Made by a program: the position numbers and the translations under genes | Notes under the pieces: generated by a model | Told to the model about the DNA's origin: nothing | The model's input: the letters and a program-made list of their open reading frames with translations, nothing else | The model's database searches: none | In this document: piece by piece, positions 1-64,000 of the stretch | Position numbering within the stretch: the stretch's first letter is position 1 | Layout of the letters: each line of letters starts with the position of its first letter | NCBI GenBank assembly: GCA_015060245.1 | Contig: SUYU01000013.1 | Location: forward strand, 6,538-70,537 | Reading direction: 5' to 3' | Length of the DNA: 64,000 nt | Source: Bacteroidales bacterium | GTDB lineage: Bacteria > Bacteroidota > Bacteroidia > Bacteroidales > UBA932

Positions 1-1
1 C

Positions 2-481
2 CATGTTTCTACCGGAGACCTGTTGAGGCAAGAGATTGCAAAAGAGAGTGAATTGGGCAAAATTGCCAAGGCTTTGATAGACAATGGAAACTTTGTTGAC
101 GATGCCATTGTTGAGCAGATGATTGAGAATGAGATTGAGAACAACCCTCACGTAAAGGGTTTCATCTTTGACGGTTTCCCGAGAACTGTTGCACAAGCAG
201 AGGTTCTTGAGAAAATGCTCCAAAAAAGATCGCAAGAGGTTACCAAGGTTCTTTCAATAATAATAAGTGACAAACTTGTATTTGAGCGTATCCAGCACAG
301 GGCCAACATTGAGGGCCGCAAGGATGACGCCAATGCAGAGACCATCCAGAACAGGATAAACACATACCATAAAAAGACAGAGCCGCTTATAGAGTTCTAT
401 AAGAATCTGGGCAAATACAACGAGATTTGCGGAGAGGGTACCATAGAGGATATTTTTGAGAAAATATCTTCATTGATGTAA
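2..481 (+). CDS. adk: adenylate kinase, 5'-truncated by the window edge
   Basis: The frame is open from base 2 (HVSTGDLLRQEIAKESELGK...). It has the FDGFPRT motif and an adenylate kinase C-terminal region. The TTG at 23 in the ORF track is internal to the gene. Confidence 0.9.
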   Translation, partial: HVSTGDLLRQEIAKESELGKIAKALIDNGNFVDDAIVEQMIENEIENNPHVKGFIFDGFPRTVAQAEVLEKMLQKRSQEVTKVLSIIISDKLVFERIQHRANIEGRKDDANAETIQNRINTYHKKTEPLIEFYKNLGKYNEICGEGTIEDIFEKISSLM

Positions 482-579
482 TGATATTGCCGTCGGCCGG
501 TAAGAAGATATACAGCAACTTGCTGAGGCCTGAGATAAAGGAGATTTATCTGAAAATGCAGAATTAAAAAGAAAGATAT

Positions 580-1581
580 ATGGGAAATTCAAATTTTGTG
601 GATTACGTAAAACTCTTCCTTGCTTCCGGCGACGGCGGTAACGGCTCTACGCATATGCGTAGGGAGAAATATATACCTAAAGGTGGCCCCGACGGAGGCG
701 ACGGCGGACGCGGAGGCCATATCATCCTCAGAGGCAATCCGCAATATTGGACCCTCATACATCTCAAGTACCGCAAACACATAAAGGCAGAACCGGGAGA
801 GAGCGGAAGCGGGGCATTGTGCAAAGGTGCAAACGGAAAGGACATCTACCTTGAGGTTCCACTCGGCACAGTTGCCAAGGATGCCGAAACCGGCGAAGTG
901 CTCTTTGAAATAACCGAGCCAGGTGAGGAGAAGATTATTGTAAAGGGTGGCCGTGGAGGTCTTGGCAATGCAAACTTCAAGAGTGCAACCAACCAGACGC
1001 CACGCTTTGCCCAACCCGGAGAAGAGCATGTTGAGGGATGGTTTATCCTTGAACTCAAGATACTCGCAGATGTAGGACTTGTAGGTTTCCCCAATGCGGG
1101 AAAATCGACATTGCTCTCCACAGTATCTGCAGCCAAACCTAAAATTGCCGACTATGCATTTACCACCCTTGAGCCAAGCATAGGAATTGTCAACTATTAC
1201 GATGACAAATCATTTGTAATGGCTGACATTCCAGGTATCATTGAGGGTGCAGCAGAAGGCAAAGGTCTTGGTCACAGATTCTTGAGGCACATTGAAAGAA
1301 ACTCCATACTTCTGTTCCTTGTTCCGGCAGACAGCAAGGAGATAAAGGATGAATACAGGATCCTGCTCAAGGAACTCAAGAAGTTCAACCCCGAACTTCT
1401 GAACAAGCAGCGCATACTGGCAATCTCCAAATCAGACATGCTTGATGATGAACTCAAGAAGGAGATACGCCGTCACTTGCCAAGAAAGATTCCGCATATA
1501 TTCATCTCCTCTGTTGCAAATGAGGGTATAAAGGAGTTGAAGGATCTGATATGGAAAATACTCAACGAAGAGAATTTTTAA
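580..1581 (+). CDS. obg: GTPase Obg/CgtA
   Basis: Gly-rich Obg fold ([20 protein letters not shown]) followed by G-domain motifs GFPNAGKST and DIPG. Confidence 0.95.
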
Positions 1582-1599
1582 GCCCAAGGAGGAGACCTG

Positions 1600-2214
1600 A
1601 TGCTTGATGCTATAGTTGAATTTGACAAGGGGCTCATGCTCTCAATCAACGGATGCACAAATGCACTCCTTGATTTTCTCATGCCTTTGATATCACACAA
1701 GTATACCGGTATTCCAATCTACGCCGGTATACTTGCTCTTATTATATACCAATGGAGAAAGAGTCCAAAGACCATCATTATAATGGTGGCTGCTGTACTT
1801 CTTACATTTGCACTTTGCGACTCCCTCTCTGTAGCCCTCTTCAAACAGACTGTCCAGCGTCTGCGTCCTGCCTGGGATCCCGAGATAGGCCACCTTGTAA
1901 GAATGCTTGAGTACAAGGGCGGACAGTTCGGTTTTGTCTCGAGCCATGCCTCCAACCTGTTTGGGCTTGCAACCGTCACATCACTTATTGTAAAGAAGAG
2001 GTGGTATACCATATTTATATACTTGTGGGCAGCAGCCGTAGGATACAGCAGGGTATATGTAGGAAAACACTTTCCCCTGGATGTAATATGCGGTGCCCTC
2101 TTTGGCATGCTCGTAGGATACCTTGTATTCAAACTGCTGGTGCAACTCTTCAGGAAAATGAAACTTACCCCCTGGGGCAAAGATTTGTGCGCAAACGGCA
2201 ACATAAAGGAATAA
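1600..2214 (+). CDS. PAP2-family membrane phosphatase
   Basis: Multi-TM protein with the acid phosphatase motifs KQTVQRLRP, SSHASN and SRVYVGKHFPLDV. Confidence 0.8.
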   Translation: MLDAIVEFDKGLMLSINGCTNALLDFLMPLISHKYTGIPIYAGILALIIYQWRKSPKTIIIMVAAVLLTFALCDSLSVALFKQTVQRLRPAWDPEIGHLVRMLEYKGGQFGFVSSHASNLFGLATVTSLIVKKRWYTIFIYLWAAAVGYSRVYVGKHFPLDVICGALFGMLVGYLVFKLLVQLFRKMKLTPWGKDLCANGNIKE

Positions 2215-2238
2215 CTTTGGGCAAAAGAGGAGAACAGC

Positions 2239-3360
2239 ATGCTCTACATCACTGATACGAACACAGACCCCTACTGGAACCTGGCGGCAGAAGAGTACCT
2301 TCTCAAGAATTTCACATGCCCTATCTTCAGGCTTTGGCGTAACAGCAACTCAATAATAATAGGACACTATCAGAATGCCCTGGCAGAGATCGATTATGAG
2401 TACGTCAAGAGGAATAATATAAAAGTTGTCAGGAGGCTGACAGGAGGAGGTGCAGTATTTCATGATTTGGGCAACCTCAACTTCACATTCATTGAGCAGA
2501 AAAGGGGTATGGAGGAGAGCAGTGCAATGTTCAGACGCTTTACTGCCCCAATTCTGGAAGCCCTTAATTCATTGGGAGTTAAGGCCGTCATTGAGGGACG
2601 CAATGACTTGCTGATTGATGGCAAGAAATTCTCCGGAAACGCAATATGCATCTACAAGGAGCGCATACTCCAACATGGCACACTGCTTTTTGATGCCGAT
2701 ATGGGCAATTTGGGACAGGCGCTCAAAAGCCGTCCTGAAAAATTCATTGGAAAGGCAGTACAATCAACCAGAAGCCGCGTAACAAACATCAGCAGCCACC
2801 TGCCGCAAGCCATGACCCTTGATATGTTCCAGGAGTATTTGGGCAACTATATCTGCAGCAAATATAATTCCCCTGCTCCCAACGGGACCGGCACCAAAAC
2901 CGGATATTTTGCCAATATTGAGGCCTGCAAAAGTGATGCTGCCAAGGGAACTGCAGAGACATCACCCTACGCAAATATGAACAACGTTGAGCAGAGGCCA
3001 GAAGCAATAGTGAAATACACCTACACAAAAGAGGACCTTGCAGCAATAGAGGAACTCCGCAACACCAAATATGCCACCGACAACTGGAACTTCGGACACT
3101 CCCCCGCATACAGCATCAACAACATCAAAAAATTTTCCGGGGGGCTTGTTGAGTTTTCCATTACAACAAACGGAGGCATCATCACAGCAATGGAGATTCA
3201 CGGGGATTACTTCTTTACACGTCCTACAGAGGAGTTCATTGAGGCCCTTTCCGGAACTGCACACACTATGGAGGCCATTTCAGAACGCCTCGCACAATTA
3301 CCTGTAAATGAATACTTCAATGGCATAACATCAGATGAAATCCTGCAACTTTTCTTCTGA
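2239..3360 (+). CDS. lplA: lipoate-protein ligase A, with a low-complexity internal insert
   Basis: N-terminus DPYWNLAAEEYLL, RRLTGGGAVFHDLGN and GKKFSGNA are typical of LplA. An insert of about 45 aa (NSPAPNGTGTKTG...NMNNVEQRPE) lies before the C-terminal domain. Confidence 0.85.
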   Translation: MLYITDTNTDPYWNLAAEEYLLKNFTCPIFRLWRNSNSIIIGHYQNALAEIDYEYVKRNNIKVVRRLTGGGAVFHDLGNLNFTFIEQKRGMEESSAMFRRFTAPILEALNSLGVKAVIEGRNDLLIDGKKFSGNAICIYKERILQHGTLLFDADMGNLGQALKSRPEKFIGKAVQSTRSRVTNISSHLPQAMTLDMFQEYLGNYICSKYNSPAPNGTGTKTGYFANIEACKSDAAKGTAETSPYANMNNVEQRPEAIVKYTYTKEDLAAIEELRNTKYATDNWNFGHSPAYSINNIKKFSGGLVEFSITTNGGIITAMEIHGDYFFTRPTEEFIEALSGTAHTMEAISERLAQLPVNEYFNGITSDEILQLFF

Positions 3361-3369
3361 CAACCATTT

Positions 3370-4215
3370 TCAAAATCTCGTCTTCCATCTTTTGTGACTC
3401 CAGAGCCAGTTTACCTTGTTCTCCATAATATCGTTTTGAAGAAGTTCCGCAAACCTCTTTGTAAGTTCACCGTCGGGACACATGGCAGGGAACTCTTCAA
3501 TCAATTCAAATGCGATTTGATACTTTCCACGACTTGTTCTTGACATGGACATGTAAACAAGCGGAATATTCAGTTTTTTACTCAAATATTCTGCGCCTCT
3601 GAAAAAAGCACTCTTCTGATTTAGAAAATCTACAGTTACATAATTTCCTTTAGGAGACTGGTCAGCAATTATAAAGTAATTGGCTTTCTCGCCATTATTT
3701 CTTTGGCTTACAAATTCAAATAACGCTTCCTTCACCTCAACAATGTCCCCAACAGAAGCTGATTTTTTGAATGCCGAATATCTTATTTTTTTCAGCAATT
3801 TATTGACAAACCTATTTTTAGCCTTCTTATATGTAAAATATAGTTTACGGTCTGTAAATTTATTATTCCGGTCACTCTTTCCATTACCTGCTATTGCACC
3901 TATCAGTTCCCAATTGCCAGTATGTCCCATAACAAAAAGCATCTTGTCATACTTTTGTGACAATGCATCGGGCAACTCAGGATTGGACATGGTCACATGC
4001 TCACATAATTTTTTCTGCGAAACAAAAACGACCCATATTGATTCAACAGCCAGATCAAAGATATGTCTGTAATATTCTCTTCTCAAATGCACCAACTCCT
4101 TGTAGTCGGCGTTTGGAAAACTCCTTGCCATATTAATGTGTATGACATCACGCCTATAACCGGCCCAATCTGCCAATAACGCACATAAATCAGATATCAA
4201 ATACCTTATTTTCAT
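3370..4215 (-). CDS. lysophospholipid / lipid A (LpxL-HtrB-like) acyltransferase family protein
   Basis: HX4(D/E) acyltransferase motif GHTGNWE; size and layout fit late lipid A acyltransferases. Confidence 0.7.
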   Translation of the reverse strand: MKIRYLISDLCALLADWAGYRRDVIHINMARSFPNADYKELVHLRREYYRHIFDLAVESIWVVFVSQKKLCEHVTMSNPELPDALSQKYDKMLFVMGHTGNWELIGAIAGNGKSDRNNKFTDRKLYFTYKKAKNRFVNKLLKKIRYSAFKKSASVGDIVEVKEALFEFVSQRNNGEKANYFIIADQSPKGNYVTVDFLNQKSAFFRGAEYLSKKLNIPLVYMSMSRTSRGKYQIAFELIEEFPAMCPDGELTKRFAELLQNDIMENKVNWLWSHKRWKTRF

Positions 4216-4343
4216 AGAAACGCCCCATATACGATTGAAAACATGGGTAAAATTGTATAATTATCTGCTTATGAGTGTTTCCTGTTTGTCCGATAAAATA
4301 TTCTAATGCATTTCCATGCTACATTTAGGACACAAGAAAGGAG

Positions 4344-4376
4344 AAAAAAACCGGCACAGGAAAATTCCTGCGCCGG
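4344..4376 (-). terminator. rho-independent terminator after hpf
   Basis: Minus strand reads CCGGCGCAGG-aatttt-CCTGTGCCGG (10-bp stem with one G-T pair) followed by T7. It lies about 55 nt after the hpf stop. Confidence 0.75.
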
Positions 4377-4430
4377 CCAACCCAAAATTTATGGAAAAAT
4401 TCCCCATACAAGGAGAAGTCTTGTCATATT

Positions 4431-4724
4431 CTATTTGCCTGCCTTTTTTTCTTTAATTTTAACAATCTGCTCTTTTAAAACATCTACGCAATCAACAATG
4501 GCATCCTCAAAAGTTGATGCATTCTTTTGGATAAACAAATCCTTGCCCGGCATTGCAATCCTGATTTTTACATCTTTGTTTGCATTATCAGGTAAGAGTG
4601 ATAGAGTTACTTCTGCCTTGATGATTTCATCGTAAAATTTATCAAGTTTACCCACCTTCTTGTCTACAAACTCCAACAATTTAACATCAGCGTCAAATTT
4701 TACCGATTGAACTCTAATATCCAT
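4431..4724 (-). CDS. hpf: ribosome hibernation factor (short HPF/RaiA)
   Basis: 97-aa protein MDIRVQSVKFDADVKLLEFVDKKVGKLDKFYD... with the typical sigma54-modulation/RaiA fold sequence. Confidence 0.85.
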   Translation of the reverse strand: MDIRVQSVKFDADVKLLEFVDKKVGKLDKFYDEIIKAEVTLSLLPDNANKDVKIRIAMPGKDLFIQKNASTFEDAIVDCVDVLKEQIVKIKEKKAGK

Positions 4725-4725
4725 A

Positions 4726-5715
4726 TTACCTCCTTTTTTTTGCCCGTGGATGGGCGGTTATGTATATTTTTTTCAACTGTTCAAATGAGTTGTGCGTGTA
4801 AACCTGCGTTGCTGCCAACGAAGAGTGACCCAACACCTCCTTAATACTGTTCAGCCCCGCCCCGTCATTGAGAAGATGCGTTGCCAACGAATGTCTGAGG
4901 ATGTGAGGGGATTTTTTACCGCCAAACTCCTTGAAAGTCATCAATTCCTTTTTGACCACATTGTTGACAAACGAAAGGTAGAGAGGTCTGCCTCTGTCTG
5001 TCAAGAAAAATGAGTCATCAGTACAATCTTTGAAAGAACTCTTTCTTGTTTGTAAATATAATAAAATTTTATCATATAAACAATCTATTACCGGAATTTC
5101 TCTCTCTTTGGCCCCTTTTCCTGTAATTTTGAATAATTTTCTTGACAAATCAAGATTCTGGAGTTTCAATCCTGCCACTTCGGCACGTCTCATTCCTGTT
5201 GAGTAGAGCAGCAGGAGCATTGTCCTGTCTCTTACCGACGGGTAGTCATCCCCCACAGGCGAGTTCAGATATGCATCAAGATCATCTTTTGTGTAGAATT
5301 GCGGCAGACGGTGCTTCTCCTTTGGTCTGTAGACCCCAGCAACGGGATTGCTCTGCAACAGGCCCCTTTTCAAAAGATATCTGCAATAACTTCCAATGCC
5401 GCTCAACAGAAGATTTACACTCCTGGAACTCATTCCCTCCTTAAGGTTACTGGCCACAAATCCCCTTATTCTTGGTGTTGTGAGCATATTCAGTTGCTGC
5501 TGCACGTCTGCCCCATCCTCGGGTGCATGATCATCAGTTGAGGAACCGGCTTGAGAATCAGTCGGGGATTTCTCAAGGGAGAGGGCATAGGCAAAGAAGC
5601 GCTCCACAGCATCGCTGTACAGCAGAACGGTCCTTTCGGAATATCTTCTGTGGACTCTCAAATACTCAATATACTCATCAATGAATGCTATCATGGTTCC
5701 ATGAAATATATACAA
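4726..5715 (-). CDS. tyrosine recombinase, XerC/XerD-like
   Basis: N-terminal SAM-like domain (YLRVHRRYSERTVLLYSDAVERFF) and a catalytic C-terminus (HILRHSLATHLL, GHSSLAATQVYTH). The likely true start is the Met at 5694 (MIAFIDEY). It has an acidic low-complexity insert. Confidence 0.8.
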   Translation of the reverse strand: MYIFHGTMIAFIDEYIEYLRVHRRYSERTVLLYSDAVERFFAYALSLEKSPTDSQAGSSTDDHAPEDGADVQQQLNMLTTPRIRGFVASNLKEGMSSRSVNLLLSGIGSYCRYLLKRGLLQSNPVAGVYRPKEKHRLPQFYTKDDLDAYLNSPVGDDYPSVRDRTMLLLLYSTGMRRAEVAGLKLQNLDLSRKLFKITGKGAKEREIPVIDCLYDKILLYLQTRKSSFKDCTDDSFFLTDRGRPLYLSFVNNVVKKELMTFKEFGGKKSPHILRHSLATHLLNDGAGLNSIKEVLGHSSLAATQVYTHNSFEQLKKIYITAHPRAKKRR

Positions 5716-5838
5716 AAGTGCCCTTCTATGAGTTCTGCTTCAAAGTTACAACAAATGGGCTGATTTCAAAATACCCCATTTTAGGTATTGCCAAGAAGGA
5801 TTTTTAGATGTTAATTTGCATATTCAAATTGGAGTATC

Positions 5839-8352
5839 ATGCATTTGTCAGAACTTAAGACCGGTGAGTCCGGCATTATTATAAAGGTATTGGGCCATGG
5901 AGGATTCCGCAGAAGAATTCTGGAAATGGGTTTTGTGAAGGGGCAGAAGGTAACGTCTCTCCTCAATGCTCCTCTCAAGGATCCCATCAAATACAAGATA
6001 ATGGATTATGAGGTATCGTTGCGCAGAAGCGAAGCGGCAATGATTGAGATTATCCCCTATACTCAGGATAATCTTATGGCCAACGGCACACGGCCAAGCG
6101 GCCAGATAGTGAGCAGCAGTGTTGAAGAGATGGTCTCCAACAAATTCAATGAGATAAATGTAGCGCTGGTGGGCAATCCCAACAGCGGCAAGACGTCGCT
6201 CTTCAATGCGCTGTCGGGAAGCCACGAGCATGTGGGCAACTACAGCGGTGTAACGGTTGATGCCAAATTGGGACACTTCAAATATAAAGGATACAAATTC
6301 AACATTACCGACCTGCCCGGCACCTATGCCCTCACTGCATACTCTCCGGAAGAGATTTATGTAAGAAGATATCTGCTTGACAATACCCCGGACATAATAC
6401 TCAACTCCGTTGTCGCTTCAAACCTTGAAAGGAATCTTTACCTTACAAGCGAACTCATTGACATAAACCAGAAGACAGTTGTTGCCCTGAATATGTATGA
6501 TGAACTTGAGAAGAGCGGTGCACAACTTGACTATATGAGCCTTGCCAAACTTGTGGGTATTCCAATGGTTCCGGTAGTGGCCCGCGAAAAGAAGGGGCTT
6601 GACAACCTGCTTGACACCATAATTGCTGTCTATGAAAACACATCTGCCGGCAAAATGGCCACTGGGGCCAAAACTGCAGCAGAAAAGGGTGGCGAACCCG
6701 ATGTTGCCGAGATCATAAGGCATATACATATAAAATACTCCCCGGTAATTGAAAAGGAGATTGCCACAATATCAAAGGAGATTAAGTCCAATGATGAAAT
6801 ATTTCCCAAGGCCTTTCCACACAGATACTGGTCTGTGAAACTGCTTGAAGGAGACCGGGAGGTTGAATCGATACTCAGGAAATCACCTGAATACAGCAAA
6901 TGGATCTCAATGCGTGAGGCCGCTGTCGAGCGGATAAAGAGGCAACTTGGCGAAGATGTGGAGACTGCCATAAGTGACGAAAAGTATGGTTTCATTTCAG
7001 GTGCCTTGCGCGAGACTTTCACACCCGGCAACAAGGAGCAGAACAAGAATACAACAATCATTGACACCATTGTTACCCACAAGGTATTCAGTTTTCCAAT
7101 CTTTCTTCTCCTGCTTTGGATTATGTTCAATGCCACATTCACCTTTGGGGCATACCCCCAGGAGTGGATTGAGTCGCTTGTTGGAATCTTTGGTGAATTT
7201 GTAAGCGGCCTTCTTCCCGACGGCGCCCTCAAGGACCTTATTGTAAATGGTATCATTGCCGGCGTGGGCAGCGTTATAGTCTTTCTGCCCAACATCCTCA
7301 TCCTCTATCTTTTCATATCACTTATGGAGGACTCCGGATATATGGCACGAGCCGCATTCATAATGGACAAACTCATGCATAAGATGGGGTTGCACGGCAA
7401 ATCGTTCATTCCCATGATTATGGGCTTCGGATGCAACGTTCCGGCCATAATGAGCACACGTACAATTGAGAGCAAGTCGAGCCGCTTCATTACAATACTC
7501 ATAAACCCATTCATATCGTGCAGCGCACGATTGCCCGTATACATTCTCCTTGCTGGAATCTTTTTTCCAGAGAACTCCGGTACAGTACTTATGCTGCTCT
7601 ACCTCCTTGGAATTGCAGTTGCCATCATAACAGCAAAACTGCTCCGCAAATTCCTCTTCAAGGAGGATGAGACCCCGTTTGTGATGGAGTTGCCGCCATA
7701 CCGCGTACCTACCCTTCATGCCACTCTTGTACATCTTTGGGAAAAGTGCGCCCAATACCTCAAAAAAATAGGAAGCGTCATATTGTTTGCCTCAATAATA
7801 ATATGGTTCCTTGGCTACTATCCTCGTCCCGACAGCCAATCGGCATCTGGCGGCAGAAACAGCAACGGCTCATACCTTGAACAGGTTGGAAAATTCTGCG
7901 AACCTGCCCTCAAACCATTGGGACTTAACTGGAAAGCGGGTGTTGCGCTGGTATCTGGAGCAGCGGCAAAGGAGATTATAGTAAGCACCCTTGGTGTGCT
8001 CTACTCTGATGAGCAGACACAACAGGATGCCATGCAACTTAAGATGGAGGCAGAAAAATCTTTGGAAGAGATGCCCCAACTCCAGGAAAAAGTTGCAGAA
8101 AAGATTGAAGCAAAAATGGAAGAGGAGGATATACTGCTCAAATACCAGATTCTAAGATCGGGTGACTACACCGCAGCAAGCGCACTTGCATTTATGGTAT
8201 TTGCACTGCTCTACTTCCCATGTATAGCCACTTTGGCAACTATATCAAACGAAACAGGCAGTTGGAAATGGGCACTCTTCTCATTTTTGTACAGTTGCTC
8301 AATCGCTTGGGTACTCTCATTTGTTATATATAACATAGCAAACCTGTTCTGA
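5839..8352 (+). CDS. feoB: ferrous iron transporter, fused FeoA-FeoB
   Basis: N-terminal FeoA-like SH3 segment (LSELKTGESGIIIKV), G-domain GNPNSGKTSLFN and DLPGTYAL, and a C-terminal polytopic permease. Confidence 0.95.
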   Translation: MHLSELKTGESGIIIKVLGHGGFRRRILEMGFVKGQKVTSLLNAPLKDPIKYKIMDYEVSLRRSEAAMIEIIPYTQDNLMANGTRPSGQIVSSSVEEMVSNKFNEINVALVGNPNSGKTSLFNALSGSHEHVGNYSGVTVDAKLGHFKYKGYKFNITDLPGTYALTAYSPEEIYVRRYLLDNTPDIILNSVVASNLERNLYLTSELIDINQKTVVALNMYDELEKSGAQLDYMSLAKLVGIPMVPVVAREKKGLDNLLDTIIAVYENTSAGKMATGAKTAAEKGGEPDVAEIIRHIHIKYSPVIEKEIATISKEIKSNDEIFPKAFPHRYWSVKLLEGDREVESILRKSPEYSKWISMREAAVERIKRQLGEDVETAISDEKYGFISGALRETFTPGNKEQNKNTTIIDTIVTHKVFSFPIFLLLLWIMFNATFTFGAYPQEWIESLVGIFGEFVSGLLPDGALKDLIVNGIIAGVGSVIVFLPNILILYLFISLMEDSGYMARAAFIMDKLMHKMGLHGKSFIPMIMGFGCNVPAIMSTRTIESKSSRFITILINPFISCSARLPVYILLAGIFFPENSGTVLMLLYLLGIAVAIITAKLLRKFLFKEDETPFVMELPPYRVPTLHATLVHLWEKCAQYLKKIGSVILFASIIIWFLGYYPRPDSQSASGGRNSNGSYLEQVGKFCEPALKPLGLNWKAGVALVSGAAAKEIIVSTLGVLYSDEQTQQDAMQLKMEAEKSLEEMPQLQEKVAEKIEAKMEEEDILLKYQILRSGDYTAASALAFMVFALLYFPCIATLATISNETGSWKWALFSFLYSCSIAWVLSFVIYNIANLF

Positions 8353-8492
8353 TGCAAGAGACAATAGTTTACCTGCTGGTAGCCGTAGCGGCAATAGCAC
8401 TGGTTCTGAAGATACGCAGAAACATAAAAAACAGAGGCACCTGTCAAGGGTGCCCCAATGCCGGGAATTGTCACAACTGCAAACCCGAATAG
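8352..8492 (+). CDS. FeoB-associated Cys-rich small membrane protein (46 aa, below the ORF-track cutoff)
   Basis: The ATG overlaps the feoB stop (TGATG). My translation is MQETIVYLLVAVAAIALVLKIRRNIKNRGTCQGCPNAGNCHNCKPE*, one TM helix plus CxxCxxxxxCxxC. Confidence 0.75.
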   Translation: MQETIVYLLVAVAAIALVLKIRRNIKNRGTCQGCPNAGNCHNCKPE

Positions 8493-8514
8493 AGGGTCTG
8501 CCTGTTGGTATGTC

Positions 8515-9813
8515 CTACAATATTTGCAGCATCTTCTCCACATAACCCATTGTGGCCAGACTGTCCATCTCCCACTTGAGGGCATCACGTGTAAGGCCGA
8601 AAGCCTCCTTATTCTCCTTGCTTACAGGCTCTACCGAGGGGCTTTCAAGTTTTAGGGGATCCACCGGTGTCCCGTTTTTCCATACTCTGAAATCAAGATG
8701 CGGGCCTGTTGATGCGCCGGTGCTGCCAACATAACCTATAACCTGGCCCTGCTTTACCCGGTCACCCTTCTTGAGTCCCTTGGCATATCGGCTCAAATGG
8801 AGATATGCTGTTGTATATACGGAGTTATGCCTGATCTTTACGGTGTTTCCACCGCCTCCTCCCCACCCCTTGGAGATTACAACACCGTCACCGATTGACA
8901 TGACCGGCGTGCCTGTCGGTGCCGCATAATCCACACCCGTATGAGGCCTGTATCCGCCATATACCGGATGTTTGCGTCTATATGTAAATTTTGAACTTAT
9001 ACGCTTGAAACTCAACGGCGCCTTGAGAAAGGCCTTACGCAGGCTCTCACCCTCTTCATTCCAATAGATATTGCCCTTATCGCCATCCTGGAACCTCACC
9101 GAGGTAAAGCACTTGCCATTGTGTGTAAACTCGCTGTACCACACATCACCTATGTCTATAAACTCCCCGTTATATGAGAGTTCTTCATAAACCACTTTGA
9201 ATGAATCGCCCCTCTGCAGTGAGAAAAAGTCAATTGTCCAGGCATATATATCAGACAACTTAAGAGCCAGCAGAGGCGATGCCCCGGCATCAGAGACATC
9301 ATTCCACAATGATGAGTTCACTGTAACCTCGGCAAATCTCTTTACCCTCTCAATCTGCTTCTCCACTACCCTTACAAAGAGAGAGTCTCCAAGCCCGAAT
9401 ACCACATGAGAAAGGGCATCCCTTTCATAAACAAAATATAGCGGCGCCTCTCCTCCATTTTGCCGTACCGACAGTGTATCGCCGGCTTCACTCCGGTAAT
9501 AGAATTCATAGCCGTTGCCTACCTTTATCATCCTTATGTCAAACACCTCTTTTGAGGCCTCCAGCACACCCTGCAAAGTGTTGTTAGAAACACCCCTCTC
9601 CAACATCAGTTCACCAAAGAAATCGCCGCTCTTTATTTTACCCTTTTCAACCCTCATGCCGTCTGAAGGGAGTCCATAGCAGTCCACCTGGGAAGATGCA
9701 GGGGCCTCTTCATTGTCGGGAACTACATTTTCATCTGATTTACAGGAGAATAATAACTGTATGAAGAGTATTGAAAGGAGGAAAAAATTTACGGTCTGAA
9801 CTCTATTTTTCAT
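8515..9813 (-). CDS. M23-family metallopeptidase lipoprotein
   Basis: Lipobox LLFSC, HTGVDYAAPTGTPV (HxxxD) and GSTGASTGPHLDFRV (an HxH-like motif that reads HLD here). Confidence 0.85.
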   Translation of the reverse strand: MKNRVQTVNFFLLSILFIQLLFSCKSDENVVPDNEEAPASSQVDCYGLPSDGMRVEKGKIKSGDFFGELMLERGVSNNTLQGVLEASKEVFDIRMIKVGNGYEFYYRSEAGDTLSVRQNGGEAPLYFVYERDALSHVVFGLGDSLFVRVVEKQIERVKRFAEVTVNSSLWNDVSDAGASPLLALKLSDIYAWTIDFFSLQRGDSFKVVYEELSYNGEFIDIGDVWYSEFTHNGKCFTSVRFQDGDKGNIYWNEEGESLRKAFLKAPLSFKRISSKFTYRRKHPVYGGYRPHTGVDYAAPTGTPVMSIGDGVVISKGWGGGGGNTVKIRHNSVYTTAYLHLSRYAKGLKKGDRVKQGQVIGYVGSTGASTGPHLDFRVWKNGTPVDPLKLESPSVEPVSKENKEAFGLTRDALKWEMDSLATMGYVEKMLQIL

Positions 9814-9929
9814 TTTGAAAAGCCAATGTTTTAAGGTTTACAACGCCAAAGTTAGAATTATAATTTTGATTGTTGATAACTTGGTGTAAAAAAATGGAAA
9901 AAAATGTAAGTTTTTGTAAAAAGATTTTA

Positions 9930-9937
9930 TAATTTTG
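9930..9937 (+). promoter_or_regulatory. candidate -7 box (TAATTTTG) for the mraZ/dcw operon
   Basis: Exact match to the Bacteroides TAnnTTTG -7 consensus, 36 nt upstream of the mraZ ATG. A second identical box lies at 9861-9868. Confidence 0.4.
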
Positions 9938-9972
9938 CATCACCCCATATACTACTATCAAAAGGTTAAGAA

Positions 9973-10419
9973 ATGGCTAAATTCATTGGCGAATATTGCG
10001 TGAAGAAAGATGATAAGGGCAGGATCATTTTCCCTGCTCCTTTCAAGGCCGTTTTTGCACCTGAAGAGAGCCTTGTTCTTGTAATCAAAAAGAATCTCTA
10101 TGAAAACTGCCTCGACATGTACACATATCAGGAGTGGGAAAGGGAATCTGAAGGAATCAAGGCAAGACTCAACTTCTTCAACAAAGAGCACGCTCTGTTC
10201 TGGAGAGAATACATGAGAGACAGGGCTGTTGTGGAACCGGACGGCAAACTTGGCCGCATTTCCATTCCAAAGAAACTTTTGGAAGCAATTGGAGCAGACA
10301 AGGAGATTGTTCTGGCAGGTAATGACCACAAAATAGAGATTTGGGCGAAAGAGTGTTATGATGCACGCCAGATTTCGCAGGAGGATTTTGTGGCACTTGC
10401 ACAGAAACTCCTCGGTTAA
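9973..10419 (+). CDS. mraZ: transcriptional regulator MraZ
   Basis: Two DxxxR-type half domains (DDKGRIIFP, DGKLGRISIP); first gene of the dcw cluster. Confidence 0.95.
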   Translation: MAKFIGEYCVKKDDKGRIIFPAPFKAVFAPEESLVLVIKKNLYENCLDMYTYQEWERESEGIKARLNFFNKEHALFWREYMRDRAVVEPDGKLGRISIPKKLLEAIGADKEIVLAGNDHKIEIWAKECYDARQISQEDFVALAQKLLG

Positions 10420-10452
10420 CAATTGTTTCACAAAGTTTTACAACAGCCTGCA

Positions 10453-11355
10453 ATGAGTGAGTATCACGTACCAGTACTTTTGGATGAAAGCGTATCCGCC
10501 CTTGAGATAAAGAGCGGAGGCATCTATGTCGACGCCACATTTGGAGGCGGAGGACACAGCCGCGAGATTTTGAACCGCCTTGGGCCCGACGGCAGGCTCA
10601 TTTCATTTGACCGCGACACCGATGCAATAAAGAATGCACCCGATGACAAGAGGCTCATACTGGTCCACAACAACTTCAGATTTGTAGAGAACTTTGTAAG
10701 ATACAACGGATATGACGGCGTAGACGGCATCCTTGCCGACCTTGGTGTATCATCTCACCAGTTCGACAGCGGCGAGCGCGGCTTCTCTTTCAGATTTGAC
10801 GCCCCGCTTGACATGAGAATGAACCGCAAGGCGCAGAAAAATGCAGCGGATGTTGTAAACAACTATACACAGGAAGATCTTACCAGAATTTTCAAACTCT
10901 ACGGAGAGATTGACAAGCCATGGAGAGCGGCAGAGTTCATCTGCAAGGCAAGGGCCACTTCTCCAATAGAGACAACCGGCCAGTTGAGCAAGGCTGTGGA
11001 GAAGATGTACAACCAGCAGACAGAGCACAAGTTCCTTGCAAAACTCTATCAGGCATTGAGAATTGAGGTGAATATGGAGATGCAGGCTCTTGAAGATTTC
11101 TTGAGCGGCGCACTCTCAATCCTCAAACCGGGCGGCAGATTATCTGTGATTACCTACCACTCGCTCGAAGACAGAATGGTAAAGAACTTCATGAAGAGCG
11201 GCAACACAGAGGGAGAGGTAAAGAAGGATTTTTACGGCAAGATTGAGAGCCCTTTTGAGATAATTACCCGCAAGCCTGTTGTTCCTACAGAGGAGGAGAT
11301 CAGCAGCAACACGCGCAGCAGAAGCGCTAAATTGAGGGTCGCTGCGAAAATATAG
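10453..11355 (+). CDS. rsmH: 16S rRNA (cytosine1402-N4)-methyltransferase
   Basis: MSEYHVPVLL start and SAM motif DATFGGGGHS. The ATG at 10453 is preferred over the upstream alternative start at 10423. Confidence 0.95.
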   Translation: MSEYHVPVLLDESVSALEIKSGGIYVDATFGGGGHSREILNRLGPDGRLISFDRDTDAIKNAPDDKRLILVHNNFRFVENFVRYNGYDGVDGILADLGVSSHQFDSGERGFSFRFDAPLDMRMNRKAQKNAADVVNNYTQEDLTRIFKLYGEIDKPWRAAEFICKARATSPIETTGQLSKAVEKMYNQQTEHKFLAKLYQALRIEVNMEMQALEDFLSGALSILKPGGRLSVITYHSLEDRMVKNFMKSGNTEGEVKKDFYGKIESPFEIITRKPVVPTEEEISSNTRSRSAKLRVAAKI

Positions 11356-11361
11356 GCTGTC

Positions 11362-11607
11362 GGGAAGCAAAAAGGAAAGGAAAAGACAGGAAGAGGAAAA
11401 GAGGAAAAGAAGAAGAAAAGAGGAAAAGAAGAAGAAAAAGGAAAAGGACAAGAAAAAGAAAACGCAAGAGAGAAAGCAAGAGAAAACGCAAGAGAGAAAG
11501 CAAGAGAAAAAGAGAAGAGAGAAAGAGAAGAAAAAGTTCAGGTAAAAAAATAAGAAAGGGAAAAGAGGAAGGGAGAAGAAGAAAAGCAAAAAGAGAAACA
11601 GGGCAAA
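11362..11607 (+). repeat. homopurine (A/G) low-complexity spacer with internal perfect tandem duplications
   Basis: By my count 11362-11536 contains no T and only nine C. There are perfect tandem copies of 19 nt (11401-11419 and 11420-11438) and of 24 nt (11461-11484 and 11485-11508). Confidence 0.9.
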
Positions 11608-11955
11608 ATGAGCAGGAATAAAGAAAATAGAGAAGAGAGTTTCAACTTCATGTCGGATGTATTTGGAGGCCAATTCTTGTCAAAGATGAGAATGACCAGC
11701 CAATGGCTCTTTATTCTTTACATTTTTGTACTCATAATCATCTACATAAGCATAAATCTGGGAGTTGCAAAAACACAACTTACACAGCGCAGGAACCAGA
11801 GGGAGATCAAGAATCTGAAGGCAGACTATACCAGCAAGACTGCAAGGCTCCAGTATCAGAGCAAGCAGGGTGAGGTAGAGATTCGTCTCAAGGCGGCCGG
11901 TTCAAAAGTTGAGAAGCCTCTGCATCCGGCAAGACTGGTACAGGTGCCCAAATAA
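11608..11955 (+). CDS. ftsL: FtsL-like cell division protein (Bacteroidetes type)
   Basis: Single TM helix (WLFILYIFVLIIIYISINL) followed by a coiled-coil-like segment, in the position between rsmH and ftsI. Confidence 0.75.
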   Translation: MSRNKENREESFNFMSDVFGGQFLSKMRMTSQWLFILYIFVLIIIYISINLGVAKTQLTQRRNQREIKNLKADYTSKTARLQYQSKQGEVEIRLKAAGSKVEKPLHPARLVQVPK

Positions 11956-11979
11956 ACAAAAAGAGCAAGAGAGAGAGTC

Positions 11980-14103
11980 ATGGACGGAATTTTTACAAGA
12001 ATTGCCAATGTATTCAGGATATTCATAGTTATCACATTCTGTGTGATAGCCAAGATTATCTATGTGCAGTTCATAAGTCCTTCAGAAATAAGTGCCGATG
12101 ACATTGCCCACAGGACCGAGACAATTGAGGCGAACAGGGGCGACATTCTCTCCTGCGACGGAAGACCGTTGGCCACATCCATTCCTTACTACCAGGTGAG
12201 GATGGACTGCACTGTCTCCAATCAGGACACTTTCAGCAAGTACATTGATGTACTTGCAAAGGAACTTGCCAATTTCTACAAGAACAAGAGTGCCGCAGCA
12301 TATAGCAAGGAACTGAAAAAGGCACGCAAGGATGGCAAGAGATATGTGAAGATAGGCAACAGGCTTGTTGACTACTCCGAACTTGAGCAGATCAAGAAGT
12401 TCCCTATACTTAAATTGGGAGCCAACAGAGGAGGTCTCATCACCGAGCAGAAATACAGGAGAAACAATCCTTACGGACGTTTGGCATACAGAACAATAGG
12501 ATTCATCAACACCGAAGGTGTAGGTGTGGGCATCGAGGGAAGTTGCGACTACTACCTTAAAGGAACTCCGGGCCATCAGGTTGTACAGAGAATGCTTGGA
12601 GGAGAGTGGATTCCGGTAAATGGAGAAGAGAGCGTAATGCCTCAGGACGGTTATGACATCCAGACCACCATTGACATTGAGATTCAAGAGGTTGCCGAGA
12701 AGGCACTCAAAGAGCAGTTGATGAAGTCCGACAACAACATTGAGGGCGCCACAGCGCTTGTAATGGAGGTTGAAACCGGCGCCATAAGGGCAATTGCCAA
12801 TATGAAGAAAGATGGCAAAGGAGGATTTGACGAGAGTTACAACTATGCCATTGGAGAGGCTACAGAGCCTGGTTCGGTTTTCAAACTTGTAACACTGGTT
12901 TCGCTTCTTGAAGATGGTTACGTAACACTTGACACCCCAGTTGATGCAGGTGCTGGAAAATGGACCGTAGGCGGACATACATACTCCGACACCCACCCCA
13001 TTGGACTTGTAACCGTAGAAAAGGCATTTGAACAATCATCGAATGTTGCATTTGCCAAACTTGCCTACGAGCACTACGGCAACAACCAGCAGGCCTACGC
13101 TGACAGGGTACAAAGCATGAAGATTGGAGAGCGTTTCAACCTCGACATCCAGGGAGAGGCACGTGCAACAATCTACACGCCGTCAGATGAGGCAATGTGG
13201 TCAAAGACATCGCTCACATCAATGGCAATAGGTTATGCTGCACTTGTAACTCCACTCCATACACTCACATTCTACAATGCCATTGCAAATGACGGCAAGA
13301 TGATGAAGCCCTACTTCATTGAGAACTACCAGAGCAACGGAGAGATTGTGAAGGAGTTCGAGCCTCAGGAGATCAGCGGTGCCATCTGTTCAAAAAAGAC
13401 TGCAGAGAGTGCGCAGAGGGCTTTGAGAAGCGTGGTTGAGAAGGGAACCGGAAGGATATATGTCAATTCAAAGGATTTTCCCATATCAGGCAAGACAGGT
13501 ACATCCCGTATAGCATTTGGAGGCAAAGAGGGATACGAGAGAAACGGATACAGAAGATACCAGGCCTCATTCTGCGGCTTCTACCCTTCAGACAATCCAA
13601 AATACTCTACCATTGTGGTAATATACTCAGGACCTACCAGGGGCAACTTTTACGGAGCAACCCAAGCGGGCCCTATCTTCAAGAAGATTGCCGAGTACAT
13701 ATACACAACCTCTCCAGACTGGGAAAGGACCCTTGACGGAAAAGAGAAGGCAACAGGAGTTCCTCAGATATCAATTGGAAAGACAGAGATGCAGCAGACC
13801 ATCCTTGCAGAACTTGACATAAACGGCAAGAGCCAACTTGAGAAGTTTGCCCCACAGGGCTGGATGGAGATAAGAAGGGACTCAACAAAGATATTTCCCC
13901 GCAAGTACTCTGTAATTACAGACTCGCTTGTAAATGTAGTGAATATGGGTGTCAAGGATGCAGTATATATATTGGAGAACCAAGGATTCAAGGTAAACTT
14001 CAAGGGGCGGGGACGCGTGATTGCCCAAACACCTGCAGCGGGTAGCAAAGTGGCCGCAAATTCAGTTATTAACCTGGAACTGTCAAACAATGGAACTAAT
14101 TGA
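11980..14103 (+). CDS. ftsI: peptidoglycan D,D-transpeptidase FtsI (class B PBP) with a C-terminal PASTA-like domain
   Basis: N-terminal TM helix, dimerisation and transpeptidase domains (SVFK, SGKTGT), dcw context. Confidence 0.9.
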   Translation: MDGIFTRIANVFRIFIVITFCVIAKIIYVQFISPSEISADDIAHRTETIEANRGDILSCDGRPLATSIPYYQVRMDCTVSNQDTFSKYIDVLAKELANFYKNKSAAAYSKELKKARKDGKRYVKIGNRLVDYSELEQIKKFPILKLGANRGGLITEQKYRRNNPYGRLAYRTIGFINTEGVGVGIEGSCDYYLKGTPGHQVVQRMLGGEWIPVNGEESVMPQDGYDIQTTIDIEIQEVAEKALKEQLMKSDNNIEGATALVMEVETGAIRAIANMKKDGKGGFDESYNYAIGEATEPGSVFKLVTLVSLLEDGYVTLDTPVDAGAGKWTVGGHTYSDTHPIGLVTVEKAFEQSSNVAFAKLAYEHYGNNQQAYADRVQSMKIGERFNLDIQGEARATIYTPSDEAMWSKTSLTSMAIGYAALVTPLHTLTFYNAIANDGKMMKPYFIENYQSNGEIVKEFEPQEISGAICSKKTAESAQRALRSVVEKGTGRIYVNSKDFPISGKTGTSRIAFGGKEGYERNGYRRYQASFCGFYPSDNPKYSTIVVIYSGPTRGNFYGATQAGPIFKKIAEYIYTTSPDWERTLDGKEKATGVPQISIGKTEMQQTILAELDINGKSQLEKFAPQGWMEIRRDSTKIFPRKYSVITDSLVNVVNMGVKDAVYILENQGFKVNFKGRGRVIAQTPAAGSKVAANSVINLELSNNGTN

Positions 14104-15568
14104 TTTATTGAAAGATGTAAAAACAGTTGAAAACTGTTGCAATCTGCACATGGAGATTGCCGCCATCTGTACCGATTCAAGGGAGTGTACGGAAGATGCC
14201 ATGTTCATTGCTGTAAAGGGTGCTGAAAACGACGGACACAAATATATTGGAGCAGCCATAGAGAAGGGGGCAAAGGCCATAGTCTGTACAGAGATTCCTG
14301 CACCATATAAGGAGTCTGACGAACCGGCAGGAAAGGGTATCGCCTTCATTAAGGTTGAGGATGACCGCAAGGCAGCAGCCATCATTGCGAGGAACTTTTA
14401 CAACGACCCGAGCAGGAATATCAGACTTGTTGGAGTTACAGGCACAAATGGAAAGACATCAATTGCAACACTGCTTTACAGACTCTTCACCAAATTGGGC
14501 TACTGCTGCGGACTGCTCTCGACAATAGCCAACTACGTTGGAGAAAAAAGATATGAGGCCCAAAATACAACTCCAGGACCGGTTGAACTGAACAGGCTCC
14601 TCTCCCAAATGGTTGATGCAGGCTGCGAATTCTGCTTCATGGAGGTGAGTTCGCACGCTTTGGACCAACAGCGAACAGAGGGACTGACCTTTACCGGGGC
14701 GGTATTTACAAATCTTACTCATGACCATCTTGACTACCACAAGACATTTGCAAACTACCTTAAATGCAAAAAGTCACTCTTTGACTCTCTTGCACCTGAG
14801 GCATTTGCACTTGTGAATACAGATGACAGGAACGGGGATGTAATGGTACAGAACTGCAAGGCTAAAATAAACAGTTATGCCTGCAGAAACGTAGCCACAT
14901 TCAAAACCAGGATCATTGAGAAGACAATAGAGGGAATGTTACTTGAAATCAACGGCAAAGAGGTATGGTGCAGGTTCATTGGCCAGCACAATGCATACAA
15001 TCTTACAGCAGTATATGGGGTCGCTGTACTATTGGGGGCAAAAGAGGATGAAACTATCCTTGCAATGAGCCAACTTACCTCTGTAGCCGGAAGATTGGAG
15101 TACTTCAAGGGAGCCAACGACGTAATCGCAGCCGTAGACTATGCCCACACTCCAGACGCCCTTGAGAATGTCCTCAAAACTCTCAAGGAACTTGAACCGG
15201 CAGGCGGAATATGCTGCGTGTTCGGATGCGGAGGAAACCGCGACAAGACCAAACGCCCCGAAATGGGCGCAATTGCTGGAAAATATGCCCAGAGAATAAT
15301 TGTAACCTCCGACAATCCACGTTTTGAGGATCCTCTTGAGATCATCAGCGATATAAAGGAGGGAATGGACATTAAGGCGCGTGCAAAAACGCTCTTCATC
15401 GTACAACGCGACGAGGCAATCCGTACCGCCATACTTACAGCACAACCTGGATCAATAATTCTTGTTGCCGGCAAAGGGCACGAGGATTACCAGATAATTA
15501 ACGGAGTAAAACACCATTTTGACGACAAGGAGATCATTCAGGAGACCTTTGCCCAACAGATGGCCTAA
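14090..15568 (+). CDS. murE: UDP-N-acetylmuramoyl-L-alanyl-D-glutamate--2,6-diaminopimelate ligase
   Basis: GTNGKTS P-loop and Mur ligase domains. The ATG at 14090 (MELIDLL) overlaps the ftsI end by 14 nt. Confidence 0.95.
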   Translation: MELIDLLKDVKTVENCCNLHMEIAAICTDSRECTEDAMFIAVKGAENDGHKYIGAAIEKGAKAIVCTEIPAPYKESDEPAGKGIAFIKVEDDRKAAAIIARNFYNDPSRNIRLVGVTGTNGKTSIATLLYRLFTKLGYCCGLLSTIANYVGEKRYEAQNTTPGPVELNRLLSQMVDAGCEFCFMEVSSHALDQQRTEGLTFTGAVFTNLTHDHLDYHKTFANYLKCKKSLFDSLAPEAFALVNTDDRNGDVMVQNCKAKINSYACRNVATFKTRIIEKTIEGMLLEINGKEVWCRFIGQHNAYNLTAVYGVAVLLGAKEDETILAMSQLTSVAGRLEYFKGANDVIAAVDYAHTPDALENVLKTLKELEPAGGICCVFGCGGNRDKTKRPEMGAIAGKYAQRIIVTSDNPRFEDPLEIISDIKEGMDIKARAKTLFIVQRDEAIRTAILTAQPGSIILVAGKGHEDYQIINGVKHHFDDKEIIQETFAQQMA

Positions 15569-15587
15569 TATATAATTCTAGAAGGAA

Positions 15588-16871
15588 ATGATTTATCATC
15601 TATTTGAATATCTGGAACAGAGCGGAATTGATTTTCCGGGTTTGGGACTTATGAAATATATCTCATTCAGGGCATTGCTTTCAACCATGACAGCACTGCT
15701 TGCCGGTTTGTATCTTGGTCCCAAGATTATACGCAAATTGCAGAAGAGACTTATTGGCGAGGAGATCAGGGATCTTGGCCTTGAGGGCCAGATGCAGAAG
15801 AAGGGCACACCTACCATGGGCGGAATAATCATTCTGCTCTCAATTCTCATTCCTGCGCTTCTCTTTGGAAATCTTACAAACGTATATATCCAGTTGCTCA
15901 TAGTCACAACTGTATGGCTTGGTTTCATAGGATTTCTTGACGACAGCATAAAGGTATTCAAGAAGAACAAAGATGGCCTCAAGGGCAAGTACAAGATTAT
16001 AGGCCAGGTCTCTTTGGGTATTGTGGTGGGCCTTGTCCTATGCTTCAGCGACCAGGCTGTAGTGAGGGAAAAATCTACTCCGAACGCTGTTCAGGCGCAT
16101 CCCGAAATAATTCAGGGGGGCACAGTACACTCATCTGTAGTATACTTTGAGGATGTAAAGAGCACACAGACAAACATACCTTTCATAAAGGACAACGAGT
16201 TTGACTACGCATGGCTATCGCCACTTAAGGGCAGGGCAGATGAAATTGCAGGATGGGTAATCTATATCCTTGTAATCATTTTCATCATAACAGCCGTATC
16301 CAACGGTACAAACCTTACAGACGGCATGGACGGCCTTGCAACCGGCACATCGGCAATTATAGGTACCACAATAGGCATCCTTGCATATCTGTCGGGAAAC
16401 TCAATGTATGCCTCATACCTCAACACAATGTACATCCCGTACAGCGGTGAGGTTGTGATTTACATGGCAGCCTTTGTGGGAGCCCTTATAGGTTTCCTAT
16501 GGTACAACACATTCCCTGCGCAGGTCTTCATGGGAGATACAGGCAGCCTTGCTTTGGGAGGCATCATTGCGGTTGCAGCAATCATCATCAGAAAAGAACT
16601 TCTCATTCCTATACTTTGCGGAATCTTCTTTGTTGAGAGCCTTTCTGTAATCATACAGAGATTATATTTCAAACATACAAAGAAGAGATATGGGGAGGGA
16701 CAGAGGATCTTCAAGATGGCACCTCTGCACCACCACTTCCAGAAAGAGGGAATTCCGGCACTCATACAGAGGCCCCATAAAGCCTTGCCGGAAGCAAAGA
16801 TTGTAGTGAGATTCTGGATTATTACAATCCTTTTGTGTGCATTAGCAGTAATAACACTTAAAATAAGATAG
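15588..16871 (+). CDS. mraY: phospho-N-acetylmuramoyl-pentapeptide transferase
   Basis: Polytopic membrane protein with [10 protein letters not shown] and [11 protein letters not shown] motifs. Confidence 0.95.
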
Positions 16872-16873
16872 TT

Positions 16874-18208
16874 ATGAAAAGAGTAGTTGTATTGGGCGGT
16901 GGAGAGAGCGGAGCAGGTGCTGCCGTACTTGCCAAAGTTAAAGGCTTTGACGTTTTCTTGAGCGACAACGGCAAGATCAAGGATGAGATGAAGGAACTTT
17001 TGTGCAAATATGAAATTCCTTTTGAAGAGGGAGGTCATACCGATGAACTCATTCTGAATGCCGATGAAGTTATAAAGAGTCCCGGAATACCCGAGACCGC
17101 ACCGCTTGTTGTGGCAATAAGGGAGAGAGGCATTGGCGTTATCTCCGAGATTGAGTTTGCCGGAAGATATGACTCTGCAAAGAAGATTTGCATTACCGGA
17201 AGCAACGGCAAGACCACAACAACCTCACTCATCTACTTCATGCTCAAGAATGCAGGCCTGAATGTGGGCCTTGCCGGAAATATAGGGCAGAGTTACGCTT
17301 ATCAGGTAGCAACCGAGAAGTATGACTACTACGTATTGGAACTCAGCAGTTTCCAGTTGGACGGGATGTATGATTTCAAGGCCGATATTGCCATACTCAT
17401 GAACATTACCCCCGACCATCTCGACCGCTACGACTTCAATATGCAGAACTACATAAACTCAAAGTTCAGAATTACACGCAACATGAACGAAGAGGATTGC
17501 TTTGTATTCTGCGCAGATGACCCTGTTACTGTAACCGAACTTGAGAAGATTGTCCTTAAGGCGCAGATGCTGCCGTTCAGCCAGGAGAAGGAGGTTGGGA
17601 ATGGAGCATGTGTAAAGGATGACAAGATGTGCGTCACCTACAACAAGGATGAGTATGTGATGTACTTGAGGGAACTTGCGCTTGAGGGCAAACACAACGT
17701 CTACAATTCAATGGCCGCCGCCATAACAGCAAAGGCTATAAATATAAGCAACGAACTCATCCGCGAGAGTTTGATGAGTTTCAAGGGAGTGGAGCACAGA
17801 ATGGAGAAGGTGCTGAAGATCAAGGATGTGCTCTATATAAATGATTCAAAGGCAACCAATGTCAATTCATCATGGTATGCACTTGAGAGCATGAAGACCC
17901 CTGTGGTATGGATTGCAGGCGGCAAAGACAAGGGGAACGATTACGGGCCGCTTTATGAACTTGTCAAGGAGAAGGTCCATACACTTATCTGCATGGGTGT
18001 ACACAATGAGAAGTTGCATGAGTGCTTTGCCGACAAGGTTGACGTGATGGTTGATGCCCTTTCTGCCAAAGAGGCGGTTGAACTTGCATACAGATATGCC
18101 AAACCAGGAGATACAGTATTGTTGTCGCCTGCATGCGCAAGTTTTGACCTTTTCAAGAGTTATGAAGACAGAGGCCGTCAGTTCAAGGCAGCCGTAAGGG
18201 AGTTATAA
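16874..18208 (+). CDS. murD: UDP-N-acetylmuramoylalanine--D-glutamate ligase
   Basis: GSNGKTTT P-loop, Mur ligase fold, cluster position. Confidence 0.95.
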   Translation: MKRVVVLGGGESGAGAAVLAKVKGFDVFLSDNGKIKDEMKELLCKYEIPFEEGGHTDELILNADEVIKSPGIPETAPLVVAIRERGIGVISEIEFAGRYDSAKKICITGSNGKTTTTSLIYFMLKNAGLNVGLAGNIGQSYAYQVATEKYDYYVLELSSFQLDGMYDFKADIAILMNITPDHLDRYDFNMQNYINSKFRITRNMNEEDCFVFCADDPVTVTELEKIVLKAQMLPFSQEKEVGNGACVKDDKMCVTYNKDEYVMYLRELALEGKHNVYNSMAAAITAKAINISNELIRESLMSFKGVEHRMEKVLKIKDVLYINDSKATNVNSSWYALESMKTPVVWIAGGKDKGNDYGPLYELVKEKVHTLICMGVHNEKLHECFADKVDVMVDALSAKEAVELAYRYAKPGDTVLLSPACASFDLFKSYEDRGRQFKAAVREL

Positions 18209-18226
18209 ACATTTACAAGAGTAGCA

Positions 18227-19609
18227 ATGGCCAAGTTTAACCTGAATAGTGAAGAGCCCATAATAAACCGCCTGCATGGTGACAAGGTGATCTGGATAAT
18301 AATTTTCATATTGTCCCTGATCTCCATTGCCCTTATCTACTCTGCAAGCAGTTCATTGGCATTCAAGGAGAATGTAACTAATTTCTCCTATCTGATGAAC
18401 CAGTGCAAATTTGTGCTGCTTGGGCTTGTCACCGTTTTCATATGTTACAGGATACCGTTGGGATTATACCGGTTTGCAACATATTTGATATTTGGAATAA
18501 GCCTGTTGCTGCTTATGCTTACCCTGGTACCGGGAATAGGCAAGGAGATTAATGGGGCAAGAAGATGGATAGTCATAGGCCCGTTGCAGTTCCAGCCGGC
18601 AGAACTTGTAAAGATAACACTCATTCTCTATCTTGCAAGAGCCCTGGAGATGTGGGAGTTGAAGAACTTCAAGGATTTCTTCATAAAGATCCTGACCCCT
18701 ATTGGAGTCGTTTGCGTGCTGATACTTGTGGGTAGTGTTTCAACCTCGCTGATTGTGGGTGCGCTCAGTTTTCTTATCCTCTGGATGGCCGGAGTAAAAC
18801 TTTCGTACCTGCTAAAATCAATAGGTCTTGCAGCGTGCTTCTTCATATTCCTTATCCTGCTCAACTCGGGTGTCAAACTGATTGACAAGGATATTGACCT
18901 GTTTCCGCGTTTCAGCACAGCAGTGAGCCGTCTTGAGAAGTTCTTTGTGAAGGAGGAGATTGACCAGACCCTTACAGCAGAGGAGATACAGAAGAAAAAG
19001 GATGAGACATTCCAGGCCGATATGGCAAGGATAGCCATTTCATCGGTCGGAGTCTTGGGCAAGGGCCCGGGCAAGAGTACACAACGTTATGTTCTCCCCC
19101 ATCCTTACTCAGATTTCATATATACAATCATCATTGAGGAGTATGGATTGTTGGGAGGTGTATTTGTACTTATGCTTTACCTTTGGTTCCTCTACCGGTG
19201 CGTAATAATGGTAAAGCACTGTACCAAAAAGTTCACTGCAATTACGGTGGGTGGCCTTGGACTTATGATTTCAATCCAGGCAGGACTTCACATCCTGGTA
19301 AATGTGGGTATCCTCCCTGTTACAGGCCATACATTGCCGCTTGTGAGTCTCGGTGGCACATCGTTGCTCATATTCAGTTGCGCCTTTGGAATAGTTCTGT
19401 CTGTCAGCAGGACAATTGACATTGACAGCACAAAGAAAGCCGAGCAGAAGAGACTCGAAAAAGAGGCAGCCGAGAAGATGATTGCAGAACAGAGTGCTGC
19501 AGAAAAGGAGAGCACCGCTCTGCTTGAAGAGGGCAAGCAGATGCGTCCGTCAAACCAGGAAGAGGAGTTGCACGATATAATTGACGAGCACACCGGAGAG
19601 TTCAAATAG
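18227..19609 (+). CDS. ftsW: SEDS peptidoglycan glycosyltransferase FtsW, with a charged C-terminal extension
   Basis: Ten-TM SEDS-like sequence in the dcw position, with a C-terminal K/E-rich tail. Confidence 0.9.
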   Translation: MAKFNLNSEEPIINRLHGDKVIWIIIFILSLISIALIYSASSSLAFKENVTNFSYLMNQCKFVLLGLVTVFICYRIPLGLYRFATYLIFGISLLLLMLTLVPGIGKEINGARRWIVIGPLQFQPAELVKITLILYLARALEMWELKNFKDFFIKILTPIGVVCVLILVGSVSTSLIVGALSFLILWMAGVKLSYLLKSIGLAACFFIFLILLNSGVKLIDKDIDLFPRFSTAVSRLEKFFVKEEIDQTLTAEEIQKKKDETFQADMARIAISSVGVLGKGPGKSTQRYVLPHPYSDFIYTIIIEEYGLLGGVFVLMLYLWFLYRCVIMVKHCTKKFTAITVGGLGLMISIQAGLHILVNVGILPVTGHTLPLVSLGGTSLLIFSCAFGIVLSVSRTIDIDSTKKAEQKRLEKEAAEKMIAEQSAAEKESTALLEEGKQMRPSNQEEELHDIIDEHTGEFK

Positions 19610-19641
19610 AGAGTGTTAAACATTTACAGATATAGTTGATA

Positions 19642-20775
19642 ATGGAAAAGTTGAATGTAATTATAAGCGGAGGAGGTACAGGAGGTCATATATTTCCTGC
19701 CATTTCAATTGCCAACGGTATAAAGGAGATCAATCCAAAGGCAAATATCCTGTTTGTGGGAGCAACCGGAAGAATGGAGATGGAGAAGGTTCCTGCTGCC
19801 GGCTATGAAATAATAGGAATTCCTGCACAGGGACTCAGAAGGCCGTTGTACCACCCTTACAACATAAAGGTGGCATTTGACTATTTCCGTTGCAAGATTA
19901 AGGCCAGGAAAATCATTAAAGATTTCAAGCCCAATATTGTTGTTGGAGTAGGCGGATATGCCAGCGCCCCTATCGTTGGAGTTGCGGCAAAAAGCAAGAT
20001 ACCTACACTGCTTCAGGAGCAGAATTCGTTTGCCGGCATAGTGAACAGGACCAACGGCAAACATGCTGACAAAATCTGCGTTGCCTACGACGGAATGGAG
20101 CGCTTCTTCCCTAAAGAGAAGATAATGATTACCGGCAACCCCATAAGAAAAGATATTGTAAAGAGCACACCGCAAATGAGGGAAGAGGCCTACAGGTTCT
20201 ACAACCTTGACCCCAAAAAGAAGACAATTTTTGTTGTGGGCGGAAGTCTTGGATGCAGGACACTCAACGACTGCATGAAGGATGAGATAAGCAAAGGCAA
20301 ACTCTTTGCATCTGATGTGGAGGGAAGTTGTCAGGTAATATGGCAGTGTGGTAAGATATACAAGGATGAAGTTGACGCATTTATGGAGAACCACAAAGGG
20401 GTAAATGTGTTCCACACCCATTTTATCCAGAGGATGGATCTTGCATATGCCGCTGCAGATATAGTAATAAGCAGGGCGGGCGCAGGAACCATATCTGAAC
20501 TTTGTGTTGCCGGCAAGTGTACAATATTTGTTCCGTCGCCAAATGTGTCGGAAGACCACCAGACCCACAATGCAATGGCTCTTGTACACAAGTATGCAGC
20601 CATGATGGTAAGGGATGACGCAGCGGGGAAGGAACTCTTTCCATGTGTGGACAAACTTCTGAAGAACCCTGCAAAGATTCAGGAGATGGAGAGGAATATC
20701 CTTGCTCTTGGCAAGAAAGATGCGGCTGCGGTAATTGCAAGGGAGTGCATCATATTGTCGGGAATAAAGAAATGA
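19642..20775 (+). CDS. murG: UDP-N-acetylglucosamine--N-acetylmuramyl-(pentapeptide) pyrophosphoryl-undecaprenol GlcNAc transferase
   Basis: GGGTGGHIFPA motif. The ATG at 19642 (MEKLNV) is preferred over the TTG at 19636. Confidence 0.95.
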   Translation: MEKLNVIISGGGTGGHIFPAISIANGIKEINPKANILFVGATGRMEMEKVPAAGYEIIGIPAQGLRRPLYHPYNIKVAFDYFRCKIKARKIIKDFKPNIVVGVGGYASAPIVGVAAKSKIPTLLQEQNSFAGIVNRTNGKHADKICVAYDGMERFFPKEKIMITGNPIRKDIVKSTPQMREEAYRFYNLDPKKKTIFVVGGSLGCRTLNDCMKDEISKGKLFASDVEGSCQVIWQCGKIYKDEVDAFMENHKGVNVFHTHFIQRMDLAYAAADIVISRAGAGTISELCVAGKCTIFVPSPNVSEDHQTHNAMALVHKYAAMMVRDDAAGKELFPCVDKLLKNPAKIQEMERNILALGKKDAAAVIARECIILSGIKK

Positions 20776-20782
20776 CAGAGGT

Positions 20783-22174
20783 ATGAAGAATGTATATTTC
20801 ATAGGTATTGGCGGTATTGGCATGAGCGCTGTAGCAAGGTTCTACAACCATGCCGGATACAATGTGAGCGGTTATGACAAGACCCCCTCAAAACTTACAG
20901 CAAAACTTGAGGAGGAGGGCATTGCCATACATTATACCGACGACGCTTCATATATCCCTGCAGATGTGGAGCAGACGCTTGTAATATACACTCCCGCCAT
21001 TCCTGCAGATATGGGAGAACTTGTTTATGCCCGACAAAAAGGGTACAGGCTCGTAAAGCGTTCAAGGGCTTTGGGCGAGATTGCCTCAACACAGTGCTGC
21101 CTTGCCATTGCAGGAACACATGGCAAAACTACCACAAGCACTATGCTTGCACACATATACACCCATGCAGGAGTGGGTTGCAACGCATTTTTGGGTGGTA
21201 TCTCAAAGAACTACCATACCAACCTGCTTTTGAGCAGAAACCCTGTTATTGTAGCGGAGGCCGATGAGTTTGACAGGTCGTTTCTCCAACTCTATCCGGA
21301 GATTGCTGCCATAACATCAACAGATGCCGACCATCTTGACATATACGGCAACCTTGAAACCATTCAAGGCGCATTTGCAGAGTTTGCCGGCCAGATCAAA
21401 GAGAACGGATACCTTGTTGCAAAGAGGGGAATATCGCTTGATACAAGCGGAGTTAAGGCAAAAATATTTACCTACTCATTCAAGGAGCAGGCAGACTTCT
21501 GTCCGGAGAATGTAGAGATACTTGAAGGTGGTCATTTCAAATTTGATTTGCGCTATCCAAAACATACCATATATGGAAATGGAGCGGAAAGGGAGGCCGG
21601 AAAGATTGAAAACTGCATTATGGGTGTACCGGGCTGGGTAAATGCCGAAAATGCCATTGCAGCCTCGGCTGTTGCCCTTCTGGGAGGAATTGAACCGGAG
21701 AAGATACGTCAGGCACTTGCTGCCTTCGAAGGTGCCGAAAGAAGGCTTGACATTCATGTGAACGGTGCAAAGGCGGCCTACATTGATGATTACGCCCACC
21801 ATCCGAAGGAACTTGCCTCTGCAATAGGTTCAATAAGGAACATGTTTCCGGGCAGAAGGATATGCGGCATATTCCAACCGCATCTGTACACCAGGACCAG
21901 GGATTTTGCGCCAGAATTCGCAGAGAGCCTGAGCATGCTTGACGAGTTGCTCCTTCTGGACATATACCCTGCTAGGGAACTACCGATTGAAGGTGTTGAC
22001 TCCTCAATCATCTTTGAAAAGGTAACAATAGAGAAAAAGCAACAGATTGCCAAAGAGGATCTGTTGGAAAAACTTGAGAATATGGATATTGATATTCTGG
22101 TAACTTTTGGTGCCGGAGATATCGACAGACTTATTCCTGCAATAACAGAACTTGTAAAAGGGAGAAACAGATAA
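20783..22174 (+). CDS. murC: UDP-N-acetylmuramate--L-alanine ligase
   Basis: GIGGIGMSA and GTHGKTTT motifs. Confidence 0.95.
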   Translation: MKNVYFIGIGGIGMSAVARFYNHAGYNVSGYDKTPSKLTAKLEEEGIAIHYTDDASYIPADVEQTLVIYTPAIPADMGELVYARQKGYRLVKRSRALGEIASTQCCLAIAGTHGKTTTSTMLAHIYTHAGVGCNAFLGGISKNYHTNLLLSRNPVIVAEADEFDRSFLQLYPEIAAITSTDADHLDIYGNLETIQGAFAEFAGQIKENGYLVAKRGISLDTSGVKAKIFTYSFKEQADFCPENVEILEGGHFKFDLRYPKHTIYGNGAEREAGKIENCIMGVPGWVNAENAIAASAVALLGGIEPEKIRQALAAFEGAERRLDIHVNGAKAAYIDDYAHHPKELASAIGSIRNMFPGRRICGIFQPHLYTRTRDFAPEFAESLSMLDELLLLDIYPARELPIEGVDSSIIFEKVTIEKKQQIAKEDLLEKLENMDIDILVTFGAGDIDRLIPAITELVKGRNR

Positions 22175-22175
22175 T

Positions 22176-22976
22176 ATGTTCAAGAAGATTCTCATATATT
22201 TGGGCTGGAGCCTCCTTGCACTTATGGCAGGTGCATACTTCTTCTATGCAGAGATGCTTACAAGGCAGAACCGCAGCAGCGAGGTGTGCAAAGGCATAAA
22301 GGTGACCCTCCTTGACAGCGCAGAAAACAAGTTCGTTGCCAAGTCTGAAGTAATTGACATCATAGAGGAGTTTACCGGAACCGTGATTGGCAAACGCAGG
22401 GATGAAATAAACCTTGCAAACATAGAGAAACTGCTTGAAAAGAGGAGCGCCATCAAGGCTTCACAGGTAAGTTTGGGCATCGACGGCATAATGAAGGTAG
22501 ACATTACCCAACGCCGCCCGCTGCTGAGGATTGAGACAGCAAACGGAGGATTCTACATTGACGAAACCGCCTATATCTTTCCGCTTGTTGACGCATTTAC
22601 CTCATACGTGCCTATAGTGTCGGGCAATATTCCCCTCAACATTGAGAAGGAGCACAGAGGAGAGATTCTTGACGACCCCGAAGGTTGGACAGACAAGATA
22701 ATGGAACTTGGAATATTCCTCACCGAAAACCCGTTCTGGGATGCCATGGTGGAGCACATATACATAAGTTCCAACGGAGATGTCCTGCTCTCCCCAAAAG
22801 TGGGAAATTTTGAGATAAACATTGGAGACCTCAACAACCTCGACTCCAAATTCAGCAGACTGCTGGCCTTTTACAAGAACATTGCACCGCATGAGGGGTG
22901 GGAAAAGTACAAGGCAGTGAACCTCAAATATAAAAACCAGATAATTTGCACATTGAACAAAAACAAGAAAAAATAG
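22176..22976 (+). CDS. ftsQ: cell division protein FtsQ
   Basis: N-terminal TM helix followed by a POTRA-like region, positioned between murC and ftsA. Confidence 0.8.
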   Translation: MFKKILIYLGWSLLALMAGAYFFYAEMLTRQNRSSEVCKGIKVTLLDSAENKFVAKSEVIDIIEEFTGTVIGKRRDEINLANIEKLLEKRSAIKASQVSLGIDGIMKVDITQRRPLLRIETANGGFYIDETAYIFPLVDAFTSYVPIVSGNIPLNIEKEHRGEILDDPEGWTDKIMELGIFLTENPFWDAMVEHIYISSNGDVLLSPKVGNFEINIGDLNNLDSKFSRLLAFYKNIAPHEGWEKYKAVNLKYKNQIICTLNKNKKK

Positions 22977-22988
22977 ATATATACAGCC

Positions 22989-24350
22989 ATGAGACACCTG
23001 ATTGCAGCCATTGACTTGGGAACTACAAAGGTAGTTTGCCTTGTTGGAGAGAAGACTCCAAACGGAATAAAAATTATAGGTTACAGCCAAGCACCTTCAA
23101 AGGGAGTACTGAGGGGTGAGGTAATTAATATCCAGCACGTACTTGATTCTATGGAACCCGTTGTAAAGGAGGTTGAGAATGCTATAGGATACCGCATAAA
23201 TGAGGTATTTGTAGGTATTGCCGGACAACATATCCGTTGCACATCAATGGCACATCAGGCTACACGCAAAGAGCCGGAGGAACTCATTACCCAGGAGGAG
23301 ATTGATACCATAACCCAAAACATGTACGGCACATTTGTACAGAATGGCGAGAAGGTTCTCCACGTAATCCCACAATCATACAACATTGATGATTATATGG
23401 GCATTACAGAGCCTGTAGGAATGATTGGCCAACAGATCAATGCAAACTTCAAACTCTTCATCGGCAAAAACAACTCTGCACAGTTCAGCAACAACGTGAT
23501 CAACCGTGCCGGCCTCAAATTGCGTGAACTTGTCCTTGAGCCACTTGCCTCTGCCAAAGCGGTACTTACAGAGGAGGAGTGCGAGGTTGGTGTTGCAATG
23601 CTTGACATTGGAGGCGGCACATCAGACCTTCTCATCATCCAGGACGGCATCATAAGGCACGCTGCAGTAATTCCTTTTGGCGGCAACTCAATAACAGAAG
23701 ATATACGTATGGGCTGTGGCGTCTCTTCAAAACATGCCGAGCAACTGAAGATTCAGCACGGATACTGCATAAGTGCAAATGCTCCCAAAAAGAGCATAGT
23801 AATACCCGGCATTGGCGGCAGAGAGGGCAGGGAGATCTCATTCGGGGTACTTGCAGGCATAATTGAGGCAAGAATGGCTGAGATCTTTGAGGCTGTAGAT
23901 TATGAAATCGAGAGATCCGGATTCAAGAACCAGTTGCAGGCAGGTATTGTAATCACAGGCGGCACATCAAGAATGTTGAGCATCTGCGAACTCGCAAGCC
24001 TTGTTACAGGCCTTGAATCAAGAGTGGCATACCCCGATGAAAACATCTCATCAGAATCATTGAGCGATGTATTTGCACCGGCAGCCTCAACAGCCGTAGG
24101 TCTGATACTTACAGGATTTGAGAAGATGGCACGCGAAAAGACCATCTACAACACTGCCACTCCAATAAATTATGAGATATTCGGTGACCAGGAGGATAAG
24201 AAAGAGGAAGAGGTTACCGTTGAAGAGAGTGCAACTGCTGAAACTGTCAAGGCCCAGGAGGCTCCTGCAAAGGCAAAGGTATCATTCTGGAACAAGTTGA
24301 AAGGCTCTTTCAGTACAGACAAGATGTTTAACCAAGATAATGAGGCATAG
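22989..24350 (+). CDS. ftsA: cell division protein FtsA
   Basis: Actin-like ATPase sequence (IAAIDLGTTKV, DIGGGTSD). Confidence 0.95.
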   Translation: MRHLIAAIDLGTTKVVCLVGEKTPNGIKIIGYSQAPSKGVLRGEVINIQHVLDSMEPVVKEVENAIGYRINEVFVGIAGQHIRCTSMAHQATRKEPEELITQEEIDTITQNMYGTFVQNGEKVLHVIPQSYNIDDYMGITEPVGMIGQQINANFKLFIGKNNSAQFSNNVINRAGLKLRELVLEPLASAKAVLTEEECEVGVAMLDIGGGTSDLLIIQDGIIRHAAVIPFGGNSITEDIRMGCGVSSKHAEQLKIQHGYCISANAPKKSIVIPGIGGREGREISFGVLAGIIEARMAEIFEAVDYEIERSGFKNQLQAGIVITGGTSRMLSICELASLVTGLESRVAYPDENISSESLSDVFAPAASTAVGLILTGFEKMAREKTIYNTATPINYEIFGDQEDKKEEEVTVEESATAETVKAQEAPAKAKVSFWNKLKGSFSTDKMFNQDNEA

Positions 24351-24352
24351 TT

Positions 24353-25774
24353 ATGGAGATTCCGTTCAATGACATATTCATCCCCGAGAACCTGGGGACA
24401 AGCAAATCCATCATCAAGGTAATTGGTGTTGGCGGTGGCGGCTGCAATGCAGTGAGCGAGATGCACAGGCAGAAAATCCAGGATGTGGAGTTTCTCATAA
24501 CCAATACCGACCGGCAGTCTCTTGAGACCAGTTCGGTTCCCGACAAAATCCGTCTTGGCAACAAGGGTCTTGGCGCAGGCTGCAACCCCGAAGAGGGACG
24601 CCGTGCTGCCGCAGAGAGCCTTGAAAAGATAAAGAAAGCCCTTTCTGACGCAACAGAGATGGTATTCATTACAGCAGGAATGGGTGGCGGTACAGGAACA
24701 GGTGCTGCTCCGGTAATTGCCCAAATAGCCAAAGAGATGGGCAAACTTACCATTGGAGTTGTAACAATTCCTTTCCGTGATGAGGGAAAATCATTCATGA
24801 AAAGGGCAATCCTCGGTATAAAGGAACTCCAGAAATATGTAGACAGCCTTCTGATTATCGACAACCAGAAGATATATGAGATATTTGGCGAACTTACCCT
24901 CCGCGAGGGTCTTCATAAGGCCGACGAAGTATTGAGCACAGCAGTGAAGGGTATAGCGGAAATCATTACCCGTACAGGTTTCATGAACGTTGACTTTGCA
25001 GATGTGAAAATGGTAATGCAGAACAGCGGAATGGCCATAATGGGTACCGGAACCGCTTCCGGCCCCGACAGAGCCGCAAAAGCCGTTGAAATGGCCTTTG
25101 AATCGCCCCTGTTGAACGATTGCGACTTGAGTACAGCCAAAGGAGTGCTTGTAAATATAACCACAACCATAGACACTGATCCTGACTGTATCAAAATGTC
25201 TGAGATGAAACAGATTATGGAGTATGTGAACAACTACACCGGCAATGCCGATGCCTTCAAACGTGGTGTTGTTTATGATCCGGAGATGGGCGACAAGATA
25301 AGCGTTACCATTGTTGCAACAGGCTTCCATGTGAACAACCTTCCCCAAATAGATTTTGAAGAGCAGATTGACCCCGACAGAATCATGCTTGGAGACAGCG
25401 GCCTTTACGGTTCGGGATATGTACCTGAAAAGACTTCAAAAATTGAGATAGACGGCATTCAGCAGCAATACTCATACGGCACAACACAAGAGCCCCAGGA
25501 TGCCGGCCAGGAGAGCAAAGAGGAGCAGGTTGTACAAGTTCCGCAACAGACATATACAAAATGTGTGGGCAAACCGGCACTTATTCTTGAGCCTGGAGAC
25601 GACATAGTAAAACTTGAGACAGTGCCTGCATACCTCCGCCGCAACCGCAATCTTCAGGAGCAGATTGCAGTGCAGACCCAACCCCAGCAGCAGGCCGGGT
25701 CAATGAAGGTGGAGACAATTGACGGCCAGCACCATTTGAGCAATAACAGTTATCTGCACCAGACACAGGACTGA
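24353..25774 (+). CDS. ftsZ: cell division protein FtsZ, with a long Q/P-rich C-terminal linker
   Basis: Tubulin signature GGGTGTGAAPVIA. Confidence 0.97.
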   Translation: MEIPFNDIFIPENLGTSKSIIKVIGVGGGGCNAVSEMHRQKIQDVEFLITNTDRQSLETSSVPDKIRLGNKGLGAGCNPEEGRRAAAESLEKIKKALSDATEMVFITAGMGGGTGTGAAPVIAQIAKEMGKLTIGVVTIPFRDEGKSFMKRAILGIKELQKYVDSLLIIDNQKIYEIFGELTLREGLHKADEVLSTAVKGIAEIITRTGFMNVDFADVKMVMQNSGMAIMGTGTASGPDRAAKAVEMAFESPLLNDCDLSTAKGVLVNITTTIDTDPDCIKMSEMKQIMEYVNNYTGNADAFKRGVVYDPEMGDKISVTIVATGFHVNNLPQIDFEEQIDPDRIMLGDSGLYGSGYVPEKTSKIEIDGIQQQYSYGTTQEPQDAGQESKEEQVVQVPQQTYTKCVGKPALILEPGDDIVKLETVPAYLRRNRNLQEQIAVQTQPQQQAGSMKVETIDGQHHLSNNSYLHQTQD

Positions 25775-25827
25775 TGGAGCAGAAGAGCAACAGATTATAT
25801 AACGCAAACAGATAAAACCATTATATT

Positions 25828-27441
25828 ATGACAGAGAGAAAAAGACGCGTAAGATTTGCGCCAAGTCCAACAGGACCTCTTCACATGGGTGGAGTAAGGA
25901 CAGCCCTATACAATTACCTCTACGCAAAACAGGCCGGAGGAGATTTTATCTTGAGAATTGAGGATACAGACTCCCAGCGCTTTGTTCCGGGAGCGGAGAA
26001 ATATATAATTGAATCATTGAAATGGTGCGGAATCTATCCCGACGAGGGAGTTGATGCAGAGGGCAATGTAATTGAAACACCTTCTGAGAGGCATCCGCAT
26101 GCACCATACCGCCAGTCACAGCGAAAACCTATCTACAGGGCATATGCAGAGCAACTTATTGAGAACGGATATGCCTACTACGCATTTGACTCGGCTGAGG
26201 AACTTGATGCTAAACGCAAGGAGGCAGAGGCGAACAAGAGCACATTTACCTACAACTACATTACCCGAATGGAGTTGAAGAACTCGCTTACTTTGCCTGC
26301 AGAGGAGGTTGAGAACTTGCTCAAGACCACAAACAACTGGACAGTACGTTTCAAGAACCCTGAAAACAGGGTTGTAGAGATGGATGACCTTATCCGCGGC
26401 CACATTGAGATAAACACAAATACACTTGATGACAAAGTGTTGTGGAAAGCGGCAGACCAGTTGCCTACCTATCACCTTGCCAATATTGTAGATGACCATC
26501 TTATGGAGATTACAGAGGTTATACGCGGCGAAGAGTGGCTGCCTTCTCTCCCACTCCACTACCTTCTTTATGAAGCATTCGGATGGCAGGAGTCGCAGCC
26601 CCGTTTTGCCCACCTTTCTCTTCTTCTCAAACCCGACGGAAAGGGCAAATTGAGCAAACGCGACGGTGACCGCCTCGGATTCCCTGTATTCCCGCTAAAA
26701 TGGGTCAATGCCGAGGGTGAGGTATCGCGCGGATACAGAGAAGACGGCTACTATCCGGAAGCCTTTGTAAACATGCTTGCACTACTTGGCTGGAACCCGG
26801 GCACAGAGCAGGAACTCTTCACTTTGGATGAACTTATAGAGGTATTCTCACTTGAAAGGGTAATCAAATCGGGAGCCCGTTTCAACCCGGATAAAGCAAA
26901 ATGGTTCAATCAGGAGTATTTGAGAAAACAGACCAACAGCCAGTTGGCAGAGCAGTTCTCCACTATTCTTGAGGAAAAAGGCATAACAGTAGAGAGCAAT
27001 GAAAAAGGAATAAGGGCCGATTTTGAGGGTAAAAACTTCTCTTTTGGCTATGTGGAGTCACTCTGTGGCCTGATTAAAGAGAGAGCCCACTTTGTGGCTG
27101 ACTTCTGGGACATCTGCAGTTATTTCTTCATTGCACCTGCAAGTTACGCAGAAAAAGATGTCAAGAAGTTCTGGAATGCAGAGACCAAAGCCATTATTGA
27201 AAAGATGTACTCGCACATTGAGGCAATGGATCCTCAAATGCAGGTACCTCAGATTGAAGAGTACCTTACAGGTTATGTAAAGGAGAATGAATGGAAGATG
27301 GGAGCAGTCATGAATACATTGCGTCTCTTCTTTGTAGGCGAGGCAAAAGGCCTCGGCATTGCCGACATAGTTTACCTGATTGGCCAGAAAGAGACTCTCG
27401 GCCGTATCTCTGCAGCAATAGAGGCTCTTCCTGTAGAATAA
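25828..27441 (+). CDS. gltX: glutamate--tRNA ligase
   Basis: HIGH-type motif PTGPLHMGGVRTA and KMSKS-type motif KLSKR. Confidence 0.95.
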   Translation: MTERKRRVRFAPSPTGPLHMGGVRTALYNYLYAKQAGGDFILRIEDTDSQRFVPGAEKYIIESLKWCGIYPDEGVDAEGNVIETPSERHPHAPYRQSQRKPIYRAYAEQLIENGYAYYAFDSAEELDAKRKEAEANKSTFTYNYITRMELKNSLTLPAEEVENLLKTTNNWTVRFKNPENRVVEMDDLIRGHIEINTNTLDDKVLWKAADQLPTYHLANIVDDHLMEITEVIRGEEWLPSLPLHYLLYEAFGWQESQPRFAHLSLLLKPDGKGKLSKRDGDRLGFPVFPLKWVNAEGEVSRGYREDGYYPEAFVNMLALLGWNPGTEQELFTLDELIEVFSLERVIKSGARFNPDKAKWFNQEYLRKQTNSQLAEQFSTILEEKGITVESNEKGIRADFEGKNFSFGYVESLCGLIKERAHFVADFWDICSYFFIAPASYAEKDVKKFWNAETKAIIEKMYSHIEAMDPQMQVPQIEEYLTGYVKENEWKMGAVMNTLRLFFVGEAKGLGIADIVYLIGQKETLGRISAAIEALPVE

Positions 27442-27522
27442 CCGGGCAAGAGCACCGGCAACGGAAAAGGCATCTCCATAAATTGCGTGATACTGACCCA
27501 AAAGTCATCTATATAAATAGCG

Positions 27523-27554
27523 AATCCCTGTTAGAGTGTGTTCTAACAGGGATT
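27523..27554. terminator. hairpin between the convergent gltX and the accessory block (possibly a bidirectional terminator)
   Basis: 13-bp stem AATCCCTGTTAGA / TCTAACAGGGATT with a 6-nt loop, followed by a T-rich run on the plus strand. Confidence 0.6.
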
Positions 27555-27625
27555 TGCTGTTTGATAAAGAATCTTCCAAGTAATCCTCATGATTGTTTTG
27601 AAAAGATCTTATGGGTTACCCGCTA

Positions 27626-27735
27626 CTATTTTAGCGTTGCAACCACCAGCACCGGATTGCTCTCCTCTGTGAGAGTGGCGGCTATCTCTTTCATTTTTGG
27701 AGAATTGCTCTTTGTGGCATATTCAATGAATTTGT
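27626..27735 (-). repeat. shared 3'-end repeat, copy A
   Basis: Near-identical at nucleotide level to the copies at 31640, 32904 and 34614 (ctattttagcgttgcaaccac.agcaccggattgctctc...ggagaattgctctttgtggcatattcaat). Confidence 0.9.
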
Positions 27736-28834
27736 CAGCAGCAATAATCTGATACATCTTGTTGCCTATACAATGTTGTGGATCAAATGGAGCACCGCCA
27801 TCAATATCATTAACGAAACCATGAGCCTTGAATTCATAATTATAAGGCATCGTATATAACTCATTACTGACCTTATCCAGAATCATAACTCCTTTTTTAA
27901 ATTCAGAATCAGATCCTCTGCTATATATGCCCGACAATGAATATTTATTGCCCAATAAAGAAATACTAATAAAACTTGCGCACTCTTTTACACTATTGAA
28001 GTTTACATCAAACCTCAACCTGTCGCCACCATCCTTCGTAATGACATCCCTTTTATACTTTCCAAAATCAAATATATAATTGGACAATTCCTTAAAATCA
28101 GTACTGAAGAGAGTAAGCCTGTCACCCATACCATTAAACACCCTCAAAGCACCATTAAATGAATACACCAAATCCGGGCAGACGATATCCATATCTCCTA
28201 AAAATGCCCCCTTCATACAATAAGAACCCTCCTCTGACAATTCGTATGAAAAAACAACTTTTGACATAGTATCAACAACAAATACCTTCTGCAAATACTT
28301 AAGTTTATCCACCATTATTGCCGCTGTAAATGCATAGTTGCCTTTCTCCAAATATGCTCCATACCTTATTGTTGAGCCACCTTGAATATTAGGTCTAATT
28401 ACCCTAACATTGCTGTTTTCTACATAACATGAAAGAATCTTGAAATCATCAAAAAGACAAAAATCACTATTCAAGTCATGCTCTACCGAAAGTCCCTGAA
28501 TCGAAAGATACTCCTTTGGCCCACGACCTTTCCTATCAACAGTTCGTACATATTTACCTGAAGTGTCAAACACCAGTACGCTCTCCTCTTGAGTCTGTAC
28601 ATAATAATACTTTCCGTCAAAATCAAATCTTGGCACATATCCCATGACAGATTCCGGAGTAGTTTCCAAAGGTATATATTCTATTTCCTTGGCATACCTG
28701 CCCAATTTTACCTCTTTACAATTCTTTACCGCATTCTCAACAGAAAAATGCTTATTATCCACTCTGACACTACCCTCGGCAGTACCAGAACAGCAAATAA
28801 GAACAACAGACAACAATAAAAATACATTTCTCAT
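27626..28834 (-). CDS. paralog A: lipoprotein of the '6-bladed beta-propeller / BF3164-like' family
   Basis: Lipobox (MRNVFLLLSVVLICCSG; Met at 28834 preferred), family motifs EIEYIPLET, KGRGPKEY and NDIDGG, and the shared tail ...KFIEYATKSNSPKMKEIAATLTEESNPVLVVATLK. The family call comes from memory of annotated Bacteroidales proteins, not from a search. Confidence 0.7.
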   Translation of the reverse strand: MRNVFLLLSVVLICCSGTAEGSVRVDNKHFSVENAVKNCKEVKLGRYAKEIEYIPLETTPESVMGYVPRFDFDGKYYYVQTQEESVLVFDTSGKYVRTVDRKGRGPKEYLSIQGLSVEHDLNSDFCLFDDFKILSCYVENSNVRVIRPNIQGGSTIRYGAYLEKGNYAFTAAIMVDKLKYLQKVFVVDTMSKVVFSYELSEEGSYCMKGAFLGDMDIVCPDLVYSFNGALRVFNGMGDRLTLFSTDFKELSNYIFDFGKYKRDVITKDGGDRLRFDVNFNSVKECASFISISLLGNKYSLSGIYSRGSDSEFKKGVMILDKVSNELYTMPYNYEFKAHGFVNDIDGGAPFDPQHCIGNKMYQIIAADKFIEYATKSNSPKMKEIAATLTEESNPVLVVATLK

Positions 28835-28873
28835 AACAATACACTTTTCTACAGCAGGGAATATTTCTACCAC

Positions 28874-28945
28874 CTATTTTAGCGTTGCAACCACAAGCAC
28901 CGGATTGCTCTCCTCTGTGAGGGTGGAGGCGATCTCTTTAATCTG
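28874..28945 (-). repeat. shared 3'-end repeat, copy B (shorter)
   Basis: The first ~70 nt from the stop are near-identical to the other copies, then the sequence diverges. Confidence 0.85.
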
Positions 28946-30067
28946 CGGATTATCATACATTGATGCATATTCTACAAAATCAATTGCATCAACGAGCCAT
29001 ACACACTTTCCATCACTTGTAAACCACTGGGGGAAAAATGGCAATCCTCCATCAAGATCATTCTCAAATGCAACCATCCCTATTTGTGGAATATTTTTCA
29101 TTGCATATAATTGGGACTCTTTATTATCATACAATAAAAAACCTACAGACTTCACATTACCCCCACCACAAATAGTAGAGAAATAACTGTCTGGAAAAAT
29201 AAATGATAAAAGGAAAAAATTATCACAACCTCTTGCCCCTGCAAAAAACAACTTCTCGCGTGGATTTGAATTATGCCTCAAGTCCCCATATTTTCCAAAA
29301 TCTATATTATATGCAACAGACTTCTCTTCTCCGTTCAGTCTATAAATGGTTTCAAAATCCCCCTTTACCAAATGAACTGTCCCATCCATACCTTTATAGA
29401 GTTTTGAATTTGCAAGAGTGGTTCCCTCTTTACCCATCATCAACATTGGAGTTCTGTACAATTCTCCCACATTAATTACAGCCTCAACAGTTCCATTACC
29501 ATTGAGCAATACACAATGCTCAACCAAGTCTCTTGTAAGTGAATCCTGTTTTGATGTCAGAATAACATACCCATTCTGTGCCGGCATAAAATCATCTATG
29601 TACTTAACTCCAATATCCTTGACTTCCTGTAAGGATATATTGTCAATCAAATCCAATTCTTGGTCATACACCAGAATCTTTTCTCGGGTAAGTACTGAAG
29701 TATTTCCTAACTTTTCATCAAAAACTAAACTTTGAATAAAGAAATATTCGTTTAAGCCTCTTCCTCGAGTACCAATTTTTCCTTTAAACTCTCCTTTGTG
29801 ATTGAAACACCGGATTTCATCGCCATGTGATGCAAAATTATATTGGCCATTACCGCCTGAAAAAAGAAGCACATTACCCAAAAGAGACTCCTCATTCGTT
29901 TGCAGTGGTATATACTCTATAGAAGAGAAGTACTTGCTCATCTTCAAAGTTTGAGCCTCCCCAACCGCTTTCGCAAAATCAAGTTTTTTGACTTCCTGTT
30001 TATCATTTGCACAGCCAAATGCAAACAAGAACAATACAAATACTACATATTTTCTAAACATATACAT
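28874..30067 (-). CDS. paralog B: lipoprotein of the same propeller-like family
   Basis: Lipobox LFAFGC, SIEYIPLQT, RGRGLNEY, NDLDGG, and the same final 22 aa (KEIASTLTEESNPVLVVATLK). Confidence 0.7.
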   Translation of the reverse strand: MYMFRKYVVFVLFLFAFGCANDKQEVKKLDFAKAVGEAQTLKMSKYFSSIEYIPLQTNEESLLGNVLLFSGGNGQYNFASHGDEIRCFNHKGEFKGKIGTRGRGLNEYFFIQSLVFDEKLGNTSVLTREKILVYDQELDLIDNISLQEVKDIGVKYIDDFMPAQNGYVILTSKQDSLTRDLVEHCVLLNGNGTVEAVINVGELYRTPMLMMGKEGTTLANSKLYKGMDGTVHLVKGDFETIYRLNGEEKSVAYNIDFGKYGDLRHNSNPREKLFFAGARGCDNFFLLSFIFPDSYFSTICGGGNVKSVGFLLYDNKESQLYAMKNIPQIGMVAFENDLDGGLPFFPQWFTSDGKCVWLVDAIDFVEYASMYDNPQIKEIASTLTEESNPVLVVATLK

Positions 30068-30176
30068 ATCTTAATTAGTTGGTAAATCATCTTCGCCTAC
30101 CCATTGACATCTTTTACATGTATAATAAATTTGGGCTTAGCAATGAAAAGTGAAAACGGGCCAGGCACAGAAATGC

Positions 30177-31280
30177 CTAAACCTCCATATAACCTAATCT
30201 GAAATCACCCTCATTATAATCACCATAAAGAAGATAGAGTTTATTACCGGTATCATCATACTTTATGTCAAATATTTCTCTATTCAATTTATATGTTTTC
30301 AATAATCTTCCTGCCCAATCATACTCTAAGATATAGTACAAATCATCTTCTAAATCTAACTTCCTGCCATAATATACGGCATATATCCTTTCTTGTGATA
30401 CAGCAATAGATACAAAACCCGTTACATCATAACTATGCTGATGATATGTGCATCCTCCTCCAGAATGCAACTTAATATATAATTTGGGAACGTGATACCT
30501 ATTCTCATTCAATAATACTATTGAATCATTTTCAAGTGAGTAAATACCCATATACGCACCATAATTTGTCCCAGTTACCATTCTTTTTCCATCCGGTCTT
30601 ACAGCAATTCTGGCAAAATCAAACATTTTTCTGCTGATCAATTCTTTGTGTTTTATTTCCACAATATTCGGATATAATGCAAATGTATCTAACAATTTAC
30701 CTTTATTATCATACAATTCGTACAGGTTCCTGTTCTTTCTCTTATTACCTGGAGTTGCTATAATTCTATCGTTTATAGGAATAATATCCGCAAAAGCCAA
30801 TTGCCCCATAAATTTACCTGGAACAGGAGACAATCTTGTAAATTCAAACGGATATGAATGTGACATTATCTCTTTTACTTTATATGTATACACCGTACTT
30901 AAAGGTAAGTGTACAACATAATAAGTACTGTCATTACCTGTTGTAAAATGTACATATGTCATACCCATAATAAATTCTCCAGGCCCTCTGCCAATAGCCG
31001 CAAAACTCTTCAAATACTCGCCTGTCCTTTTTGAAAAAAGATGTTGGGTATATTCATAATCGGAGCCCGTAGCAACTACAAAACTATCTTTAACAGCGAG
31101 TTTATGATAATGAGCCGTTTCTTTCTCTATCCTGGTTATTTCAATTACATCAGCATCTTTTGCCTTACTCAAATCAGGAGGAATAAAGGCTAGAGGATTA
31201 TCATTGGCTCTATTACATGATGAAAAGGTTACGATTGTGCAAACAATATAAAAAATAATAGATGCTAATCTTAATTCCAT
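30177..31280 (-). CDS. divergent lipoprotein, distantly related to the propeller-like paralogs and lacking the shared tail
   Basis: Lipobox TFSSC and a GRGPGEF motif in the equivalent position. The C-terminus differs (…EGDFRLGYMEV) and there is no 3' repeat. Confidence 0.55.
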   Translation of the reverse strand: MELRLASIIFYIVCTIVTFSSCNRANDNPLAFIPPDLSKAKDADVIEITRIEKETAHYHKLAVKDSFVVATGSDYEYTQHLFSKRTGEYLKSFAAIGRGPGEFIMGMTYVHFTTGNDSTYYVVHLPLSTVYTYKVKEIMSHSYPFEFTRLSPVPGKFMGQLAFADIIPINDRIIATPGNKRKNRNLYELYDNKGKLLDTFALYPNIVEIKHKELISRKMFDFARIAVRPDGKRMVTGTNYGAYMGIYSLENDSIVLLNENRYHVPKLYIKLHSGGGCTYHQHSYDVTGFVSIAVSQERIYAVYYGRKLDLEDDLYYILEYDWAGRLLKTYKLNREIFDIKYDDTGNKLYLLYGDYNEGDFRLGYMEV

Positions 31281-31297
31281 TTTACATATGATATAAG

Positions 31298-31555
31298 TTA
31301 CTCTTCTTTGGTAGAAAAATCATATCCACATGTTGGGCAGATACCTCTTGTCAATTTACCATCGCCACCTTTGGGATTTGAACCATCCTCAGGAGCAAAT
31401 AATTCTCCACATCCTGGGCACACAAATATACACATATTAGTGGATGTTCCTTTACATGTTCCATAAATACCAGTAGACTCTGATTGAACTACTTGCGCAA
31501 TAGAATAAACTGCAGCCAATAAAATTGTCACTACCGACAAACCTATAATCAACAA
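31298..31555 (-). CDS. small membrane/exported protein P1 with two CPxC knuckles (zinc-ribbon-like)
   Basis: Hydrophobic N-terminus LLIIGLSVVTILLAAVYSIA, then CPGCG-23 aa-CPTCG and an acidic end. The start is uncertain: the TTG at 31555 is used in the track, and the in-frame upstream codons read ...KIKKR with no ATG. Confidence 0.55.
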   Translation of the reverse strand: MLIIGLSVVTILLAAVYSIAQVVQSESTGIYGTCKGTSTNMCIFVCPGCGELFAPEDGSNPKGGDGKLTRGICPTCGYDFSTKEE

Positions 31556-31627
31556 TCTCTTTTTTATCTTTTGATTGTTTTTAAGTAATTCTACAAGCAG
31601 TGACTATGTTGCCCCACAAAGGCTGCA

Positions 31628-31751
31628 ACCTCCCCAATCCTATTTTAGCGTTGCAACCACAAGCACCGGATTGCTCTCATCTGTGAGGGTGGAGGCAATC
31701 TCTTTCATTTGCGGAGAATTGCTCTTTGTGGCATATTCAATAAACTTGTCG
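31628..31751 (-). repeat. shared 3'-end repeat, copy C (includes 12 nt past the stop)
   Basis: Near-identical to copies D and E, including cctccccaatc downstream of the stop. Confidence 0.9.
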
Positions 31752-32836
31752 GCATTTATCATCTGATACATCTTATCTCCAGCATAGTATACAGGATCAA
31801 ATGGCATACCCCCATCAATATCATTCACAAAGCCATGAGCGTTGTACTTATAATTATATGGCATTGCTTTAAGTTTATTAGTGGCTTTGTCCAGAATCAA
31901 ACTGCCTGCAGATAAAAATTTATCATTATTACCATTGGCATATATCTCCTGTAAAGAGTGCTTGTTGCCCATAAGGATAAGTTTTATAAAAGACTCCGTT
32001 TCAAATACATTATTAATACGCAGTCCCTTTGAATTATTTATAACTACATCATTTGGATTATAGTTACCATAATCAAAAGTATAACATAACAACCTCTCAT
32101 AATTATCATCATATACTACAAGAGTATCACCTGTAGACTTTAAATATCTTAAACAACCTTTAAATGAATATAATGAGCCACTAGTTGTGGAAGTTCCTTT
32201 TATCCCCCAATTGTACACAGACTCTGTTCCTAAAATTCCCAAATTCTTTATATTCAATAAAGAATCAATAATAAATAAACCTAATGTATCTTTTCCATCA
32301 ATATTGGGAGTAGATGTACGCACTGCCATTTCCCCATCTTTAATAAAGAGACAAGAAGATACATTTGATATACCCAAAGTATCAAGATCCAAAGCCTCCA
32401 CACACTCACCATCAAGGGTATAACCAAGTATTTTAGAACCGCTTATTACGCTTATTTGATTATCCTCTTTTATGGTAAAACCATCTATCAGCATATACTC
32501 CTTTGGTCCCCTGCCATGATTATTTATAAGATTTGTGAATTTTCCATTTGAATCAAATACTGTTATGTTTGTTGAACTGTATACATAATAATTACTGTTA
32601 CCCGCTCTAAACTTGGGCGCAAGACCAATAATTGATTCCTCCTTTGTTTCCAAAGGAATATATGCTATATCTGAAGCATACTCACTCAAACATATCTCCT
32701 GGCAATTCTGCATAGCCTCCTCTATGGAATATGTTCTATTATCATTATGATTAGAGACATTGCCTGTACACCCTGTTAAAAGAAACAGCCCCATAGCAAT
32801 GAAAGCGGCATACAAATTATTGAATTCTTTTACCAT
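31640..32836 (-). CDS. paralog C: lipoprotein of the propeller-like family
   Basis: Lipobox LLTGC, DIAYIPLET, HGRGPKEY, NDIDGG and the shared tail. Confidence 0.7.
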   Translation of the reverse strand: MVKEFNNLYAAFIAMGLFLLTGCTGNVSNHNDNRTYSIEEAMQNCQEICLSEYASDIAYIPLETKEESIIGLAPKFRAGNSNYYVYSSTNITVFDSNGKFTNLINNHGRGPKEYMLIDGFTIKEDNQISVISGSKILGYTLDGECVEALDLDTLGISNVSSCLFIKDGEMAVRTSTPNIDGKDTLGLFIIDSLLNIKNLGILGTESVYNWGIKGTSTTSGSLYSFKGCLRYLKSTGDTLVVYDDNYERLLCYTFDYGNYNPNDVVINNSKGLRINNVFETESFIKLILMGNKHSLQEIYANGNNDKFLSAGSLILDKATNKLKAMPYNYKYNAHGFVNDIDGGMPFDPVYYAGDKMYQMINADKFIEYATKSNSPQMKEIASTLTDESNPVLVVATLK

Positions 32837-32840
32837 ATTA

Positions 32841-33010
32841 ACATAATTTGCATTTGCACAAAATTACAGCAAACATTTATTAAAGCCAAGAACCTCCCCA
32901 ATCTTATTTTAGCGTTGCAACCACAAGCACCGGATTGCTCTCCTCTGTGAGGGTGGCGGCTATCTCTTTCATTTTTGGAGAATTGCTCTTTGTGGCATAT
33001 TCAATAAATT
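32841..33010 (-). repeat. shared 3'-end plus downstream-intergenic repeat, copy D
   Basis: About 170 nt align with 34551-34720 at a constant offset of 1710 nt, with only a few substitutions. Confidence 0.9.
32859..32866 (-). promoter_or_regulatory. candidate -7 box TAATTTTG inside the repeated intergenic cassette, upstream of paralog C
   Basis: The minus strand reads TAATTTTG, 22 nt before the ATG at 32836. A TCTTG lies 20 nt further upstream as a possible -33 element. Confidence 0.45.
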
Positions 33011-34136
33011 TCATAGCATTTACAGCCTGATACATTTTATTACCCACAACGCGTAAAGGCACAAACGGCGCACCACCATCAATGTCATTTTTGAAACCAT
33101 GAGCATTGAATTCATAATTATACGGCAAAGCGCACATCTTATTGCTTGCTTTATCCAACATCAGGAAGCAAGTTACACGATCTTTGTGCCAACCATCTGT
33201 GTTCCATCCCTTACTGAAGACTTTCGGCATGGCCTTCAAGCGCCCGTCAAGTTTAAACAGCATAAAACTGTCAGACTCAATATTCCACCTATGCTCAATT
33301 CCTGTAATGAATTCATCTTTGACTCCATGTGAATTGCTATAATCAAAGGTAATTTGTGATAATTCTTTCAAATTATTATCATAAAATACTATTGTATCGG
33401 CGGGTAATCCTTTAGACAGCCTTAAATTCCCTTTATATGAATGAATGAATAAACCATAATTCAGACTAAATTTATTTTCCAGATTCTCGTCCTTCAATAT
33501 ATTGCATAATGTATCAACTACAAGCAGCCTCGATGATGAAAAGGACCATTTCTTATCTGGCTCACGTTTACCCGTGCATAAAACAGCATACCTGCCTTCA
33601 TTAAGGTAGACGCCTCTATAAATGCCTGAAAAACTTGACTTGTTCAAATCTAGATTTTCACTGAGTACATCTTGCATATCCAATTCTCTTACACACTTTC
33701 CATCATCTTCATATACAAGTATTTTATAATTGTCAAACAGACAAGCATACTGCTCAACAAGATCACTTTCAAGAGAGAAGTCAGATGCGCTTAAATACTC
33801 TCCTGGGCCCCGTCCGCTTTTGTTTATCTGCGAAATATATTTACCATTCTGATCAAAGATCAATACGGATTGCGGCCTATTGGCATTGTAGATATACAAA
33901 TACTTCCCATCCGTGTTTATGTCAAACACAAACATCAATGATGATTTTTCATTTGTTTCCAACGGTATATACTCTATATCTGAAAAATACTTGCTCAAAG
34001 GCACATCTGCACAATTCTCAAGTGCTTCAGAAATATTATAACGAGTATCTTCAACGCTTGCCACATTTGATCTACAGGAGACTATGGCAAACACACACAG
34101 TACCAATATATATTTACTAAATCTACTCATTGTCAT
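32904..34136 (-). CDS. paralog D: lipoprotein of the propeller-like family
   Basis: Lipobox FAIVSC, DIEYIPLET, SGRGPGEY, NDIDGG and the shared tail. The ATG at 34136 lies 2 nt after the P2 stop (the track start at 34142 is a TTG overlapping that stop). Confidence 0.7.
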   Translation of the reverse strand: MTMSRFSKYILVLCVFAIVSCRSNVASVEDTRYNISEALENCADVPLSKYFSDIEYIPLETNEKSSLMFVFDINTDGKYLYIYNANRPQSVLIFDQNGKYISQINKSGRGPGEYLSASDFSLESDLVEQYACLFDNYKILVYEDDGKCVRELDMQDVLSENLDLNKSSFSGIYRGVYLNEGRYAVLCTGKREPDKKWSFSSSRLLVVDTLCNILKDENLENKFSLNYGLFIHSYKGNLRLSKGLPADTIVFYDNNLKELSQITFDYSNSHGVKDEFITGIEHRWNIESDSFMLFKLDGRLKAMPKVFSKGWNTDGWHKDRVTCFLMLDKASNKMCALPYNYEFNAHGFKNDIDGGAPFVPLRVVGNKMYQAVNAMKFIEYATKSNSPKMKEIAATLTEESNPVLVVATLK

Positions 34137-34138
34137 TA

Positions 34139-34465
34139 TCAATAAATAATTACTATTCTATTTTCATCTAAATCAGATATATGGTAAATTTTATCTATTT
34201 CTGTAACAGAACCACAGACTTGGCAAGATATGTATGAAACATAAAAATAAGTATGATCTGTACTCATGTAATAACCACAATATTCCACTAAATTTGCCTG
34301 GTGACACACTTCACATCTTAATAATGCTGTATATGTTTGACCATTATCATTTGCGGATGTTTCAGAATTTAATCCTCCTACTGAAGTAGCCGCATTCAAA
34401 GTATTGAATGTAAAAAAAGCAATTAATGTAAGAAATAACATCTTACCAAAGGGTAATTTCTTCAT
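34139..34465 (-). CDS. small exported protein P2 with two CxxC knuckles
   Basis: Sec-type signal peptide MKKLPFGKMLFLTLIAFFTFNTLNA, then CEVCH-26 aa-CQVCG. Its stop abuts the start of paralog D. Confidence 0.65.
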   Translation of the reverse strand: MKKLPFGKMLFLTLIAFFTFNTLNAATSVGGLNSETSANDNGQTYTALLRCEVCHQANLVEYCGYYMSTDHTYFYVSYISCQVCGSVTEIDKIYHISDLDENRIVIIY

Positions 34466-34550
34466 AGCATAAATATTTTATAAAGTTAATAAATCCAAGT
34501 TTAAACATTCCCACTTGACAGCGTATCCCAAGCATTGGCTACGTTGCCAC

Positions 34551-34720
34551 ACAATATTTGCATTAGCACAAAATTACAGCAAACATTTATTAAAGCCAAG
34601 AACCTCCCCAATCCTATTTTAGCGTTGCAACCACAAGCACCGGATTGCTCTCCTCTGTGAGGGTGGCGGCTATCTCTTTCATTCTTGGAGAATTGCTCTT
34701 TGTGGCATATTCAATAAACT
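34551..34720 (-). repeat. shared 3'-end plus downstream-intergenic repeat, copy E
   Basis: See copy D. Confidence 0.9.
34569..34576 (-). promoter_or_regulatory. candidate -7 box TAATTTTG inside the repeated intergenic cassette, upstream of P2
   Basis: Same cassette as at 32859-32866, about 104 nt upstream of the P2 ATG. Confidence 0.4.
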
Positions 34721-35789
34721 TGTCGGCCTGAACCAATTGATATAAATATTTATCAGTGCAAAAATCGGGAAGAAAAGGAGCACCATAATCAATATCATTT
34801 TTAAAGCCATGAGTCTCAAATTCATAATTATATGGCATAGCACATAACTCTTTTTTTTGTTTGTCAAGAATCATAACTCCTGCTGCCAACCTTGAATCTG
34901 TACCTTTGGAATATAATTTGGCCAACGAATATTTATTGCCCAACAAACCAAATTTTATAAATCTGTCGGACTCTAAAATTTCTCTTGAATAATTACGGAG
35001 GCTATTGGGATTTTCTGCATCCAAATTATTGAAATCATATTTTCCATAATCAAATATATACCTGTCGGCCATACAATTGCCATCATATACAAACAGCGTA
35101 TCTCCATTTGCATTAAATATATATATGGAATCTTTATAGGCATATACCTTATCATTTTCTACAATTGTCATCCCATTCGCCAAAAACGAAGGCATAATAC
35201 CCAGTTCTATAGCCGATATAACATTTGATGCAGAATCTACAATTTGCAAAGATTGGTGTTCGGATTTACCTTCGCTTACCAATGCAAACATGCCTTTCCC
35301 CATATTTGCACTGGATCTTATTGACGAATAACCCGCTTGTTTTAAGTTTACGCACCTTAGACTCTTGCCTTCTATTGAATAAGAGAGTATTTTTAAACCA
35401 TCATCCACAGAGACCTCCTTATTATCTACAGATAGATGATTTACTCTCAAATACTCTTCCGGTCCCCTTCCCTTTTTATTTATTTTGCTTACGAATTTTC
35501 CTTCTTTATCAAAAATCAATATGCTGGAAGTGGATACATATATGTAGTTCTCATCGGTACAAAATAATGGATTCCTACCAATAAGAGCCTCATTTGTAGT
35601 CTGTAACGGGATATATCCCAGTTCCAATGCATACTGACTTAATGGAATATCGCGGCACATTTTAAGTGCTTCCGGAATAGAATACCTTAAGTTATCATTA
35701 TCATTGGCAGCAGAATTACATCCTGACAATAAAAGTACTATACCGCAACATAATGAAACAAAAAGCATTTTGACAAATAATCTGCTCAT
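34614..35789 (-). CDS. paralog E: lipoprotein of the propeller-like family
   Basis: Lipobox LLSGC, ELGYIPLQT, KGRGPEEY, NDIDYG and the shared tail. Confidence 0.7.
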   Translation of the reverse strand: MSRLFVKMLFVSLCCGIVLLLSGCNSAANDNDNLRYSIPEALKMCRDIPLSQYALELGYIPLQTTNEALIGRNPLFCTDENYIYVSTSSILIFDKEGKFVSKINKKGRGPEEYLRVNHLSVDNKEVSVDDGLKILSYSIEGKSLRCVNLKQAGYSSIRSSANMGKGMFALVSEGKSEHQSLQIVDSASNVISAIELGIMPSFLANGMTIVENDKVYAYKDSIYIFNANGDTLFVYDGNCMADRYIFDYGKYDFNNLDAENPNSLRNYSREILESDRFIKFGLLGNKYSLAKLYSKGTDSRLAAGVMILDKQKKELCAMPYNYEFETHGFKNDIDYGAPFLPDFCTDKYLYQLVQADKFIEYATKSNSPRMKEIAATLTEESNPVLVVATLK

Positions 35790-35819
35790 AATATTTGCCT
35801 ACCTCCCCGTTACATAAAT

Positions 35820-36101
35820 TTACTTATCTATATCTTCTTCCTCCGATATTATGGTCTCCTCTCCACAAGTATTGCATTTGATTTTTTCTACGATGAAATG
35901 CTCGGGATTGTTCAAATCTATATATCCATATAATCGTATGTCGTCACTACCGCATATAGGACACACAATTATAGATTGATTTTCGGCCTGAATATTTTCT
36001 TCATTCAAAATCAATAATACACCATTGCTATCTCCAGCATTTATATTTGATGAAATTACAGATACCAATAGCAATAAAGTTAGAAATTTAATTTTTTTCA
36101 T
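35820..36101 (-). CDS. small exported protein P3 with two CxxC knuckles
   Basis: Signal peptide MKKIKFLTLLLLVSVISSNINA, then CPICG-25 aa-CNTCG and an acidic tail EEEDIDK. Confidence 0.65.
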   Translation of the reverse strand: MKKIKFLTLLLLVSVISSNINAGDSNGVLLILNEENIQAENQSIIVCPICGSDDIRLYGYIDLNNPEHFIVEKIKCNTCGEETIISEEEDIDK

Positions 36102-36206
36102 AAAAACATCTTATAAGGTTATTAAATATAGTTTACTGTACAAACGAACCTTGTGCATAAATTTCAGATGAATCAATAATTCTATAATATGCGCCATTGG
36201 CGATTG

Positions 36207-36214
36207 CAAATATA
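36207..36214 (-). promoter_or_regulatory. candidate -7 box (TATATTTG) upstream of P3
   Basis: The minus strand matches TAnnTTTG, 32 nt downstream of the nearest GTTTGACA box. Confidence 0.35.
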
Positions 36215-36245
36215 GAGAATATATGGTTTTACCTCATAAAAAAAA

Positions 36246-36336
36246 GTTTGACACAGTTGTTTTTATTCAACTGATTTACAGATATATAGAATTTCAATTC
36301 TTGAAAAAGTTTGACAGGCGGGAAAAATGTTTGACA
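36246..36336 (-). promoter_or_regulatory. three direct GTTTGACA boxes (copy 1), a candidate operator array
   Basis: Boxes at 36246-36253, 36309-36316 and 36329-36336 (minus strand: YTGTCAAACWTTT). Spacings are 63 and 20 bp, close to whole helical turns. Confidence 0.5.
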
Positions 36337-36403
36337 AGTCTCTAATTTAACCTGTTTTGTGCCGATAGCCTAACCTGAAACCATCTTCATTATTTTAATT
36401 TCA

Positions 36404-38044
36404 TCAGTTGGACTTTAACAGATTGGTTATATACGTATTCAAATTGATGTTATTGATATCTGTTCCCAACTTCTTACGTATACTGCTGCTTATATGATAG
36501 TGACGGCTTTGGTTGGTATAGAATCCTATATCCTTGCCATTCATTCCTATTGCAAAGAGACAACAATACTCCATCTCCAATTCTGTAAGATTCCTTTCTT
36601 TCAGATGTGATATAAATCTGGGATGCGTAGATTTGTAGACAAGCAACAGGGAGTGCATAAACTCTTCCCTATCTTCTATAATAGTGTCTATCTTACGCCA
36701 CAACTCCTTTTCATCCCTGATTCTTGATATGAAGAGTTGGTTCAACAAATCTATTCTCTCCTTTATTATATCTGTTATTGATTTGTCAAGCGACATATTT
36801 GAGTCAAGCAACTCTTTCAAACTCGAAACCTCCTCTTCCAAAAGCGAATAAGAATGTGCCAATCTCTCCTTTTCTGCCTCTACCAATCTCTTTTCAAGCA
36901 GGCTTGACTTCAATTTTTGCCTGATGAGAACTATAATAAGCACAAGCATAAGAATAAACGATACTGATGCCAACAGTATCAGCCTCCTCAAGTTCTGCTG
37001 TTGCGTATTTTTTGTCTCGAGAGCATGCCGTTCCTCCAGGAATCGCGTATCTTCCCTTATTTGCAACAGACTCAATGAGTCACTATGAAGGAAATATTTC
37101 TTATAGCACATTAATGATTTTTCGTAATCATTAAAATTTTCATATATCTCTGATAGAATTGAATACATACGTGTTGGCCTTTCGTTTGTATAAATCTTAT
37201 ACCTTTCAACAGCATCATAAGCACTTTTATAATCCTTAATACTACAATATGCTGCGGCAACACTCAGCCATTCCACATTGCGGTGAGGTACTTTATAAGT
37301 ATATTCCAATATTGTATTTGCAACACTATCCCTTTCATAGTCTGACCTATAGGTAACCAATATTTCATAATATTGATTAAGCCAGTTGAGATTTTGGGCA
37401 GTATCAACGATACTTTCTATATACTTGAGTTCTTTAAAAGCATTTACTGAATCTGATTGTGCAAAATAACCATAAAAGAGCCTTCTGTGAGAATTGAACC
37501 AGGAACTCTCTTTACCTCCAAGTTTAAATAGATTTGCGGCTTCCTTCATACACTTGTTATGGGACTCAAAATCAAATACAGACCTGTAAATTATTCCTTG
37601 GGCAAACAGCATCCTTGCCCTGGTAAGATTGTCATTGGAGAGTTTACCCTCATCAAGACCTTTTACAAAAGCGGCCATTGCTGACTCTTCATCATGGCGG
37701 TTTCTGTAAATGGCTCCTTTATAATAGTACATGCGGAGTTTGTCTGTTGCACTGCCTTTGTGTGTATAGTAATCTATGGCGGGTTGCAACACAGAAAAGT
37801 CTGTGGTATCTATGTAATTCTTGTCCATAGCCATGGAGAGCAACAGGGAGTGCTTTGCCTCCACTTTTGCACTTCGCAGTTGCGATTGGTCAATTGACCG
37901 GAGTGTGGCCAGAGCACTGTCGGGATAATGCTCAATATATGAATCAACTTCATTGAGAAGATTTAATGCCGCACTGTTGTCACGGCATGAAACAAAAAGT
38001 GTGATTGCTGCTATAAGAAACAGATATGGAACTCTTACACTCAT
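36404..38044 (-). CDS. one-component membrane regulator: lipobox signal, TPR-like periplasmic domain, one TM helix, coiled coil and a C-terminal LuxR/GerE-like HTH (copy 1)
   Basis: N-terminus MSVRVPYLFLIAAITLFVSC, TPR-like helical repeats, TM helix LILLASVSFILMLVLIIVLI, and C-terminus LTELEMEYCCLFAIGMNGKDIGFYTNQSRHYHISSSIRKKLG. Confidence 0.6.
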   Translation of the reverse strand: MSVRVPYLFLIAAITLFVSCRDNSAALNLLNEVDSYIEHYPDSALATLRSIDQSQLRSAKVEAKHSLLLSMAMDKNYIDTTDFSVLQPAIDYYTHKGSATDKLRMYYYKGAIYRNRHDEESAMAAFVKGLDEGKLSNDNLTRARMLFAQGIIYRSVFDFESHNKCMKEAANLFKLGGKESSWFNSHRRLFYGYFAQSDSVNAFKELKYIESIVDTAQNLNWLNQYYEILVTYRSDYERDSVANTILEYTYKVPHRNVEWLSVAAAYCSIKDYKSAYDAVERYKIYTNERPTRMYSILSEIYENFNDYEKSLMCYKKYFLHSDSLSLLQIREDTRFLEERHALETKNTQQQNLRRLILLASVSFILMLVLIIVLIRQKLKSSLLEKRLVEAEKERLAHSYSLLEEEVSSLKELLDSNMSLDKSITDIIKERIDLLNQLFISRIRDEKELWRKIDTIIEDREEFMHSLLLVYKSTHPRFISHLKERNLTELEMEYCCLFAIGMNGKDIGFYTNQSRHYHISSSIRKKLGTDINNINLNTYITNLLKSN

Positions 38045-38172
38045 AAAACAATTTCTCTGTCATGATTGTACATATTGCCATACTGGCAATTTTAATTGGA
38101 AGTAATAACAAACTCTATCTTTATCTTCCCATTTCAACATCTTACCAGCGTTTATTATTAATACATAATTTG

Positions 38173-38180
38173 CAAAGTTA
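38173..38180 (-). promoter_or_regulatory. candidate -7 box (TAACTTTG) upstream of regulator copy 1
   Basis: The minus strand matches TAnnTTTG, 31 nt downstream of the nearest box of the second array. The geometry is the same as at 36207-36214. Confidence 0.35.
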
Positions 38181-38210
38181 AGCATACATGACATTATATC
38201 ATAAAAAAAA

Positions 38211-38301
38211 GTTTGACACAGTTGTTTTTATTCAACTGATTTACAGATATATAGAATTTAATTTTTTGAAAAAGTTTGACAGGCGGGAAAAATGTTTGAC
38301 A
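38211..38301 (-). promoter_or_regulatory. three direct GTTTGACA boxes (copy 2)
   Basis: Boxes at 38211-38218, 38274-38281 and 38294-38301, offset exactly 1965 nt from copy 1. Confidence 0.5.
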
Positions 38302-38368
38302 AGTCTCTAATTTAACCTGTTTTGTGCCGATAGCCTAACCTGAAACCATCTTCATTATTTTAATTTCA

Positions 38369-40006
38369 TCAGTTGGACTTTAACAGATTGGTTATATACG
38401 TATTCAAATTGATGTTATTGATATCTGTTCCCAACTTCTTACGTATACTGCTGCTTATATGATAGTGACGGCTTTGGTTGGTATAGAATCCTATATCCTT
38501 GCCATTCATTCCTATTGCAAAGAGACAACAGTACTCCATCTCCAATTCTGTAAGGTTCCTTTCTTTCAGATGTGATATAAATTTGGGATGCGTAGATTTG
38601 TAGACAAGCAACAGGGAGTGCATAAAATCTTCCCTGTCTTCTATAATGGTGTCTATCTTACGCCACAACTCCTTTTCATCCCTGATTCTTGATATAAAGA
38701 GTTGGTTCAACAAATCTATTCTCTCCTTTATTATATCTGTTATTGATTTGTCAAGCGAGATATTTGAGTCAAGCATATCTTTCAAACTCGATACCTCTTC
38801 TTCCAATAGTGAATAAGAATGTGCCAATCTCTCCTTTTCAGCCTCTACCAATCTCTTTTCAAGCAGGCTTGACTTCAATTTTTGCCTGATGACAACTACG
38901 ACAAGCAGTAACATGAGGATGAGAGATATGGATGCTGACAGTGTACGTTTCCTGGAGTTATCTTTTTCTGCATTTTCCAGTTTAAGGCCATATCGCTCCT
39001 CTATAAACTGCGTATCACTCTTCAGTTTTGCGACATTTGCTGAATCACTTCTTGAAAAATACTGCTTGTAATGGAACAATGCATCAGAAATATTACCTGA
39101 ATTCTCATGCAATTCCGACAATATAGCATGGTATCTGATATTCTGATCTGCATTATATTTGTCATATAGTCCTATAGCATCAAAACCACTATTATAATCA
39201 CCTGTGAGCAAATATGCCGCAGCAACTGAAAGCCACGGAATCTGTGAATGTTCAACATTTCTCAAATAATCAGATAATGTATTCTTAAGACTATCCTTTG
39301 CATATTGCATCTCATAACTGAGAATAGCCTCAAAACATCTATTCTTATCAGCCTTTATATCATTTAGAGCAATTTTTTTTAGATATTCTATTTGCTCTTT
39401 GGCCTTTATAGAATCATTCTTTGCAGAATATCCATAATATACATTAATCAAGGAATTTATCTCAGAGCGTCTGTTTCCTCCTTTACGAAAACAACATGAA
39501 GCCTCCTGCATACACTTTATATATGCGTCAAAGTTCCTTAAATTGTAGTATATGTTGCCTTGAGCAAACAGCATCCTTGCTCTGGTCAAATTGTCATTGG
39601 AGAGTTTCCCCTCATCAAGACCTTTTACCAAAGCGGCCATTGCAGACTCTTCATCATTGCGGTTTCTGTAAATGACACTTTTATAATAGTACATGCGGAG
39701 TTTGTCTGTTGCACTGCCTTTGTGTGTATAGTAATCTATGGCGGGTTGCAACACAGAAAAGTCTGTGGTGTCTATGTAATTCTTGTCCATAGCCATGGAG
39801 AGCAACAGGGAGTGCTTTGCCTCCACTTTTGCACTTCGCAGTTGCGATTGGTCAATTGACCGGAGTGTGGCCAGAGCACTGTCGGGATAATGCTCAATAT
39901 ATGAATCAACTTCATTGAGAAGATTTAATGCAGCACTATTGTCACGGCATGAAACAAAAAGTGTGATTGCTGCTATAAGAAACAGATATGGAACTCGGGC
40001 ACTCAT
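38369..40006 (-). CDS. one-component membrane regulator, same architecture (copy 2)
   Basis: The N-terminal ~148 aa and C-terminal ~175 aa are nearly identical to copy 1. The central ~225 aa (distal TPR region and TM helix) are strongly diverged. Confidence 0.6.
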   Translation of the reverse strand: MSARVPYLFLIAAITLFVSCRDNSAALNLLNEVDSYIEHYPDSALATLRSIDQSQLRSAKVEAKHSLLLSMAMDKNYIDTTDFSVLQPAIDYYTHKGSATDKLRMYYYKSVIYRNRNDEESAMAALVKGLDEGKLSNDNLTRARMLFAQGNIYYNLRNFDAYIKCMQEASCCFRKGGNRRSEINSLINVYYGYSAKNDSIKAKEQIEYLKKIALNDIKADKNRCFEAILSYEMQYAKDSLKNTLSDYLRNVEHSQIPWLSVAAAYLLTGDYNSGFDAIGLYDKYNADQNIRYHAILSELHENSGNISDALFHYKQYFSRSDSANVAKLKSDTQFIEERYGLKLENAEKDNSRKRTLSASISLILMLLLVVVVIRQKLKSSLLEKRLVEAEKERLAHSYSLLEEEVSSLKDMLDSNISLDKSITDIIKERIDLLNQLFISRIRDEKELWRKIDTIIEDREDFMHSLLLVYKSTHPKFISHLKERNLTELEMEYCCLFAIGMNGKDIGFYTNQSRHYHISSSIRKKLGTDINNINLNTYITNLLKSN

Positions 40007-40019
40007 TTTGGGGCAGTTG

Positions 40020-40778
40020 TTATTGTGCTATAAACCTGTATGCTATCTCTCCAATCTGTTTTTCCGGCGCACTTTGTGATGCAGAGAACCTGCTTCTTTT
40101 GGCTGCAGCAATGGCTGCCTTTATAAGGCACTCGTCGGATGAAGATGATGACCCTTCAATGATTGAGGCGGCAACAACATATCCTCTTCTGTTTACTGTA
40201 ATCTGCACATAAACATCGCCTCCGCCATAACATTTGTATACCGGCACCGGCAATGACATTCCTTTTCTTCCATCAAGTGAATATGAGAGCACAGAGGGGC
40301 CTTTATATGTTTCAGTTTTGCCCTTTTTCTCCTGGTTGCCTGTTGAAACATCATCATCACTACCCTGCTCCATCATGGCCTCCCTGCGGGAAGCGTCAAG
40401 TTTCTTCTGGAGTTCACGGGCCTCATCATAAACTTGTGAAGGATTCTTGAAGCGGTCATCCCTGAGGTTGCGGCCACTGCTTCTGTCTACCGCCACATTC
40501 CTGTAGGCAGAGGCCGAAACATTTCCATTCAAAAGATCTTCAACGGCCTTCTGCGCCTGAATCTTTATCTCCTCCTCCTTTATCTTCTGCTCCATCTCCT
40601 CCAAACCGGTAAAGTCAAGTACAAAGGCGGTCTCCTCCGCCACTACATTGCTTATTGTAGTTGCCAGCAGAACAATTATTATCACAAGATGGAACACCAC
40701 AGTTGAGTAGAAGCCTATTCTCCTCTCTTTGGTATTCAGAATCTCCCTGTTTATGTACTCCTTTACCCTTTTGAACAT
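40020..40778 (-). CDS. TonB C-terminal-domain-like membrane protein
   Basis: N-terminal TM helix, a charged/coiled linker, and a C-terminal GDVYVQITVNRRGYVVAASII...AAIAAAKRSRF segment resembling TonB_C. Met at 40778 preferred. Confidence 0.5.
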   Translation of the reverse strand: MFKRVKEYINREILNTKERRIGFYSTVVFHLVIIIVLLATTISNVVAEETAFVLDFTGLEEMEQKIKEEEIKIQAQKAVEDLLNGNVSASAYRNVAVDRSSGRNLRDDRFKNPSQVYDEARELQKKLDASRREAMMEQGSDDDVSTGNQEKKGKTETYKGPSVLSYSLDGRKGMSLPVPVYKCYGGGDVYVQITVNRRGYVVAASIIEGSSSSSDECLIKAAIAAAKRSRFSASQSAPEKQIGEIAYRFIAQ

Positions 40779-40820
40779 ATAAATGCAAATTTGTCGGGAA
40801 TATCCGCTTCCCGACAAATA

Positions 40821-41438
40821 TTATTTTATTTTCAACTCTTTCTCTATAATGGCCATCAGCATGTCTATTGCCACCTGATTATGGCCACCTTGCGGAATTA
40901 TTATATCCGCGTAACGCTTGCTCGGCTCAATGAACTGAAGGTGCATGGGTTTTACCGTCTGCTCGTAACGGCGCAGCACCCACTCCACAGTCTTGCCACG
41001 TTCAACTATATCTCTGCAGATAACACGTGAAAGACGGTCATCAGCCTCGGCATCAACAAAGACCTTGATGTCCATCATCCGGCGCAACTGCTCACATGTG
41101 AAGATGAGTATGCCCTCAACAATTATTATGTGTGCCGGCTTTACGTGTACAGTCTCTGTCTTTGACCTTGAGCAGGTAACATAAGAGTAAACCGGCTGCT
41201 CAACCGGTTTACCCTCCTTAAGCGAATTGAGATGCTCAATAAGGTATTCAAAATCTATGGAATCTGGGTGGTCAAAGTTATGCACGGCCTTCTCCTCTTC
41301 TGTAAGATGGCTGCTGTCTTTGTAGTAGGCATCCTGCGGTATAACCACAAAATCCTCTTCACTCATAAGTTCCTTAAGTTTGCGTACTACGGTGGTCTTG
41401 CCCGAACCGGTTCCGCCTGCAATACCTATTATAAGCAT
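40821..41438 (-). CDS. udk: uridine kinase
   Basis: P-loop IGIAGGTGSGKTT and uridine kinase length and sequence. Confidence 0.9.
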   Translation of the reverse strand: MLIIGIAGGTGSGKTTVVRKLKELMSEEDFVVIPQDAYYKDSSHLTEEEKAVHNFDHPDSIDFEYLIEHLNSLKEGKPVEQPVYSYVTCSRSKTETVHVKPAHIIIVEGILIFTCEQLRRMMDIKVFVDAEADDRLSRVICRDIVERGKTVEWVLRRYEQTVKPMHLQFIEPSKRYADIIIPQGGHNQVAIDMLMAIIEKELKIK

Positions 41439-41456
41439 TCCCTATAATTTTTAATC

Positions 41457-42851
41457 CTAGAACTCTGCTGATTTTGGTGTACGTGGGAATGGAATCACAT
41501 CACGGATGTTTGCCATACCTGTAACAAACAACAGCAATCTCTCAAAGCCCAAACCGAAACCGCTGTGAGGTGCAGTACCAAAACGGCGGGTATCGAGATA
41601 CCACCACAAGTTTCTGGTATCCATATCAAGTTCTGCAATTCTCGCCTCAAGTTTCTCAAGGCTTTCCTCTCTCTCTGAACCTCCAATGATCTCACCGATC
41701 TTAGGGAACAGTACATCCATTGCACGTACAGTCTTGCCATCCTCATTCTGCTTCATATAGAATGCCTTGATATCTTTCGGATAGTCTGTAAGGATTACCG
41801 GTTTCTTGAAGTGTTTCTCCACAAGGTAACGCTCGTGCTCGCTCTGCAGGTCAATGCCCCAGCCAACAGGGTACTCAAACTTCTCGCCGCTTGCCTCAAG
41901 AATCTTGACACCCTCAGTGTAAGTAAGTCTTACAAATTCAGTATCAATGACACCTCTCAAACGCTCGATAAGTTCCTTGTCAAACATATCGTTCAAGAAC
42001 TTTAGGTCATCCATGCAGTTGTCAAGAGCATATTTTACAAGATACTTGATAAAGTCCTCTGCAAGGTCCATATTGTCGGTAATGTCATTGAATGCGACCT
42101 CAGGCTCAACCATCCAGAACTCTGCCAAGTGGCGTGGAGTGTTTGAGTTCTCAGCCCTGAATGTAGGTCCGAAGGTGTAGATGCTGCCTAATGCCATTGC
42201 TCCAAGTTCACCCTCCAACTGGCCGCTCACTGTAAGTGATGTCTGTCGGCCAAAGAAGTCCTGGGTAAAATCAACACCGCCCTCCTCATTTTTAGGGATA
42301 TTGTTCAAGTCCATTGTTGTAACCTGGAACATTGCGCCTGCGCCCTCGCAGTCAGATGCTGTGATAAGCGGAGTGTGAAGATAGCAGAAGCCTTTTGAGT
42401 TGAAGTAGTTGTGGATTGCAAAAGCCATTGCATGCCTTATTCTCAAAACACATCCGAAAGTGTTTGTACGAGGTCTCAAATGGGCAATCTCTCTCAAGAA
42501 CTCCATGCTGTGACCCTTTTTTTGCAAGGGATACTGCTCAGGATCTGCCTTACCGTATATTTCAATTTCAGTTGCCTGAATCTCAACGCTCTGACCTTTA
42601 CCCAAAGATTCAACAAGATTACCTTTTACAGCAATGCAGGCACCTGTTGTAATATCTTTCAACAATTCTTCCGAGAAATTCTGGGTATCACAAACTACCT
42701 GTATGTTATTTACAGAAGAGCCGTCATTCAATGCAATGAAAGCAACATGTTTATTACCTCTTTTTGTTCTTACCCAACCTTTTGCCAAGACTTCACTTCC
42801 GGGAGCCTCTTTCAGTAACTGGGATACCGTTTTTCTTTTAATCTCGCTCAT
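41457..42851 (-). CDS. asnS: asparagine--tRNA ligase
   Basis: Class IIb OB-fold N-terminus and a C-terminus [29 protein letters not shown]. The Met at 42851 is preferred because a -7 box and a terminator occupy 42888-42929. Confidence 0.9.
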
Positions 42852-42887
42852 ATTATGTCTATTATATAGTTTTCTTCTAATAACCCA

Positions 42888-42895
42888 CAAAAATA
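42888..42895 (-). promoter_or_regulatory. candidate -7 box (TATTTTTG) for asnS
   Basis: The minus strand matches TAnnTTTG, 37 nt upstream of the ATG at 42851. Confidence 0.4.
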
Positions 42896-42896
42896 C

Positions 42897-42929
42897 GAAG
42901 AAGAGTACTATTTAACAATACTCTCCTTC
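42897..42929 (-). terminator. rho-independent terminator after the SGNH hydrolase gene
   Basis: Minus strand: GAAGGAGAGTA-11 nt loop-TACTCTTCTTC (one mismatch), followed by GTATTTTTG. Confidence 0.6.
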
Positions 42930-42953
42930 GCATAATTTAAAATTTGACCTCTA

Positions 42954-43643
42954 CTATTTCACATATTTTCCAATTGCCTCACTCCAGATGGCATATCCCT
43001 CTTTCTTAAGGTGCAATCCGTCGGGGCTTATCTGAGGATTCATACTCTCTGTACCCTCTTCCAAAAACAGCGGATGAATATTTATATATGTAATCTTGAG
43101 TTTTTTGGCCAACTGCTCAAGTCTCTCATTTACAAGAGCCACCATATATGTTTTACCGTCAAGTTTCTTATATCTCTTGAAACTCTCGTTGAATGGAAGC
43201 ATGCTCTGAAGATAGAGTTTTGTTTTTGGGCACTCCTGCTTAATCTTTACCAAAACCTTCTCAATACGTGCTGCAATTGTATCGGCAGAGAGGTCGTGGC
43301 TCACATCATTTGCGCCGCAAAGGAAGAAGAGTTTGCGTGGATTACCTGGTGTAATCTGCTCAAGCCTGTCATAAATTCCCTCTGCTGTATCACCTACAAT
43401 GCCCCTGTTTCTGATAGCGCCACCCTTTTTATTTAGTTTTGCCTCAGTCTTAGGAAAATATTTGCTCCACTCACCGCCCTCGGTAAGGCTGTCGCCAAGC
43501 AAAACAATATCCTCCTCCGTAATTGGAGGCTCCTGCTGAAACTGTGCCACCCTCTTGTAGTAGTGGTCTGAATACTTCTTCTCCTGTGCCTGACCCATAA
43601 AAACAATCATAAGGCCAAAAAACAATAATGCAATCTTTTTCAT
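42954..43643 (-). CDS. SGNH/GDSL-family hydrolase, secreted
   Basis: Signal peptide MKKIALLFFGLMIVFMGQA and the GDSLTEGG block. Confidence 0.8.
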   Translation of the reverse strand: MKKIALLFFGLMIVFMGQAQEKKYSDHYYKRVAQFQQEPPITEEDIVLLGDSLTEGGEWSKYFPKTEAKLNKKGGAIRNRGIVGDTAEGIYDRLEQITPGNPRKLFFLCGANDVSHDLSADTIAARIEKVLVKIKQECPKTKLYLQSMLPFNESFKRYKKLDGKTYMVALVNERLEQLAKKLKITYINIHPLFLEEGTESMNPQISPDGLHLKKEGYAIWSEAIGKYVK

Positions 43644-43654
43644 ATTTCCAATTT

Positions 43655-45205
43655 TCAATACCACAATATTTTTGACGGCGCACTCTCATTCCAGCAACGG
43701 TCTACCGCAGTTACCACATATTTACAGCCGGCGCCATGATTCCTGTTCTCTTCAACCACATTATACTGCAACTCATCGGTTATTTTAAGGATATATTTTG
43801 AGTTGCCTATATCTGCCTTCACGCCATCAGGGAAGCAGTAAACAATGTAGAAAAGTGCCTTCTGCATAGGATTTGCGGCATCCTTTTCATTCTGCTGCCA
43901 ACGTATATAGTGACCATCCTTTGCAATGTCAGAGAGGGCTTTTGGTGCCTTTTTGTCCAAATCTGAATAGACTGGAACAAGGGCCGGATACTTCTGGTAC
44001 ACATTCACAAGGCTGTCGGCAATCTTATGCGAGTTTCTTATTATGCTCCAGCCCGGCCACCATACGTTTCCATGTACATTTGGTAGAGTCCTTACAAGTT
44101 CCATTTTTCTTCTCATCTGGGTTGTGTTGGGATTCTGCAGATCGGCCTTCCCGAATGTGCTTATGCTCTGTCCCACATAGAAATGCCCCTTTGGAGTGTT
44201 GTTATTCCACCAGTTGATAAGCACCTCGTAGTCAGCCTTGGCGTGGCCTATCTCCCAGTAAAGTTGCGGAACATTGTAATCTATATAACCCTTCTCCACC
44301 CATAGCGGAACATCGGCATAGAGTTGCTCATAGTTGGAGAGACCGTTGGTCTCGCTGCCGCTTCCGTCGGGAGTATCCTTTTTGTTCCTGTGGATGCCGA
44401 ACGGGCTTATACCGAACCTTACCCAAGGCTTGATTGATTTTATAGCCTCATTGAGTTCCTTAATAAGCAATGTAACGTTGTATCTGCGCCAGTCCGCCTT
44501 CTGCTCAGGTTGTGTGTAACCATGATCAGGACCATACTTTTCAAAGGCAGCCTGATCATCAAACTCTTCACCCTCAATAGGGTATGGATAGAAATAGTCA
44601 TCAAAGTGAATTGCATCAACATCGTAGCGGGTAACAATATCGGAGATAACCTTTACAGTATGCTCCCTTGATGCCGGCTCACATGGATTGAAATACCATT
44701 GTTTTCCATGTTTTACAAATATTTCGGGTTTCTTGAAAAATATATGCTCTGCACATAGTGTGTCGGTTGCCTCTGATGTCACCCTGTAAGGGTTGCACCA
44801 TGCATGAAGTTCCATACCCCTCTTGTGGCTCTCCTCCACCATAAATGCAAGCGGATCCCAATTCCCTTCGGGAGCCTTGCCCTGTACTCCTGTAAGATAT
44901 CTGCTCCATGGTTCAAGTTCAGAAACATAAAAGGCATCGGCAGTTGGCCTGACTTGAAATACCACAGCATTGCAACCTGCAAGCGCAAGTGAGTCCAACG
45001 TATTTATGAACAGCGCCTTAATCTGCTCAACATTCATTGTTCGCATCTGCCTGTTTCCAACGGTATGTATCCAGGCTCCTCTAAATTCACGCTTTGGAAG
45101 TTCATACTTTTTGACACCCTTATTTGCCGCATTTGACAATGTTGGTTGCATAGCAAACAATAGAGCCAACAATGCAAAACATACAGGTTTAAAAACTCTT
45201 CTCAT
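43655..45205 (-). CDS. glycoside-hydrolase-like family 10 (GHL10/YngK-like) protein, secreted
   Basis: Signal peptide, then EFRGAWIHTVGN and a TIM-barrel-like sequence typical of that family (recognised by eye). Confidence 0.6.
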   Translation of the reverse strand: MRRVFKPVCFALLALLFAMQPTLSNAANKGVKKYELPKREFRGAWIHTVGNRQMRTMNVEQIKALFINTLDSLALAGCNAVVFQVRPTADAFYVSELEPWSRYLTGVQGKAPEGNWDPLAFMVEESHKRGMELHAWCNPYRVTSEATDTLCAEHIFFKKPEIFVKHGKQWYFNPCEPASREHTVKVISDIVTRYDVDAIHFDDYFYPYPIEGEEFDDQAAFEKYGPDHGYTQPEQKADWRRYNVTLLIKELNEAIKSIKPWVRFGISPFGIHRNKKDTPDGSGSETNGLSNYEQLYADVPLWVEKGYIDYNVPQLYWEIGHAKADYEVLINWWNNNTPKGHFYVGQSISTFGKADLQNPNTTQMRRKMELVRTLPNVHGNVWWPGWSIIRNSHKIADSLVNVYQKYPALVPVYSDLDKKAPKALSDIAKDGHYIRWQQNEKDAANPMQKALFYIVYCFPDGVKADIGNSKYILKITDELQYNVVEENRNHGAGCKYVVTAVDRCWNESAPSKILWY

Positions 45206-45229
45206 ATAATCATATTTTTATAGTTTATA

Positions 45230-46465
45230 CTAGTTGAATTGAAGGCCCATGGCATCCATTATTCTCTTTGGAATATCGGTATTGTCCATTCTGCCCACAA
45301 ATGCCTCTGATCCCGCACCTACGGCAAATACCGGCACAGCAGCACCTGTATGTGATGTTGTTGTCCAGCCTATTTTTGCCGCTTTCGACAATGAGTCTGC
45401 CGGAGTATGCTCCATGTAGTTGTTGATGTCTGCCCTCTCCGAGGTGGTCATTTGAGCCTTTCTGCCCGGCACTGAGGCCAAATCAAACACATAACCTTTT
45501 GTTCTGCCCAATGTCAAGCCACCTGTTTCATGATCTGCAGTTACAACTATAAGAGTTTCATCGGGATGTTTCAGATAGAACTGGTAGGCAACCTGGATTG
45601 CCTCGTCAAAATCTATGGTTTCATGGATTGTGTTAGTAATGTCATTCGCATGGGCAGCCCAGTCAATCTGACCGCCTTCGGCCATAATGAAGAATCCTTT
45701 ATCATTGTCGAGGAACTCTATTGCTGCCTCCACAACCTGTGCAAGGGATAAATCGCTCTCTTCGCGCTCAAATGAGTAAGGAAGAATATTGTTGGCATCG
45801 GCACTCTCCTGGAAGAAGAGAATCTTGTCTGCTGACCCTTTTTTGGCCTCAAAATCCTCTGCACCCATAGCAACTGCGTAGCCATTTTCCGCTACAATGT
45901 CATATAGGGGTTTTCTGTCGCCCTGTTTTTCAACGCCACCGAATCCACCTCCACCAAAGAACTCGAAACCGCTTAACGGCAACTGCGCTGCAATTGAATA
46001 GTAATCATTTCTGGCGGCAGAATTTGCATAGAATGCAGCAGGTGTTGCATGGTCTATGGTAACCGTTGACATTACTCCAACTTTATATCCAAAATTGTGT
46101 ATCATTTTGGCAATGCTTACAAGATTGGAGGTATCAGGAGATACTCCCAACATGCCATTGTTGGTTTTATATCCTGTAGACAATGCTGTTCCGGCCGCTG
46201 ATGAACATGTTATCATATTGCTTGCAGAATAGGTCGTTGCCATTCCCATGGCAGGAAATTGTGTAAAAGCAAGAGGCTCACTTCCAATTTTGCCCTGTTT
46301 GGCAGCATTATAGGCCTCTGCCAATGCCACATGCGCAAAGCCCATACCATCGCCTATAAAATAGAAAACATACTTTGCCTGCTTCTGGTTATTGTTGCAG
46401 CAGGATGAGACAACAAAAAGTAGTGCCAAAAACATAGACACTGCTCCCGACAGATTTTTTTTCAT
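45230..46465 (-). CDS. alkaline phosphatase
   Basis: FIGDGMG, active-site region, TADHETGG. Confidence 0.9.
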   Translation of the reverse strand: MKKNLSGAVSMFLALLFVVSSCCNNNQKQAKYVFYFIGDGMGFAHVALAEAYNAAKQGKIGSEPLAFTQFPAMGMATTYSASNMITCSSAAGTALSTGYKTNNGMLGVSPDTSNLVSIAKMIHNFGYKVGVMSTVTIDHATPAAFYANSAARNDYYSIAAQLPLSGFEFFGGGGFGGVEKQGDRKPLYDIVAENGYAVAMGAEDFEAKKGSADKILFFQESADANNILPYSFEREESDLSLAQVVEAAIEFLDNDKGFFIMAEGGQIDWAAHANDITNTIHETIDFDEAIQVAYQFYLKHPDETLIVVTADHETGGLTLGRTKGYVFDLASVPGRKAQMTTSERADINNYMEHTPADSLSKAAKIGWTTTSHTGAAVPVFAVGAGSEAFVGRMDNTDIPKRIMDAMGLQFN

Positions 46466-46506
46466 ATTTCAAAGAATTAATATTTCAAAACATGCTCCAA
46501 AGGTAC

Positions 46507-46542
46507 AAAAAAAAAAAGAGGCAACTTATACAAGTCACCTCT
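46507..46542 (-). terminator. rho-independent terminator after the exbD pair
   Basis: Minus strand: AGAGGTGAC-loop-GTTGCCTCT hairpin followed by T11. Confidence 0.7.
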
Positions 46543-46563
46543 TTTTATAACCAGACTTAAAGA

Positions 46564-47037
46564 CTAATTTTCTGGACCAGCCTGACGTGCTGAATACATG
46601 ATCTTAAGCGCTGAACAACGTCTAAGTTCCTGTTTTACGTCAGTGATGATACCCATACGAACATTCTCGTCAGCCTTGATAACAACTGTCATGAAAGTTC
46701 TGTCAGCCTCGCTCAAATTCTCGCGCTCTGCTGCAACGAAGTCTCTAATATCATCTGTTGTCTTGAATGAATCATTCAACTGAATACGAGCATCTGTACC
46801 ATACTCAGCCTGTTTTGAAATTACAGGAGTACCGATGTTAATGTAAGATGCAAGGTCTTTTCTCTCCAATTTAGCAATCTCTGATGCCTGTGGAAGTTTA
46901 ACTGTAACAAGCGCAGTCTCTTCTCTCAACTGTGTTGTTGCCATAAAGAAGAACAGCAACATAAATACGATATCAGGAAGAGATGTGGTTGCCAATGGTG
47001 GAACCTCTTTTTTACCGCCTCTATTAAATTTAGCCAT
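46564..47037 (-). CDS. exbD: biopolymer transport protein ExbD/TolR
   Basis: N-terminal TM helix (LPDIVFMLLFFFM) and an ExbD periplasmic domain. Confidence 0.85.
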   Translation of the reverse strand: MAKFNRGGKKEVPPLATTSLPDIVFMLLFFFMATTQLREETALVTVKLPQASEIAKLERKDLASYINIGTPVISKQAEYGTDARIQLNDSFKTTDDIRDFVAAERENLSEADRTFMTVVIKADENVRMGIITDVKQELRRCSALKIMYSARQAGPEN

Positions 47038-47055
47038 AATTTTATATCCTCCTAA

Positions 47056-47640
47056 TTATCTACGTTTACTAATATCTTTAGGCTCGGCCTCTGAAATATT
47101 CTGCGGAATGGCCTCACGGACAATCTTCTGTTTGTCCTCATCCAAAGCATTATATTTCTTGCCGTAATTCTTCATTGCAAAATCATCACGAATCTCATTG
47201 AAAGCCTTTACAAGTTCATTCTGAACCTGCAAATATGAATTGTAACTTGTACCGCGGTCATTCTGCAATGATACAACACCTTTAGAAACTGCATACTGGC
47301 CAAATCCCTCAATATCCTTCATCTCCTTCTCTGGAAGGTTTTCAAGATTCAAAGGATTGGTCACGAACTCAACAATCTTGTCCTTAATCTCAGAAATCTC
47401 CATAATCTGACCACCTGCAATGATTCTGTCTGCAGCATTGATCTTAACCTGGATGATATTTCTGCGGTTGACTTTTGCATCCTCTTGTTGCTGATTCTCA
47501 TCAGGCATAGGAGGCAAACGACGCTGAAGACCCTTATCGGAGTTCATTGTAGTTGTTGTCAACCAGAAGATCAATAGCAAGAAAGCGATATCGGCCGATG
47601 ATGAAGCGTTAATGCCTTCTGCATTTCTCTTAATAGCCAT
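47056..47640 (-). CDS. exbD: biopolymer transport protein ExbD/TolR (long form)
   Basis: DIAFLLLIFWL TM helix and an ExbD-like domain. Confidence 0.8.
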   Translation of the reverse strand: MAIKRNAEGINASSSADIAFLLLIFWLTTTTMNSDKGLQRRLPPMPDENQQQEDAKVNRRNIIQVKINAADRIIAGGQIMEISEIKDKIVEFVTNPLNLENLPEKEMKDIEGFGQYAVSKGVVSLQNDRGTSYNSYLQVQNELVKAFNEIRDDFAMKNYGKKYNALDEDKQKIVREAIPQNISEAEPKDISKRR

Positions 47641-47667
47641 AATCTAATGTGTGTTATATCTGAATTA

Positions 47668-48072
47668 TTATTTATTTCTAGCGCTGCTGATAACCGGACC
47701 CAATACAATACCCAAAACTGCAATAACAAACAATAGAGCAGTTAGAATCAATCCAGCATCAGTATATTTCCAAGCCGACTCTGTTGCAGCAACTCTTGAA
47801 CCCTCAACTGCCTCTGGTGATGCAAGGAAATAAGAGATAACGCAAAGAACAGCCACAAAGGCTACTTTAACCAACATACCTTTCTTTCCTTTACCATTGC
47901 TGAAGAAAAGAGGCATAAGCACTGCACCTACCAAAGCAACAGCCGATAGGACAAGAGCCCAGTTGATTATAGTTGTTACCATACCATCTGAATACCCTGA
48001 TGTGTAGAATACTACAGCAAGGATTGCAGATACGATTAGCAACAATACTGAAATGTATTTTGTGAATTTCAT
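47668..48072 (-). CDS. four-TM membrane protein of unknown function in the exbBD cluster
   Basis: Four hydrophobic helices, no recognisable motif; sits between exbB and exbD. Confidence 0.5.
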   Translation of the reverse strand: MKFTKYISVLLLIVSAILAVVFYTSGYSDGMVTTIINWALVLSAVALVGAVLMPLFFSNGKGKKGMLVKVAFVAVLCVISYFLASPEAVEGSRVAATESAWKYTDAGLILTALLFVIAVLGIVLGPVISSARNK

Positions 48073-48083
48073 TTTAAATCAAA

Positions 48084-48824
48084 TTATTTTTTTACGTATT
48101 TAACAACCAAATCAACTAGAGAAATAGAAGCGTCCTCCATTGAAAGAACGATGCTATCAATCTTAGAAACGATGTAGTTATAGAAGAACTGAAGGATAAT
48201 AGCAACGATCAAACCACCTACGGTTGTAATCAACGCAACTTTCATACCACCAGCAACAATGTTAGGAGAGATATCACCTGCAACCTCGATAGCGTCGAAT
48301 GCAGCGATCATACCAAGCACTGTACCCAAGAATCCAAGTGAAGGAGCAGTAGTGATGAACAACTGAATCCAAGAAAGACCGCTCTCAAGTTGGCTCATCT
48401 GAACGCCACCGTAAGAAACAACTGCTTTCTCAACTACGTCTACACCCTCTTCTGCACGGCTAAGACCCTGATAGAAAATGCTTGCAACTGGACCACGAGT
48501 GTTACGGCAAACCTCTTTAGCAGCCTCAACGCCACCATTCTGAAGAGCCTCCTCAACTTTAGCCAACAATTTGGCATTGTTAGTAGTAGCAAGGTTTAGA
48601 TAAATGATTCTCTCGATTGAAAGAGCCAAACCAAAGATAAGACACAAAAGAACAGCGCCCATGAAACCAGCACCACCCTCAATGAATTTTGCTTTTAGTT
48701 GTTGGTACACAGGAACATCTGATTGGCCTGCTAGCAAATCAGCAGCAGCGTCTTGTGCGAAAAGATCTTGTGCAGCAAGTGCAATAAGGCCAAATGCTGC
48801 CAAAAACATGAAAGTTTTTTTCAT
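48084..48824 (-). CDS. exbB: MotA/TolQ/ExbB proton channel protein
   Basis: Signal-like N-terminus (MKKTF...), three TM helices and the conserved LGFLGTVLGMI segment. Confidence 0.85.
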   Translation of the reverse strand: MKKTFMFLAAFGLIALAAQDLFAQDAAADLLAGQSDVPVYQQLKAKFIEGGAGFMGAVLLCLIFGLALSIERIIYLNLATTNNAKLLAKVEEALQNGGVEAAKEVCRNTRGPVASIFYQGLSRAEEGVDVVEKAVVSYGGVQMSQLESGLSWIQLFITTAPSLGFLGTVLGMIAAFDAIEVAGDISPNIVAGGMKVALITTVGGLIVAIILQFFYNYIVSKIDSIVLSMEDASISLVDLVVKYVKK

Positions 48825-48935
48825 AATTTTTTGAGTAATTAAAATATTAAACAATGTATTTAAATAGTTAATAGTATTTTATAGCATATTATAAAATATC
48901 GCGCAATTTACGCAAAATATTTTAATTAGATACAA

Positions 48936-49976
48936 TTATATTGATATTTCTCCTTTGACACTATGGGCCAGACGCTGCCTAACAATATCATTATCATTGC
49001 TTTGACCCAGTAAAAAAAATAATTTTGTGAGGGCTGCCTCAAATGTGCTGTCATAACCGCTCACAACCCCCTCCTTCTTGAGTGCCACACCTGTAGCATA
49101 GGCATCCATATCCACGCTACCTGCCTGACATTGAGTAACATTGAGAACTATCAGCCCCTTCCCTACAGCCCTCTTTATGCTCTTTACAAACCATTCACTG
49201 GTAGGTGCGTTACCGGAGCCGAAGGTTTCAATGATTACCGCCCTTATGCCAGGTGTATCAATTACGGCATCCATCACCTGCGGAGTTATTCCCGGGAATA
49301 TCTTGAGCACCCCCACTCGGGTATCTATTCCTTTATTTACCCTCAACGGCCTGCCCCACTCCTTGGGATACCTTATAAATGATGTATTGAACTTGATGTG
49401 TATTCCCACTTCTGCCAGTACAGGATAATTGGCCGAACGGAATGCCCTGAAGTTTTCGGCGTTGTACTTTGTTGTACGGTTGCCTCTGTATAGATAACTC
49501 TCAAAGTATATGCACACCTCGGGAACCATTGCTCTTCCGTTGGCATCCTGCGCTGCAGCAATCTCTATTGAAGAGATAAGGTTCTCCTTTCCGTCGGTCC
49601 TCAACATACCGATCGGCAGTTGGCTTCCGGTAAAGACTACAGGTTTTTCAAGATCCTCAAGCATAAAACTCAACGCTGAAGCCGAGTAGGACATGGTGTC
49701 GGTACCATGCAGCACTACAAAACCGTCATACTTGCTGTAGTTGATGCTTATTATCTCTGCAAGTTCAATCCAGAATGACGGAACAACATCAGATGAGTCA
49801 ATAACAGGATTGAACGAGTAGGAATCAATGGTGCAGCCGAATTTCCTCAACTCAGGCACCTCCTCCTGAATCTGGTTGAAATTGAATGGAACAAGGGCAA
49901 GAGTATCAGGATCCTGCTTCATACCTATGGTTCCACCTGTGTAAATCAATAGTATAGATCTGTTTTTCATAGTCAA
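48936..49976 (-). CDS. ansA: type I L-asparaginase
   Basis: LLIYTGGTIGM and HGTDTM motifs. Confidence 0.9.
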   Translation of the reverse strand: MTMKNRSILLIYTGGTIGMKQDPDTLALVPFNFNQIQEEVPELRKFGCTIDSYSFNPVIDSSDVVPSFWIELAEIISINYSKYDGFVVLHGTDTMSYSASALSFMLEDLEKPVVFTGSQLPIGMLRTDGKENLISSIEIAAAQDANGRAMVPEVCIYFESYLYRGNRTTKYNAENFRAFRSANYPVLAEVGIHIKFNTSFIRYPKEWGRPLRVNKGIDTRVGVLKIFPGITPQVMDAVIDTPGIRAVIIETFGSGNAPTSEWFVKSIKRAVGKGLIVLNVTQCQAGSVDMDAYATGVALKKEGVVSGYDSTFEAALTKLFFLLGQSNDNDIVRQRLAHSVKGEISI

Positions 49977-49979
49977 CTC

Positions 49980-50780
49980 CTATATTCCGAACAACTCTTT
50001 TGCATTGGCAGTGGTGACACCGGCCACCTCTTCTACACTGCACCCCTTTATCTGTGCCACCTTCTGTGCAATTACAGGAATATATGCGCTCTCATTCCTC
50101 TTGCCCCTGTACGGCACTGGTGTGAGCCATGGGGAATCAGTTTCAAGAAGTATATCCTCCAGCGGCACTCTCTCAATCACCTTTGCCACACCGGCATTCT
50201 TGTAGGTAACCACCCCGCCTATTCCTATTTTTATATCGCCATAGGTCCTGAGCCTGCAATATGTCTCATAACTGCCTGAATAGGCATGGAATACACCTTT
50301 GAGATCCTTGAGGCACAACTCATCCAGCACCTCAAACACCTGATCTATGGCATCCCTAACATGCACGATTACAGGCAAACCATACTCCCTTGCCAAAAGG
50401 ATCTGCTCCGCGAAGGCCATCTTCTGCTCCCGAAGGAACTCCTTGCTCCAGTAGCCGTCAACACCTATCTCTCCTACAGCAACATAAGGATTTGTTGCAC
50501 CCGGAGAATTCCTCTGCAGCAACCTCTCCTTTACAAAATCGAGTTCATCTCTCCAATTGGCTCCTACCGATGTGGGATGAAGACCTATTGCCTCATGTAC
50601 AATGCCCCCATACTGTGCAGCCACCCTGCTCTGCCTGTCAAAACTCGCCATATCAATGCCGGGAAAGATGCAATTTGCGACACCGGCAGCAACCATCCTC
50701 GCAAAAGCCTCATCCAGGTCGGCATCAAAAGCCTCATCATACAGATGAGAGTGCGTATCAATAAACATATTCTTTTCCAT
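49980..50780 (-). CDS. TatD-family metal-dependent hydrolase
   Basis: IDTHSHL at the N-terminus and a TIM-barrel hydrolase sequence. Confidence 0.85.
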   Translation of the reverse strand: MEKNMFIDTHSHLYDEAFDADLDEAFARMVAAGVANCIFPGIDMASFDRQSRVAAQYGGIVHEAIGLHPTSVGANWRDELDFVKERLLQRNSPGATNPYVAVGEIGVDGYWSKEFLREQKMAFAEQILLAREYGLPVIVHVRDAIDQVFEVLDELCLKDLKGVFHAYSGSYETYCRLRTYGDIKIGIGGVVTYKNAGVAKVIERVPLEDILLETDSPWLTPVPYRGKRNESAYIPVIAQKVAQIKGCSVEEVAGVTTANAKELFGI

Positions 50781-50794
50781 CAGGTAACCAAAAG

Positions 50795-51922
50795 TCAGCC
50801 CACGGAGATATATCTGCCACCATGCACAAGCCTTACCCTGCCCTCAAGTTCCAGTTCAAGCAACAGGGCAGCCACATCTCCGTAAGGGAGCCCGGTAAGG
50901 TTGCATACAGAATCTATATCCAGTGCGCAATTATTCTTTAAAGATAGCAATATTTTCTCCTTTTTGTCATCTTCAAACGAAAATAAATTCATTTGTGCGC
51001 CAAATGCAGGAGCATAACCACCCTGCGGATTGCAGATTTCTGTTGCCGACACATCAGTGAATATCTGGGCCACATTCCTGGATATAAGATAATTACATCC
51101 ATAAGAGTTTGCATCTCCCAATCTTCCTGGCACGGCATAGACCTCCCTTCCGTATGAATTTGCAAACTCAACCGTACTCATGGAGCCTCCTTTTATACGG
51201 GTTTCGGCCACTATTGTTGCCGCAGAAAGGCCTGCAATTATACGGTTTCTCTTTATGAACTGCCAGCGCCTTACCCCAACTCCATGAGGGAACTCCGATA
51301 TTATACCGCCCTGCTTTACCATCTGTTTTGCAATGCTCCTGTGCCTTGACGGATATATAAGATCTATACCGCAGGGGAGCACTCCAATTGTCTCCAGTCC
51401 CATCTCAAGAGCCGCCTTGTGAGCAGTTATATCCACGCCATAAGCGAGTCCGCTCACTATCTTTACCCCTCCCGACAGAAGCAGTTGACTCTCTTTGCAC
51501 TCTGCAAAACCTGAAACAATCCTTGCTGTAGCCTCACGCCCGTAGGAAGAGGCCAGACGTGTACCCACTATTGAAACCGGAAGTCCCTCCTTCAAATTTG
51601 AACTTCCAAGGTAAAAGAGCACCACAGGAGCATCGGCACACTCCCTCAACAGGGGCGGATACTCATCACCCGTAATGGGAAGCACACTAACGCCTCTGGA
51701 GCGGGCCCACTCAAGTTCTCTCAGACTCTTTTCGAGCAGGGAGTCATTCACCATCTCCCGGGCAGCCCCCCTGATTCCCGATACCGCTTCAAGTTCATCA
51801 TCCCCCATAGAAAAGAGGGAGGCAGGATTCTCAAGAGAAGCAAGCAGTTGTCGGGAAGCAAGCGGATTATACCTGAACAACTCCGCTACAGCATAGATAT
51901 AAACGAGTTCTTCCATTATCAT
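50795..51922 (-). CDS. dprA: DNA-processing protein DprA
   Basis: Rossmann-like DprA core (GLAYGVDITAHKAAL, GGIISE) and a C-terminal winged-helix-like tail. Confidence 0.85.
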   Translation of the reverse strand: MIMEELVYIYAVAELFRYNPLASRQLLASLENPASLFSMGDDELEAVSGIRGAAREMVNDSLLEKSLRELEWARSRGVSVLPITGDEYPPLLRECADAPVVLFYLGSSNLKEGLPVSIVGTRLASSYGREATARIVSGFAECKESQLLLSGGVKIVSGLAYGVDITAHKAALEMGLETIGVLPCGIDLIYPSRHRSIAKQMVKQGGIISEFPHGVGVRRWQFIKRNRIIAGLSAATIVAETRIKGGSMSTVEFANSYGREVYAVPGRLGDANSYGCNYLISRNVAQIFTDVSATEICNPQGGYAPAFGAQMNLFSFEDDKKEKILLSLKNNCALDIDSVCNLTGLPYGDVAALLLELELEGRVRLVHGGRYISVG

Positions 51923-51929
51923 TCCATAT

Positions 51930-51966
51930 AAAACAAAAGGTCTGCAAAGGTATATCCCTGCAGACC
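51930..51966 (-). terminator. hairpin plus T-run after queA
   Basis: Minus strand: GGTCTGCA-12 nt loop-TGCAGACC followed by TTTTGTTTT. It lies only 8 nt before the dprA start, so read-through is implied. Confidence 0.5.
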
Positions 51967-52013
51967 CGTTACCCGTTTGAAACGGATATTTGTTTTATGG
52001 AATTGCGTATATG

Positions 52014-53063
52014 CTAGATTATAAGCATTGCATCGCCGTATGTTCCAAAAGAGTAACCCTCTTCCAATGCCACTTTGTAGGCATTCATGACGTTTTCGTA
52101 ACCTCCGAAAGCAGCAACAGACATAAGCATTGTTGATGAAGGCAAGTGGAAATTGGTAACAAGTGCATCAGGAACCGAAAATGCATATGGAGGGAAGATG
52201 AACTTGTTTGTCCATCCATCATAAGGTTTTACCTCCGCCCTTGTGGTTACAGGAGTCTCAAGAGCCCTTATAACAGTGATTCCTACAGCAAACACCTTAT
52301 TGCCGGCAGCCTTTGTTCCATTGATTTTCTTTGCAGTCTCCTCAGAAATAATCATCTGCTCAGAATCCATCTTGTGTTTTGACAAATCCTCAACATCAAC
52401 AGTACGGAAGTGTCCCAAACCCATATGAAGTGTAAGGAATGTGCTGTCAACACCCTTTATCTCCATTCTTTTGAAGAGTTCACGGCTGAAGTGAAGACCT
52501 GCGGCAGGGGTTGCCACAGCACCCTCATTCTTTGCAAAGATTGTATGGAAACGCTCATGGTCTATCTCCTCCGGAATAGTCCTTATCCATTTTGGCACAG
52601 GTATGTTGCCCACACTGAAAAGGGTATTCTTGAACTCTTCATACGAACCGTCATAAAGGAATCTCAATGTTCTTCCCCTTGATGTTGTGTTGTCAATTAC
52701 CTCTGCAACTAAAGAGTCATCCTCTCCAAAATAGAGTTTGTTTCCTATTCTTATCTTTCTTGCAGGGTCTACAAGAACATCCCAAAGGCGCTGCTCCTTG
52801 TTGAGTTCCCTCAAAAGGAACACCTCAATGTCGGCACCTGTCTTCTCTTTGTTTCCATTAAGGCGTGCAGGGAATACTTTTGTATCGTTGAATACAAATA
52901 CATCTCCCTCTTCTGTATATTGGATGATATCTTTGAAGAGTTTGTGCTCAATCTCACCTGTATCCTTGTGAAGGACCATCAGTTTTGATTCATCCCTATA
53001 TTTTGCAGGATATTTTGCCACCTGCTCTATGCTCAACGGAAAACTGAATTGTGATAATTTCAT
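52014..53063 (-). CDS. queA: tRNA preQ1(34) S-adenosylmethionine ribosyltransferase-isomerase
   Basis: [20 protein letters not shown]... and [12 protein letters not shown] motifs. Confidence 0.92.
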
Positions 53064-53107
53064 ACTTTTTTATGACGGTTAAAATTAGACAAAGTAACCG
53101 TTATACG

Positions 53108-53139
53108 AAAAAAGCGGAAAAAAGTTTCATTTTTCCGCT
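53108..53139 (-). terminator. rho-independent terminator after truB
   Basis: 10-bp stem AGCGGAAAAA / TTTTTCCGCT with a 7-nt loop, followed by a T-run on the minus strand. Confidence 0.65.
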
Positions 53140-53146
53140 CATTTTT

Positions 53147-53884
53147 TTAATCCTTGAGAATTTCAACCACCTCTTCCATGGAGAGCGAGTTGGAAACCGT
53201 GAATCCGCCCGACGCACTCCTTATGAGGCCGGTAAGGTGACCGCCACTGTCAAGGGCAGCACCTATATCACGCGCAAGCGACCTTATATATGTTCCCTTG
53301 CTGCATTTTACCCTCACAACAAGTTTTGGAAGCGAGAAATCCATTATCTCAAGAGCATATATTGTAATACGTGCCGGTTTCATTACAACCTCTTCTCCGG
53401 CACGGGCCATCTCATAGGCTCTTGTACCGTCAATCAGTTTTGCAGAGAAGATTGGAGGAATCTGGTCCTGCTCCCCCACCATTTCTTCAAGCACCCGTTT
53501 TACAGCATCAAGTGTTATATGCTCATACGGATAGGTTGCATCTATCTCCTTCTCGAGATCATACGACGGTGTTGTGGCACCGAGTGTAATCTCGGCAATA
53601 TACTCTTTCTGCTGTGCCTGCAGCGCCTCTGCCTGTTTGGTAGCCTTGCCAAGGCATATCAGCAGCACACCTGTAGCCAAAGGATCAAGAGTGCCGGCAT
53701 GGCCCACCTTTATGTTCCTCTTTCTGAAATGCTTCTGCGCAAGGAACTTGATTTTTCTCACAGCATCTGCCGATGTCCATTTGAGGGGCTTGTCCAAAGG
53801 AATTACAACACCACCCGGATAGTCATCAATATTGTGCGAGAGTTTTTGTAATGAACCCTTCTCTATTACAGTCAATGCATCCAT
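53147..53884 (-). CDS. truB: tRNA pseudouridine(55) synthase
   Basis: KPLKWTSADAV and GHAGTLDPLATG motifs. Confidence 0.93.
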   Translation of the reverse strand: MDALTVIEKGSLQKLSHNIDDYPGGVVIPLDKPLKWTSADAVRKIKFLAQKHFRKRNIKVGHAGTLDPLATGVLLICLGKATKQAEALQAQQKEYIAEITLGATTPSYDLEKEIDATYPYEHITLDAVKRVLEEMVGEQDQIPPIFSAKLIDGTRAYEMARAGEEVVMKPARITIYALEIMDFSLPKLVVRVKCSKGTYIRSLARDIGAALDSGGHLTGLIRSASGGFTVSNSLSMEEVVEILKD

Positions 53885-53887
53885 CTG

Positions 53888-54331
53888 CTAGCAGTCAATT
53901 TTCTCTACTCTTCTCTGATGTCTTCCACCCTCAAAATCAGTGGCAAGGTATGTTTTTACAATCTCAATTGCAAGATCCTGAGGAATGAAACGGGCCGGCA
54001 ACGACAATACATTTGCATCATTGTGCTGTCTTGCAAGAGCAGCAAGTTCTGTAGTCCAGCACAAAGCAGCCCTCACACCCTTATGTTTGTTGATTGTCAT
54101 GCTTATACCGTTACCTGAACCGCATATTGCAATACCGCAACAGAAATCACCATTCTGTATACCCTCTGCAAGAGGATGGGCAACATCGGGATAATCCATA
54201 CTCTCTGTTGAGTGTGTTCCAAAATCCTTTACCTCATAACCCATCTCCGTCAAAACAGGTTTGAGCGCCTCTTTCAATTCATAGCCGGCATGGTCAGCAG
54301 CCATTCCAATCATCTTTTTCATAATATTCAA
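53888..54331 (-). CDS. rpiB: ribose 5-phosphate isomerase B
   Basis: RpiB/LacAB sequence (GIAICGSGNGISMTINK). Confidence 0.9.
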   Translation of the reverse strand: MNIMKKMIGMAADHAGYELKEALKPVLTEMGYEVKDFGTHSTESMDYPDVAHPLAEGIQNGDFCCGIAICGSGNGISMTINKHKGVRAALCWTTELAALARQHNDANVLSLPARFIPQDLAIEIVKTYLATDFEGGRHQRRVEKIDC

Positions 54332-54333
54332 GT

Positions 54334-55950
54334 TTATTTAGTTGTTGTTTCTGTTTTCTCTGTTTCACCCTTTTCCTCTTCAATTACCCGCTCAATCACA
54401 TTGTCGAGCCTGTTTATATAGGGGTAAAAGGCTTCATCATCAAGTGAGGTATACCTTCCAAAGAGTCCTTTCATCTGGGTTACAATAAACTCCTTTGACT
54501 TCTGCCACTCATCTCCTTTTGGCACAATGCCATTCTCTTTTGCAAAAGCCAGGAAGCCCGACTCTATGTCAATGCTCCGGGTAAGTTGCTCAAGATCTTC
54601 AAAACTCTTCACCTGTCTCAACTGTGCCCTGTAGGTATCAGCAAGTTTGATGCTGTATTTTACCTGCAGGCTCTTCCTGTTTACCGCAACGAGGAATCTG
54701 GTAACACCGGCAGTGTCTATCGGTACAAATATGTCGGGGATAATGCCACCGCCGCCATATACCACCTTGCCGGCAGGAGTCACAAACTTCAAGGAGTCAT
54801 TTCTCTTGATACTGTCGGCAACAGTCATCTCGCCATGCTGGTATCTCTCTATAATATCATACTGATAATCTTTAGAATACGGCTTCTGAATACACCTTCC
54901 TGTTGGTGTGTAGAAGCGTGCAACAGTAAGCCTTATACCTGATTTGTCGCTGAAATAGATAGGTTCCTGGACCAATCCCTTGCCAAATGAGCGGCGTCCC
55001 ACTATGGTACCTCTGTCGTTGTCCTGGATTGCTCCGGCAAAAATTTCACTTGATGAGGCCGAGTTCTCATTTATCAGCACATAGAGTTTGACATCCTGCA
55101 TTGAGCCTTTGCCGTCGGCATGGAAATCCCGTCTCTGTCTGTGAAGTCCATCCATATATACAATGAGTTGCCCTTTGGCAAGGAACTCATTTGACATGAG
55201 CAGTGCCTGGTCAAGATATCCTCCGGTATTGTCCCTCAAGTCCAGAATCAGGCTCCTGACGCCCTTGCCGCGCAACTTTTCAAGTGCCTCATGCACCTCT
55301 GTATAACTTGTTCTGGCAAATTTTGACAACTTTATATATCCGAGCGAGTCATCAATCATGTATGAGACATCAACGCTCTTTACAGGAATATTGTCCCTTT
55401 TTATGGTAAACGGCACAAGTTCCTCAAGGTCATCACGCTTGATTCCTATTTTTACAGTGGTGCCGCGAGGGCCCTTGAGACGCTTCACAATGGAGTCCTG
55501 GTCCATCTTCACACCGGCAATATTCTCGCCATCCACAGTAATTATCCTGTCTCCCGACAGCAGGCCAGCCCTTTCAGAGGGACCGCCAGGTACAACATTT
55601 ATCACAACCACAGTATCATTAGGCACATTGAACTGGATACCTATACCACTGAAATTGCCTGTAAGCGACTCGTCTGCCACCTCAAGTTCCTTTGGAGGAA
55701 GATAAACCGAATGGGGATCGAGGTTCTGCATGACATGCGGCAAGGTCTTCTCCACTATATCCTTATAATCAATCGAGTCTACATAATGCTGCTCTATCTG
55801 GTCAAGGATGACCAGCAGTTTGTCCCATTTGTGGTCACTTACATCCACCTTTCTGGGCTCCTTGTCACACATGCGCACTATAAGCAATACCACAAGCAGC
55901 ATGGTAATTGCCGGCATTACACGGTTTAGTCTTTCAATGAATCTTTTCAC
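54334..55950 (-). CDS. S41-family C-terminal processing peptidase
   Basis: N-terminal TM helix, PDZ region (GIQF...VVPGGPSERAGL), DLRDNTGGYL, and catalytic-region SASSSEIFAG. Confidence 0.88.
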   Translation of the reverse strand: MKRFIERLNRVMPAITMLLVVLLIVRMCDKEPRKVDVSDHKWDKLLVILDQIEQHYVDSIDYKDIVEKTLPHVMQNLDPHSVYLPPKELEVADESLTGNFSGIGIQFNVPNDTVVVINVVPGGPSERAGLLSGDRIITVDGENIAGVKMDQDSIVKRLKGPRGTTVKIGIKRDDLEELVPFTIKRDNIPVKSVDVSYMIDDSLGYIKLSKFARTSYTEVHEALEKLRGKGVRSLILDLRDNTGGYLDQALLMSNEFLAKGQLIVYMDGLHRQRRDFHADGKGSMQDVKLYVLINENSASSSEIFAGAIQDNDRGTIVGRRSFGKGLVQEPIYFSDKSGIRLTVARFYTPTGRCIQKPYSKDYQYDIIERYQHGEMTVADSIKRNDSLKFVTPAGKVVYGGGGIIPDIFVPIDTAGVTRFLVAVNRKSLQVKYSIKLADTYRAQLRQVKSFEDLEQLTRSIDIESGFLAFAKENGIVPKGDEWQKSKEFIVTQMKGLFGRYTSLDDEAFYPYINRLDNVIERVIEEEKGETEKTETTTK

Positions 55951-55966
55951 TGGATAATCTTTTTGT

Positions 55967-56395
55967 TTAACCTAATTTGTCCGCCTCTATCTGCAGTATC
56001 TCTATACCGGCACGTGCCATAAGGTCAAGGCCGTCGGTAATCCTGTAGGCGTCACGGTAGACCACACGCCTTATTCCAGACTGGATTATGAGTTTGGCAC
56101 ACTCCACACAAGGTGCAGCCGTAACATATAGGGTGGCTCCATCGCTGCTGTTGTTCGATTTGGCAACCTTTGTAATTGCATTTGCCTCTGCATGCAGAAC
56201 GTAAGGTTTTGTAATGCCGTTCTCATCTTCACATACATTCTCAAAACCGCATGGTGTTCCATTGTAGCCGTCGGATATTATCATTCTGTCCTTCACTATC
56301 AAGGCTCCCACCTTCCTGCGCTGGCAATATGAATTCTCGGCCCATACGCCCGCCATTGCCAGATAACTCCTGTCAAACTGATACTGCTTGTCCAT
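55967..56395 (-). CDS. deoxycytidylate (dCMP) deaminase
   Basis: HAEANAI and PCVECAK zinc motifs. The Met at 56395 avoids overlap with the upstream gene. Confidence 0.88.
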   Translation of the reverse strand: MDKQYQFDRSYLAMAGVWAENSYCQRRKVGALIVKDRMIISDGYNGTPCGFENVCEDENGITKPYVLHAEANAITKVAKSNNSSDGATLYVTAAPCVECAKLIIQSGIRRVVYRDAYRITDGLDLMARAGIEILQIEADKLG

Positions 56396-56405
56396 CTGCC
56401 TGTTT

Positions 56406-58064
56406 CTATTGGTACATATAACGTTTGATGCTCTTCTTTGGAGTCTTCTCAAACTCCTCTGGCATAATTCTCACATGCGCAATCTTCTGATAATTCGGCA
56501 TATCAACATTCACCTGGGCAATATTCTCCTGCATCTTCTTTAGCAACGCCTCATCATCAAGTTTGTCGGCCTGGGCCTGATCCATATCGGGATATATAAG
56601 TGCAACCAATTGTCCTTTATCTTCAATCACCAAAGATTCAACCACATAAGGCATATTGTTTATTGCACTCTCAATCTCCTCCGGATAGATATTCTGTCCG
56701 CTCGGACCCAAAAGCATGCTCTTGCAGCGGCCCTTGATATATAGGAAACCGTCGGCATCAATCACACCCATATCACCTGTCTTGAACCAGCCGTCATCGG
56801 TAAAGACCTCTGATGTAGCCTGCTCGTTGTGGTAGTAGCCCAACATCACATTTGCACCCTTGACCTGAATCTCTCCCGGCACATTCTGCGGATCGTTGGA
56901 ATCAATCCTTATCTCCATACGTGGGGCAGCCTTGCCGCAAGAGTAGAGGCGAGCCTTGTTCCACGGTGCATATGATATGATTGGAGCGCACTCGGTCATA
57001 CCGTAACCCACAGTATAAGGGAACTTTATCCTGTGGAAGAATTCGTCAGCCTCCCTGTTGAATGCAGCACCGCCAATTATCACCTCAGCAAAATTGCCTC
57101 CGAACGTCTTTACAAGTTCATCCTTTATCTTTGCCTCAATCATCTGGTCCATCACAGGCAATTTGAGCAACACCTTCATGCTGGTCTTGTTGATGATAGG
57201 CTGAAGTTTCTGTTTGTATATCTTCTCAATGATAAGAGGAACGGCAATGATAACATCAGGTTTGATCTCTGCAAACGCCCCCATAATGATTTTTGGACTC
57301 GGAATCCTTGTAAGGAAATGCACATGGGCTCCCACTGTCATCTCAAAGAGGAACTCAAACATCATTCCATACATGTGCGCTGTAGGCAACATCGACACTA
57401 TATTGGAAGTTGAACCAATCTTTGGAAATACCTCCTGGGCAAAAAGCACATTTGATTTCAAGGCCCTGTAAGGAATCATCACTCCTTTTGAGAAGCCCGA
57501 AGTACCCGATGTATAGTTGATCATTGCAAGTTCATCGGGAGATGACTCCTCATGATAGTTTATGTCATCAGAAGTGAAATTCTTTGGATATTTCTTTCCG
57601 AAATGCTCGTTCAAATGCTCCCTTGTCTCTACAATCTGATCTCTTGTAGCATATAGCAACGAAAAATCGTCAATTTGTATTATAGCCTCAAGGTTAGGCA
57701 TTTCTGTTTCAGAAAGGCTCTCCCAGGCCACCTTGCCCACAAAAAGTATACGGCTGTCTGAATGGTTTACAATGTGGTGTACATTGCCCGGCTTGAACTC
57801 GTGCAGGATCGGAACAGGTACCGCACCGTAAGTTATGCTCGCCAAAAAGACAACACCCCAGTTTGCCTGGTTCCTTGAACAGATGGCAATCTTGTCACCC
57901 TTCTCAACACCACAAATTCTGAATATTATATGTAATTTCTCTATTCTTCTGGCAACATCCCTGTAGTGCAAAGTGATTCCTTTGTAATCTGACAGTGCCG
58001 GTGAATTCCAGTTCTTCCTGAAACTCGTCTCCAGCATTTTGTTGAAAGACATCTCCATACTCAT
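56406..58064 (-). CDS. AMP-dependent synthetase / long-chain fatty acid--CoA ligase
   Basis: AMP-binding motif YTSGTSGFSKGV and TGD. The start is ambiguous (ATGs at 58094, 58064, 58058 and 58052); 58064 is the first that does not overlap the ABC gene. Confidence 0.85.
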   Translation of the reverse strand: MSMEMSFNKMLETSFRKNWNSPALSDYKGITLHYRDVARRIEKLHIIFRICGVEKGDKIAICSRNQANWGVVFLASITYGAVPVPILHEFKPGNVHHIVNHSDSRILFVGKVAWESLSETEMPNLEAIIQIDDFSLLYATRDQIVETREHLNEHFGKKYPKNFTSDDINYHEESSPDELAMINYTSGTSGFSKGVMIPYRALKSNVLFAQEVFPKIGSTSNIVSMLPTAHMYGMMFEFLFEMTVGAHVHFLTRIPSPKIIMGAFAEIKPDVIIAVPLIIEKIYKQKLQPIINKTSMKVLLKLPVMDQMIEAKIKDELVKTFGGNFAEVIIGGAAFNREADEFFHRIKFPYTVGYGMTECAPIISYAPWNKARLYSCGKAAPRMEIRIDSNDPQNVPGEIQVKGANVMLGYYHNEQATSEVFTDDGWFKTGDMGVIDADGFLYIKGRCKSMLLGPSGQNIYPEEIESAINNMPYVVESLVIEDKGQLVALIYPDMDQAQADKLDDEALLKKMQENIAQVNVDMPNYQKIAHVRIMPEEFEKTPKKSIKRYMYQ

Positions 58065-58071
58065 ATCTCTG

Positions 58072-59898
58072 TTATTTAAAATTTTGCAATTCACACAAAT
58101 GGGAGTACAATCCCTTGTTGTTTAAAAGTTCATTATGTTTTCCCCTCTCAATTATCTCGCCCTTCTGCAGAACTACAATCTCATCTGCATTCTGTATTGT
58201 TGACAATCTGTGGGCTATGACAATGGAGGTCCTGTTCTTCATCAAATTGTTGAGTGCATCCTGCACGAGTCTCTCGCTCTCCGTATCAAGTGCCGATGTA
58301 GCCTCATCAAGAATAAGGATAGGCGGGTTCTTGAGCACTGCACGTGCAATTGCGAGCCTCTGACGCTGTCCGCCGCTCAATTTGGTACCCCTGTCGCCTA
58401 TATTGGTATCATACCCGTTCTCCATCTCCATAATGAAGTTATGGGCATTGGCTACCTTGGCTGCATTTATGACATCCTCCCTGCTCACATTCTCCATACC
58501 GAAGGTTATATTGTTGTAAACGCTGTCGTTGAAGAGGATGGCCTCCTGAGTAACGATACCCATAAGCGAGATGAGGCTCTCCATGCTGTACTCCTTTATA
58601 TTCCTGCCGTCCAATAGGATTTCGCCGCCTGTAACATCATAAAAACGCGGCAACATGTCGGCCATGGTTGATTTTCCGCCTCCCGACGGCCCTACAATAG
58701 CCACTGTCCGGCCCCTTGGTATTACAAGATTTATATCCTTGAGTACAGGCTCCTGAGCATAGGCAAAATTTACTCCTCTGAACTCGATTCCCTCCTTGAA
58801 CTCCTTTATCTCCACCGGTGCTGCTGACTCCTTGACCGGATTGTCCACATCCAGAATGGCAAAGAGCCTGTTGCCCGAAACCATACCCCTCTGGATACTT
58901 GCATAGGCATTTGACATAGCCTTGGCAGGCTCAAGCACCCTCCAGTAAAAACTTATATACACCACAAACTCCGGAATACCCATTCCCAACTGGCCGTGGA
59001 TCTGCAGCCATCCGCCATAGAAAAGCACTGCAGCAGCAACTGTAATTCCCAAAAATTCAGAGAGAGGTGAGGCAAGTTCCTGTCTGTTAAACATGGCCAT
59101 ACTGCTCTCCCGGTGCTCCACATTTGTCTTTTCAAACGATGCATTCACATAGTTCTGCGCATTGAAGGCCTTTATTATCCTTATACCCGAAATGGCCTCC
59201 TCGAAATGGGTCACAATCCGCCCCATCAAAGACTGGGTCTCAACAGCCTTGCGCTTGAGGTAACGGCTTATGCGTCCAATCACGATTGCCGAGAAAGGGA
59301 GTGTAAGCAAGGTAACAAGGGTAAGCCTTGGCGACATATAGAAAAGGCCCACCAGAAAACCTATTATAAGAAGCGGTTCCCTGAAGAGCACATGAAAACT
59401 GTTTGCAACACCATTCTGCACCTCAGTCACATCATTTGATATGCAGGAGAGGATATCTCCCTTTTTCTGGTCACTGAAATACCCAACATTCAGGCTTGAA
59501 ATCTTGTTGAAAAGTGCCCTGCGGATATTGAGCATTATATATGTACGCATATTTACAAGAATGCGCTGCGACAGATACCTGGTAAGGTTTGAGAGGAACG
59601 AGGCAAAAATGAAGATTCCGCATACGAACATGAGCGCCTTGAGTACACCAAAATCCTGCATTATGTAAGTAAGGCCATACCTGAAGAGTTCCTGAAAATA
59701 CTCCGGTGTAAGCGAGAACTCGGGCACCACCAATTGCTGCTTTATATTTGACGGATCAAACAGGACCGTAATAAGCGGACCTATAAGGGCATAATTCAAA
59801 ACTCCAAAAATCACAGAAAATATTGACAAAACCAGATACCCCGGCCAGAATCGGCTGAAGGGTTTTGCAAATGCCATAAGTCTCTTGAATGACTCCAT
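58072..59898 (-). CDS. ABC transporter permease/ATPase, MsbA-like exporter
   Basis: Six-TM domain, Walker A GPSGGGKST, signature LSGGQRQR, Walker B ILILDEATSALD. The Met at 59898 (MESFKRL) is preferred. Confidence 0.9.
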   Translation of the reverse strand: MESFKRLMAFAKPFSRFWPGYLVLSIFSVIFGVLNYALIGPLITVLFDPSNIKQQLVVPEFSLTPEYFQELFRYGLTYIMQDFGVLKALMFVCGIFIFASFLSNLTRYLSQRILVNMRTYIMLNIRRALFNKISSLNVGYFSDQKKGDILSCISNDVTEVQNGVANSFHVLFREPLLIIGFLVGLFYMSPRLTLVTLLTLPFSAIVIGRISRYLKRKAVETQSLMGRIVTHFEEAISGIRIIKAFNAQNYVNASFEKTNVEHRESSMAMFNRQELASPLSEFLGITVAAAVLFYGGWLQIHGQLGMGIPEFVVYISFYWRVLEPAKAMSNAYASIQRGMVSGNRLFAILDVDNPVKESAAPVEIKEFKEGIEFRGVNFAYAQEPVLKDINLVIPRGRTVAIVGPSGGGKSTMADMLPRFYDVTGGEILLDGRNIKEYSMESLISLMGIVTQEAILFNDSVYNNITFGMENVSREDVINAAKVANAHNFIMEMENGYDTNIGDRGTKLSGGQRQRLAIARAVLKNPPILILDEATSALDTESERLVQDALNNLMKNRTSIVIAHRLSTIQNADEIVVLQKGEIIERGKHNELLNNKGLYSHLCELQNFK

Positions 59899-59899
59899 A

Positions 59900-60199
59900 C
59901 TACTTTTCCTCCTCAAAATCTATATATTCACCCATATTCTTCTCAATGACCTTCTCCTTCTGCTCCATTGTGGTAACAGTTACCTTTCCCTCCTGCTCCT
60001 TGCTGCGCTTCACCTCATCCTCACTGTTCTGTGCCCCTGTATACATGTTTCCAAAGGCCGAGCCGTTGAATCCGCCGAATGAAGCCCCGCCGTTCTTCAT
60101 CTTGCGCTTGAGATACCATGTAAGTACAAGCGGAAAGAATTTGGCCAGCAACCATCCGGAAACGAATATGAATATCAATAGTGTTAAAATGAACTCCAT
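59900..60199 (-). CDS. small membrane protein of unknown function (possibly DUF4834-like)
   Basis: One N-terminal TM helix, then a Gly-rich segment and a K/E-rich tail. Its start overlaps the stop of the 768-aa ORF and its own stop abuts the ABC exporter start. Confidence 0.5.
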   Translation of the reverse strand: MEFILTLLIFIFVSGWLLAKFFPLVLTWYLKRKMKNGGASFGGFNGSAFGNMYTGAQNSEDEVKRSKEQEGKVTVTTMEQKEKVIEKNMGEYIDFEEEK

Positions 60200-62505
60200 T
60201 ACTGTACTTTTCTTGTTTTACCTGTTTTAAGATTCACAATGAACTCCTTGCCATCCTTGCCGGTAACCCTTATCTCATCTCCACCCTCCAGGTCAATCTG
60301 GCTCTCATTGCTTATTACACGCTTCTTGTCCTTTACCTCTACCTCCGTTCCATCCATCCTGTAGATGCGTGTTCTGAAAACACTCTTCAAAATTATATAA
60401 TTTTCACCGTTTATTTCCTTTATGTCAGGCAACTCCTTCACAAACTCCGGAGCCTTTATATGCAGCCCCTTCAGGCTCTTCTTTCTCTCCAGATTGTACA
60501 ACGACACCGAGTTGTCTTCGTTGAGCACAAAGAACTTATACTCCTTATTCCCTTTCAGGTCAAAGAGTTTTGGACCCAACAATACCCTCTTCTCAAGTTT
60601 CACCGGAAAGTCCCTTACCATCCTTGCCATTCTGTCAAGCAGGTAGAGTCTGTCTTCCGAGGCAAAAATCATCTGCAGTTTGCCGTTCTGGAAGAAATCA
60701 ACCTGGTCAATCACGCCGCATACAGGTGTTTCAAACGGAATTGCCCAGATGCCCTTTTTGGCACCGCTCATCAACCGTATCTTATTGTTCGGCAACTGCT
60801 CCACGAAGAGTTTTTCACCCTTCACATGATCCCTTATCTCAAACGGACCCTTGCCTACAACAATTGTGCTGTCAATGTATATAGTGTTGTCAACACTCTC
60901 CTCCCGAGGCTTTTCATGCGGCATTTGGGCCAGTCTTGAAGCATGAAACTCCACTTGAGCCACAACATCCGCCCCCTCAACTCCTATATTGAGCGCCGCA
61001 ACCTCAAAGTTGTTGTACTCTGTACTGCGTGCAAAAAGGTTCCTGTAGTATGGTTTGACCGTCTGGAGCAGGCTGTCGGGACTCTCCTTTATATTTGCAA
61101 TTACCTTAACCACTCCCTGGCTACCTGTAAAACTCTTCAACGGAGTCTGGTCAAACCAATAGTCGAATGTCGTATAGTTGGCATTGCCAAGGGCAAACTC
61201 CGCAAGGATGTCAGTCGGGCCAATAATACTCCAGCCTCCACCCAAGTCGCAGATACTCTCTTCGTTGCAATGCGAAAAGATTTCTCCGAATACCGACTCG
61301 AGATACCCTTTGTACTCATAATCCTGCACCTGGGGCACCTTTTTCTTGTCAATCACGCTTGCCACCACATTGCCAAGGCCAAAAGAGGACTCGCCCCTGA
61401 CAAACGTGAGCCACTCATGCCTGTCGCCAAACTTGCAGTAGGCCGCAACAAGTTCCTTTGCGCCCAACGAATCTGCATACTCCAAAGGGGTCATCTTGCC
61501 CTCAATGCCAACAATATGCTGTTTGTATTTGTATCCCGAGAGTTTTTTGTGCACCTCAAGGAAGAGTTGGTGCGCCTTGGAATAACTCTGGAAATCAGAC
61601 AATAGAATACTTGCGCAAAAGAGTGTCTGGGCAGGCAGCACACTTCCCATCTCTGATTTGCCGTTCTTCTGGCCCATCAGTTCCGTTGACTGATACTTCT
61701 CCTCCCTGTCATTGCCCAATGCTCCATCAAGTTTAAGCACGCCATTTTCATAACTCATGTCAAAAGAACTCCATGAGGCATACCGCAATACAAAATCTGA
61801 ATATTTGAGGAACTGGCGCATGACAACGCCCGAAAAGAATTTTCCAATCTGATGATGGTTTATATAGAGTGCCTTCTTTCCACCACGCTTTGCGTAAAGA
61901 GAGGCAAAATCAACATTGTCAAGTATGGAGGTACCGTTGTCCATATGCCTGATTACACTCTCCACCAAAAAGGAAGAGGTACTCATTACAAGAATGTTGT
62001 TACATAGGGCAACATTGAGTGTATCGTTGAACCTGTAGATGTCTGTATAGTTATACTTTCTCTTTCTGCCCTGAAGGAACGGCAACACCTCAGCAGCACT
62101 CCTGCCCTCGGGGTTTATGCCCGACAAATCAGTAAATGCAAGCACCGAAACATCATTCTTTGATGAGTAGTGGAGCGACAGCACCAACGGAAGTTCCTGC
62201 TGCGGAAACATCTCCGCTATCCTGCTCTGGAGCCTTGAGACCGGATGCCGCTCATCCACAAGCCTGTAGGCAAACGAGAGGGTATCATTGAGCATGGGCA
62301 TGAACTCTCCGGCAGTCCCGATATCAAAAACCGCCACAGCATCACTTGGAATGGCCCTGCACAACTCCCCTGAGCCCGAAAGAACACCCTTTCCGGCACC
62401 ATCCCCTTTCCCTCCAAAGAGGCTTATAAAAAATATTGCTATTACAACTATCAGCAACACAGCCGTCAACGAGCCGTATATCAATAGTTTTCTATTGTTT
62501 GTCAT
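60199..62505 (-). CDS. large membrane-anchored protein of unknown function (768 aa)
   Basis: Long uninterrupted ORF with an N-terminal TM helix (LLIYGSLTAVLLIVVIAIFFISLF). I recognise no motif. Confidence 0.6.
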   Translation of the reverse strand: MTNNRKLLIYGSLTAVLLIVVIAIFFISLFGGKGDGAGKGVLSGSGELCRAIPSDAVAVFDIGTAGEFMPMLNDTLSFAYRLVDERHPVSRLQSRIAEMFPQQELPLVLSLHYSSKNDVSVLAFTDLSGINPEGRSAAEVLPFLQGRKRKYNYTDIYRFNDTLNVALCNNILVMSTSSFLVESVIRHMDNGTSILDNVDFASLYAKRGGKKALYINHHQIGKFFSGVVMRQFLKYSDFVLRYASWSSFDMSYENGVLKLDGALGNDREEKYQSTELMGQKNGKSEMGSVLPAQTLFCASILLSDFQSYSKAHQLFLEVHKKLSGYKYKQHIVGIEGKMTPLEYADSLGAKELVAAYCKFGDRHEWLTFVRGESSFGLGNVVASVIDKKKVPQVQDYEYKGYLESVFGEIFSHCNEESICDLGGGWSIIGPTDILAEFALGNANYTTFDYWFDQTPLKSFTGSQGVVKVIANIKESPDSLLQTVKPYYRNLFARSTEYNNFEVAALNIGVEGADVVAQVEFHASRLAQMPHEKPREESVDNTIYIDSTIVVGKGPFEIRDHVKGEKLFVEQLPNNKIRLMSGAKKGIWAIPFETPVCGVIDQVDFFQNGKLQMIFASEDRLYLLDRMARMVRDFPVKLEKRVLLGPKLFDLKGNKEYKFFVLNEDNSVSLYNLERKKSLKGLHIKAPEFVKELPDIKEINGENYIILKSVFRTRIYRMDGTEVEVKDKKRVISNESQIDLEGGDEIRVTGKDGKEFIVNLKTGKTRKVQ

Positions 62506-62530
62506 CAGAATAACCCTAAATTAAGAGGTA

Positions 62531-62538
62531 CAAATATA
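62531..62538 (-). promoter_or_regulatory. candidate -7 box (TATATTTG) for the 768-aa ORF operon
   Basis: The minus strand matches TAnnTTTG, 26 nt upstream of the ATG at 62505 and just after the terminator at 62573-62603. Confidence 0.4.
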
Positions 62539-62572
62539 CTCCTTTTTTCATAAATACTCATTACATTAAACG

Positions 62573-62603
62573 AAAAAGGCTGTACCAGAAAACTGATACA
62601 GCC
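62573..62603 (-). terminator. rho-independent terminator after the OB-fold gene
   Basis: Minus strand: GGCTGTATCAG-tttt-CTGGTACAGCC (one mismatch) followed by TTTTTCGTTT. Confidence 0.7.
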
Positions 62604-62629
62604 TGTTTCTCCATTATACTTATTGGATA

Positions 62630-63022
62630 CTAAAACGGCAAATCGCCTTCGCCGTCGGCTCCGGCGCCAATGAACGGATCTGAAGACCCGCTGCCCGAAC
62701 CATATCCGGCACCCATACCAGGATCCTGTACAGGAGCACCGGCAGGCATGTCACGCTGGATTCTCCAAGCCCTCACATCTGTATACCAGCGGCCGTTGAA
62801 CTCACGCGACTCAATATTCACCGAGATGTTCAACACCTCGCCTACAGCGTATACCTGCAGTTCAGAGACCTTGTCATCGCCCCAGACATTCATGCAGATC
62901 TTGCGTGGATACGTCTCCACAGTCTCTACAATAAAGTTCTGTTTGCGCCAAGGACCTCTGGCACTGTTACCGCTCTCTACCTGCAGTTTCTCAATAAGTT
63001 TACATTTTATATCAACTGCCAT
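62630..63022 (-). CDS. OB-fold-like protein (DUF3127-like) with a Gly-rich linker and an SSB-like C-terminal tip
   Basis: About 95-aa globular N-terminus, then PAGAPVQDPGMGAGYGSGSGSSDPFIGAGADGEGDLPF. Confidence 0.55.
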   Translation of the reverse strand: MAVDIKCKLIEKLQVESGNSARGPWRKQNFIVETVETYPRKICMNVWGDDKVSELQVYAVGEVLNISVNIESREFNGRWYTDVRAWRIQRDMPAGAPVQDPGMGAGYGSGSGSSDPFIGAGADGEGDLPF

Positions 63023-63027
63023 GGCAA

Positions 63028-63750
63028 TTATTTTTTCTCCTCTTTAGGAACTGCTTTGTAAACTTTTACAAGTTCTACATCAAATACCAATGTAGAGTAT
63101 CCAGGAAGTTCAGGACCCATAGGACGTGGACCGTAACCCAACTCAAATGGTACCCAAAGTTTGATTTTACCGCCTTCGCCAACAAGTTGCATACCCTCAG
63201 TCCAGCCTTTGATAACTCTGTTTAGAGGGAATTTTGCAGTCTCGCCTCTCTTGTAAGATGAATCGAACTCAGTACCGTCAAGCAATGTACCTACATAGTT
63301 TACCTCAACAGTATCCTGCGCAGTAGCCTTGATCTCCTCGTTGCCGGCAGCCTCTATCTTGTACTGCAAACCGCTCTCTGTTACCTGTACGCCCTCATTC
63401 TTCTTGTTCTGCTCAAGGAATGTTGCCTGCTCTGCCTCTTTCTGTTTTGCCATTGCAGTCTCTGCAGCAATCATATAGCCTTGAATGATCTGGCCAACCT
63501 TCTGACGGTCAATTTTAAGGCTGTCACCATTCAAAACAGCAAACATACCCTTCTGCATTTGTGCAAAATCAATGCAGTTCATGTTTGATGATTTAAGCAT
63601 CTCACCAAAAGAGATACCTACTGCGTAACTTACTGAGTCAATCTGGCCATCTGTAATGCCAGGCAACTTCTCAAATTTTGGAGCATTGCTGCAGGAAGCA
63701 AACATAAGAGCCCCCAAAGCGCAAATTGTCAATGTTTTTAATGTTTTCAT
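63028..63750 (-). CDS. FKBP-type peptidyl-prolyl cis-trans isomerase lipoprotein
   Basis: Lipobox MFASC, Mip-like N-terminal helix, and an FKBP domain (VNYVGTLLDGTEFDSS, LVFDVELV). Confidence 0.9.
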   Translation of the reverse strand: MKTLKTLTICALGALMFASCSNAPKFEKLPGITDGQIDSVSYAVGISFGEMLKSSNMNCIDFAQMQKGMFAVLNGDSLKIDRQKVGQIIQGYMIAAETAMAKQKEAEQATFLEQNKKNEGVQVTESGLQYKIEAAGNEEIKATAQDTVEVNYVGTLLDGTEFDSSYKRGETAKFPLNRVIKGWTEGMQLVGEGGKIKLWVPFELGYGPRPMGPELPGYSTLVFDVELVKVYKAVPKEEKK

Positions 63751-63767
63751 CTTTAAAATTTATTAAG

Positions 63768-64000
63768 TTAATTAGATTCTTTTTTACAGGTCAAGTACAT
63801 GGCTGCAAGTCCAAGCAGTGCCGCCAGTGTTGATGTAATGAGGATTGTAGCCTTTCCAAGATTTATAAGGTCAATATCATTGAATGCCAATGAGTCAATG
63901 AAGATTGACATTGTAAAGCCTATACCTGCAATCATACCCAAGGCCCATACCTGTTTCCACTTTGTACCCTGTGGCAGTTCTGCAATCTTCAACTTCACCG
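63768..64000 (-). CDS. nhaA: Na+/H+ antiporter NhaA, C-terminal part only (the gene runs off the window)
   Basis: GIGFTMSIFI motif; the frame stays open to the window end. Confidence 0.8.
   Translation of the reverse strand, partial: VKLKIAELPQGTKWKQVWALGMIAGIGFTMSIFIDSLAFNDIDLINLGKATILITSTLAALLGLAAMYLTCKKESN

Follow-up and report, generated by a model that had tools for sequence, protein, structure and literature searches.

A strain-variable island of cysteine-knuckle mini-proteins and propeller lipoproteins in a gut Bacteroidales genome

The locus described here raises the question of what a run of small exported cysteine-containing proteins and paralogous lipoproteins does for the cell that carries it. 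In the window, the whole 64,000-nucleotide stretch of a gut Bacteroidales genome that was analysed, a strain-variable island of 11 genes (27626-40006) lies between gltX (25828-27441, plus strand) on one side and a TonB_C-like gene (40020-40817) on the other. The ORF listing confirmed the claim of an earlier note that all 11 genes are on the minus strand; two of them encode mosaic TPR-TM regulators, three encode exported Cys-knuckle mini-proteins, and six encode six-bladed propeller lipoproteins, five of the DUF5128 and one of the TolB_like type. The block is indeed A/T-richer than its flanks (GC 0.34-0.37 vs 0.44-0.48, about 0.45), and, as also claimed, profile searches returned zero matches to integrase or transposase families among the 11 genes. 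In the order of transcription, the features are as follows.

38369-40006, minus strand: Reg1, an ORF for a BT3442-like one-component regulator
38173-38301, minus strand: operator-promoter copy 1, in front of Reg2
36404-38044, minus strand: Reg2, an ORF paralogous to Reg1
36207-36336, minus strand: operator-promoter copy 2, preceding P3 and the array of modules
35820-36101, minus strand: P3, a mini-protein ORF of 93 aa
34614-35789, minus strand: E, Pfam DUF5128 at 99.4 bits, lipobox LSGC
34139-34465, minus strand: P2, a mini-protein ORF of 108 aa
32904-34142, minus strand: D, Pfam DUF5128 at 88.7 bits, partner of P2
31640-32836, minus strand: C, a DUF5128 lipoprotein without its own mini-protein
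31298-31555 (31567 if the homologues' start position is counted), minus strand: P1, a Cys6 mini-protein
30177-31280, minus strand: TolB_like (PF15869) lipoprotein, 59.9 bits, partner of P1
28874-30067, minus strand: B, a DUF5128 lipoprotein
27626-28873, minus strand: A, a DUF5128 lipoprotein and final gene of the array
27523-27554, minus strand: terminator-like hairpin (13-bp stem, then a T-rich tail) that ends the array

The assignment of six propeller lipoproteins was borne out. A-E score 59.8-99.4 bits, above the Pfam DUF5128 gathering cut-off of 22.9, the protein previously called divergent exceeds the TolB_like cut-off (59.9 vs 29.2 bits), all six carry a lipobox, and the motifs EYIPLET, GRGPxEY and NDIDGG are found among them. 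At E <= 0.05-0.1, the six gave no NCBIfam match besides stray NHL-type ones far under cut-off. The best sequence match of E is PDB 4RAA (E 5e-6), and the AF2 model of D (pLDDT 73.9, pTM 0.75) has the same protein, BF0058, as its top Foldseek match (E 7e-16, TM 0.60-0.68), with BVU_1028 (PDB 3S9J, DUF4221; E 3e-8) and BtuG also among the matches. BF0058 and BVU_1028 are structural-genomics propellers with 13-15% identity to D, and the match therefore speaks for the fold only. Across 90 DUF5128 members, whose median identity to D is 21%, the polar residues E115 (99%), N403 (96%), D353 (84%) and K331 (82%) are nearly invariant, which suggests that the family shares a biochemical activity instead of serving purely as a binding scaffold.

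The three mini-proteins share an N-terminal hydrophobic leader followed by two CxxC motifs 27-30 residues apart, so that their earlier description as double-CxxC proteins holds for each, with P1 corrected to six cysteines. P3 and P2 are acidic, exported-type proteins of one family (E 4e-8), with CPIC and CNTC 29 residues apart in P3 and CEVC and CQVC 30 residues apart in P2; P3 is annotated as a gene in public assemblies. P1 has 85 aa when counted from the TTG at 31555. Upstream and in frame, the codons ATA-AAA-AAG-AGA stand where its relatives read MKKR; P1 has lost, in this lineage, the ATG that its homologues use, which is ATA here (31565-31567). The families are tiny, with 8 matches among 1.84 billion representatives; within them the cysteines are invariant, the leaders conserved and the mature domains variable. 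The mature part of P2 differs from the L009 allele by 20 nonsynonymous and 1 synonymous changes and from L008 by 37 and 9, compared with 3 and 27 in gltX, although the omega estimates come from three allele pairs only and imported recombinant blocks may account for them. The conservation of the leaders, the invariance of the cysteines and the fast evolution of the mature domains mark the mini-protein ORFs as real genes. The mature proteins are acidic (pI 4.0-5.0) and have no similarity to known bacteriocins. The AF2 model of the mature P2 domain is all beta (pLDDT about 85), and its Foldseek search gave no significant match. The P1 knuckles are rubredoxin-like, the P1 family aligning to both rubredoxin knuckles in hhalign (probability 56%, E 1e-4, against hand-entered rubredoxin sequences), and the mini-proteins have weak zinc-ribbon HMM matches. 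None of the three sequences contains Trp.

Mini-protein and propeller genes are closely juxtaposed. E starts 30 nt downstream of P3, the TolB_like gene lies 17 nt downstream of P1, and P2, at its stop, shares 4 nt with the longest ORF of D, which begins at a TTG; the spacing is often tight enough for translational coupling. Across genomes, P2/P3-family mini-proteins have a propeller gene within 50 bp downstream wherever the downstream sequence is readable. This gene is confirmed as DUF5128 in eight configurations (the window twice, L007, L008, L009, L089, L096 and L100), and in L099 and L091 the gene after the mini-protein is interrupted by the contig end and hence untyped. P1-family mini-proteins always precede a TolB_like gene (the window, L006 twice, L008, L102 and L105). 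Stand-alone pairs exist at unrelated genomic sites with no regulator nearby, and mini-proteins and their paired propellers diverge in parallel. By these comparisons the modules proposed earlier are real, conserved units, with adjacency in every readable case. The two outcomes that the earlier note had set against its own proposal, lack of conservation and lack of co-occurrence, did not appear: the mini-proteins are conserved, and they co-occur with propellers. In the window, A, B and C have no mini-protein; in L006, a pair of mini-proteins with CxxC motifs, of 71 and 81 aa, lies ahead of B.

The NVEALA-type neighbours named in the earlier note were borne out when 72 non-redundant DUF5128 genes were surveyed. 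A small exported neighbour with at least 4 Cys was found for 7 of the 72 vs 1 of 107 other genes (p 0.008), and some of these neighbours gave sub-threshold NVEALA matches or carried the NVEALA motif; only about 20% of the surveyed genes have any small exported neighbour. The NVEALA (PF14055) and DUF5128 neighbourhoods likewise place a small exported Cys-rich protein directly upstream of the DUF5128 gene. We found no paper on this pairing, which is visible in annotation. P1-P3 differ in having short cleavable-type leaders and paired CxxC knuckles, and they contain neither an NVEALA match nor the motif. The majority of surveyed DUF5128 genes without a small partner would suit a reading in which the propellers are lipoproteins of the surface or envelope whose binding role is housekeeping-like, for instance nutrient capture, the variation stems from phage or host immunity, and the mini-proteins are incidental. 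Bacteroides propeller lipoproteins can bind nutrients, and BtuG is among the Foldseek matches of D. We nevertheless find this reading quite improbable, given the strict and often coupling-close adjacency in independent contexts, the clear constraint on the mini-protein cysteines and an island without a TonB-dependent transporter.

The modules behave as exchangeable cassettes. The set of cassettes at the same gltX site differs among close relatives, though gltX is 98% identical in nucleotides, and the mature mini-protein changes in step with the propeller body while leaders and propeller 3' ends stay conserved. The cassette ends are homogenised: the leader forms the 5' end, and the final ~90 nt of the propeller gene form the 3' end.

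32904-32993, minus strand: homogenised 3' end of D, the example stretch
27626-27715, minus strand: equivalent stretch in A
31640-31729, minus strand: equivalent stretch in C
34614-34703, minus strand: equivalent stretch in E
28874-28963, minus strand: less close equivalent in B

The 3' ends of A, C, D and E have 92-98% nucleotide identity, synonymous sites included, and D and E additionally share 30 nt downstream that are 100% identical. Recombination junctions are located in these homogenised ends; A is missing from the L003-L006 configuration, and the deletion or insertion junction falls inside the conserved 3' tail. The local duplication invoked earlier is insufficient on its own; cassettes are traded by recombination. 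The proposal of recognition or antagonism rather than metabolism gained partial support: strain-level cassette turnover and the excess of amino-acid changes in mature P2 fit recognition or antagonism better than metabolism.

Our preferred reading, held tentatively, is that the cassettes may be cognate mini-protein/propeller binding pairs serving competition between strains. Each mini-protein and its own propeller would form a cognate pair in the cell envelope, the mini-protein being a released, fast-evolving effector and the propeller lipoprotein its neutraliser; A, B and C could give added protection against the mini-proteins of other strains. We counted for competition the strict pairing, including the stand-alone pairs; the conserved leader and variable mature part, the nonsynonymous excess and the co-divergence with the propeller; and the cassette turnover, homogenised ends and low GC. 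Propellers also outlast mini-proteins, as seen for A and C, for B here vs L006, and for P1, whose ATG is lost beside an intact partner. Polymorphic bacteriocin/immunity and toxin/immunity cassette loci, such as class II microcins and orphan immunity arrays, share with the island a conserved leader and variable core, two tightly linked co-varying genes, orphan partner genes, a fixed site whose cassette set varies between strains and recombination at conserved ends. Unlike such loci, the island has a Sec-type rather than a double-glycine leader, no dedicated exporter and a putative immunity protein that is a 400-residue propeller lipoprotein. We counted against competition that the Sec-type leader reaches the periplasm only, in an island without an exporter across the outer membrane; that such a propeller is unusually large for immunity; that the mini-proteins are acidic and show no resemblance to known bacteriocins, with a null Foldseek result for P2; that DUF5128 has near-invariant polar residues and a small exported neighbour in so few surveyed genes; and that the omega estimates have the limits given above. 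Additional genes in relatives, for a CSSC lipoprotein that is conserved, a signal peptidase and glycosyltransferases, resemble maturation factors.

These additions point to the strongest rival, which we regard as doubtful: a two-subunit periplasmic enzyme, with the propeller as large subunit bearing a conserved active site and the mini-protein as a small metal-binding subunit (Zn or Fe Cys4, rubredoxin-like) for structure or electron transfer. The 163-aa lipoprotein with an invariant CSSC motif that precedes the P1 family in four contexts, and the S26 peptidase and glycosyltransferases of the L051 operon, which also includes a CEPC protein, would be its maturation factors, and the variation would reflect differing substrates. 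The near-invariant E115, N403, D353 and K331, retained at so low an identity, favour an enzyme, as do the alignment of the P1 family with both rubredoxin knuckles, despite the hand-entered sequences used in it, and the weak zinc-ribbon matches. Methylamine and quinohemoprotein amine dehydrogenases combine, in the periplasm, a propeller subunit, a small Cys-rich subunit and a thioredoxin-like maturation protein. Their propellers are seven-bladed, however, they are not hypervariable, they are linked to cytochromes or cupredoxins absent from the island, and their small subunits carry Trp-derived quinone cofactors; the lack of Trp in P1-P3 makes a TTQ or CTQ-type cofactor impossible. An enzyme is further disfavoured by the several propellers without a mini-protein, by mini-proteins that diverge much faster than expected of a catalytic partner, with a nonsynonymous excess, by near-identical strains that differ in cassette content, and by searches in which no island protein matched a Pfam or NCBIfam enzyme family.

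The regulators bear on how the array may be turned on. Reg1 consists of a lipobox, a periplasmic TPR region, a single transmembrane helix (~353-378) and a C-terminal LuxR-like segment; it matches NCBIfam BT3442_fam over its full length (E 4.8e-13), far under the family cut-off, and its orthologue in L006 is 94.5% identical. Reg2 matches the same family (E 8e-16) and, under cut-off, Pfam DUF6377 (E 7e-4). Regulators of four lineages, the window and three others, match BT3442_fam full-length at about E 1e-13 to 1e-23; island-type regulators score 49-83 bits vs a cut-off of 940 and are thus distant relatives rather than family members. Their mosaic nature, with lipobox, TPR and TM, was confirmed: residues 1-150 and 361-545 are 83-100% identical between Reg1 and Reg2, and the membrane-proximal periplasmic residues 151-360 only 30-47%. 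Downstream of each regulator gene lies a conserved operator-promoter element that combines three TGTCAAAC repeats with a -7 box of the Bacteroides type. In copy 1, the repeats lie at 38294-38301, 38274-38281 and 38211-38218 and the TAnnTTTG box at 38173-38180; in copy 2, the repeats lie at 36329-36336, 36309-36316 and 36246-36253, with TATATTTG at 36207-36214. The element is conserved after every regulator gene, including those of L003-L006, with a lineage-specific repeat sequence. At the start of L008 it also precedes the DUF3244-like gene, and a further copy in L006 (9273-9519) lies ahead of another mini-protein and propeller module.

For strain competition, the membrane-spanning regulators would sense an envelope signal through the periplasmic TPR region, bind the TGTCAAAC repeats and turn the array on, with Reg2 itself placed behind one operator copy. 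Alternatively, the mini-proteins could be strain-specific peptide signals that the regulators detect with their variable periplasmic TPR segment, and the propellers could process, present or quench them. The RRNPP family is a well-known case of TPR and HTH regulators that respond to small secreted peptides. Reg1 and Reg2 differ exactly in residues 151-360, pheromone precursors typically join a conserved leader to a variable core, as seen here, and the operator in front of Reg2 would give feedback. We consider such pherotypes very unlikely, since pairs exist without a nearby regulator, the same regulator family heads loci of entirely different cargo without mini-proteins, and its most constant neighbour across relatives is the DUF3244-like gene, not a mini-protein. 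As the earlier note proposed, the island has its own putative membrane sensor-regulators, but the stand-alone pairs show that a regulator is not obligatory.

The locus type, earlier put forward as a candidate undescribed system, is not wholly new: its regulators are distant BT_3442 relatives, and a BT_3442/DUF3244-headed cluster next to ftsZ was reported in 2010 (PMC2954219). In B. thetaiotaomicron, the TPR protein BT_3442 heads the MACPF-containing cluster BT_3442-BT_3433 beside ftsZ, with the Ig-like BT_3441 (related to PDB 3D33) and the MACPF proteins BT_3439/3437 (PMC2954219). BT_3439-3441 are induced 60-96-fold in co-culture (PMC8264420), and BT_3439 has been placed structurally with the BSAP toxins (PMC12853789). 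The island resembles this cluster in its regulators, which match the BT3442 model over their full length, in adjoining the ftsZ/ftsA/murC cell-division operon, in a cargo rich in paralogous lipoproteins with internal duplications and, among its relatives, in a DUF3244-like gene directly after the regulator. It differs in a cargo of mini-proteins and propellers instead of MACPF, lectin-like or porin proteins, and in that the window has two regulators and no DUF3244 gene; BT_3442 is itself a putative regulator. The BT3442-type regulators, the MACPF genes of the BT_3442 cluster, the co-culture induction of BT_3439-3441, the structural placing of BT_3439 with the BSAP toxins and the operator conserved after each regulator were also counted for competition.

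Roles could also be reversed, with the propeller as active agent, delivered to the cell surface or into vesicles, and the mini-protein as a cognate periplasmic inhibitor or chaperone shielding the producer, an arrangement that we think unlikely. Its model comes from Bacteroides, where C10 protease lipoproteins (Btp/Bfp) have small exported partners that resemble staphostatins (Bti/Bfi), as in BT2217-2221 of B. thetaiotaomicron, an array of small exported protein and lipoprotein modules (PMC3462683). The layout is shared, a small exported protein being co-transcribed with a paralogous lipoprotein in repeated arrays, though the families are unrelated, the small Bti/Bfi gene may lie up- or downstream, and the island propellers have no protease motifs. 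BT2221 (BtiZ) is annotated as DUF3244 (PMC3462683, PMC10434189), the family found after the regulator in island relatives, the BT2217-2221 operon and BT_3439-3441 are the most induced in co-culture (PMC8264420), and the conserved polar propeller residues fit an enzyme. An inhibitor should be indispensable while its effector remains, yet A, B and C have no mini-protein and P1 has lost its ATG beside an intact partner. There is also no clear acidic lipoprotein export signal right after the lipidated Cys (a by-eye reading of low confidence), and the inhibitor role of Bti is itself only a prediction (PMC3462683).

The DUF3244-like protein and the CSSC lipoprotein are conserved in island relatives and absent from the window. 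The island is a variant akin to uncharacterised neighbourhoods already visible in databases, the NVEALA and DUF5128 pairs and the BT3442 and DUF3244 loci.

The island that lies between gltX and a TonB_C-like gene is built from a two-gene unit, in which a small exported mini-protein is followed by a propeller lipoprotein, and it turns over between strains, has cassettes with conserved ends, and carries a conserved cis element behind each of its regulator genes. ORF calls confirmed the 11 minus-strand genes of the earlier note. In transcription order these are Reg1, Reg2, P3, E, P2, D, C, P1, TolB_like, B and A, where Reg1 and Reg2 are TPR-TM regulators, P1, P2 and P3 are CxxC mini-proteins, and the remaining six are propeller proteins of 367-415 aa. 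The features on which the following analysis draws are:

25828-27441, plus strand, gltX, island flank
27523-27554, terminator-like hairpin with a 13-bp stem, which closes the array
31298-31555, minus strand, P1, small ORF
34139-34465, minus strand, P2, small ORF
35820-36101, minus strand, P3, small ORF
36404-38044, minus strand, Reg2, one of two 545/546-aa proteins
38369-40006, minus strand, Reg1, one of two 545/546-aa proteins
40020-40817, minus strand, TonB_C-like gene, island flank

The A/T-richer composition noticed earlier was also borne out (GC 0.34-0.37 in the island vs 0.44-0.48 in both flanks). The window proteins that were looked up are annotated publicly as "6-bladed beta-propeller" or "hypothetical protein". 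The TonB_C-like gene adjoins the island in close relatives and is absent at the L089 and L105 comparison loci, and it was rejected as a component of the system. Its stop codon is separated from the start of Reg1 by only 13 bp (40007-40019), and a two-way hairpin lies upstream of it (40789-40819); Reg1 may therefore be co-transcribed with this gene.

The propellers were assigned to known families. A, B, C, D and E matched Pfam DUF5128 (PF17170) with 67.9, 59.8, 87.1, 88.7 and 99.4 bits, respectively (cut-off 22.9), and the protein encoded at 30177-31280 matched TolB_like (PF15869) with 59.9 bits (cut-off 29.2) over model positions 23-295 of 296. All six carry lipoboxes, and the EYIPLET, GRGPxEY and NDIDGG motifs are present as described earlier. 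The earlier note likened them to "BF3164-family" six-bladed propellers; no model so named was found among the NCBIfam matches of B-E and the TolB_like protein (E <= 0.1) or of A (E <= 0.05). The AF2 model of D (pLDDT 73.9, pTM 0.75) was built on only 6 sequences, with some blades at low confidence. Its best Foldseek match was BF0058 (PDB 4RAA; E 7e-16, TM 0.60/0.68), followed by BVU_1028 (3S9J, DUF4221) and then by generic NHL and WD40 propellers. BF0058 and BVU_1028 resemble D in fold only, and both lack a known function.

An alignment of 90 DUF5128 members, from 80 metagenome loci and the window (median identity to D 21%), revealed conservation of the lipobox Cys, YIPLET, G100, G110-x-G-P-x-E115-Y, K331, D353 and the C-terminal N403-P-V...K412. 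The C-terminal tail is thus a hallmark of the whole DUF5128 family, and the family-wide motifs (lipobox Cys, YIPLET, GxGPxEY and C-terminal NPVLV..LK) are all present in A-E. The few near-invariant polar residues hint that these propellers could share an activity. Genome contigs searched with the full-length paralogue alignment, using a pattern from the C-terminal tail, yielded only the goat-caecum MAG locus L008; metagenome contigs were searched with an N-terminal alignment, and viral contigs, with a narrow pattern, gave no DUF5128 relative. Full-text literature searches on DUF5128, NVEALA, DUF4934 and PF17170 returned nothing, hence no published function was found, and those on BF3164, DUF4221 and BF0058 gave nothing usable.

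The mini-protein ORFs are genuine genes, each belonging to a very small family. Homologue identity reaches down to 67% for P2 and 53% for P1, and both families combine a nearly invariant leader and invariant cysteines with a variable mature part. P2 is related to P3, with 30% identity (E 4e-8); a profile of their family found only eight matches among 1.84 billion representative proteins, and a word-based homologue search with P3 retrieved its own cluster only. A single family for all mini-proteins was rejected, because hhalign finds P1 unrelated to P2/P3. Two further double-CxxC mini-proteins, of 71 and 81 aa at locus L006, are matched by neither the P1 nor the P2/P3 profile. The CxxC motifs are separated by 27-30 residues in P1-P3 and by 23-24 residues in the L006 proteins, and the mature mini-proteins are all acidic (pI 4.0-5.0).

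The AF2 model of P2 has a confident, all-beta mature domain (pLDDT ~85), which together with the CxxC spacing of P1-P3 agrees with the two-knuckle layout of zinc ribbon/rubredoxin-like proteins, whose CxxC pairs sit about 20-30 residues apart on beta hairpins. Foldseek with this model gave nothing significant (best E 1.2), the weak top matches being ribosomal and polymerase zinc ribbons, and HMM matches of the mini-proteins to zinc ribbon/rubredoxin-like families were sub-threshold only. In hhalign, the P1 family aligned both knuckles with rubredoxins at 56% probability, and the P2 family reached 20% in the zinc ribbon/rubredoxin-like comparison. Disulfides are an alternative to metal binding for the cysteines of such exported proteins.

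Two other classes were considered for the mini-proteins. Membership of NVEALA (PF14055) was rejected for P1-P3, which have no HMM match at E <= 0.1 and lack the motif. The link with NVEALA-type peptides made in the earlier note is borne out at other DUF5128 genes, where upstream small proteins give sub-threshold NVEALA matches. A survey of diverse metagenomes covered 72 non-redundant DUF5128 genes: a small leader-bearing ORF lies directly upstream of 14 of them, with at least four Cys in 7; the corresponding counts for the other genes of the surveyed loci are 7 of 107 and 1 of 107 (p 0.008). These Cys-rich neighbours are NVEALA-like or other, and not of the double-CxxC type. A RiPP or double-glycine bacteriocin cluster was likewise rejected, there being no radical-SAM enzyme, C39 transporter or GG leader.

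The proposed modules of a small exported Cys protein plus a lipoprotein proved to be strict pairs, both in the window and in its relatives. Wherever the DNA downstream of a P2/P3-family gene is readable, a propeller gene follows within 50 bp. DUF5128 was confirmed for this gene twice in the window and at L007, L008, L009, L089/L090, L096-L098 and L100; at L099 and L091 it is interrupted by the contig end. The pairs at L096-L098 and L100 stand alone among housekeeping genes, with no regulator nearby. Similarly, a TolB_like gene follows every P1-family member (in the window, twice in L006, and in L008, L102-104 and L105-107). The L006 mini-proteins of 71 and 81 aa lie directly upstream of a B orthologue.

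Beyond the window, P1-family genes also have in front of them the gene for a 163-aa lipoprotein whose CSSC motif is invariant. This lipoprotein has 162-163 aa in L006 and L105, is shortened to 115-119 aa in L008 (616-963) and L102 (8628-8987), and is absent from the window, which suggests that it is being lost in some lineages. As for P1 itself, the in-frame codons upstream of the TTG start of the window copy (31556-31567, minus strand) read ATA-AAA-AAG-AGA, or I-K-K-R, and its homologues start with MKKR. The P1 start codon looks to have been mutated from ATG to ATA across this whole lineage, with the partner TolB_like gene left intact. Gene callers either place the start of P1 at an internal GTG, giving 77 aa, or leave the gene out.

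The cassettes turn over at the level of strains. Contigs encoding GltX of identical amino-acid sequence carry the same island; at a 2% nucleotide difference in gltX, relatives have different cassette sets at the same site. In L003-L006, a single regulator is joined by a DUF3244-like gene, the CSSC lipoprotein, two pairs of P1 with TolB_like, and two mini-proteins with B; L008 has a DUF3244-like gene and the CSSC lipoprotein, followed by a P1/TolB_like pair, B and then a P2/D-like pair; and L102-104 have one P1/TolB_like pair. Between window 24353-27441 and L008 5792-8886, the dS of ftsZ is 1.03 (88% amino-acid identity) and that of gltX only 0.08 (99.4%). This difference shows that recombination has exchanged the region, with a breakpoint between ftsZ and gltX, so that gltX travels with the island.

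The ends of the cassettes are unusually conserved. Over their final ~90 nt, A, C, D and E share 92-98% of nucleotides, even at synonymous sites, and the next 30 nt past this shared tail are also exactly equal in D and E. Protein constraint alone was partly rejected as the cause of the C-terminal identity of the paralogues, since synonymous sites and downstream DNA are near-identical as well, which shows additional homogenisation of the propeller 3' ends. Gene conversion alone was also rejected, because the C-terminal motif is family-wide. In L006, the junction that removes A falls within the conserved 3' tail, and a 5' remnant of C survives in L008. At the other end of the unit, the DNA identity of P2 is 98.7% in the leader and 82-92% in the mature part. 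With leaders and propeller 3' ends conserved, the variable unit is thus the mature mini-protein plus the propeller body, set between conserved, recombination-prone ends. Within this unit, the nonsynonymous/synonymous changes in mature P2 are 20/1 against the L009 allele and 37/9 against L008, and those in D are 24.5/11.5 and 187/118, respectively (Fisher p 0.02 and 0.013). For gltX the count is 3/27.

The mosaic nature of the regulator pair was upheld: Reg1 and Reg2 are 83-100% identical at residues 1-150 and 361-545, and 30-47% identical at 151-360. Both have a lipobox-type N-terminus, TPR matches and one TM helix at ~351-379. They align over the full length of the NCBIfam BT3442 model NF053779 (positions 7-558 of 563), with the same architecture. 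Their scores of 48.7 (Reg1) and 57.9 bits (Reg2), like those of the regulators of the human gut locus L051 (70.9) and of L089 (82.7), stand against an equivalog cut-off of 940, so that all four are only distant relatives of the BT3442 family. In the C-terminal domain, no GerE match was found at E <= 0.1, and a PDB sequence search gave no relatives. An HTH is our reading by eye of a LuxR-like pattern (LTELEMEY...IRKKLG), its only support being a sub-threshold match of Reg2 alone to DUF6377 (PF19904; 19.6 vs a cut-off of 36.7 bits).

After each regulator gene lies a conserved element of ~110 bp with three TGTCAAAC repeats, two of which are spaced 20 bp. About 30 bp beyond the repeats is a TAnnTTTG box, which we take to be of the Bacteroides -7 type. 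One copy in the window stands in front of Reg2 and the other in front of P3; elsewhere, the element comes after the regulator in L003-L006 and, where L008 begins, ahead of the DUF3244-like gene. The L006 array contains, at 9273-9519, a second TGTCAAAC operator-promoter with its 5' leader, which shares 92.7% identity with window 36103-36348 and precedes both the 71/81-aa mini-proteins and the orthologue of B. It thus seems that the cassettes take the regulated promoter along when they move. In other lineages, different direct repeats occupy this position, namely two copies of ATTTGTAACGGTTT, 21 bp apart, in L051 and two of CGTCAGAT in L089. We infer that the regulators may bind these repeats. 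Over the whole window, TGTCAAAC occurs 16 times (2.5 expected); six of these make up the two operator copies, and the other ten are scattered over both strands, three of them antisense inside A and D.

Related loci carry additional genes. In L051 (2197-7420), the BT3442-like regulator comes first, then a true DUF3244 gene, a GT2 glycosyltransferase and a PMT-like membrane glycosyltransferase. These are followed by a small exported protein, a DUF5128 gene, a CEPC protein, a dedicated signal peptidase of the S26 family and another small protein with DUF5128. The order in L089 is a regulator, a DUF3244-like gene, a lipoprotein with a Cys-rich tail, an 871-aa protein, a mini-protein with DUF5128, and a Wzy_C protein; in place of the glycosyltransferase and peptidase genes of L051, it has a Wzy_C plus TPR protein. 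The lipoprotein (4300-5322, 340 aa), lying between the DUF3244-like gene and the mini-protein/DUF5128 pair, is dense in CxxC/CxC over its last ~130 residues and matches no Pfam family. In L105, a divergent TPR protein and a DUF3244-like gene adjoin the CSSC lipoprotein, P1 and TolB_like genes. The helper genes of L051 and L089 hint at periplasmic processing or glycosylation of the cargo.

Previous work described a lipoprotein-rich cluster in B. thetaiotaomicron, headed by BT_3442 (TPR) and BT_3441 (Ig-like, related to 3D33), which contains MACPF genes and internal duplications and lies directly downstream of ftsZ/ftsA/ftsQ/murC (PMC2954219). BT_3439 was grouped structurally with the BSAP pore-forming toxins (PMC12853789). 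In co-culture with Akkermansia, induction was strongest for the operons BT_3439-3441 and BT_2217-2221 (PMC8264420). BT2217-2221 encode C10 protease lipoproteins with small exported partners, BT2221 being annotated DUF3244 (PMC3462683; PMC10434189).

How the pairs work can be read in several ways. Tentatively, and at less than even chances, we prefer to see them as cognate partners that bind each other and serve competition between strains, in which the mini-protein would be a fast-evolving released partner and the propeller would neutralise its cognate mini-protein. Three observations argue for this reading: propellers are kept where mini-proteins are lacking (A, C and B here, and the lost start of P1), like orphan immunity genes; amino-acid change is in excess in the mature mini-protein; and related regulators head toxin-type, co-culture-induced cargo. 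Against it stand the lack of any visible path for export through the outer membrane, the acidity and novelty of the mini-proteins, near-invariant polar residues in the propellers, and the thiol-redox, peptidase and glycosylation helpers of relatives. These same points agree with a periplasmic enzyme of two subunits, the small one being a metal knuckle. We consider this main rival unlikely; if true, it would represent a new periplasmic enzyme architecture. That the pairs consist of an effector plus its inhibitor seems improbable to us, and peptide signalling by the mini-proteins is a slim prospect.

The competition reading invites comparison with bacteriocin/immunity-type cassettes. The island shares with them a conserved leader, a variable core and a linked, co-varying partner gene, but none of its 11 genes encodes a transporter, C39 peptidase or lysis protein. 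We would place it with polymorphic exported-protein/partner cassettes, with a real chance of something more distinct. The system is "undescribed", as the earlier note had it, only in part: the fold family and locus type are visible in databases and in one 2010 structural-genomics paper, and the features that appear new are the double-CxxC mini-protein families, the strict propeller pairing, the operator element, the cassette architecture and the BT_3442-type link. A bolder and doubtful proposal is that the cassettes constitute an unrecognised polymorphic interbacterial system of gut Bacteroidales, in which the mini-proteins, exported by Sec and built on a metal knuckle, would be effectors or recognition tags specific to each strain, and six-bladed DUF5128 or TolB_like propeller lipoproteins their cognate partners. 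Membrane-spanning TPR regulators that read the periplasm directly would induce the whole set. If true, this would provide the first function for the large DUF5128/NVEALA neighbourhood and for BT_3442-type loci. Should the pairs mediate strain competition or recognition, they would be a new class of player in gut microbiota ecology and a new use of exported Cys4 knuckle proteins.

DUF5128 and related propeller lipoproteins form a large multi-copy family of gut Bacteroidales, for which the island supplies a testable model. It offers a minimal mini-protein and propeller unit, natural cognate and non-cognate alleles, orphan partners, and a defined promoter element with a candidate regulator. It also connects to the BT_3442/DUF3244-headed clusters of B. 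thetaiotaomicron, whose genes were among the most strongly co-culture-induced in one study.

The island contains no integrase or transposase, as had been noted: none of its 11 genes matches such families. A mobile element was rejected on this ground, the sole tyrosine recombinase of the window (4726-5715) lying ~22 kb off. This enzyme is of the Phage_integrase family, possibly an Xer-type housekeeping enzyme, and is unlinked to the island. PADLOC defence models, run against the ten island proteins other than A, gave only a stray match (E 0.0024), and an Rfam scan of the window found no RNA family. Judging from collinear ORFs and from gene calls on contigs with identical GltX, a cell-division/cell-wall cluster that ends in ftsA and ftsZ seems to make up the upstream half of the window. 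An ExbB/ExbD/ExbD cluster (46564-48854), unlinked to the island, lies in a second lower-GC stretch of the window (0.39-0.42).

Follow-up and report, generated by a model that had tools for sequence, protein, structure and literature searches.

The closest precedents for the locus described here are the lpl cluster of Staphylococcus aureus and the 3' ends of babA and babB in Helicobacter pylori. On the S. aureus genomic island nuSa-alpha, the lpl genes are tandem lipoprotein paralogs in the same orientation, with a stretch of 132 nt (mean identity 88%) that is conserved in nucleotides as well as in protein amid variable sequence (Tsuru & Kobayashi 2008, PMC2568036). This stretch serves as the site of homologous recombination, no active site-specific recombinase being invoked, and it holds the breakpoints of the deletions, conversions, translocations and substitutions that distinguish strains (PMC2568036). 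For H. pylori, Pride & Blaser (2002), as summarised in PMC3960876, describe 3' segments of babA/babB and homA/homB that are similar within a strain and evolve in concert by gene conversion, and 5' and middle parts that track orthology. The H. pylori paralogs occupy dispersed loci, their shared segments are much longer than those considered below, and conversion is linked to adhesin switching.

The present locus, from an uncultured gut Bacteroidales, is a tandem array of five genes (A-E) for lipoproteins of the DUF5128/DUF4934 six-bladed beta-propeller family, situated at 27626-35789 on the minus strand of the window, i.e., of the whole stretch of 64,000 nucleotides that was analysed. An earlier note had claimed that these diverged paralogs keep a near-identical 3' end, and had offered as explanations gene conversion anchored at this end, a recombination handle for swapping gene bodies, or an embedded nucleic-acid element. 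The evidence set out below makes it probable that homologous recombination within the array is concentrated at the common 3' tail.

The array and its 3' tails

The genes, all on the minus strand, are E (34614-35789, a DUF5128/DUF4934 lipoprotein propeller of 391 aa), D (32904-34136, about 408-410 aa counted from ATG), C (31640-32836, 398 aa), B (28874-30067, 397 aa, or 395 aa if a later ATG is used) and, as the last gene of the array, A (27626-28834, 402 aa from the ATG of MRNVF...), which the ORF list extends to 28873 with a GTG start. Between C and B lies gene X (30177-31280, minus strand), which encodes a TolB-like propeller, lacks the tail and is 99-100% conserved across strains. On the upstream side there are two BT3442-like regulator paralogs (36404-38044 and 38369-40006, together spanning 36404-40006, minus strand), and the array ends in a terminal flank (27515-27625, minus strand) with a terminator-like hairpin at 27523-27554. 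The GC content of the array is low (0.35 vs 0.45).

All five proteins match PF17170 with 59.8-99.4 bits (cut-off 22.9), and A, C, D and E exceed the gathering cut-off for PF16288 as well. The AlphaFold2 model of E (pLDDT 93, pTM 0.88) is all-beta with a C-terminal helix pair, and a Foldseek search with this model gave 4raa (BF0058, Bacteroides fragilis) as best PDB match, followed by NHL propellers, in accordance with a beta-propeller fold. Signal peptides of the lipoprotein type were recognised by eye in the translations, as hydrophobic N-termini ending in ...SGC, ...TGC, ...VSC, ...FGC or ...CCSG. Throughout the family, the amino-acid sequence of the C-terminal peptide (...MKEIAATLTEESNPVLVVATLK) is strongly conserved. 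When gene bodies only, and no word index, were used for a search, 103 of the 127 full-length homologs obtained, which are 25-35% identical, still had its ...(S/D)NPV....LK core, so that the protein-level constraint is real and not an artefact of the search. In the model, the last 22-35 residues are predicted to fold as a pair of short helices followed by a loop (ATLTEESNP) and a final beta-strand (VLVVATL).

The tails of E (34614-34721), D (32904-33011, with a TAA stop), C (31640-31747) and A (27626-27733) comprise the last 35 codons and the stop, while that of B (28874-28942) is homogenised over the last 22 codons and the stop only; all are on the minus strand. These five direct copies of 69-108 nt are 76-98% identical, and the bodies about 45%. 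In a protein-guided codon alignment of A-E, the nucleotide identity is 0.76-0.98 across the last 30 codons vs 0.25-0.7 elsewhere, and there are five matches, with no more than one mismatch, to a 38-mer, GAGAGCAATCCGGTGCTTGTGGTTGCAACGCTAAAATA, where none is expected by chance. When two paralogs have the same degenerate amino acid, the codon is also the same at 50% of such positions in the bodies (547/1094), at 59% in the conserved 60 codons before the tail, and at 90% (174/193) within the 35-codon tails of A, C, D and E.

With pS and pN estimated by the Nei-Gojobori method, the bodies are saturated at silent sites (pS 0.66-0.77), and a protein-conserved motif at -85..-65 has a pS of 0.53-0.70 though its pN is 0.14-0.27. 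In the last 22 codons, pS is 0.00-0.18 for 10/10 pairs; in codons -35..-23, it is 0.13-0.41 within A, C, D and E and 0.57-0.86 in pairs with B. The near-identical 3' end is therefore real and has the extent that had been claimed for it, i.e., 22 codons in B and 35 in the others. The collapse of silent divergence along the genes is limited to the tail, and the motif before the tail is protein-conserved yet saturated at silent sites. Selection on the protein alone is, as the note had argued, insufficient to account for the identity at silent sites. The homogenised segments also have a GC3 above that of the bodies, which fits biased conversion. Independent assemblies of the same locus (L001-L004) reproduce the differences between the tails, so that the identity is not an artefact of collapsed repeats.

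Identity continues beyond the stop codon. Directly after it, C (31627-31639, minus strand), D and E have the same 13 nt, GATTGGGGAGGTT, and D (32846-32903, running into C) and E (34556-34613), both on the minus strand, have about 58 nt in common with one mismatch.

Gene orders among strains and a proposed mechanism

Related strains and species have at least eight gene orders at this gltX-flanked site beside gltX-ftsZ; the comparison sequences are all short-read metagenome assemblies, in which repeats of about 110 nt could produce mis-joins, and the orders of L025 and L068 come from a single contig each. The window and L001-L004 have E-D-C-X-B-A, L023 has C-X-B-A-D-C2, and L068 has B-A-[E-downstream+s108]-D. 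The array ends with X-B in L024, L069 and L070; the order is X-B-Dlike in L030 and L022, X-B-A(82%) in L026 and L027, and n1-n2-Dlike in L028 and L029. In L025, D is followed by a C/A chimera which is 100% C up to -240 nt and thereafter 97-100% A. The junctions of the rearrangements lie in the tail in L023, L024, L068, L069, L070, L030 and L022, and about 240 nt upstream of the stop in L025; the tail is thus the main crossover zone, not the sole one.

Gene bodies track orthology, with 97-100% identity, while the downstream flank tracks the position in the array and not the gene body. One and the same terminal flank ends the array in strains regardless of whether the last gene is A, B, C2, C/A or D, and when the terminal gene of L030/L022 is compared with A of L026, the bodies differ and the tail and downstream flank are common. 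As tail and downstream flank stay put, the tail acts as a handle for whole-gene cassettes. The strain comparison that the note had suggested has in this way revealed cassette shuffling with junctions at the tails, in support of its recombination handle.

The tails themselves carry no orthology signal. Over the last 66 nt, orthologs in different strains differ by 4.5%, and paralogs by 3.7% within a strain and 3.4% between strains, so that being orthologous makes the tails of two strains no more alike than those of paralogs in one strain; the ortholog tails are also more different than their bodies (1-3%). Variants move between paralogs: T/G at -22 is found in A, B, C and D, G/T at -54 in B and C, and which paralogs hold the GAT and TCA variants depends on whether L068, L023 or the window is considered. 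The variant sites also show all four gametes; a Sawyer-type permutation test was limited to -109..-51, as polymorphic sites are too scarce in the last 66 nt. Together with the identity between co-located copies, these observations speak for gene conversion anchored at the 3' end.

A mechanism in four steps may be proposed. Firstly, strong purifying selection acts on the last 22-35 residues of the protein in the whole family, so that even saturated paralogs keep a stretch of similar DNA there. Secondly, neighbours that are direct repeats 1.2-1.7 kb apart would recombine, by general RecA-type recombination as assumed here, and gene conversion would wipe out silent differences, leading to 40-110 nt of near-perfect identity, or about 170 nt for D/E; such identity would raise the recombination rate further, so that the process reinforces itself. 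Thirdly, as the comparison of strains shows, whole gene bodies are deleted, duplicated, translocated and replaced by crossovers within the tail or a little upstream of it. Fourthly, the handle at one end and gltX or the regulators at the opposite end may permit exchange of cassettes between strains and species. The conserved C-terminal peptide probably seeds the recombination, and neither a dedicated recombinase nor a nucleic-acid element is necessary for the explanation.

Alternative explanations

A more far-reaching reading, which is unlikely, is that the tail and the post-stop DNA, with a putative promoter, form a selected handle, i.e., an integrase-free platform by which gut Bacteroidales reassort and import whole surface-lipoprotein genes within species and between them. 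The array is more alike between species than its flanks, gltX is 98% identical and ftsZ 82%, and the gene at the end differs in almost every lineage, all of which is compatible with a selected handle. On this reading, the strongly conserved C-terminal peptide might serve for docking to a partner, e.g., the co-located TolB-like propeller X or the small CxxC proteins. The similarity between species above that of the flanks and the low GC imply that the array was acquired or exchanged.

The same two properties can be cited for the view that there is no ongoing exchange and that the 3' ends stem from one recent event, e.g., foreign bodies grafted on a resident tail, too young to have diverged; the pair-specific tract lengths are also what separate grafts predict. 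Such an event is nevertheless very improbable, given that the same variant sites occur in different paralogs depending on the strain, in all four gametes, that ortholog tails differ more than their bodies, and that several independent rearrangements have common junctions in the tail.

Still less probable is a functional nucleic-acid element in the tail (e.g., an sRNA derived from the 3' end, a site targeted by an RNase or sRNA, or a signal for termination or processing), with selection on RNA or DNA keeping the silent sites. In its favour, C, D and E remain identical for 13-58 nt beyond the stop, and GC3 is higher in the tail than in the bodies. However, the tails have no Rfam match at E<=1, tail and flank fold no more stably than shuffled sequence (z-scores -1.4 to +1.0), a terminator-like hairpin follows A only, the shared post-stop sequences vary by lineage, and in A of L026 the gene is kept with different silent sites in its tail.

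The location of the copies also bears on this. For pairs with a body amino-acid identity below 60%, the same-codon fraction rises from 0.52 in the body to 0.88 in the tail when both copies are at the same locus; it is 0.44 and 0.54, respectively, for other loci of the same genome, and 0.46 and 0.54 for different genomes. Other genomes write the same C-terminal peptide with many different codons, i.e., its silent sites vary freely, both across genomes and among dispersed copies in one genome. Silent-site identity is thus mainly a property of co-located copies, which argues for gene conversion and homologous recombination and not for an RNA or DNA element, so that this part of the earlier proposal found no support. 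Among tandem arrays of other lineages, the tails are homogenised in L008, L043 and L061 and not in L041 and L066. Two non-array pairs within one genome have common tails (L008/L011 and L009/L020), which may count against the recombination hotspot.

Least probable of all is that the tail and the post-stop motif are the attachment site of a dedicated site-specific recombinase, as in an integron-, shufflon- or dif-module-like cassette platform. Sharp junctions at the stop codon with the common GATTGGGGAGGTT behind it, the cassette-like behaviour of whole genes, an orphan tail in another genome, L014 (the sole partial copy seen), and a Xer-like tyrosine recombinase at 4726-5694 could be read in this way. 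Against this, no recombinase gene flanks the array to a distance of about 10 kb in either direction, be it in the window or in eight related loci, and the Xer-like gene, the only recombinase in the window, is housekeeping-like and 22 kb off, past the dcw cluster. The tails are all directly repeated, and besides GTTGCAAC they contain no core that is palindromic or an inverted repeat; the only inverted repeat near them is the terminator-like hairpin after A. Breakpoints are variable, inside the tail or well upstream of it as in L025, and the tail-less regulators are equally mosaic, with 95-100% identity at their ends and about 50% in the middle.

Antigenic variation of the pilE/pilS, vlsE or msp2 type, which has one expression site and promoterless partial donor copies, was rejected, as each of A-E is a full-length ORF that has its own start codon and signal peptide.

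Significance and relation to known systems

As a recombination hotspot, the array illustrates cleanly and in numbers, for uncultured gut Bacteroidales, how a short segment under protein constraint may become a self-reinforcing hotspot and turn whole genes into exchangeable cassettes. The locus beside gltX is hypervariable, with a lipoprotein repertoire that differs in nearly every strain, and it is a place to seek selection by phage, host or niche. The analysis also draws attention to the very strong conservation of the C-terminal signature in this large DUF family. Those who annotate genes or assemble metagenomes may take it as a warning, as gene-end repeats of about 110 nt easily lead to mis-joins and chimeric gene calls.

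The process itself is already known, and the array adds a clear new case of it. Integrons consist of same-orientation single-gene cassettes, each with a recognisable 3' attC, and their content depends on the strain. A-E resemble them in being same-orientation single-gene units with a common 3' sequence and strain-dependent content, but have no integrase, attI or imperfect palindrome; the shared sequence is coding, and protein constraint together with homologous recombination accounts for it. In CDI systems (cdiA-CT/cdiI) and Rhs orphan cassettes, a short conserved handle precedes a variable C-terminal toxin, alternative modules stand in arrays and can be swapped in by homologous recombination, and orphan fragments lack the 5' body and keep only the handle. 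A-E likewise have a short conserved handle beside a highly variable module, but in them the handle is C-terminal, the copies are full-length with their own signal peptides, and there is no paired immunity gene.

With babA/babB and homA/homB of H. pylori, A-E have in common the paralog-like 3' ends and the bodies that follow orthology; they differ in being tandem and in having a tract of only about 100 nt. The likeness to lpl extends to tandem lipoprotein paralogs in the same orientation on a genomic island, a conserved stretch at the breakpoints between strains, and incongruent histories on either side of it. The conserved stretch of lpl is mid-gene, whereas that of A-E occupies the very 3' end of the gene (69-108 nt, ~96% identity) and coincides with a family-wide C-terminal signature. 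A-E belong to another phylum and another protein family (DUF5128/DUF4934 propellers). They move as whole ORFs with their upstream intergenic DNA, and half-genes are not shuffled.

Identity of the tails in the array

The block that carries the five propeller lipoprotein paralogs A to E is low in GC (0.34-0.37, versus about 0.45 in its flanks), has all its genes on the minus strand, and is bounded by gltX (25828-27441, plus strand) on one side and by a TonB-like gene, followed by udk and asnS, on the other. Transcription order begins with two BT3442-like regulators (38369-40006, then 36404-38044), and continues with a small CxxC ORF of 93 aa (s93, 35820-36101), E (34614-35789), a 108-aa CxxC ORF (s108, 34139-34465), D (32904-34136), C (31640-32836), an 85-aa CxxC ORF (s85, 31298-31555), the TolB-like propeller gene X (PF15869, 30177-31280), B (28874-30067) and A (27626-28834), after which a terminator-like hairpin (27523-27554, minus strand) ends the block. 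X lacks the shared tail though it lies inside the array. Each of the three small ORFs is hydrophobic at its N-terminus and has two CxxC pairs; no convincing Pfam or NCBIfam family was found for them.

Paralogs A to E belong to Pfam DUF5128/DUF4934, and their N-termini are of lipoprotein type; a search for an NCBIfam family gave none, and literature searches found nothing relevant on DUF5128, DUF4934, DUF4933, BF3164, NVEALA, BF0058 or BT3442. The AlphaFold2 model of E is a beta-propeller (pLDDT 93), and its closest PDB entry is 4raa, BF0058 of Bacteroides fragilis. By database names the source organism belongs to the uncultured Bacteroidales, and relatives of it were assembled from goat cecum samples.

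When the window is scanned with a 38-nt probe of the tail, the matches with at most one mismatch are exactly the five gene ends, where none is expected by chance. Nucleotide identity between the paralogs is 0.76-0.98 over the last 30 codons and 0.25-0.7 elsewhere. Where two paralogs have the same amino acid and its codons are degenerate, they agree in codon in 50% of cases across the bodies, in 59% over the well-conserved 60 codons before the tail, and in 90% over the 35 final codons in A, C, D and E. The earlier note had seen near-identical silent sites in otherwise diverged genes, and a sliding-window silent-site analysis agrees with it: silent divergence (pS) is 0.66-0.77 in the bodies, i.e., at saturation, and 0.00-0.18 over the last 22 codons in all ten pairs. 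In a protein-conserved motif at -85 to -65 (counted back from the stop), pS is still 0.53-0.70 despite a replacement divergence (pN) of 0.14-0.27. Codons -35 to -23 are homogenised only among A, C, D and E, which accounts for the shorter tail that had been ascribed to B.

The identity also continues past the stop, as had been noticed by eye, with 13 nt common to C, D and E, and about 58 nt common to D and E. These 58 nt hold TAATTTTG (32859-32866 and 34569-34576, minus strand), which we take to fit the Bacteroides -7 promoter motif TAnnTTTG, and the post-stop DNA of D and E may be a duplicated candidate promoter for the next gene. A collapsed repeat is ruled out as the origin of the tail identity, since four independent assemblies of the window-type locus show the same copy-specific tail SNPs. 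A Sawyer-type permutation test is informative only for -109 to -51, because the last 66 nt are nearly invariant across the five copies, and gives P values of 0.0004-0.02 there (A-D, C-E, D-E and C-D).

Protein constraint and co-location

In a word-indexed protein search, nearly all homologs at 25-45% identity end in ...MKE(I/V)AATLTEESNPV(L/M/I)V(V/E)ATLK. Since such a search could have picked its hits through the tail itself, a body-only search (residues 1-350, no word index) was run, in which the C-terminal core ...(S/D)NP(V/I)....LK was present in 103 of 127 full-length matches, and most of the longer motif in the closest subfamily. The persistence of the core disposes of search ascertainment as an explanation, and from it follows that the peptide is a genuine, strongly constrained family signature. 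In the E model it folds into a pair of helices (355-364 and 368-374) followed by a loop and a final strand (384-390). The degenerate tail pattern has only 20 matches in species-representative genomes and 37 loci in metagenomes, and the lineage with the full version of the tail appears modest in size in the collections searched.

Constraint on the peptide is one thing and identity of its codons another, for the same tail peptide is encoded by many different codons in other genomes. Consider pairs with body identity below 60% among 33 family genes, with the tail taken as the last 22 codons. When the two genes share a locus, the same-codon fraction is 0.52 in the body and 0.88 in the tail; when they lie at other loci of the same genome it is 0.44 and 0.54, and in different genomes 0.46 and 0.54. 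It is thus mainly co-location, and not the sequence in itself, that goes with identity at silent sites. Exceptions are two same-genome pairs (L008/L011 and L009/L020 among the comparison loci, which are given L numbers), whose members may or may not be linked on the chromosome. Among tandem arrays of other lineages, those at L008, L043 and L061 are fully homogenised, each with its own shared post-stop sequences, and those at L041 and L066 are not. The GC3 of homogenised tails is 0.55-0.64 (e.g., 27626-27694) versus 0.28-0.36 in the bodies, that of the regulator ends is 0.41-0.46 versus 0.28-0.31 in their middle, and that of non-homogenised dispersed tails is 0.18-0.45; the raised values in homogenised segments, from few independent lineages, fit GC-biased gene conversion.

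A lineage-specific RNA role of the tail is formally possible but improbable. An RNA or DNA element under selection would not vary with co-location as the tail silent sites do, and the earlier proposal of a nucleic-acid element embedded in the tail is not supported: an Rfam scan of 27000-40500 at E<=1 gave zero matches, each tail with its flank folds no more stably than shuffles, the tails have no flanking inverted repeats, and the same peptide is freely recoded in other genomes. A promoter and terminator scan returned counts at background, with only the hairpin after A standing out. An integron or dif-like site is rejected, as there is no palindrome and no linked recombinase, the nearest being an Xer-like gene 22 kb from the array. 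This tyrosine recombinase of Xer/phage-integrase type (322 aa, 4726-5694, minus strand), the only recombinase seen in the window, is separated from the array by the dcw cell-division cluster and probably serves a housekeeping role.

Gene orders and probable exchange among strains

Many assemblies contain the site beside gltX-ftsZ; all are short-read metagenome assemblies, in which tail-length repeats can cause mis-joins. At this site the gene orders differ, as expected from the cassette shuffling raised in the earlier note. The order reg2-reg1-s93-E-s108-D-C-s85-X-B-A (reg1 and reg2 being the regulators) is found in the window, in L001-L004 and in seven further contigs. Arrays ending in X-B occur in L024, L069 and L070, X-B followed by a D-like gene (65%) in L030 and L022, X-s83-B-A (82%) in L026 and L027, and two novel members with a D-like gene (72%) and no regulator in L028 and L029; each of these five types is seen in at least two independent assemblies. 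L023, a contig seen in two samples, has reg2-reg1-C-X-B-A-D-C2, where C2 is an allele of C. One contig each gives L068, with B-A-[E-downstream + s108]-D, and L025, where D is followed by a chimera that is 100% identical to C up to about -240 nt and 97-100% identical to A after it.

The terminal flank TAGCGGGTAACCC... directly follows the stop of the last gene, whether this is A, B, C2, the C/A chimera or D. In L068, the block located between E and C in the window stands after A, with both junctions at tails. The terminal genes of L030/L022 and L026 differ in their bodies and have the same tail and downstream flank. These junctions are what one expects if the tail is a handle for the swapping of gene bodies, one of the explanations first offered. 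C2 (L023, 9973-11197) has 93-100% identity to the C of the window in its first 350 nt and last 420 nt, and its central 600 nt reach only 50-75% with any gene recovered, which implies that an unseen donor replaced the middle.

Further variation concerns the neighbours of the paralogs. s108 is missing from L023 and present in L068, and L026 has an 83-aa small CxxC ORF directly before B. X is 99-100% identical across strains with reshuffled neighbours, and s85-X-B is a stable block. In L069 (3340-4254), the position of C, from the regulator to s85-X-B, holds two small secreted or lipoprotein ORFs of 133 and 165 aa, which show no similarity to the propeller family. An orphan tail, IAATLTEESNPVIIEATLK with its stop and no gene body, lies in L014 (1736-1795, plus strand; contig JAZNEW010000027.1 of Ca. 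Egerieisoma sp.), where it adjoins core genes and is preceded by a frameshifted BT3442-like regulator. The propeller gene 1.6 kb upstream has a tail that matches it at all but 2 of 60 nt. The gltX genes of L024, L030 and L022 have about 98% identity to that of the window, and the adjacent ftsZ genes only 79-83%; for L026 the figures are 88-90% in the X-B-A block and 78-79% in its flanks. That the array is more alike between species than its flanks suggests exchange of the island, including gltX, between species.

Tail variants are shared among paralogs. Site -22 varies between T and G in groups A to D, site -54 between G and T in B and C, and site -49 between C and T in A and B; for sites -54 and -22, each of the four possible combinations is present. 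A GAT (Asp) variant occurs in C of the window and in A and B of L068, and a TCA (Ser) variant in C and C2 of L023 and in A and D of L068. Over the last 66 nt, the difference is 4.5% for orthologs of different strains, 3.7% for paralogs of one strain and 3.4% for paralogs of different strains, whereas gene bodies are 97-100% identical between orthologs and about 30-45% identical (protein) between paralogs. Ortholog tails are, in other words, no closer than paralog tails, as the suggested ongoing 3'-anchored conversion predicts, and judged by these variants the tails form one pool across paralogs and strains. At the nucleotide level the regulator pair (36404-38044 and 38369-40006) is 95-100% identical at its two ends, namely the first 400 nt and the last 700 nt with about 100 nt more downstream, and only 49-56% identical in the middle 600 nt. 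As the regulators show this same mosaic, exchange belongs to the locus and does not hinge on the tail sequence. One regulator is present in L024 and in L069, and none in L028.

Proposed mechanism and known systems

The best-supported explanation of the tail identity is general homologous recombination. Protein constraint would keep a seed of DNA similarity at the tail, which conversion between direct neighbours would perfect, and the resulting 40-170 nt of identity would support crossovers by which whole gene bodies are deleted, duplicated, relocated or replaced, while the tail stays put with its downstream flank. Breakpoints are not fixed to one point, as exemplified by the L025 chimera at about -240 nt. 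The silent-site pattern, its link to co-location, the junctions and the shared variants are all directly seen in the sequences; we infer that the process would depend on RecA, would act as a feedback loop, and would have the tail anchor DNA imported from other strains.

Recombination at a short conserved stretch is already known. The nearest precedent is the lpl lipoprotein cluster of S. aureus, where a 132-nt central conserved region with a mean identity of 88% is the recombination site that underlies deletions, conversions and translocations among strains (PMC2568036). In H. pylori babA/babB and homA/homB, concerted evolution is confined to 3' segments (PMC3960876). Unlike in lpl and bab, the conserved stretch of the present array forms the 3' terminus of the gene, so that whole ORFs act as cassettes, and it coincides with the C-terminal signature of an uncharacterised Bacteroidales family; it is this 3'-terminal, whole-ORF case in Bacteroidales that is new.

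Follow-up and report, generated by a model that had tools for sequence, protein, structure and literature searches.

The window (the whole 64,000-nucleotide stretch of DNA analysed) contains an array of six propeller lipoprotein genes on the minus strand, three of which are directly preceded by a small gene encoding a protein with two CxxC motifs (P1, P2 and P3). From the upstream regulators to the end of the array, the features are:

36404..40006, minus strand: two paralogous regulators (546 and 545 aa), just upstream of the array
36207..36214, minus strand: -7 box of the Bacteroidetes type, TATATTTG, about 105 nt ahead of the P3 start (pattern match only)
35820..36101, minus strand: P3, 93 aa (ORF call)
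34614..35789, minus strand: lipoprotein A, 391 aa, DUF5128 six-bladed NHL-type propeller (PF17170, E 3e-28)
34569..34614, minus strand: first copy of an intergenic repeat (GGATTGGGGAGGTT ... TAATTTTG -7 box), between the lipoprotein A stop and P2
34139..34465, minus strand: P2, 108 aa (ORF call)
32904..34136, minus strand: lipoprotein D, 410 aa from the ATG at 34136, DUF5128 propeller (Pfam E 5e-25)
32859-32904: second copy of the GGATTGGGGAGGTT ... TAATTTTG element, after the lipoprotein D stop
31640..32836, minus strand: lipoprotein C, 398 aa, DUF5128 propeller, an 'orphan' in the window
31298..31555, minus strand: P1, 85 aa counted from TTG, with the frame open to 31603
30177..31280, minus strand: TolB_like (PF15869) six-bladed propeller lipoprotein, 367 aa (Pfam E 3e-16)
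28874-30067, minus strand: lipoprotein E, DUF5128 propeller, an 'orphan' with no small gene in front
27626-28873, minus strand: lipoprotein F, DUF5128 propeller, an 'orphan' with no small gene in front
27523..27554, minus strand: terminator-like hairpin (13-bp stem), at the array end

The -7 box TATATTTG is likely to be the promoter of the array. The two copies of the intergenic element flank the P2-lipoprotein D cassette as direct repeats.

The preliminary description had reported three small ORFs with a double CxxC, a hydrophobic N-terminus, a linker and an acidic C-terminus; all three were confirmed at these coordinates. P3 consists of the signal peptide MKKIKFLTLLLLVSVISSNINA, a 24-aa linker, a zinc-ribbon-like domain, CPICG-x25-CNTCG (C47-P-I-C50-G, 25 aa, C76-N-T-C79-G), and an acidic tail. 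P2 consists of the signal peptide MKKLPFGKMLFLTLIAFFTFNTLNA, a linker and CEVCH-x26-CQVCG (C51-E-V-C54-H, 26 aa, C81-Q-V-C84-G). P1 has six cysteines: an extra pair at residues 34 and 42 (C-x7-C) is followed by CPGCG-x23-CPTCG (C46-P-G-C49-G, 23 aa, C73-P-T-C76-G in TTG numbering). The maximum 12-aa Kyte-Doolittle hydropathy of the N-termini is 2.4-2.9, and MKK precedes the hydrophobic stretch in P2 and P3. Signal-peptide cleavage was assigned by eye and from hydropathy; the c-regions are A-x-A-like (NINA/G, TLNA/A and SIA/Q, with the slash marking the cleavage site). Linkers are 24-25 aa long and the mature parts are acidic (pI 4.0-4.7).

P3 resembles both P2 (30% identity, E 4e-8) and P1 (E 7e-5); by these alignments the three proteins are homologous to one another. 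The exact P3 protein is found in 39 collection blocks and corresponds to NCBI MBE6230306.1, which is annotated as 'hypothetical'. A HMMER profile search of 1.84e9 representative proteins returned only ~11 clusters, each of which combines a signal peptide with the double CxxC. P1-P3 represent a new, lineage-restricted (very narrowly distributed) family of putatively exported four-cysteine mini-proteins.

Across 19 sequences from four subtypes the four cysteines never vary, and no other position of the domain is invariant; in the P2 family alignment, every full-length member has 4/4. A six-frame translation of the window yields eight matches to the pattern C..C-x15-35-C..C. Of these, P1-P3 alone fall in ORFs with a signal-like N-terminus, each directly 5' of a propeller gene. 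This restriction, together with the invariance of the four cysteines across the 19 homologues, excludes a chance origin of the pattern. Orthologous loci were checked for the ORFs and the Cys pattern, and both are kept. The dN/dS ratio is 0.19 for P3 (against L007) and 0.26-0.4 for P2 (against L006). For the P2 Cys domain it is ~0.9 against L005 and 0.9-1.3 in close comparisons; the P2 leader shows zero synonymous changes and one nonsynonymous change against L005. On these comparative grounds P1-P3 are real genes. That they are spurious ORFs or decaying, functionless pseudogenes is hardly plausible and has been largely refuted for the family: P1 lacks an ATG in the window, but four cysteines (six in P1) are conserved across diverged homologues, there is purifying selection, the genomic position is conserved in unrelated contexts, and the fold prediction is confident.

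AF2 models (pLDDT 76-90; 76 for the P3 domain, 85-90 over residues 51-108 of P2) contain three strands. The best Foldseek matches are zinc ribbons: NrdR (probability 0.97-0.99), TFIIS and L37ae (rmsd 1.4 A, 41 residues). RPA12, TFIIS and L33 score best in a PDB profile search. Curated families gave no match to the small proteins, and no zinc-ribbon model matched at its own cutoff. The predicted fold is a classical zinc ribbon with two Cys knuckles on a three-stranded sheet, in agreement with the zinc-ribbon look noted earlier.

CPxCG-type knuckles and a zinc-ribbon prediction would also fit periplasmic metal handling or redox chemistry, with the domain as an exported Zn(Cys)4 or rubredoxin-like Fe(Cys)4 unit supplying metal or electrons to the propeller, comparable to MerP among the exported CxxC metal binders. 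Such a role is very improbable, since hypervariable non-Cys surface positions are unexpected for a metallochaperone or electron carrier. In addition, there is no rubredoxin HMM match at E<=1, and no metal transport genes are located nearby.

P3 is located 30 nt upstream of the lipoprotein A gene and P1 17 nt upstream of the TolB_like gene. The P2 stop (TGA, 34141-34139) is 2 nt from the lipoprotein D ATG (34136), as previously described. The proposal that each small gene heads a lipoprotein module can be extended to the family: 16/16 gene copies from ten locus types, including the stand-alone small gene and propeller pair in L099-101, are followed by a propeller lipoprotein gene at a distance of -4 to 48 nt. 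Pairing is subtype-specific; P1 occurs with TolB_like, P2 with D-type, P3 with A-type and P4 (a fourth subtype, CGMCE-x26-CKDCG) with C-type propellers. P3 and lipoprotein A remain paired in L001, L007 and L008, and the P1-like and TolB_like pairing recurs in L005, L007, L008, L011-13 and L014-16.

The partner genes are clear members of the six-bladed NHL/TolB-type propeller lipoproteins (PDB 4raa 'putative exported protein'; DUF5128, TolB_like), with Pfam E values of about 1e-16 to 1e-28 as well as PDB matches. Lipoprotein A has the lipobox LLSGC and matches NHL-repeat structures and 4raa in the PDB search. No NCBIfam family scored above its cutoff for any window propeller, and a look-up of the DUF5128 and TolB_like families gave no known function. 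Half of the six propellers in the window lack a small partner; consequently, the small protein is dispensable for propeller production.

Doubt had been raised about the P1 start, and this was justified. In the window, the codon homologous to the relatives' ATG is ATA (31570-31568); relatives begin with MKKFLF or MKKRLM and keep all six cysteines. Compared with L005, codon 1 is ATA instead of ATG and the other 231 nt are identical. The start of P1 is evidently defective in this strain. P4 precedes lipoprotein C in strains L007 and L008 and is not found in the window, where tblastn with a P4 query matches P2 and P3 only. Despite the ATG to ATA change in P1 and the absence of P4, both partner propellers are intact here; this suggests that the small gene decays first, ahead of its partner.

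Module order differs among strains, and the modules themselves are polymorphic. Between the window and L005, DNA identity is 96-100% through the P2 leader, falls to ~75% exactly at the first CxxC of P2 and stays low throughout lipoprotein D. Lipoprotein D is only 65.5% identical to its L005 counterpart, compared with 97-98% for the neighbouring genes. The P2 Cys domain and lipoprotein D have been replaced together. Co-replacement of adjacent genes can also be explained by simple linkage within one recombination tract.

The same linkage evidence is consistent with a housekeeping accessory subunit, where the mini-protein acts as a stable structural partner, a chaperone or an inhibitor of the propeller and antagonism is not involved. 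Hypervariability would then result from pressure by phages or host immunity on a lipoprotein exposed at the surface, with the partner co-evolving to stay bound. Coupled production fits the 2-nt P2-D gap and the -4 to +1 nt overlaps seen in some pairs of NVEALA (PF14055) and propeller genes, and the small gene and propeller diverge together. This is nevertheless unlikely, though it has a real chance of being correct: propellers remain intact after small-gene loss, half of the propeller paralogues have no partner, and a sharp leader/core breakpoint with a hypervariable core is more typical of polymorphic effector systems.

Both regulators upstream of the array begin with a lipoprotein-like signal, followed by a TPR region and, at about residue 350, by a transmembrane segment that leads into a cytoplasmic C-terminal part; they are distantly related to DUF6377 and to the BT3442 family. 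TPR-transmembrane regulators of ~545 aa flank the arrays in the window and related arrays in L011, L014 and L097. The mini-proteins could therefore be periplasmic signals that control the array as ligands or anti-ligands of the TPR domain. This is quite improbable, as the stand-alone pair in L099-101 lacks a regulator of this kind, one or two regulators accompany up to four different mini-proteins, and adjacency is strictly to the propeller, not to the regulator.

The best explanation, put forward tentatively and at slightly less than an even chance, is that P1-P3 and the propellers form polymorphic cognate binding pairs in the cell envelope, with a likely role in antagonism or recognition. 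In each two-gene cassette the small gene comes first and the six-bladed DUF5128 or TolB_like propeller lipoprotein second. The small protein would be exported by the Sec pathway and its signal peptide cleaved, leaving a disordered acidic linker followed by a zinc-ribbon-like domain of 50-60 aa, in which the four cysteines may either bind zinc or be joined as disulfides. Once exported, the Cys domain would most likely bind the propeller lipoprotein of its own cassette, either in the periplasm or at the outer membrane. The 'Cys domain plus propeller' unit would be polymorphic within the species and exchanged by recombination, bounded 5' by the conserved leader and 3' by the conserved propeller tail and intergenic repeat. 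The most likely role would be that of a secreted mini-protein effector or ligand with a protective or receptor lipoprotein. Several points count against this explanation: the zinc ribbon is, to our knowledge, not a toxin fold, a propeller of ~400 aa would be unusually large as an immunity protein for a 60-aa effector, half of the window's propellers lack a small partner, and linkage alone could account for the co-replacement. The island also contains no dedicated exporter, lysis gene or maturation enzyme, so that no exit route from a diderm cell is apparent.

A conserved leader with a hypervariable core also resembles RiPP and toxin precursors. The signal-plus-linker may then be a leader, and the propeller an enzyme that processes or modifies the Cys-rich core to release a RiPP-like or bacteriocin-like signal or antimicrobial. 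Some six-bladed NHL-type propellers are enzymes, and P3 faintly matches TIGR04165, a family of Cys-rich peptides (23 bits, where the cutoff is 60). Such a precursor is improbable, because no recognised maturase, protease or ABC exporter is present in the island or in the L099-101 pair, the predictions give the core as a mini-domain that folds autonomously and not as a linear peptide, and the propellers have no recognisable catalytic signature, with only 16 invariant columns in the alignment of the six paralogues.

Polymorphic cognate pairs would place these arrays close to polymorphic toxin-immunity cassettes (CdiA-CT/CdiI, Rhs and colicin-type). These have a conserved N-terminal part, a sharp junction and a hypervariable C-terminal domain, like P2-D; the next gene co-varies, 'orphan' downstream-type genes occur and cassettes are exchanged by recombination, as in these arrays. 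In contrast to such cassettes, the small proteins have no recognisable toxin domain or dedicated secretion system, and the putative immunity partner is a propeller lipoprotein of 370-410 aa.

Classical zinc ribbons (the NrdR N-terminal domain, the TFIIS C-terminal domain, L37ae/eL43 and Lar) are the best structural and best sub-threshold sequence matches of the small proteins. They share with P1-P3 two CxxC knuckles, often CPxCG, and the likeness extends to the predicted three-stranded antiparallel sheet. Those known to us are all cytoplasmic nucleic-acid- or protein-binding modules. Unlike these, P1-P3 carry a Sec-type N-terminal signal peptide and are paired with lipoproteins.

The NVEALA family offers a second comparison. 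The segment ENIQAEN of P3 (residues 35-41, not 34-40) had been mentioned, with reservation, as a faint echo of the NVEALA motif. This motif is absent from P1-P3, and homology is not supported: PF14055 gives no match to the small proteins even at E<=10, and the hhalign profile alignment covers 'MKK' only. The Cys frameworks also differ, with two CxxC knuckles 23-26 aa apart in P1-P3 and scattered single cysteines in NVEALA cores. No paper on NVEALA protein function was found in the literature. Both families consist of proteins of 80-130 aa with MKK and a hydrophobic N-terminus and a Cys-containing C-terminal core (even Cys count in 14/16 NVEALA cores), and both are encoded directly upstream of DUF5128/TolB_like propeller lipoprotein genes in Bacteroidales. 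In a metagenome sample, NVEALA-type small Cys genes directly precede 21/106 unique propellers. Among NVEALA cassettes from the human gut, identity is 88-100% in the leader (100% among 6/7 variants) and 95-100% in the flanking ORF; between divergent alleles, the Cys core is 37-62% identical and the propeller 56-73%. In both systems, a conserved leader is followed by a Cys core and a downstream propeller that are hypervariable and replaced jointly. Since NVEALA genes occupy the same slot and show the same leader/core/propeller pattern, the echo is functional and positional, not one of sequence homology; functionally, the P1-P3-type cassette may correspond to the NVEALA-plus-propeller cassettes found in other Bacteroidales.

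Three short genes on the minus strand encode proteins with a hydrophobic N-terminus and two CxxC motifs (knuckles), at the coordinates and with the cysteine pattern that the preliminary description had read from the sequence:

35820-36101, minus strand: P3, 93 aa; CPICG, 25-aa spacer, CNTCG; no extra Cys
34139-34465, minus strand: P2, 108 aa; CEVCH, 26-aa spacer, CQVCG; one extra Cys, not conserved
31298-31555, minus strand: P1, 85 aa from TTG; CPGCG, 23-aa spacer, CPTCG; two extra Cys upstream (C-x7-C)

In each protein the hydrophobic N-terminus, preceded by MKK in P2 and P3, is accompanied by an A-x-A-like c-region; the linker is 24-25 aa long and the mature part is acidic (pI 4.0-4.7). Inspection and hydropathy identify Sec/SPase I-type features in the family (a positive n-region, an h-region of 10-15 aa and small residues at -3/-1), which are conserved across the family alignment; the window allele of P1 does not have the MKK n-region. 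From these features we infer Sec export, cleavage and localisation. The double-CxxC pattern is matched eight times in the six-frame translation of the window; only the matches in P1, P2 and P3 lie in signal-bearing ORFs.

Each small gene had also been described as heading a lipoprotein module, and this holds: the following gene always encodes a lipoprotein with a lipobox, at a distance of 30 nt (P3), 2 nt (P2) or 17 nt (P1). Translation of P2 and its partner D is likely to be coupled. Pfam places these lipoproteins in DUF5128 (E 1e-16 to 3e-28) or TolB_like (E 3e-16), both of which are six-bladed propellers; their PDB matches are NHL repeats and 4raa.

Public collections list P3 (MBE6230306.1) and P2 (MBE6230304.1) as 'hypothetical protein' from a Bacteroidales MAG. 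P3 is related to P2 (30% identity, E 4e-8) and to P1 (E 7e-5). A word-based homologue search with P3 retrieves only its own cluster. The same type of search with P2 retrieves 11 clusters, in which the signal peptide and linker are near-invariant and the Cys domain varies, but no full-length member lacks any of the four Cys; further P1-type members came from a second word-based search. A profile search of 1.84 billion representative proteins (E<=1e-3) gives 13 matches, 11 of which are small proteins of the family. Ten of these have a signal peptide and two CxxC motifs; in the eleventh, P0022, the N-terminus differs, which probably reflects a chimeric assembly. The remaining matches are one protein of low-complexity repeats and one cytoplasmic, tandem Lar-like protein.

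The family comprises four subtypes: P3, P2, P4 (found in sister strains and absent from the window) and P1, with six conserved Cys. Across 19 aligned sequences, only the four knuckle Cys and an Ala at the predicted cleavage site are invariant. The sole deviation from CxxC spacing in the family is the second knuckle of P0036, a P1 relative from metagenomes, which reads CLSGC (CxxxC). dN/dS is 0.19 for P3 and 0.26 for P2 (against locus L006). The preliminary description would have given up these genes if orthologous loci lacked the ORFs or the Cys pattern; homologous loci keep both. On this comparative evidence, P1, P2 and P3 are to be regarded as real genes of one family. The family is new and tiny: in a pool of roughly 15 billion proteins it forms about 25 clusters at 90% identity. 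Its members all stem from gut metagenomes or MAGs of Bacteroidales, a goat caecum MAG among them.

P1 requires separate consideration. Its relatives start with ATG (MKKFLF, MKKRLM or MKKKLM). In the window and in sister strains L007 and L008 the homologous codon is ATA, so that an earlier doubt about this start was justified; the first in-frame starts in the window are two TTG codons, four and five codons past ATA. One gene caller omitted the gene and another gave a 77-aa version. Nucleotide comparison with the goat caecum locus L005 (window 31533-31573 vs L005 1110-1148) reveals a mosaic: all 13 differences lie within the first 13 codons (39 nt) and the following 231 nt are identical. This points to a recombination breakpoint inside the signal-peptide coding region. 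The frame had been considered possibly non-coding. The P1 family is coding; the fault is limited to the start of the window allele, which is start-defective or poorly translated.

CPxCG pairs had been taken as a hallmark of zinc ribbons or rubredoxin. The zinc ribbon stands as the predicted fold; rubredoxin does not, as PF00301 has no match to P1-P3 at E<=1 and the sole rubredoxin-related match is the LapB 'rubredoxin metal binding domain' (11.7 bits). Profile searches and structure prediction, both recommended earlier, rank zinc ribbons first. In the AF2 model of P2, built with the family alignment, the linker is disordered (pLDDT <50 at residues 14-47) and residues 51-108 have pLDDT 85-90, with three strands at 60-67, 73-81 and 87-95. 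The trimmed P3 domain (pLDDT 76) has the same three strands at 18-24, 31-39 and 45-53. The best Foldseek matches of this trimmed model are zinc ribbons (NrdR, TFIIS, L37ae/eL43), including the NrdR N-terminal domain (probability 0.97-0.99, TM about 0.52) and ribosomal L37ae/eL43 (rmsd 1.4 A across 41 residues); the weak E values (0.08-1) are in line with a length of 50 residues. With the full-length P2 model, half of which is disordered, Foldseek is for that reason uninformative (E>1). A sequence profile searched against the PDB ranks RPA12, TFIIS and L33 first. Matches to curated zinc-ribbon families (Pfam, NCBIfam) are all below cutoff (10-23 bits vs 21-60), and Pfam, NCBIfam and PADLOC searches with P1-P4 return only such sub-threshold zinc-ribbon matches and no curated family at cutoff.

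The predicted fold is a two-knuckle zinc ribbon, a three-stranded antiparallel sheet with the knuckles on hairpins. Knuckles of the CPxCG type, placed in this way in the models, speak for a possible metal site (Zn or Fe); a disulfide would fit the extra conserved Cys pair of the P1 type. This raises the question of whether a Cys4 zinc ribbon can work outside the cytoplasm.

Gene content and order vary between homologous loci from other assemblies and metagenomes (A, C, D, E and F are DUF5128 propeller lipoproteins; hyphens join a small gene to its propeller gene):

L007/L008 (sister strains): regulator, P3-A, P4-C, P1-TolB_like, E, F, P2-D, gltX
L005 (goat caecum MAG): P1-TolB_like, E, P2'-D', gltX
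L006: propeller, P2-D, gltX
L014-16 (other species, syntenic slot): regulator, small T9SS-tail-like-domain protein, 163-aa CSSC lipoprotein, P1-like-TolB_like x2, DUF5128, gltX
L011-13 (different chromosomal site): TPR regulator, 162-aa CSSC lipoprotein, P1-like-TolB_like, TolB_like
L097/98: regulator, ..., P2-like-DUF5128
L099-101: stand-alone P2-like-DUF5128 pair, unrelated genes around

The scan of the genome collection with the propeller alignment used a lineage-specific C-terminal tail as its pattern and hence returned a single locus, L005. Each of the 16 small-gene copies, from ten locus types, is followed at a distance of -4 to 48 nt by a propeller lipoprotein gene; this adjacency is strict and the pairing subtype-specific. 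The minimal unit is therefore a small protein plus a propeller. In the window these genes occupy a low-GC island (27600-40000; GC 0.34-0.37 vs about 0.45 in the rest of the window) in which all genes are on the minus strand. Its neighbours are the dcw cluster and gltX at one end, and udk with a tRNA synthetase gene at the opposite end. Modules are shuffled at this chromosomal slot, which holds different cassette sets in L007, L005 and L014; in the window, the P2-D module lies between A and C, in place of P4. The surroundings argue against RiPP precursors: the neighbours are only propeller lipoproteins and regulators, with no adjacent maturase, leader peptidase or exporter, and PADLOC finds nothing significant.

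Two types of repeated sequence accompany the propeller genes of the island:

34569-34614 and 32859-32904 (related copy 31627-31640): intergenic repeat, GGATTGGGGAGGTT...TAATTTTG, after propeller stop codons
27619-27918, 31633-31932, 32897-33196 and 34607-34906 (also 28875-28989), minus strand: conserved propeller 3' ends

In five propeller paralogues, conservation of the last ~35 codons (...FIEYATKSNSPKMKEIAATLTEESNPVLVVATLK) far exceeds that of the remainder of the genes. DNA identity of the 3' ends is 77-82% over the first 115 nt and about 75% over the first 300 nt; protein identity elsewhere is 29-46%. This suggests gene conversion, a recombination handle or a sorting signal. The element formed by the propeller 3' tail plus GGATTGGGGAGGTT...TAATTTTG is present in two near-identical copies as direct repeats around P2-D. 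The intergenic repeat contains a Bacteroidetes-type -7 box. A sigma-70 promoter scan gave no excess over shuffled background, the model being unsuited to Bacteroidetes; promoters were instead scored by the TAnnTTTG -7 box. This places a putative promoter for co-transcription at 36214, and possible internal promoters at 34576 and 32866. A candidate terminator lies at 27554-27523. Rfam matches nothing in the 27-40.5 kb region.

Upstream of P3 lie two tandem paralogous TPR-transmembrane regulator genes (36404-38044 and 38369-40006) with a mosaic pattern: the N-terminal ~110 aa and C-terminal ~190 aa are near-identical and the central periplasmic TPR part has diverged. Metagenome contigs of the same species end just upstream of P3, probably due to this repeat. 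In L014 and L097, a 133-aa protein with a T9SS-sorting-tail-like domain is encoded between the regulator and the first cassette. A relic with 71% identity to its last 21 aa is found at 36139-36201 (minus strand, P3 leader region); the gene appears to have been deleted in the lineage of the window.

In two species, P1-like genes are preceded at 3-4 nt by the gene for a lipoprotein of 162-163 aa with a conserved ...YICIDASCSSCMTEL... motif (L014 8072-8560, L011 5786-6271). Visual inspection suggests that this lipoprotein is colinear with thioredoxin folds of the TlpA/ResA type (CxxC, later YPVLQD), and such a fold is suspected. Pfam, NCBIfam, PDB phmmer and PDB profile searches give no match, nor does BLASTP against a ResA sequence. 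Confirmation of the thioredoxin fold would connect the Cys mini-proteins with thiol redox chemistry in the periplasm.

The Cys core and the propeller are replaced together. Between the window and L005, the TolB_like gene and E are 97-98% identical, P2 is 75% identical and D 65.5%; D is 65-81% identical where neighbouring genes are 97-98% identical. DNA identity to L005 is 96-100% across the upstream spacer and the P2 leader (signal peptide plus linker). The first CxxC (around 34310) marks the precise point at which it drops to about 75%; from there to the end of D it ranges from 52 to 92%. The Cys domain and the propeller are therefore exchanged as one unit, and the leader ahead of them is conserved. 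The P2 Cys domain has a dN/dS of about 0.9 against L005 and 0.9-1.3 in close comparisons; the leader differs from L005 by one nonsynonymous and zero synonymous changes. Against L007, five of five differences in P2 are nonsynonymous and all fall within the Cys domain. For P2, four of five close relatives share 98-100% identity in the leader and 58-92% in the domain.

Other propeller lipoproteins of gut Bacteroidales are often preceded by small proteins of the NVEALA family (PF14055), and the ENIQAEN string of P3 had been viewed as a faint echo of that motif. This is unsupported. P1, P2, P3, P4 and P0028 do not match PF14055 at E<=1 or E<=10 (P3, P4 and P0028 at the looser cutoff); small proteins from other propeller loci, the positive control, match it at E 3e-13 to 0.04. 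None of the six reading frames of the window contains N[VIL]EAL[AST], the nearest strings in the family being NEENIQAEN in P3 and SNIEN in P4, and hhalign of the family with NVEALA-like proteins aligns five columns ('MKK..'). The HMM and hhalign results rule out homology of the P1-P4 family to NVEALA.

The NVEALA loci were collected by a metagenome scan with the DUF5128 'GRGPxEY' region, which gave 80 loci. A small NVEALA-like ORF lies <=200 nt upstream (gaps -4 to 181 nt) in 21 of the 106 unique propeller ORFs, and the Cys count is even in 14 of 16 NVEALA cores. One polymorphic human-gut cassette (L044-L094) is represented by seven variants. Its leader, MKKKITFGLV...ANVDAL, does not differ among six of them and has 88-100% identity overall; its upstream flanking ORF has 95-100%. 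Between divergent alleles, the core (4 Cys) is only 37-62% identical and the downstream propeller 56-73%.

We propose that each mini-protein would physically bind its own propeller lipoprotein. A cognate binding pair with a role in antagonism or recognition is the reading we tentatively favour, placing it slightly short of probable, because the population signature resembles that of polymorphic effector-immunity or ligand-receptor systems. Several points count against this reading: to our knowledge zinc ribbons do not act as toxins, and a propeller of ~400 aa would be unusually large for an immunity protein. No dedicated delivery system or exporter is found in the island or beside the stand-alone L099-101 pair. 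The main rival, which we consider rather unlikely, takes the small protein to be an accessory subunit with a housekeeping role, its variability being the result of phage or immune pressure. Substrate-peptide, regulator-ligand and metal-handling roles are less likely.

A broader version of the binding-pair reading covers both types of small protein; taken as a whole it is a doubtful proposition. Gut Bacteroidales would carry widespread, hitherto undescribed polymorphic two-gene cassettes, each encoding a Sec-exported hypervariable Cys-rich mini-protein and a cognate six-bladed propeller lipoprotein, which act as effector-immunity or ligand-receptor (kin-recognition) pairs and pass from strain to strain when recombination occurs at the conserved leader and propeller tail. 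The core would be of the NVEALA type in the human gut and of the zinc-ribbon type in this ruminant lineage, the latter being a rare extracytoplasmic Zn(Cys)4 module; this is conceivable since the periplasm of an anaerobe is reducing.

DUF5128/TolB_like propeller lipoproteins and NVEALA proteins are abundant in gut Bacteroidales and have no assigned function. A literature search on NVEALA, DUF5128/PF17170/BF3164 and periplasmic or secreted zinc ribbons found nothing relevant. The fold is already known, as is the module type in the form of an annotation (NVEALA plus propeller); the exported zinc-ribbon-like core in the NVEALA slot and the cassette dynamics are new, being undescribed in the literature searched. 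P1-P4 differ from NVEALA proteins in having no NVEALA motif, PF14055 match or sequence homology, so the small-protein slot before the propellers can hold an unrelated exported zinc-ribbon-like domain. The layout is shared: a small protein with a hydrophobic N-terminus is encoded directly upstream of a DUF5128/TolB_like propeller lipoprotein. In both systems the leader is conserved, the Cys core is variable and the propeller co-varies, so that core and propeller form one hypervariable recombining unit, which is the population signature of antagonism or recognition systems. As in polymorphic effector-immunity systems, a conserved N-terminal part is joined at a sharp junction to a hypervariable C-terminal domain, and the downstream gene co-varies in the NVEALA cassettes as well as here. 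The orphan downstream-type genes of this array (E, F and, in the window, C), and the loss of small genes ahead of their propellers (P4 absent from the window, P1 defective at its start), likewise resemble effector-immunity or ligand-receptor systems.
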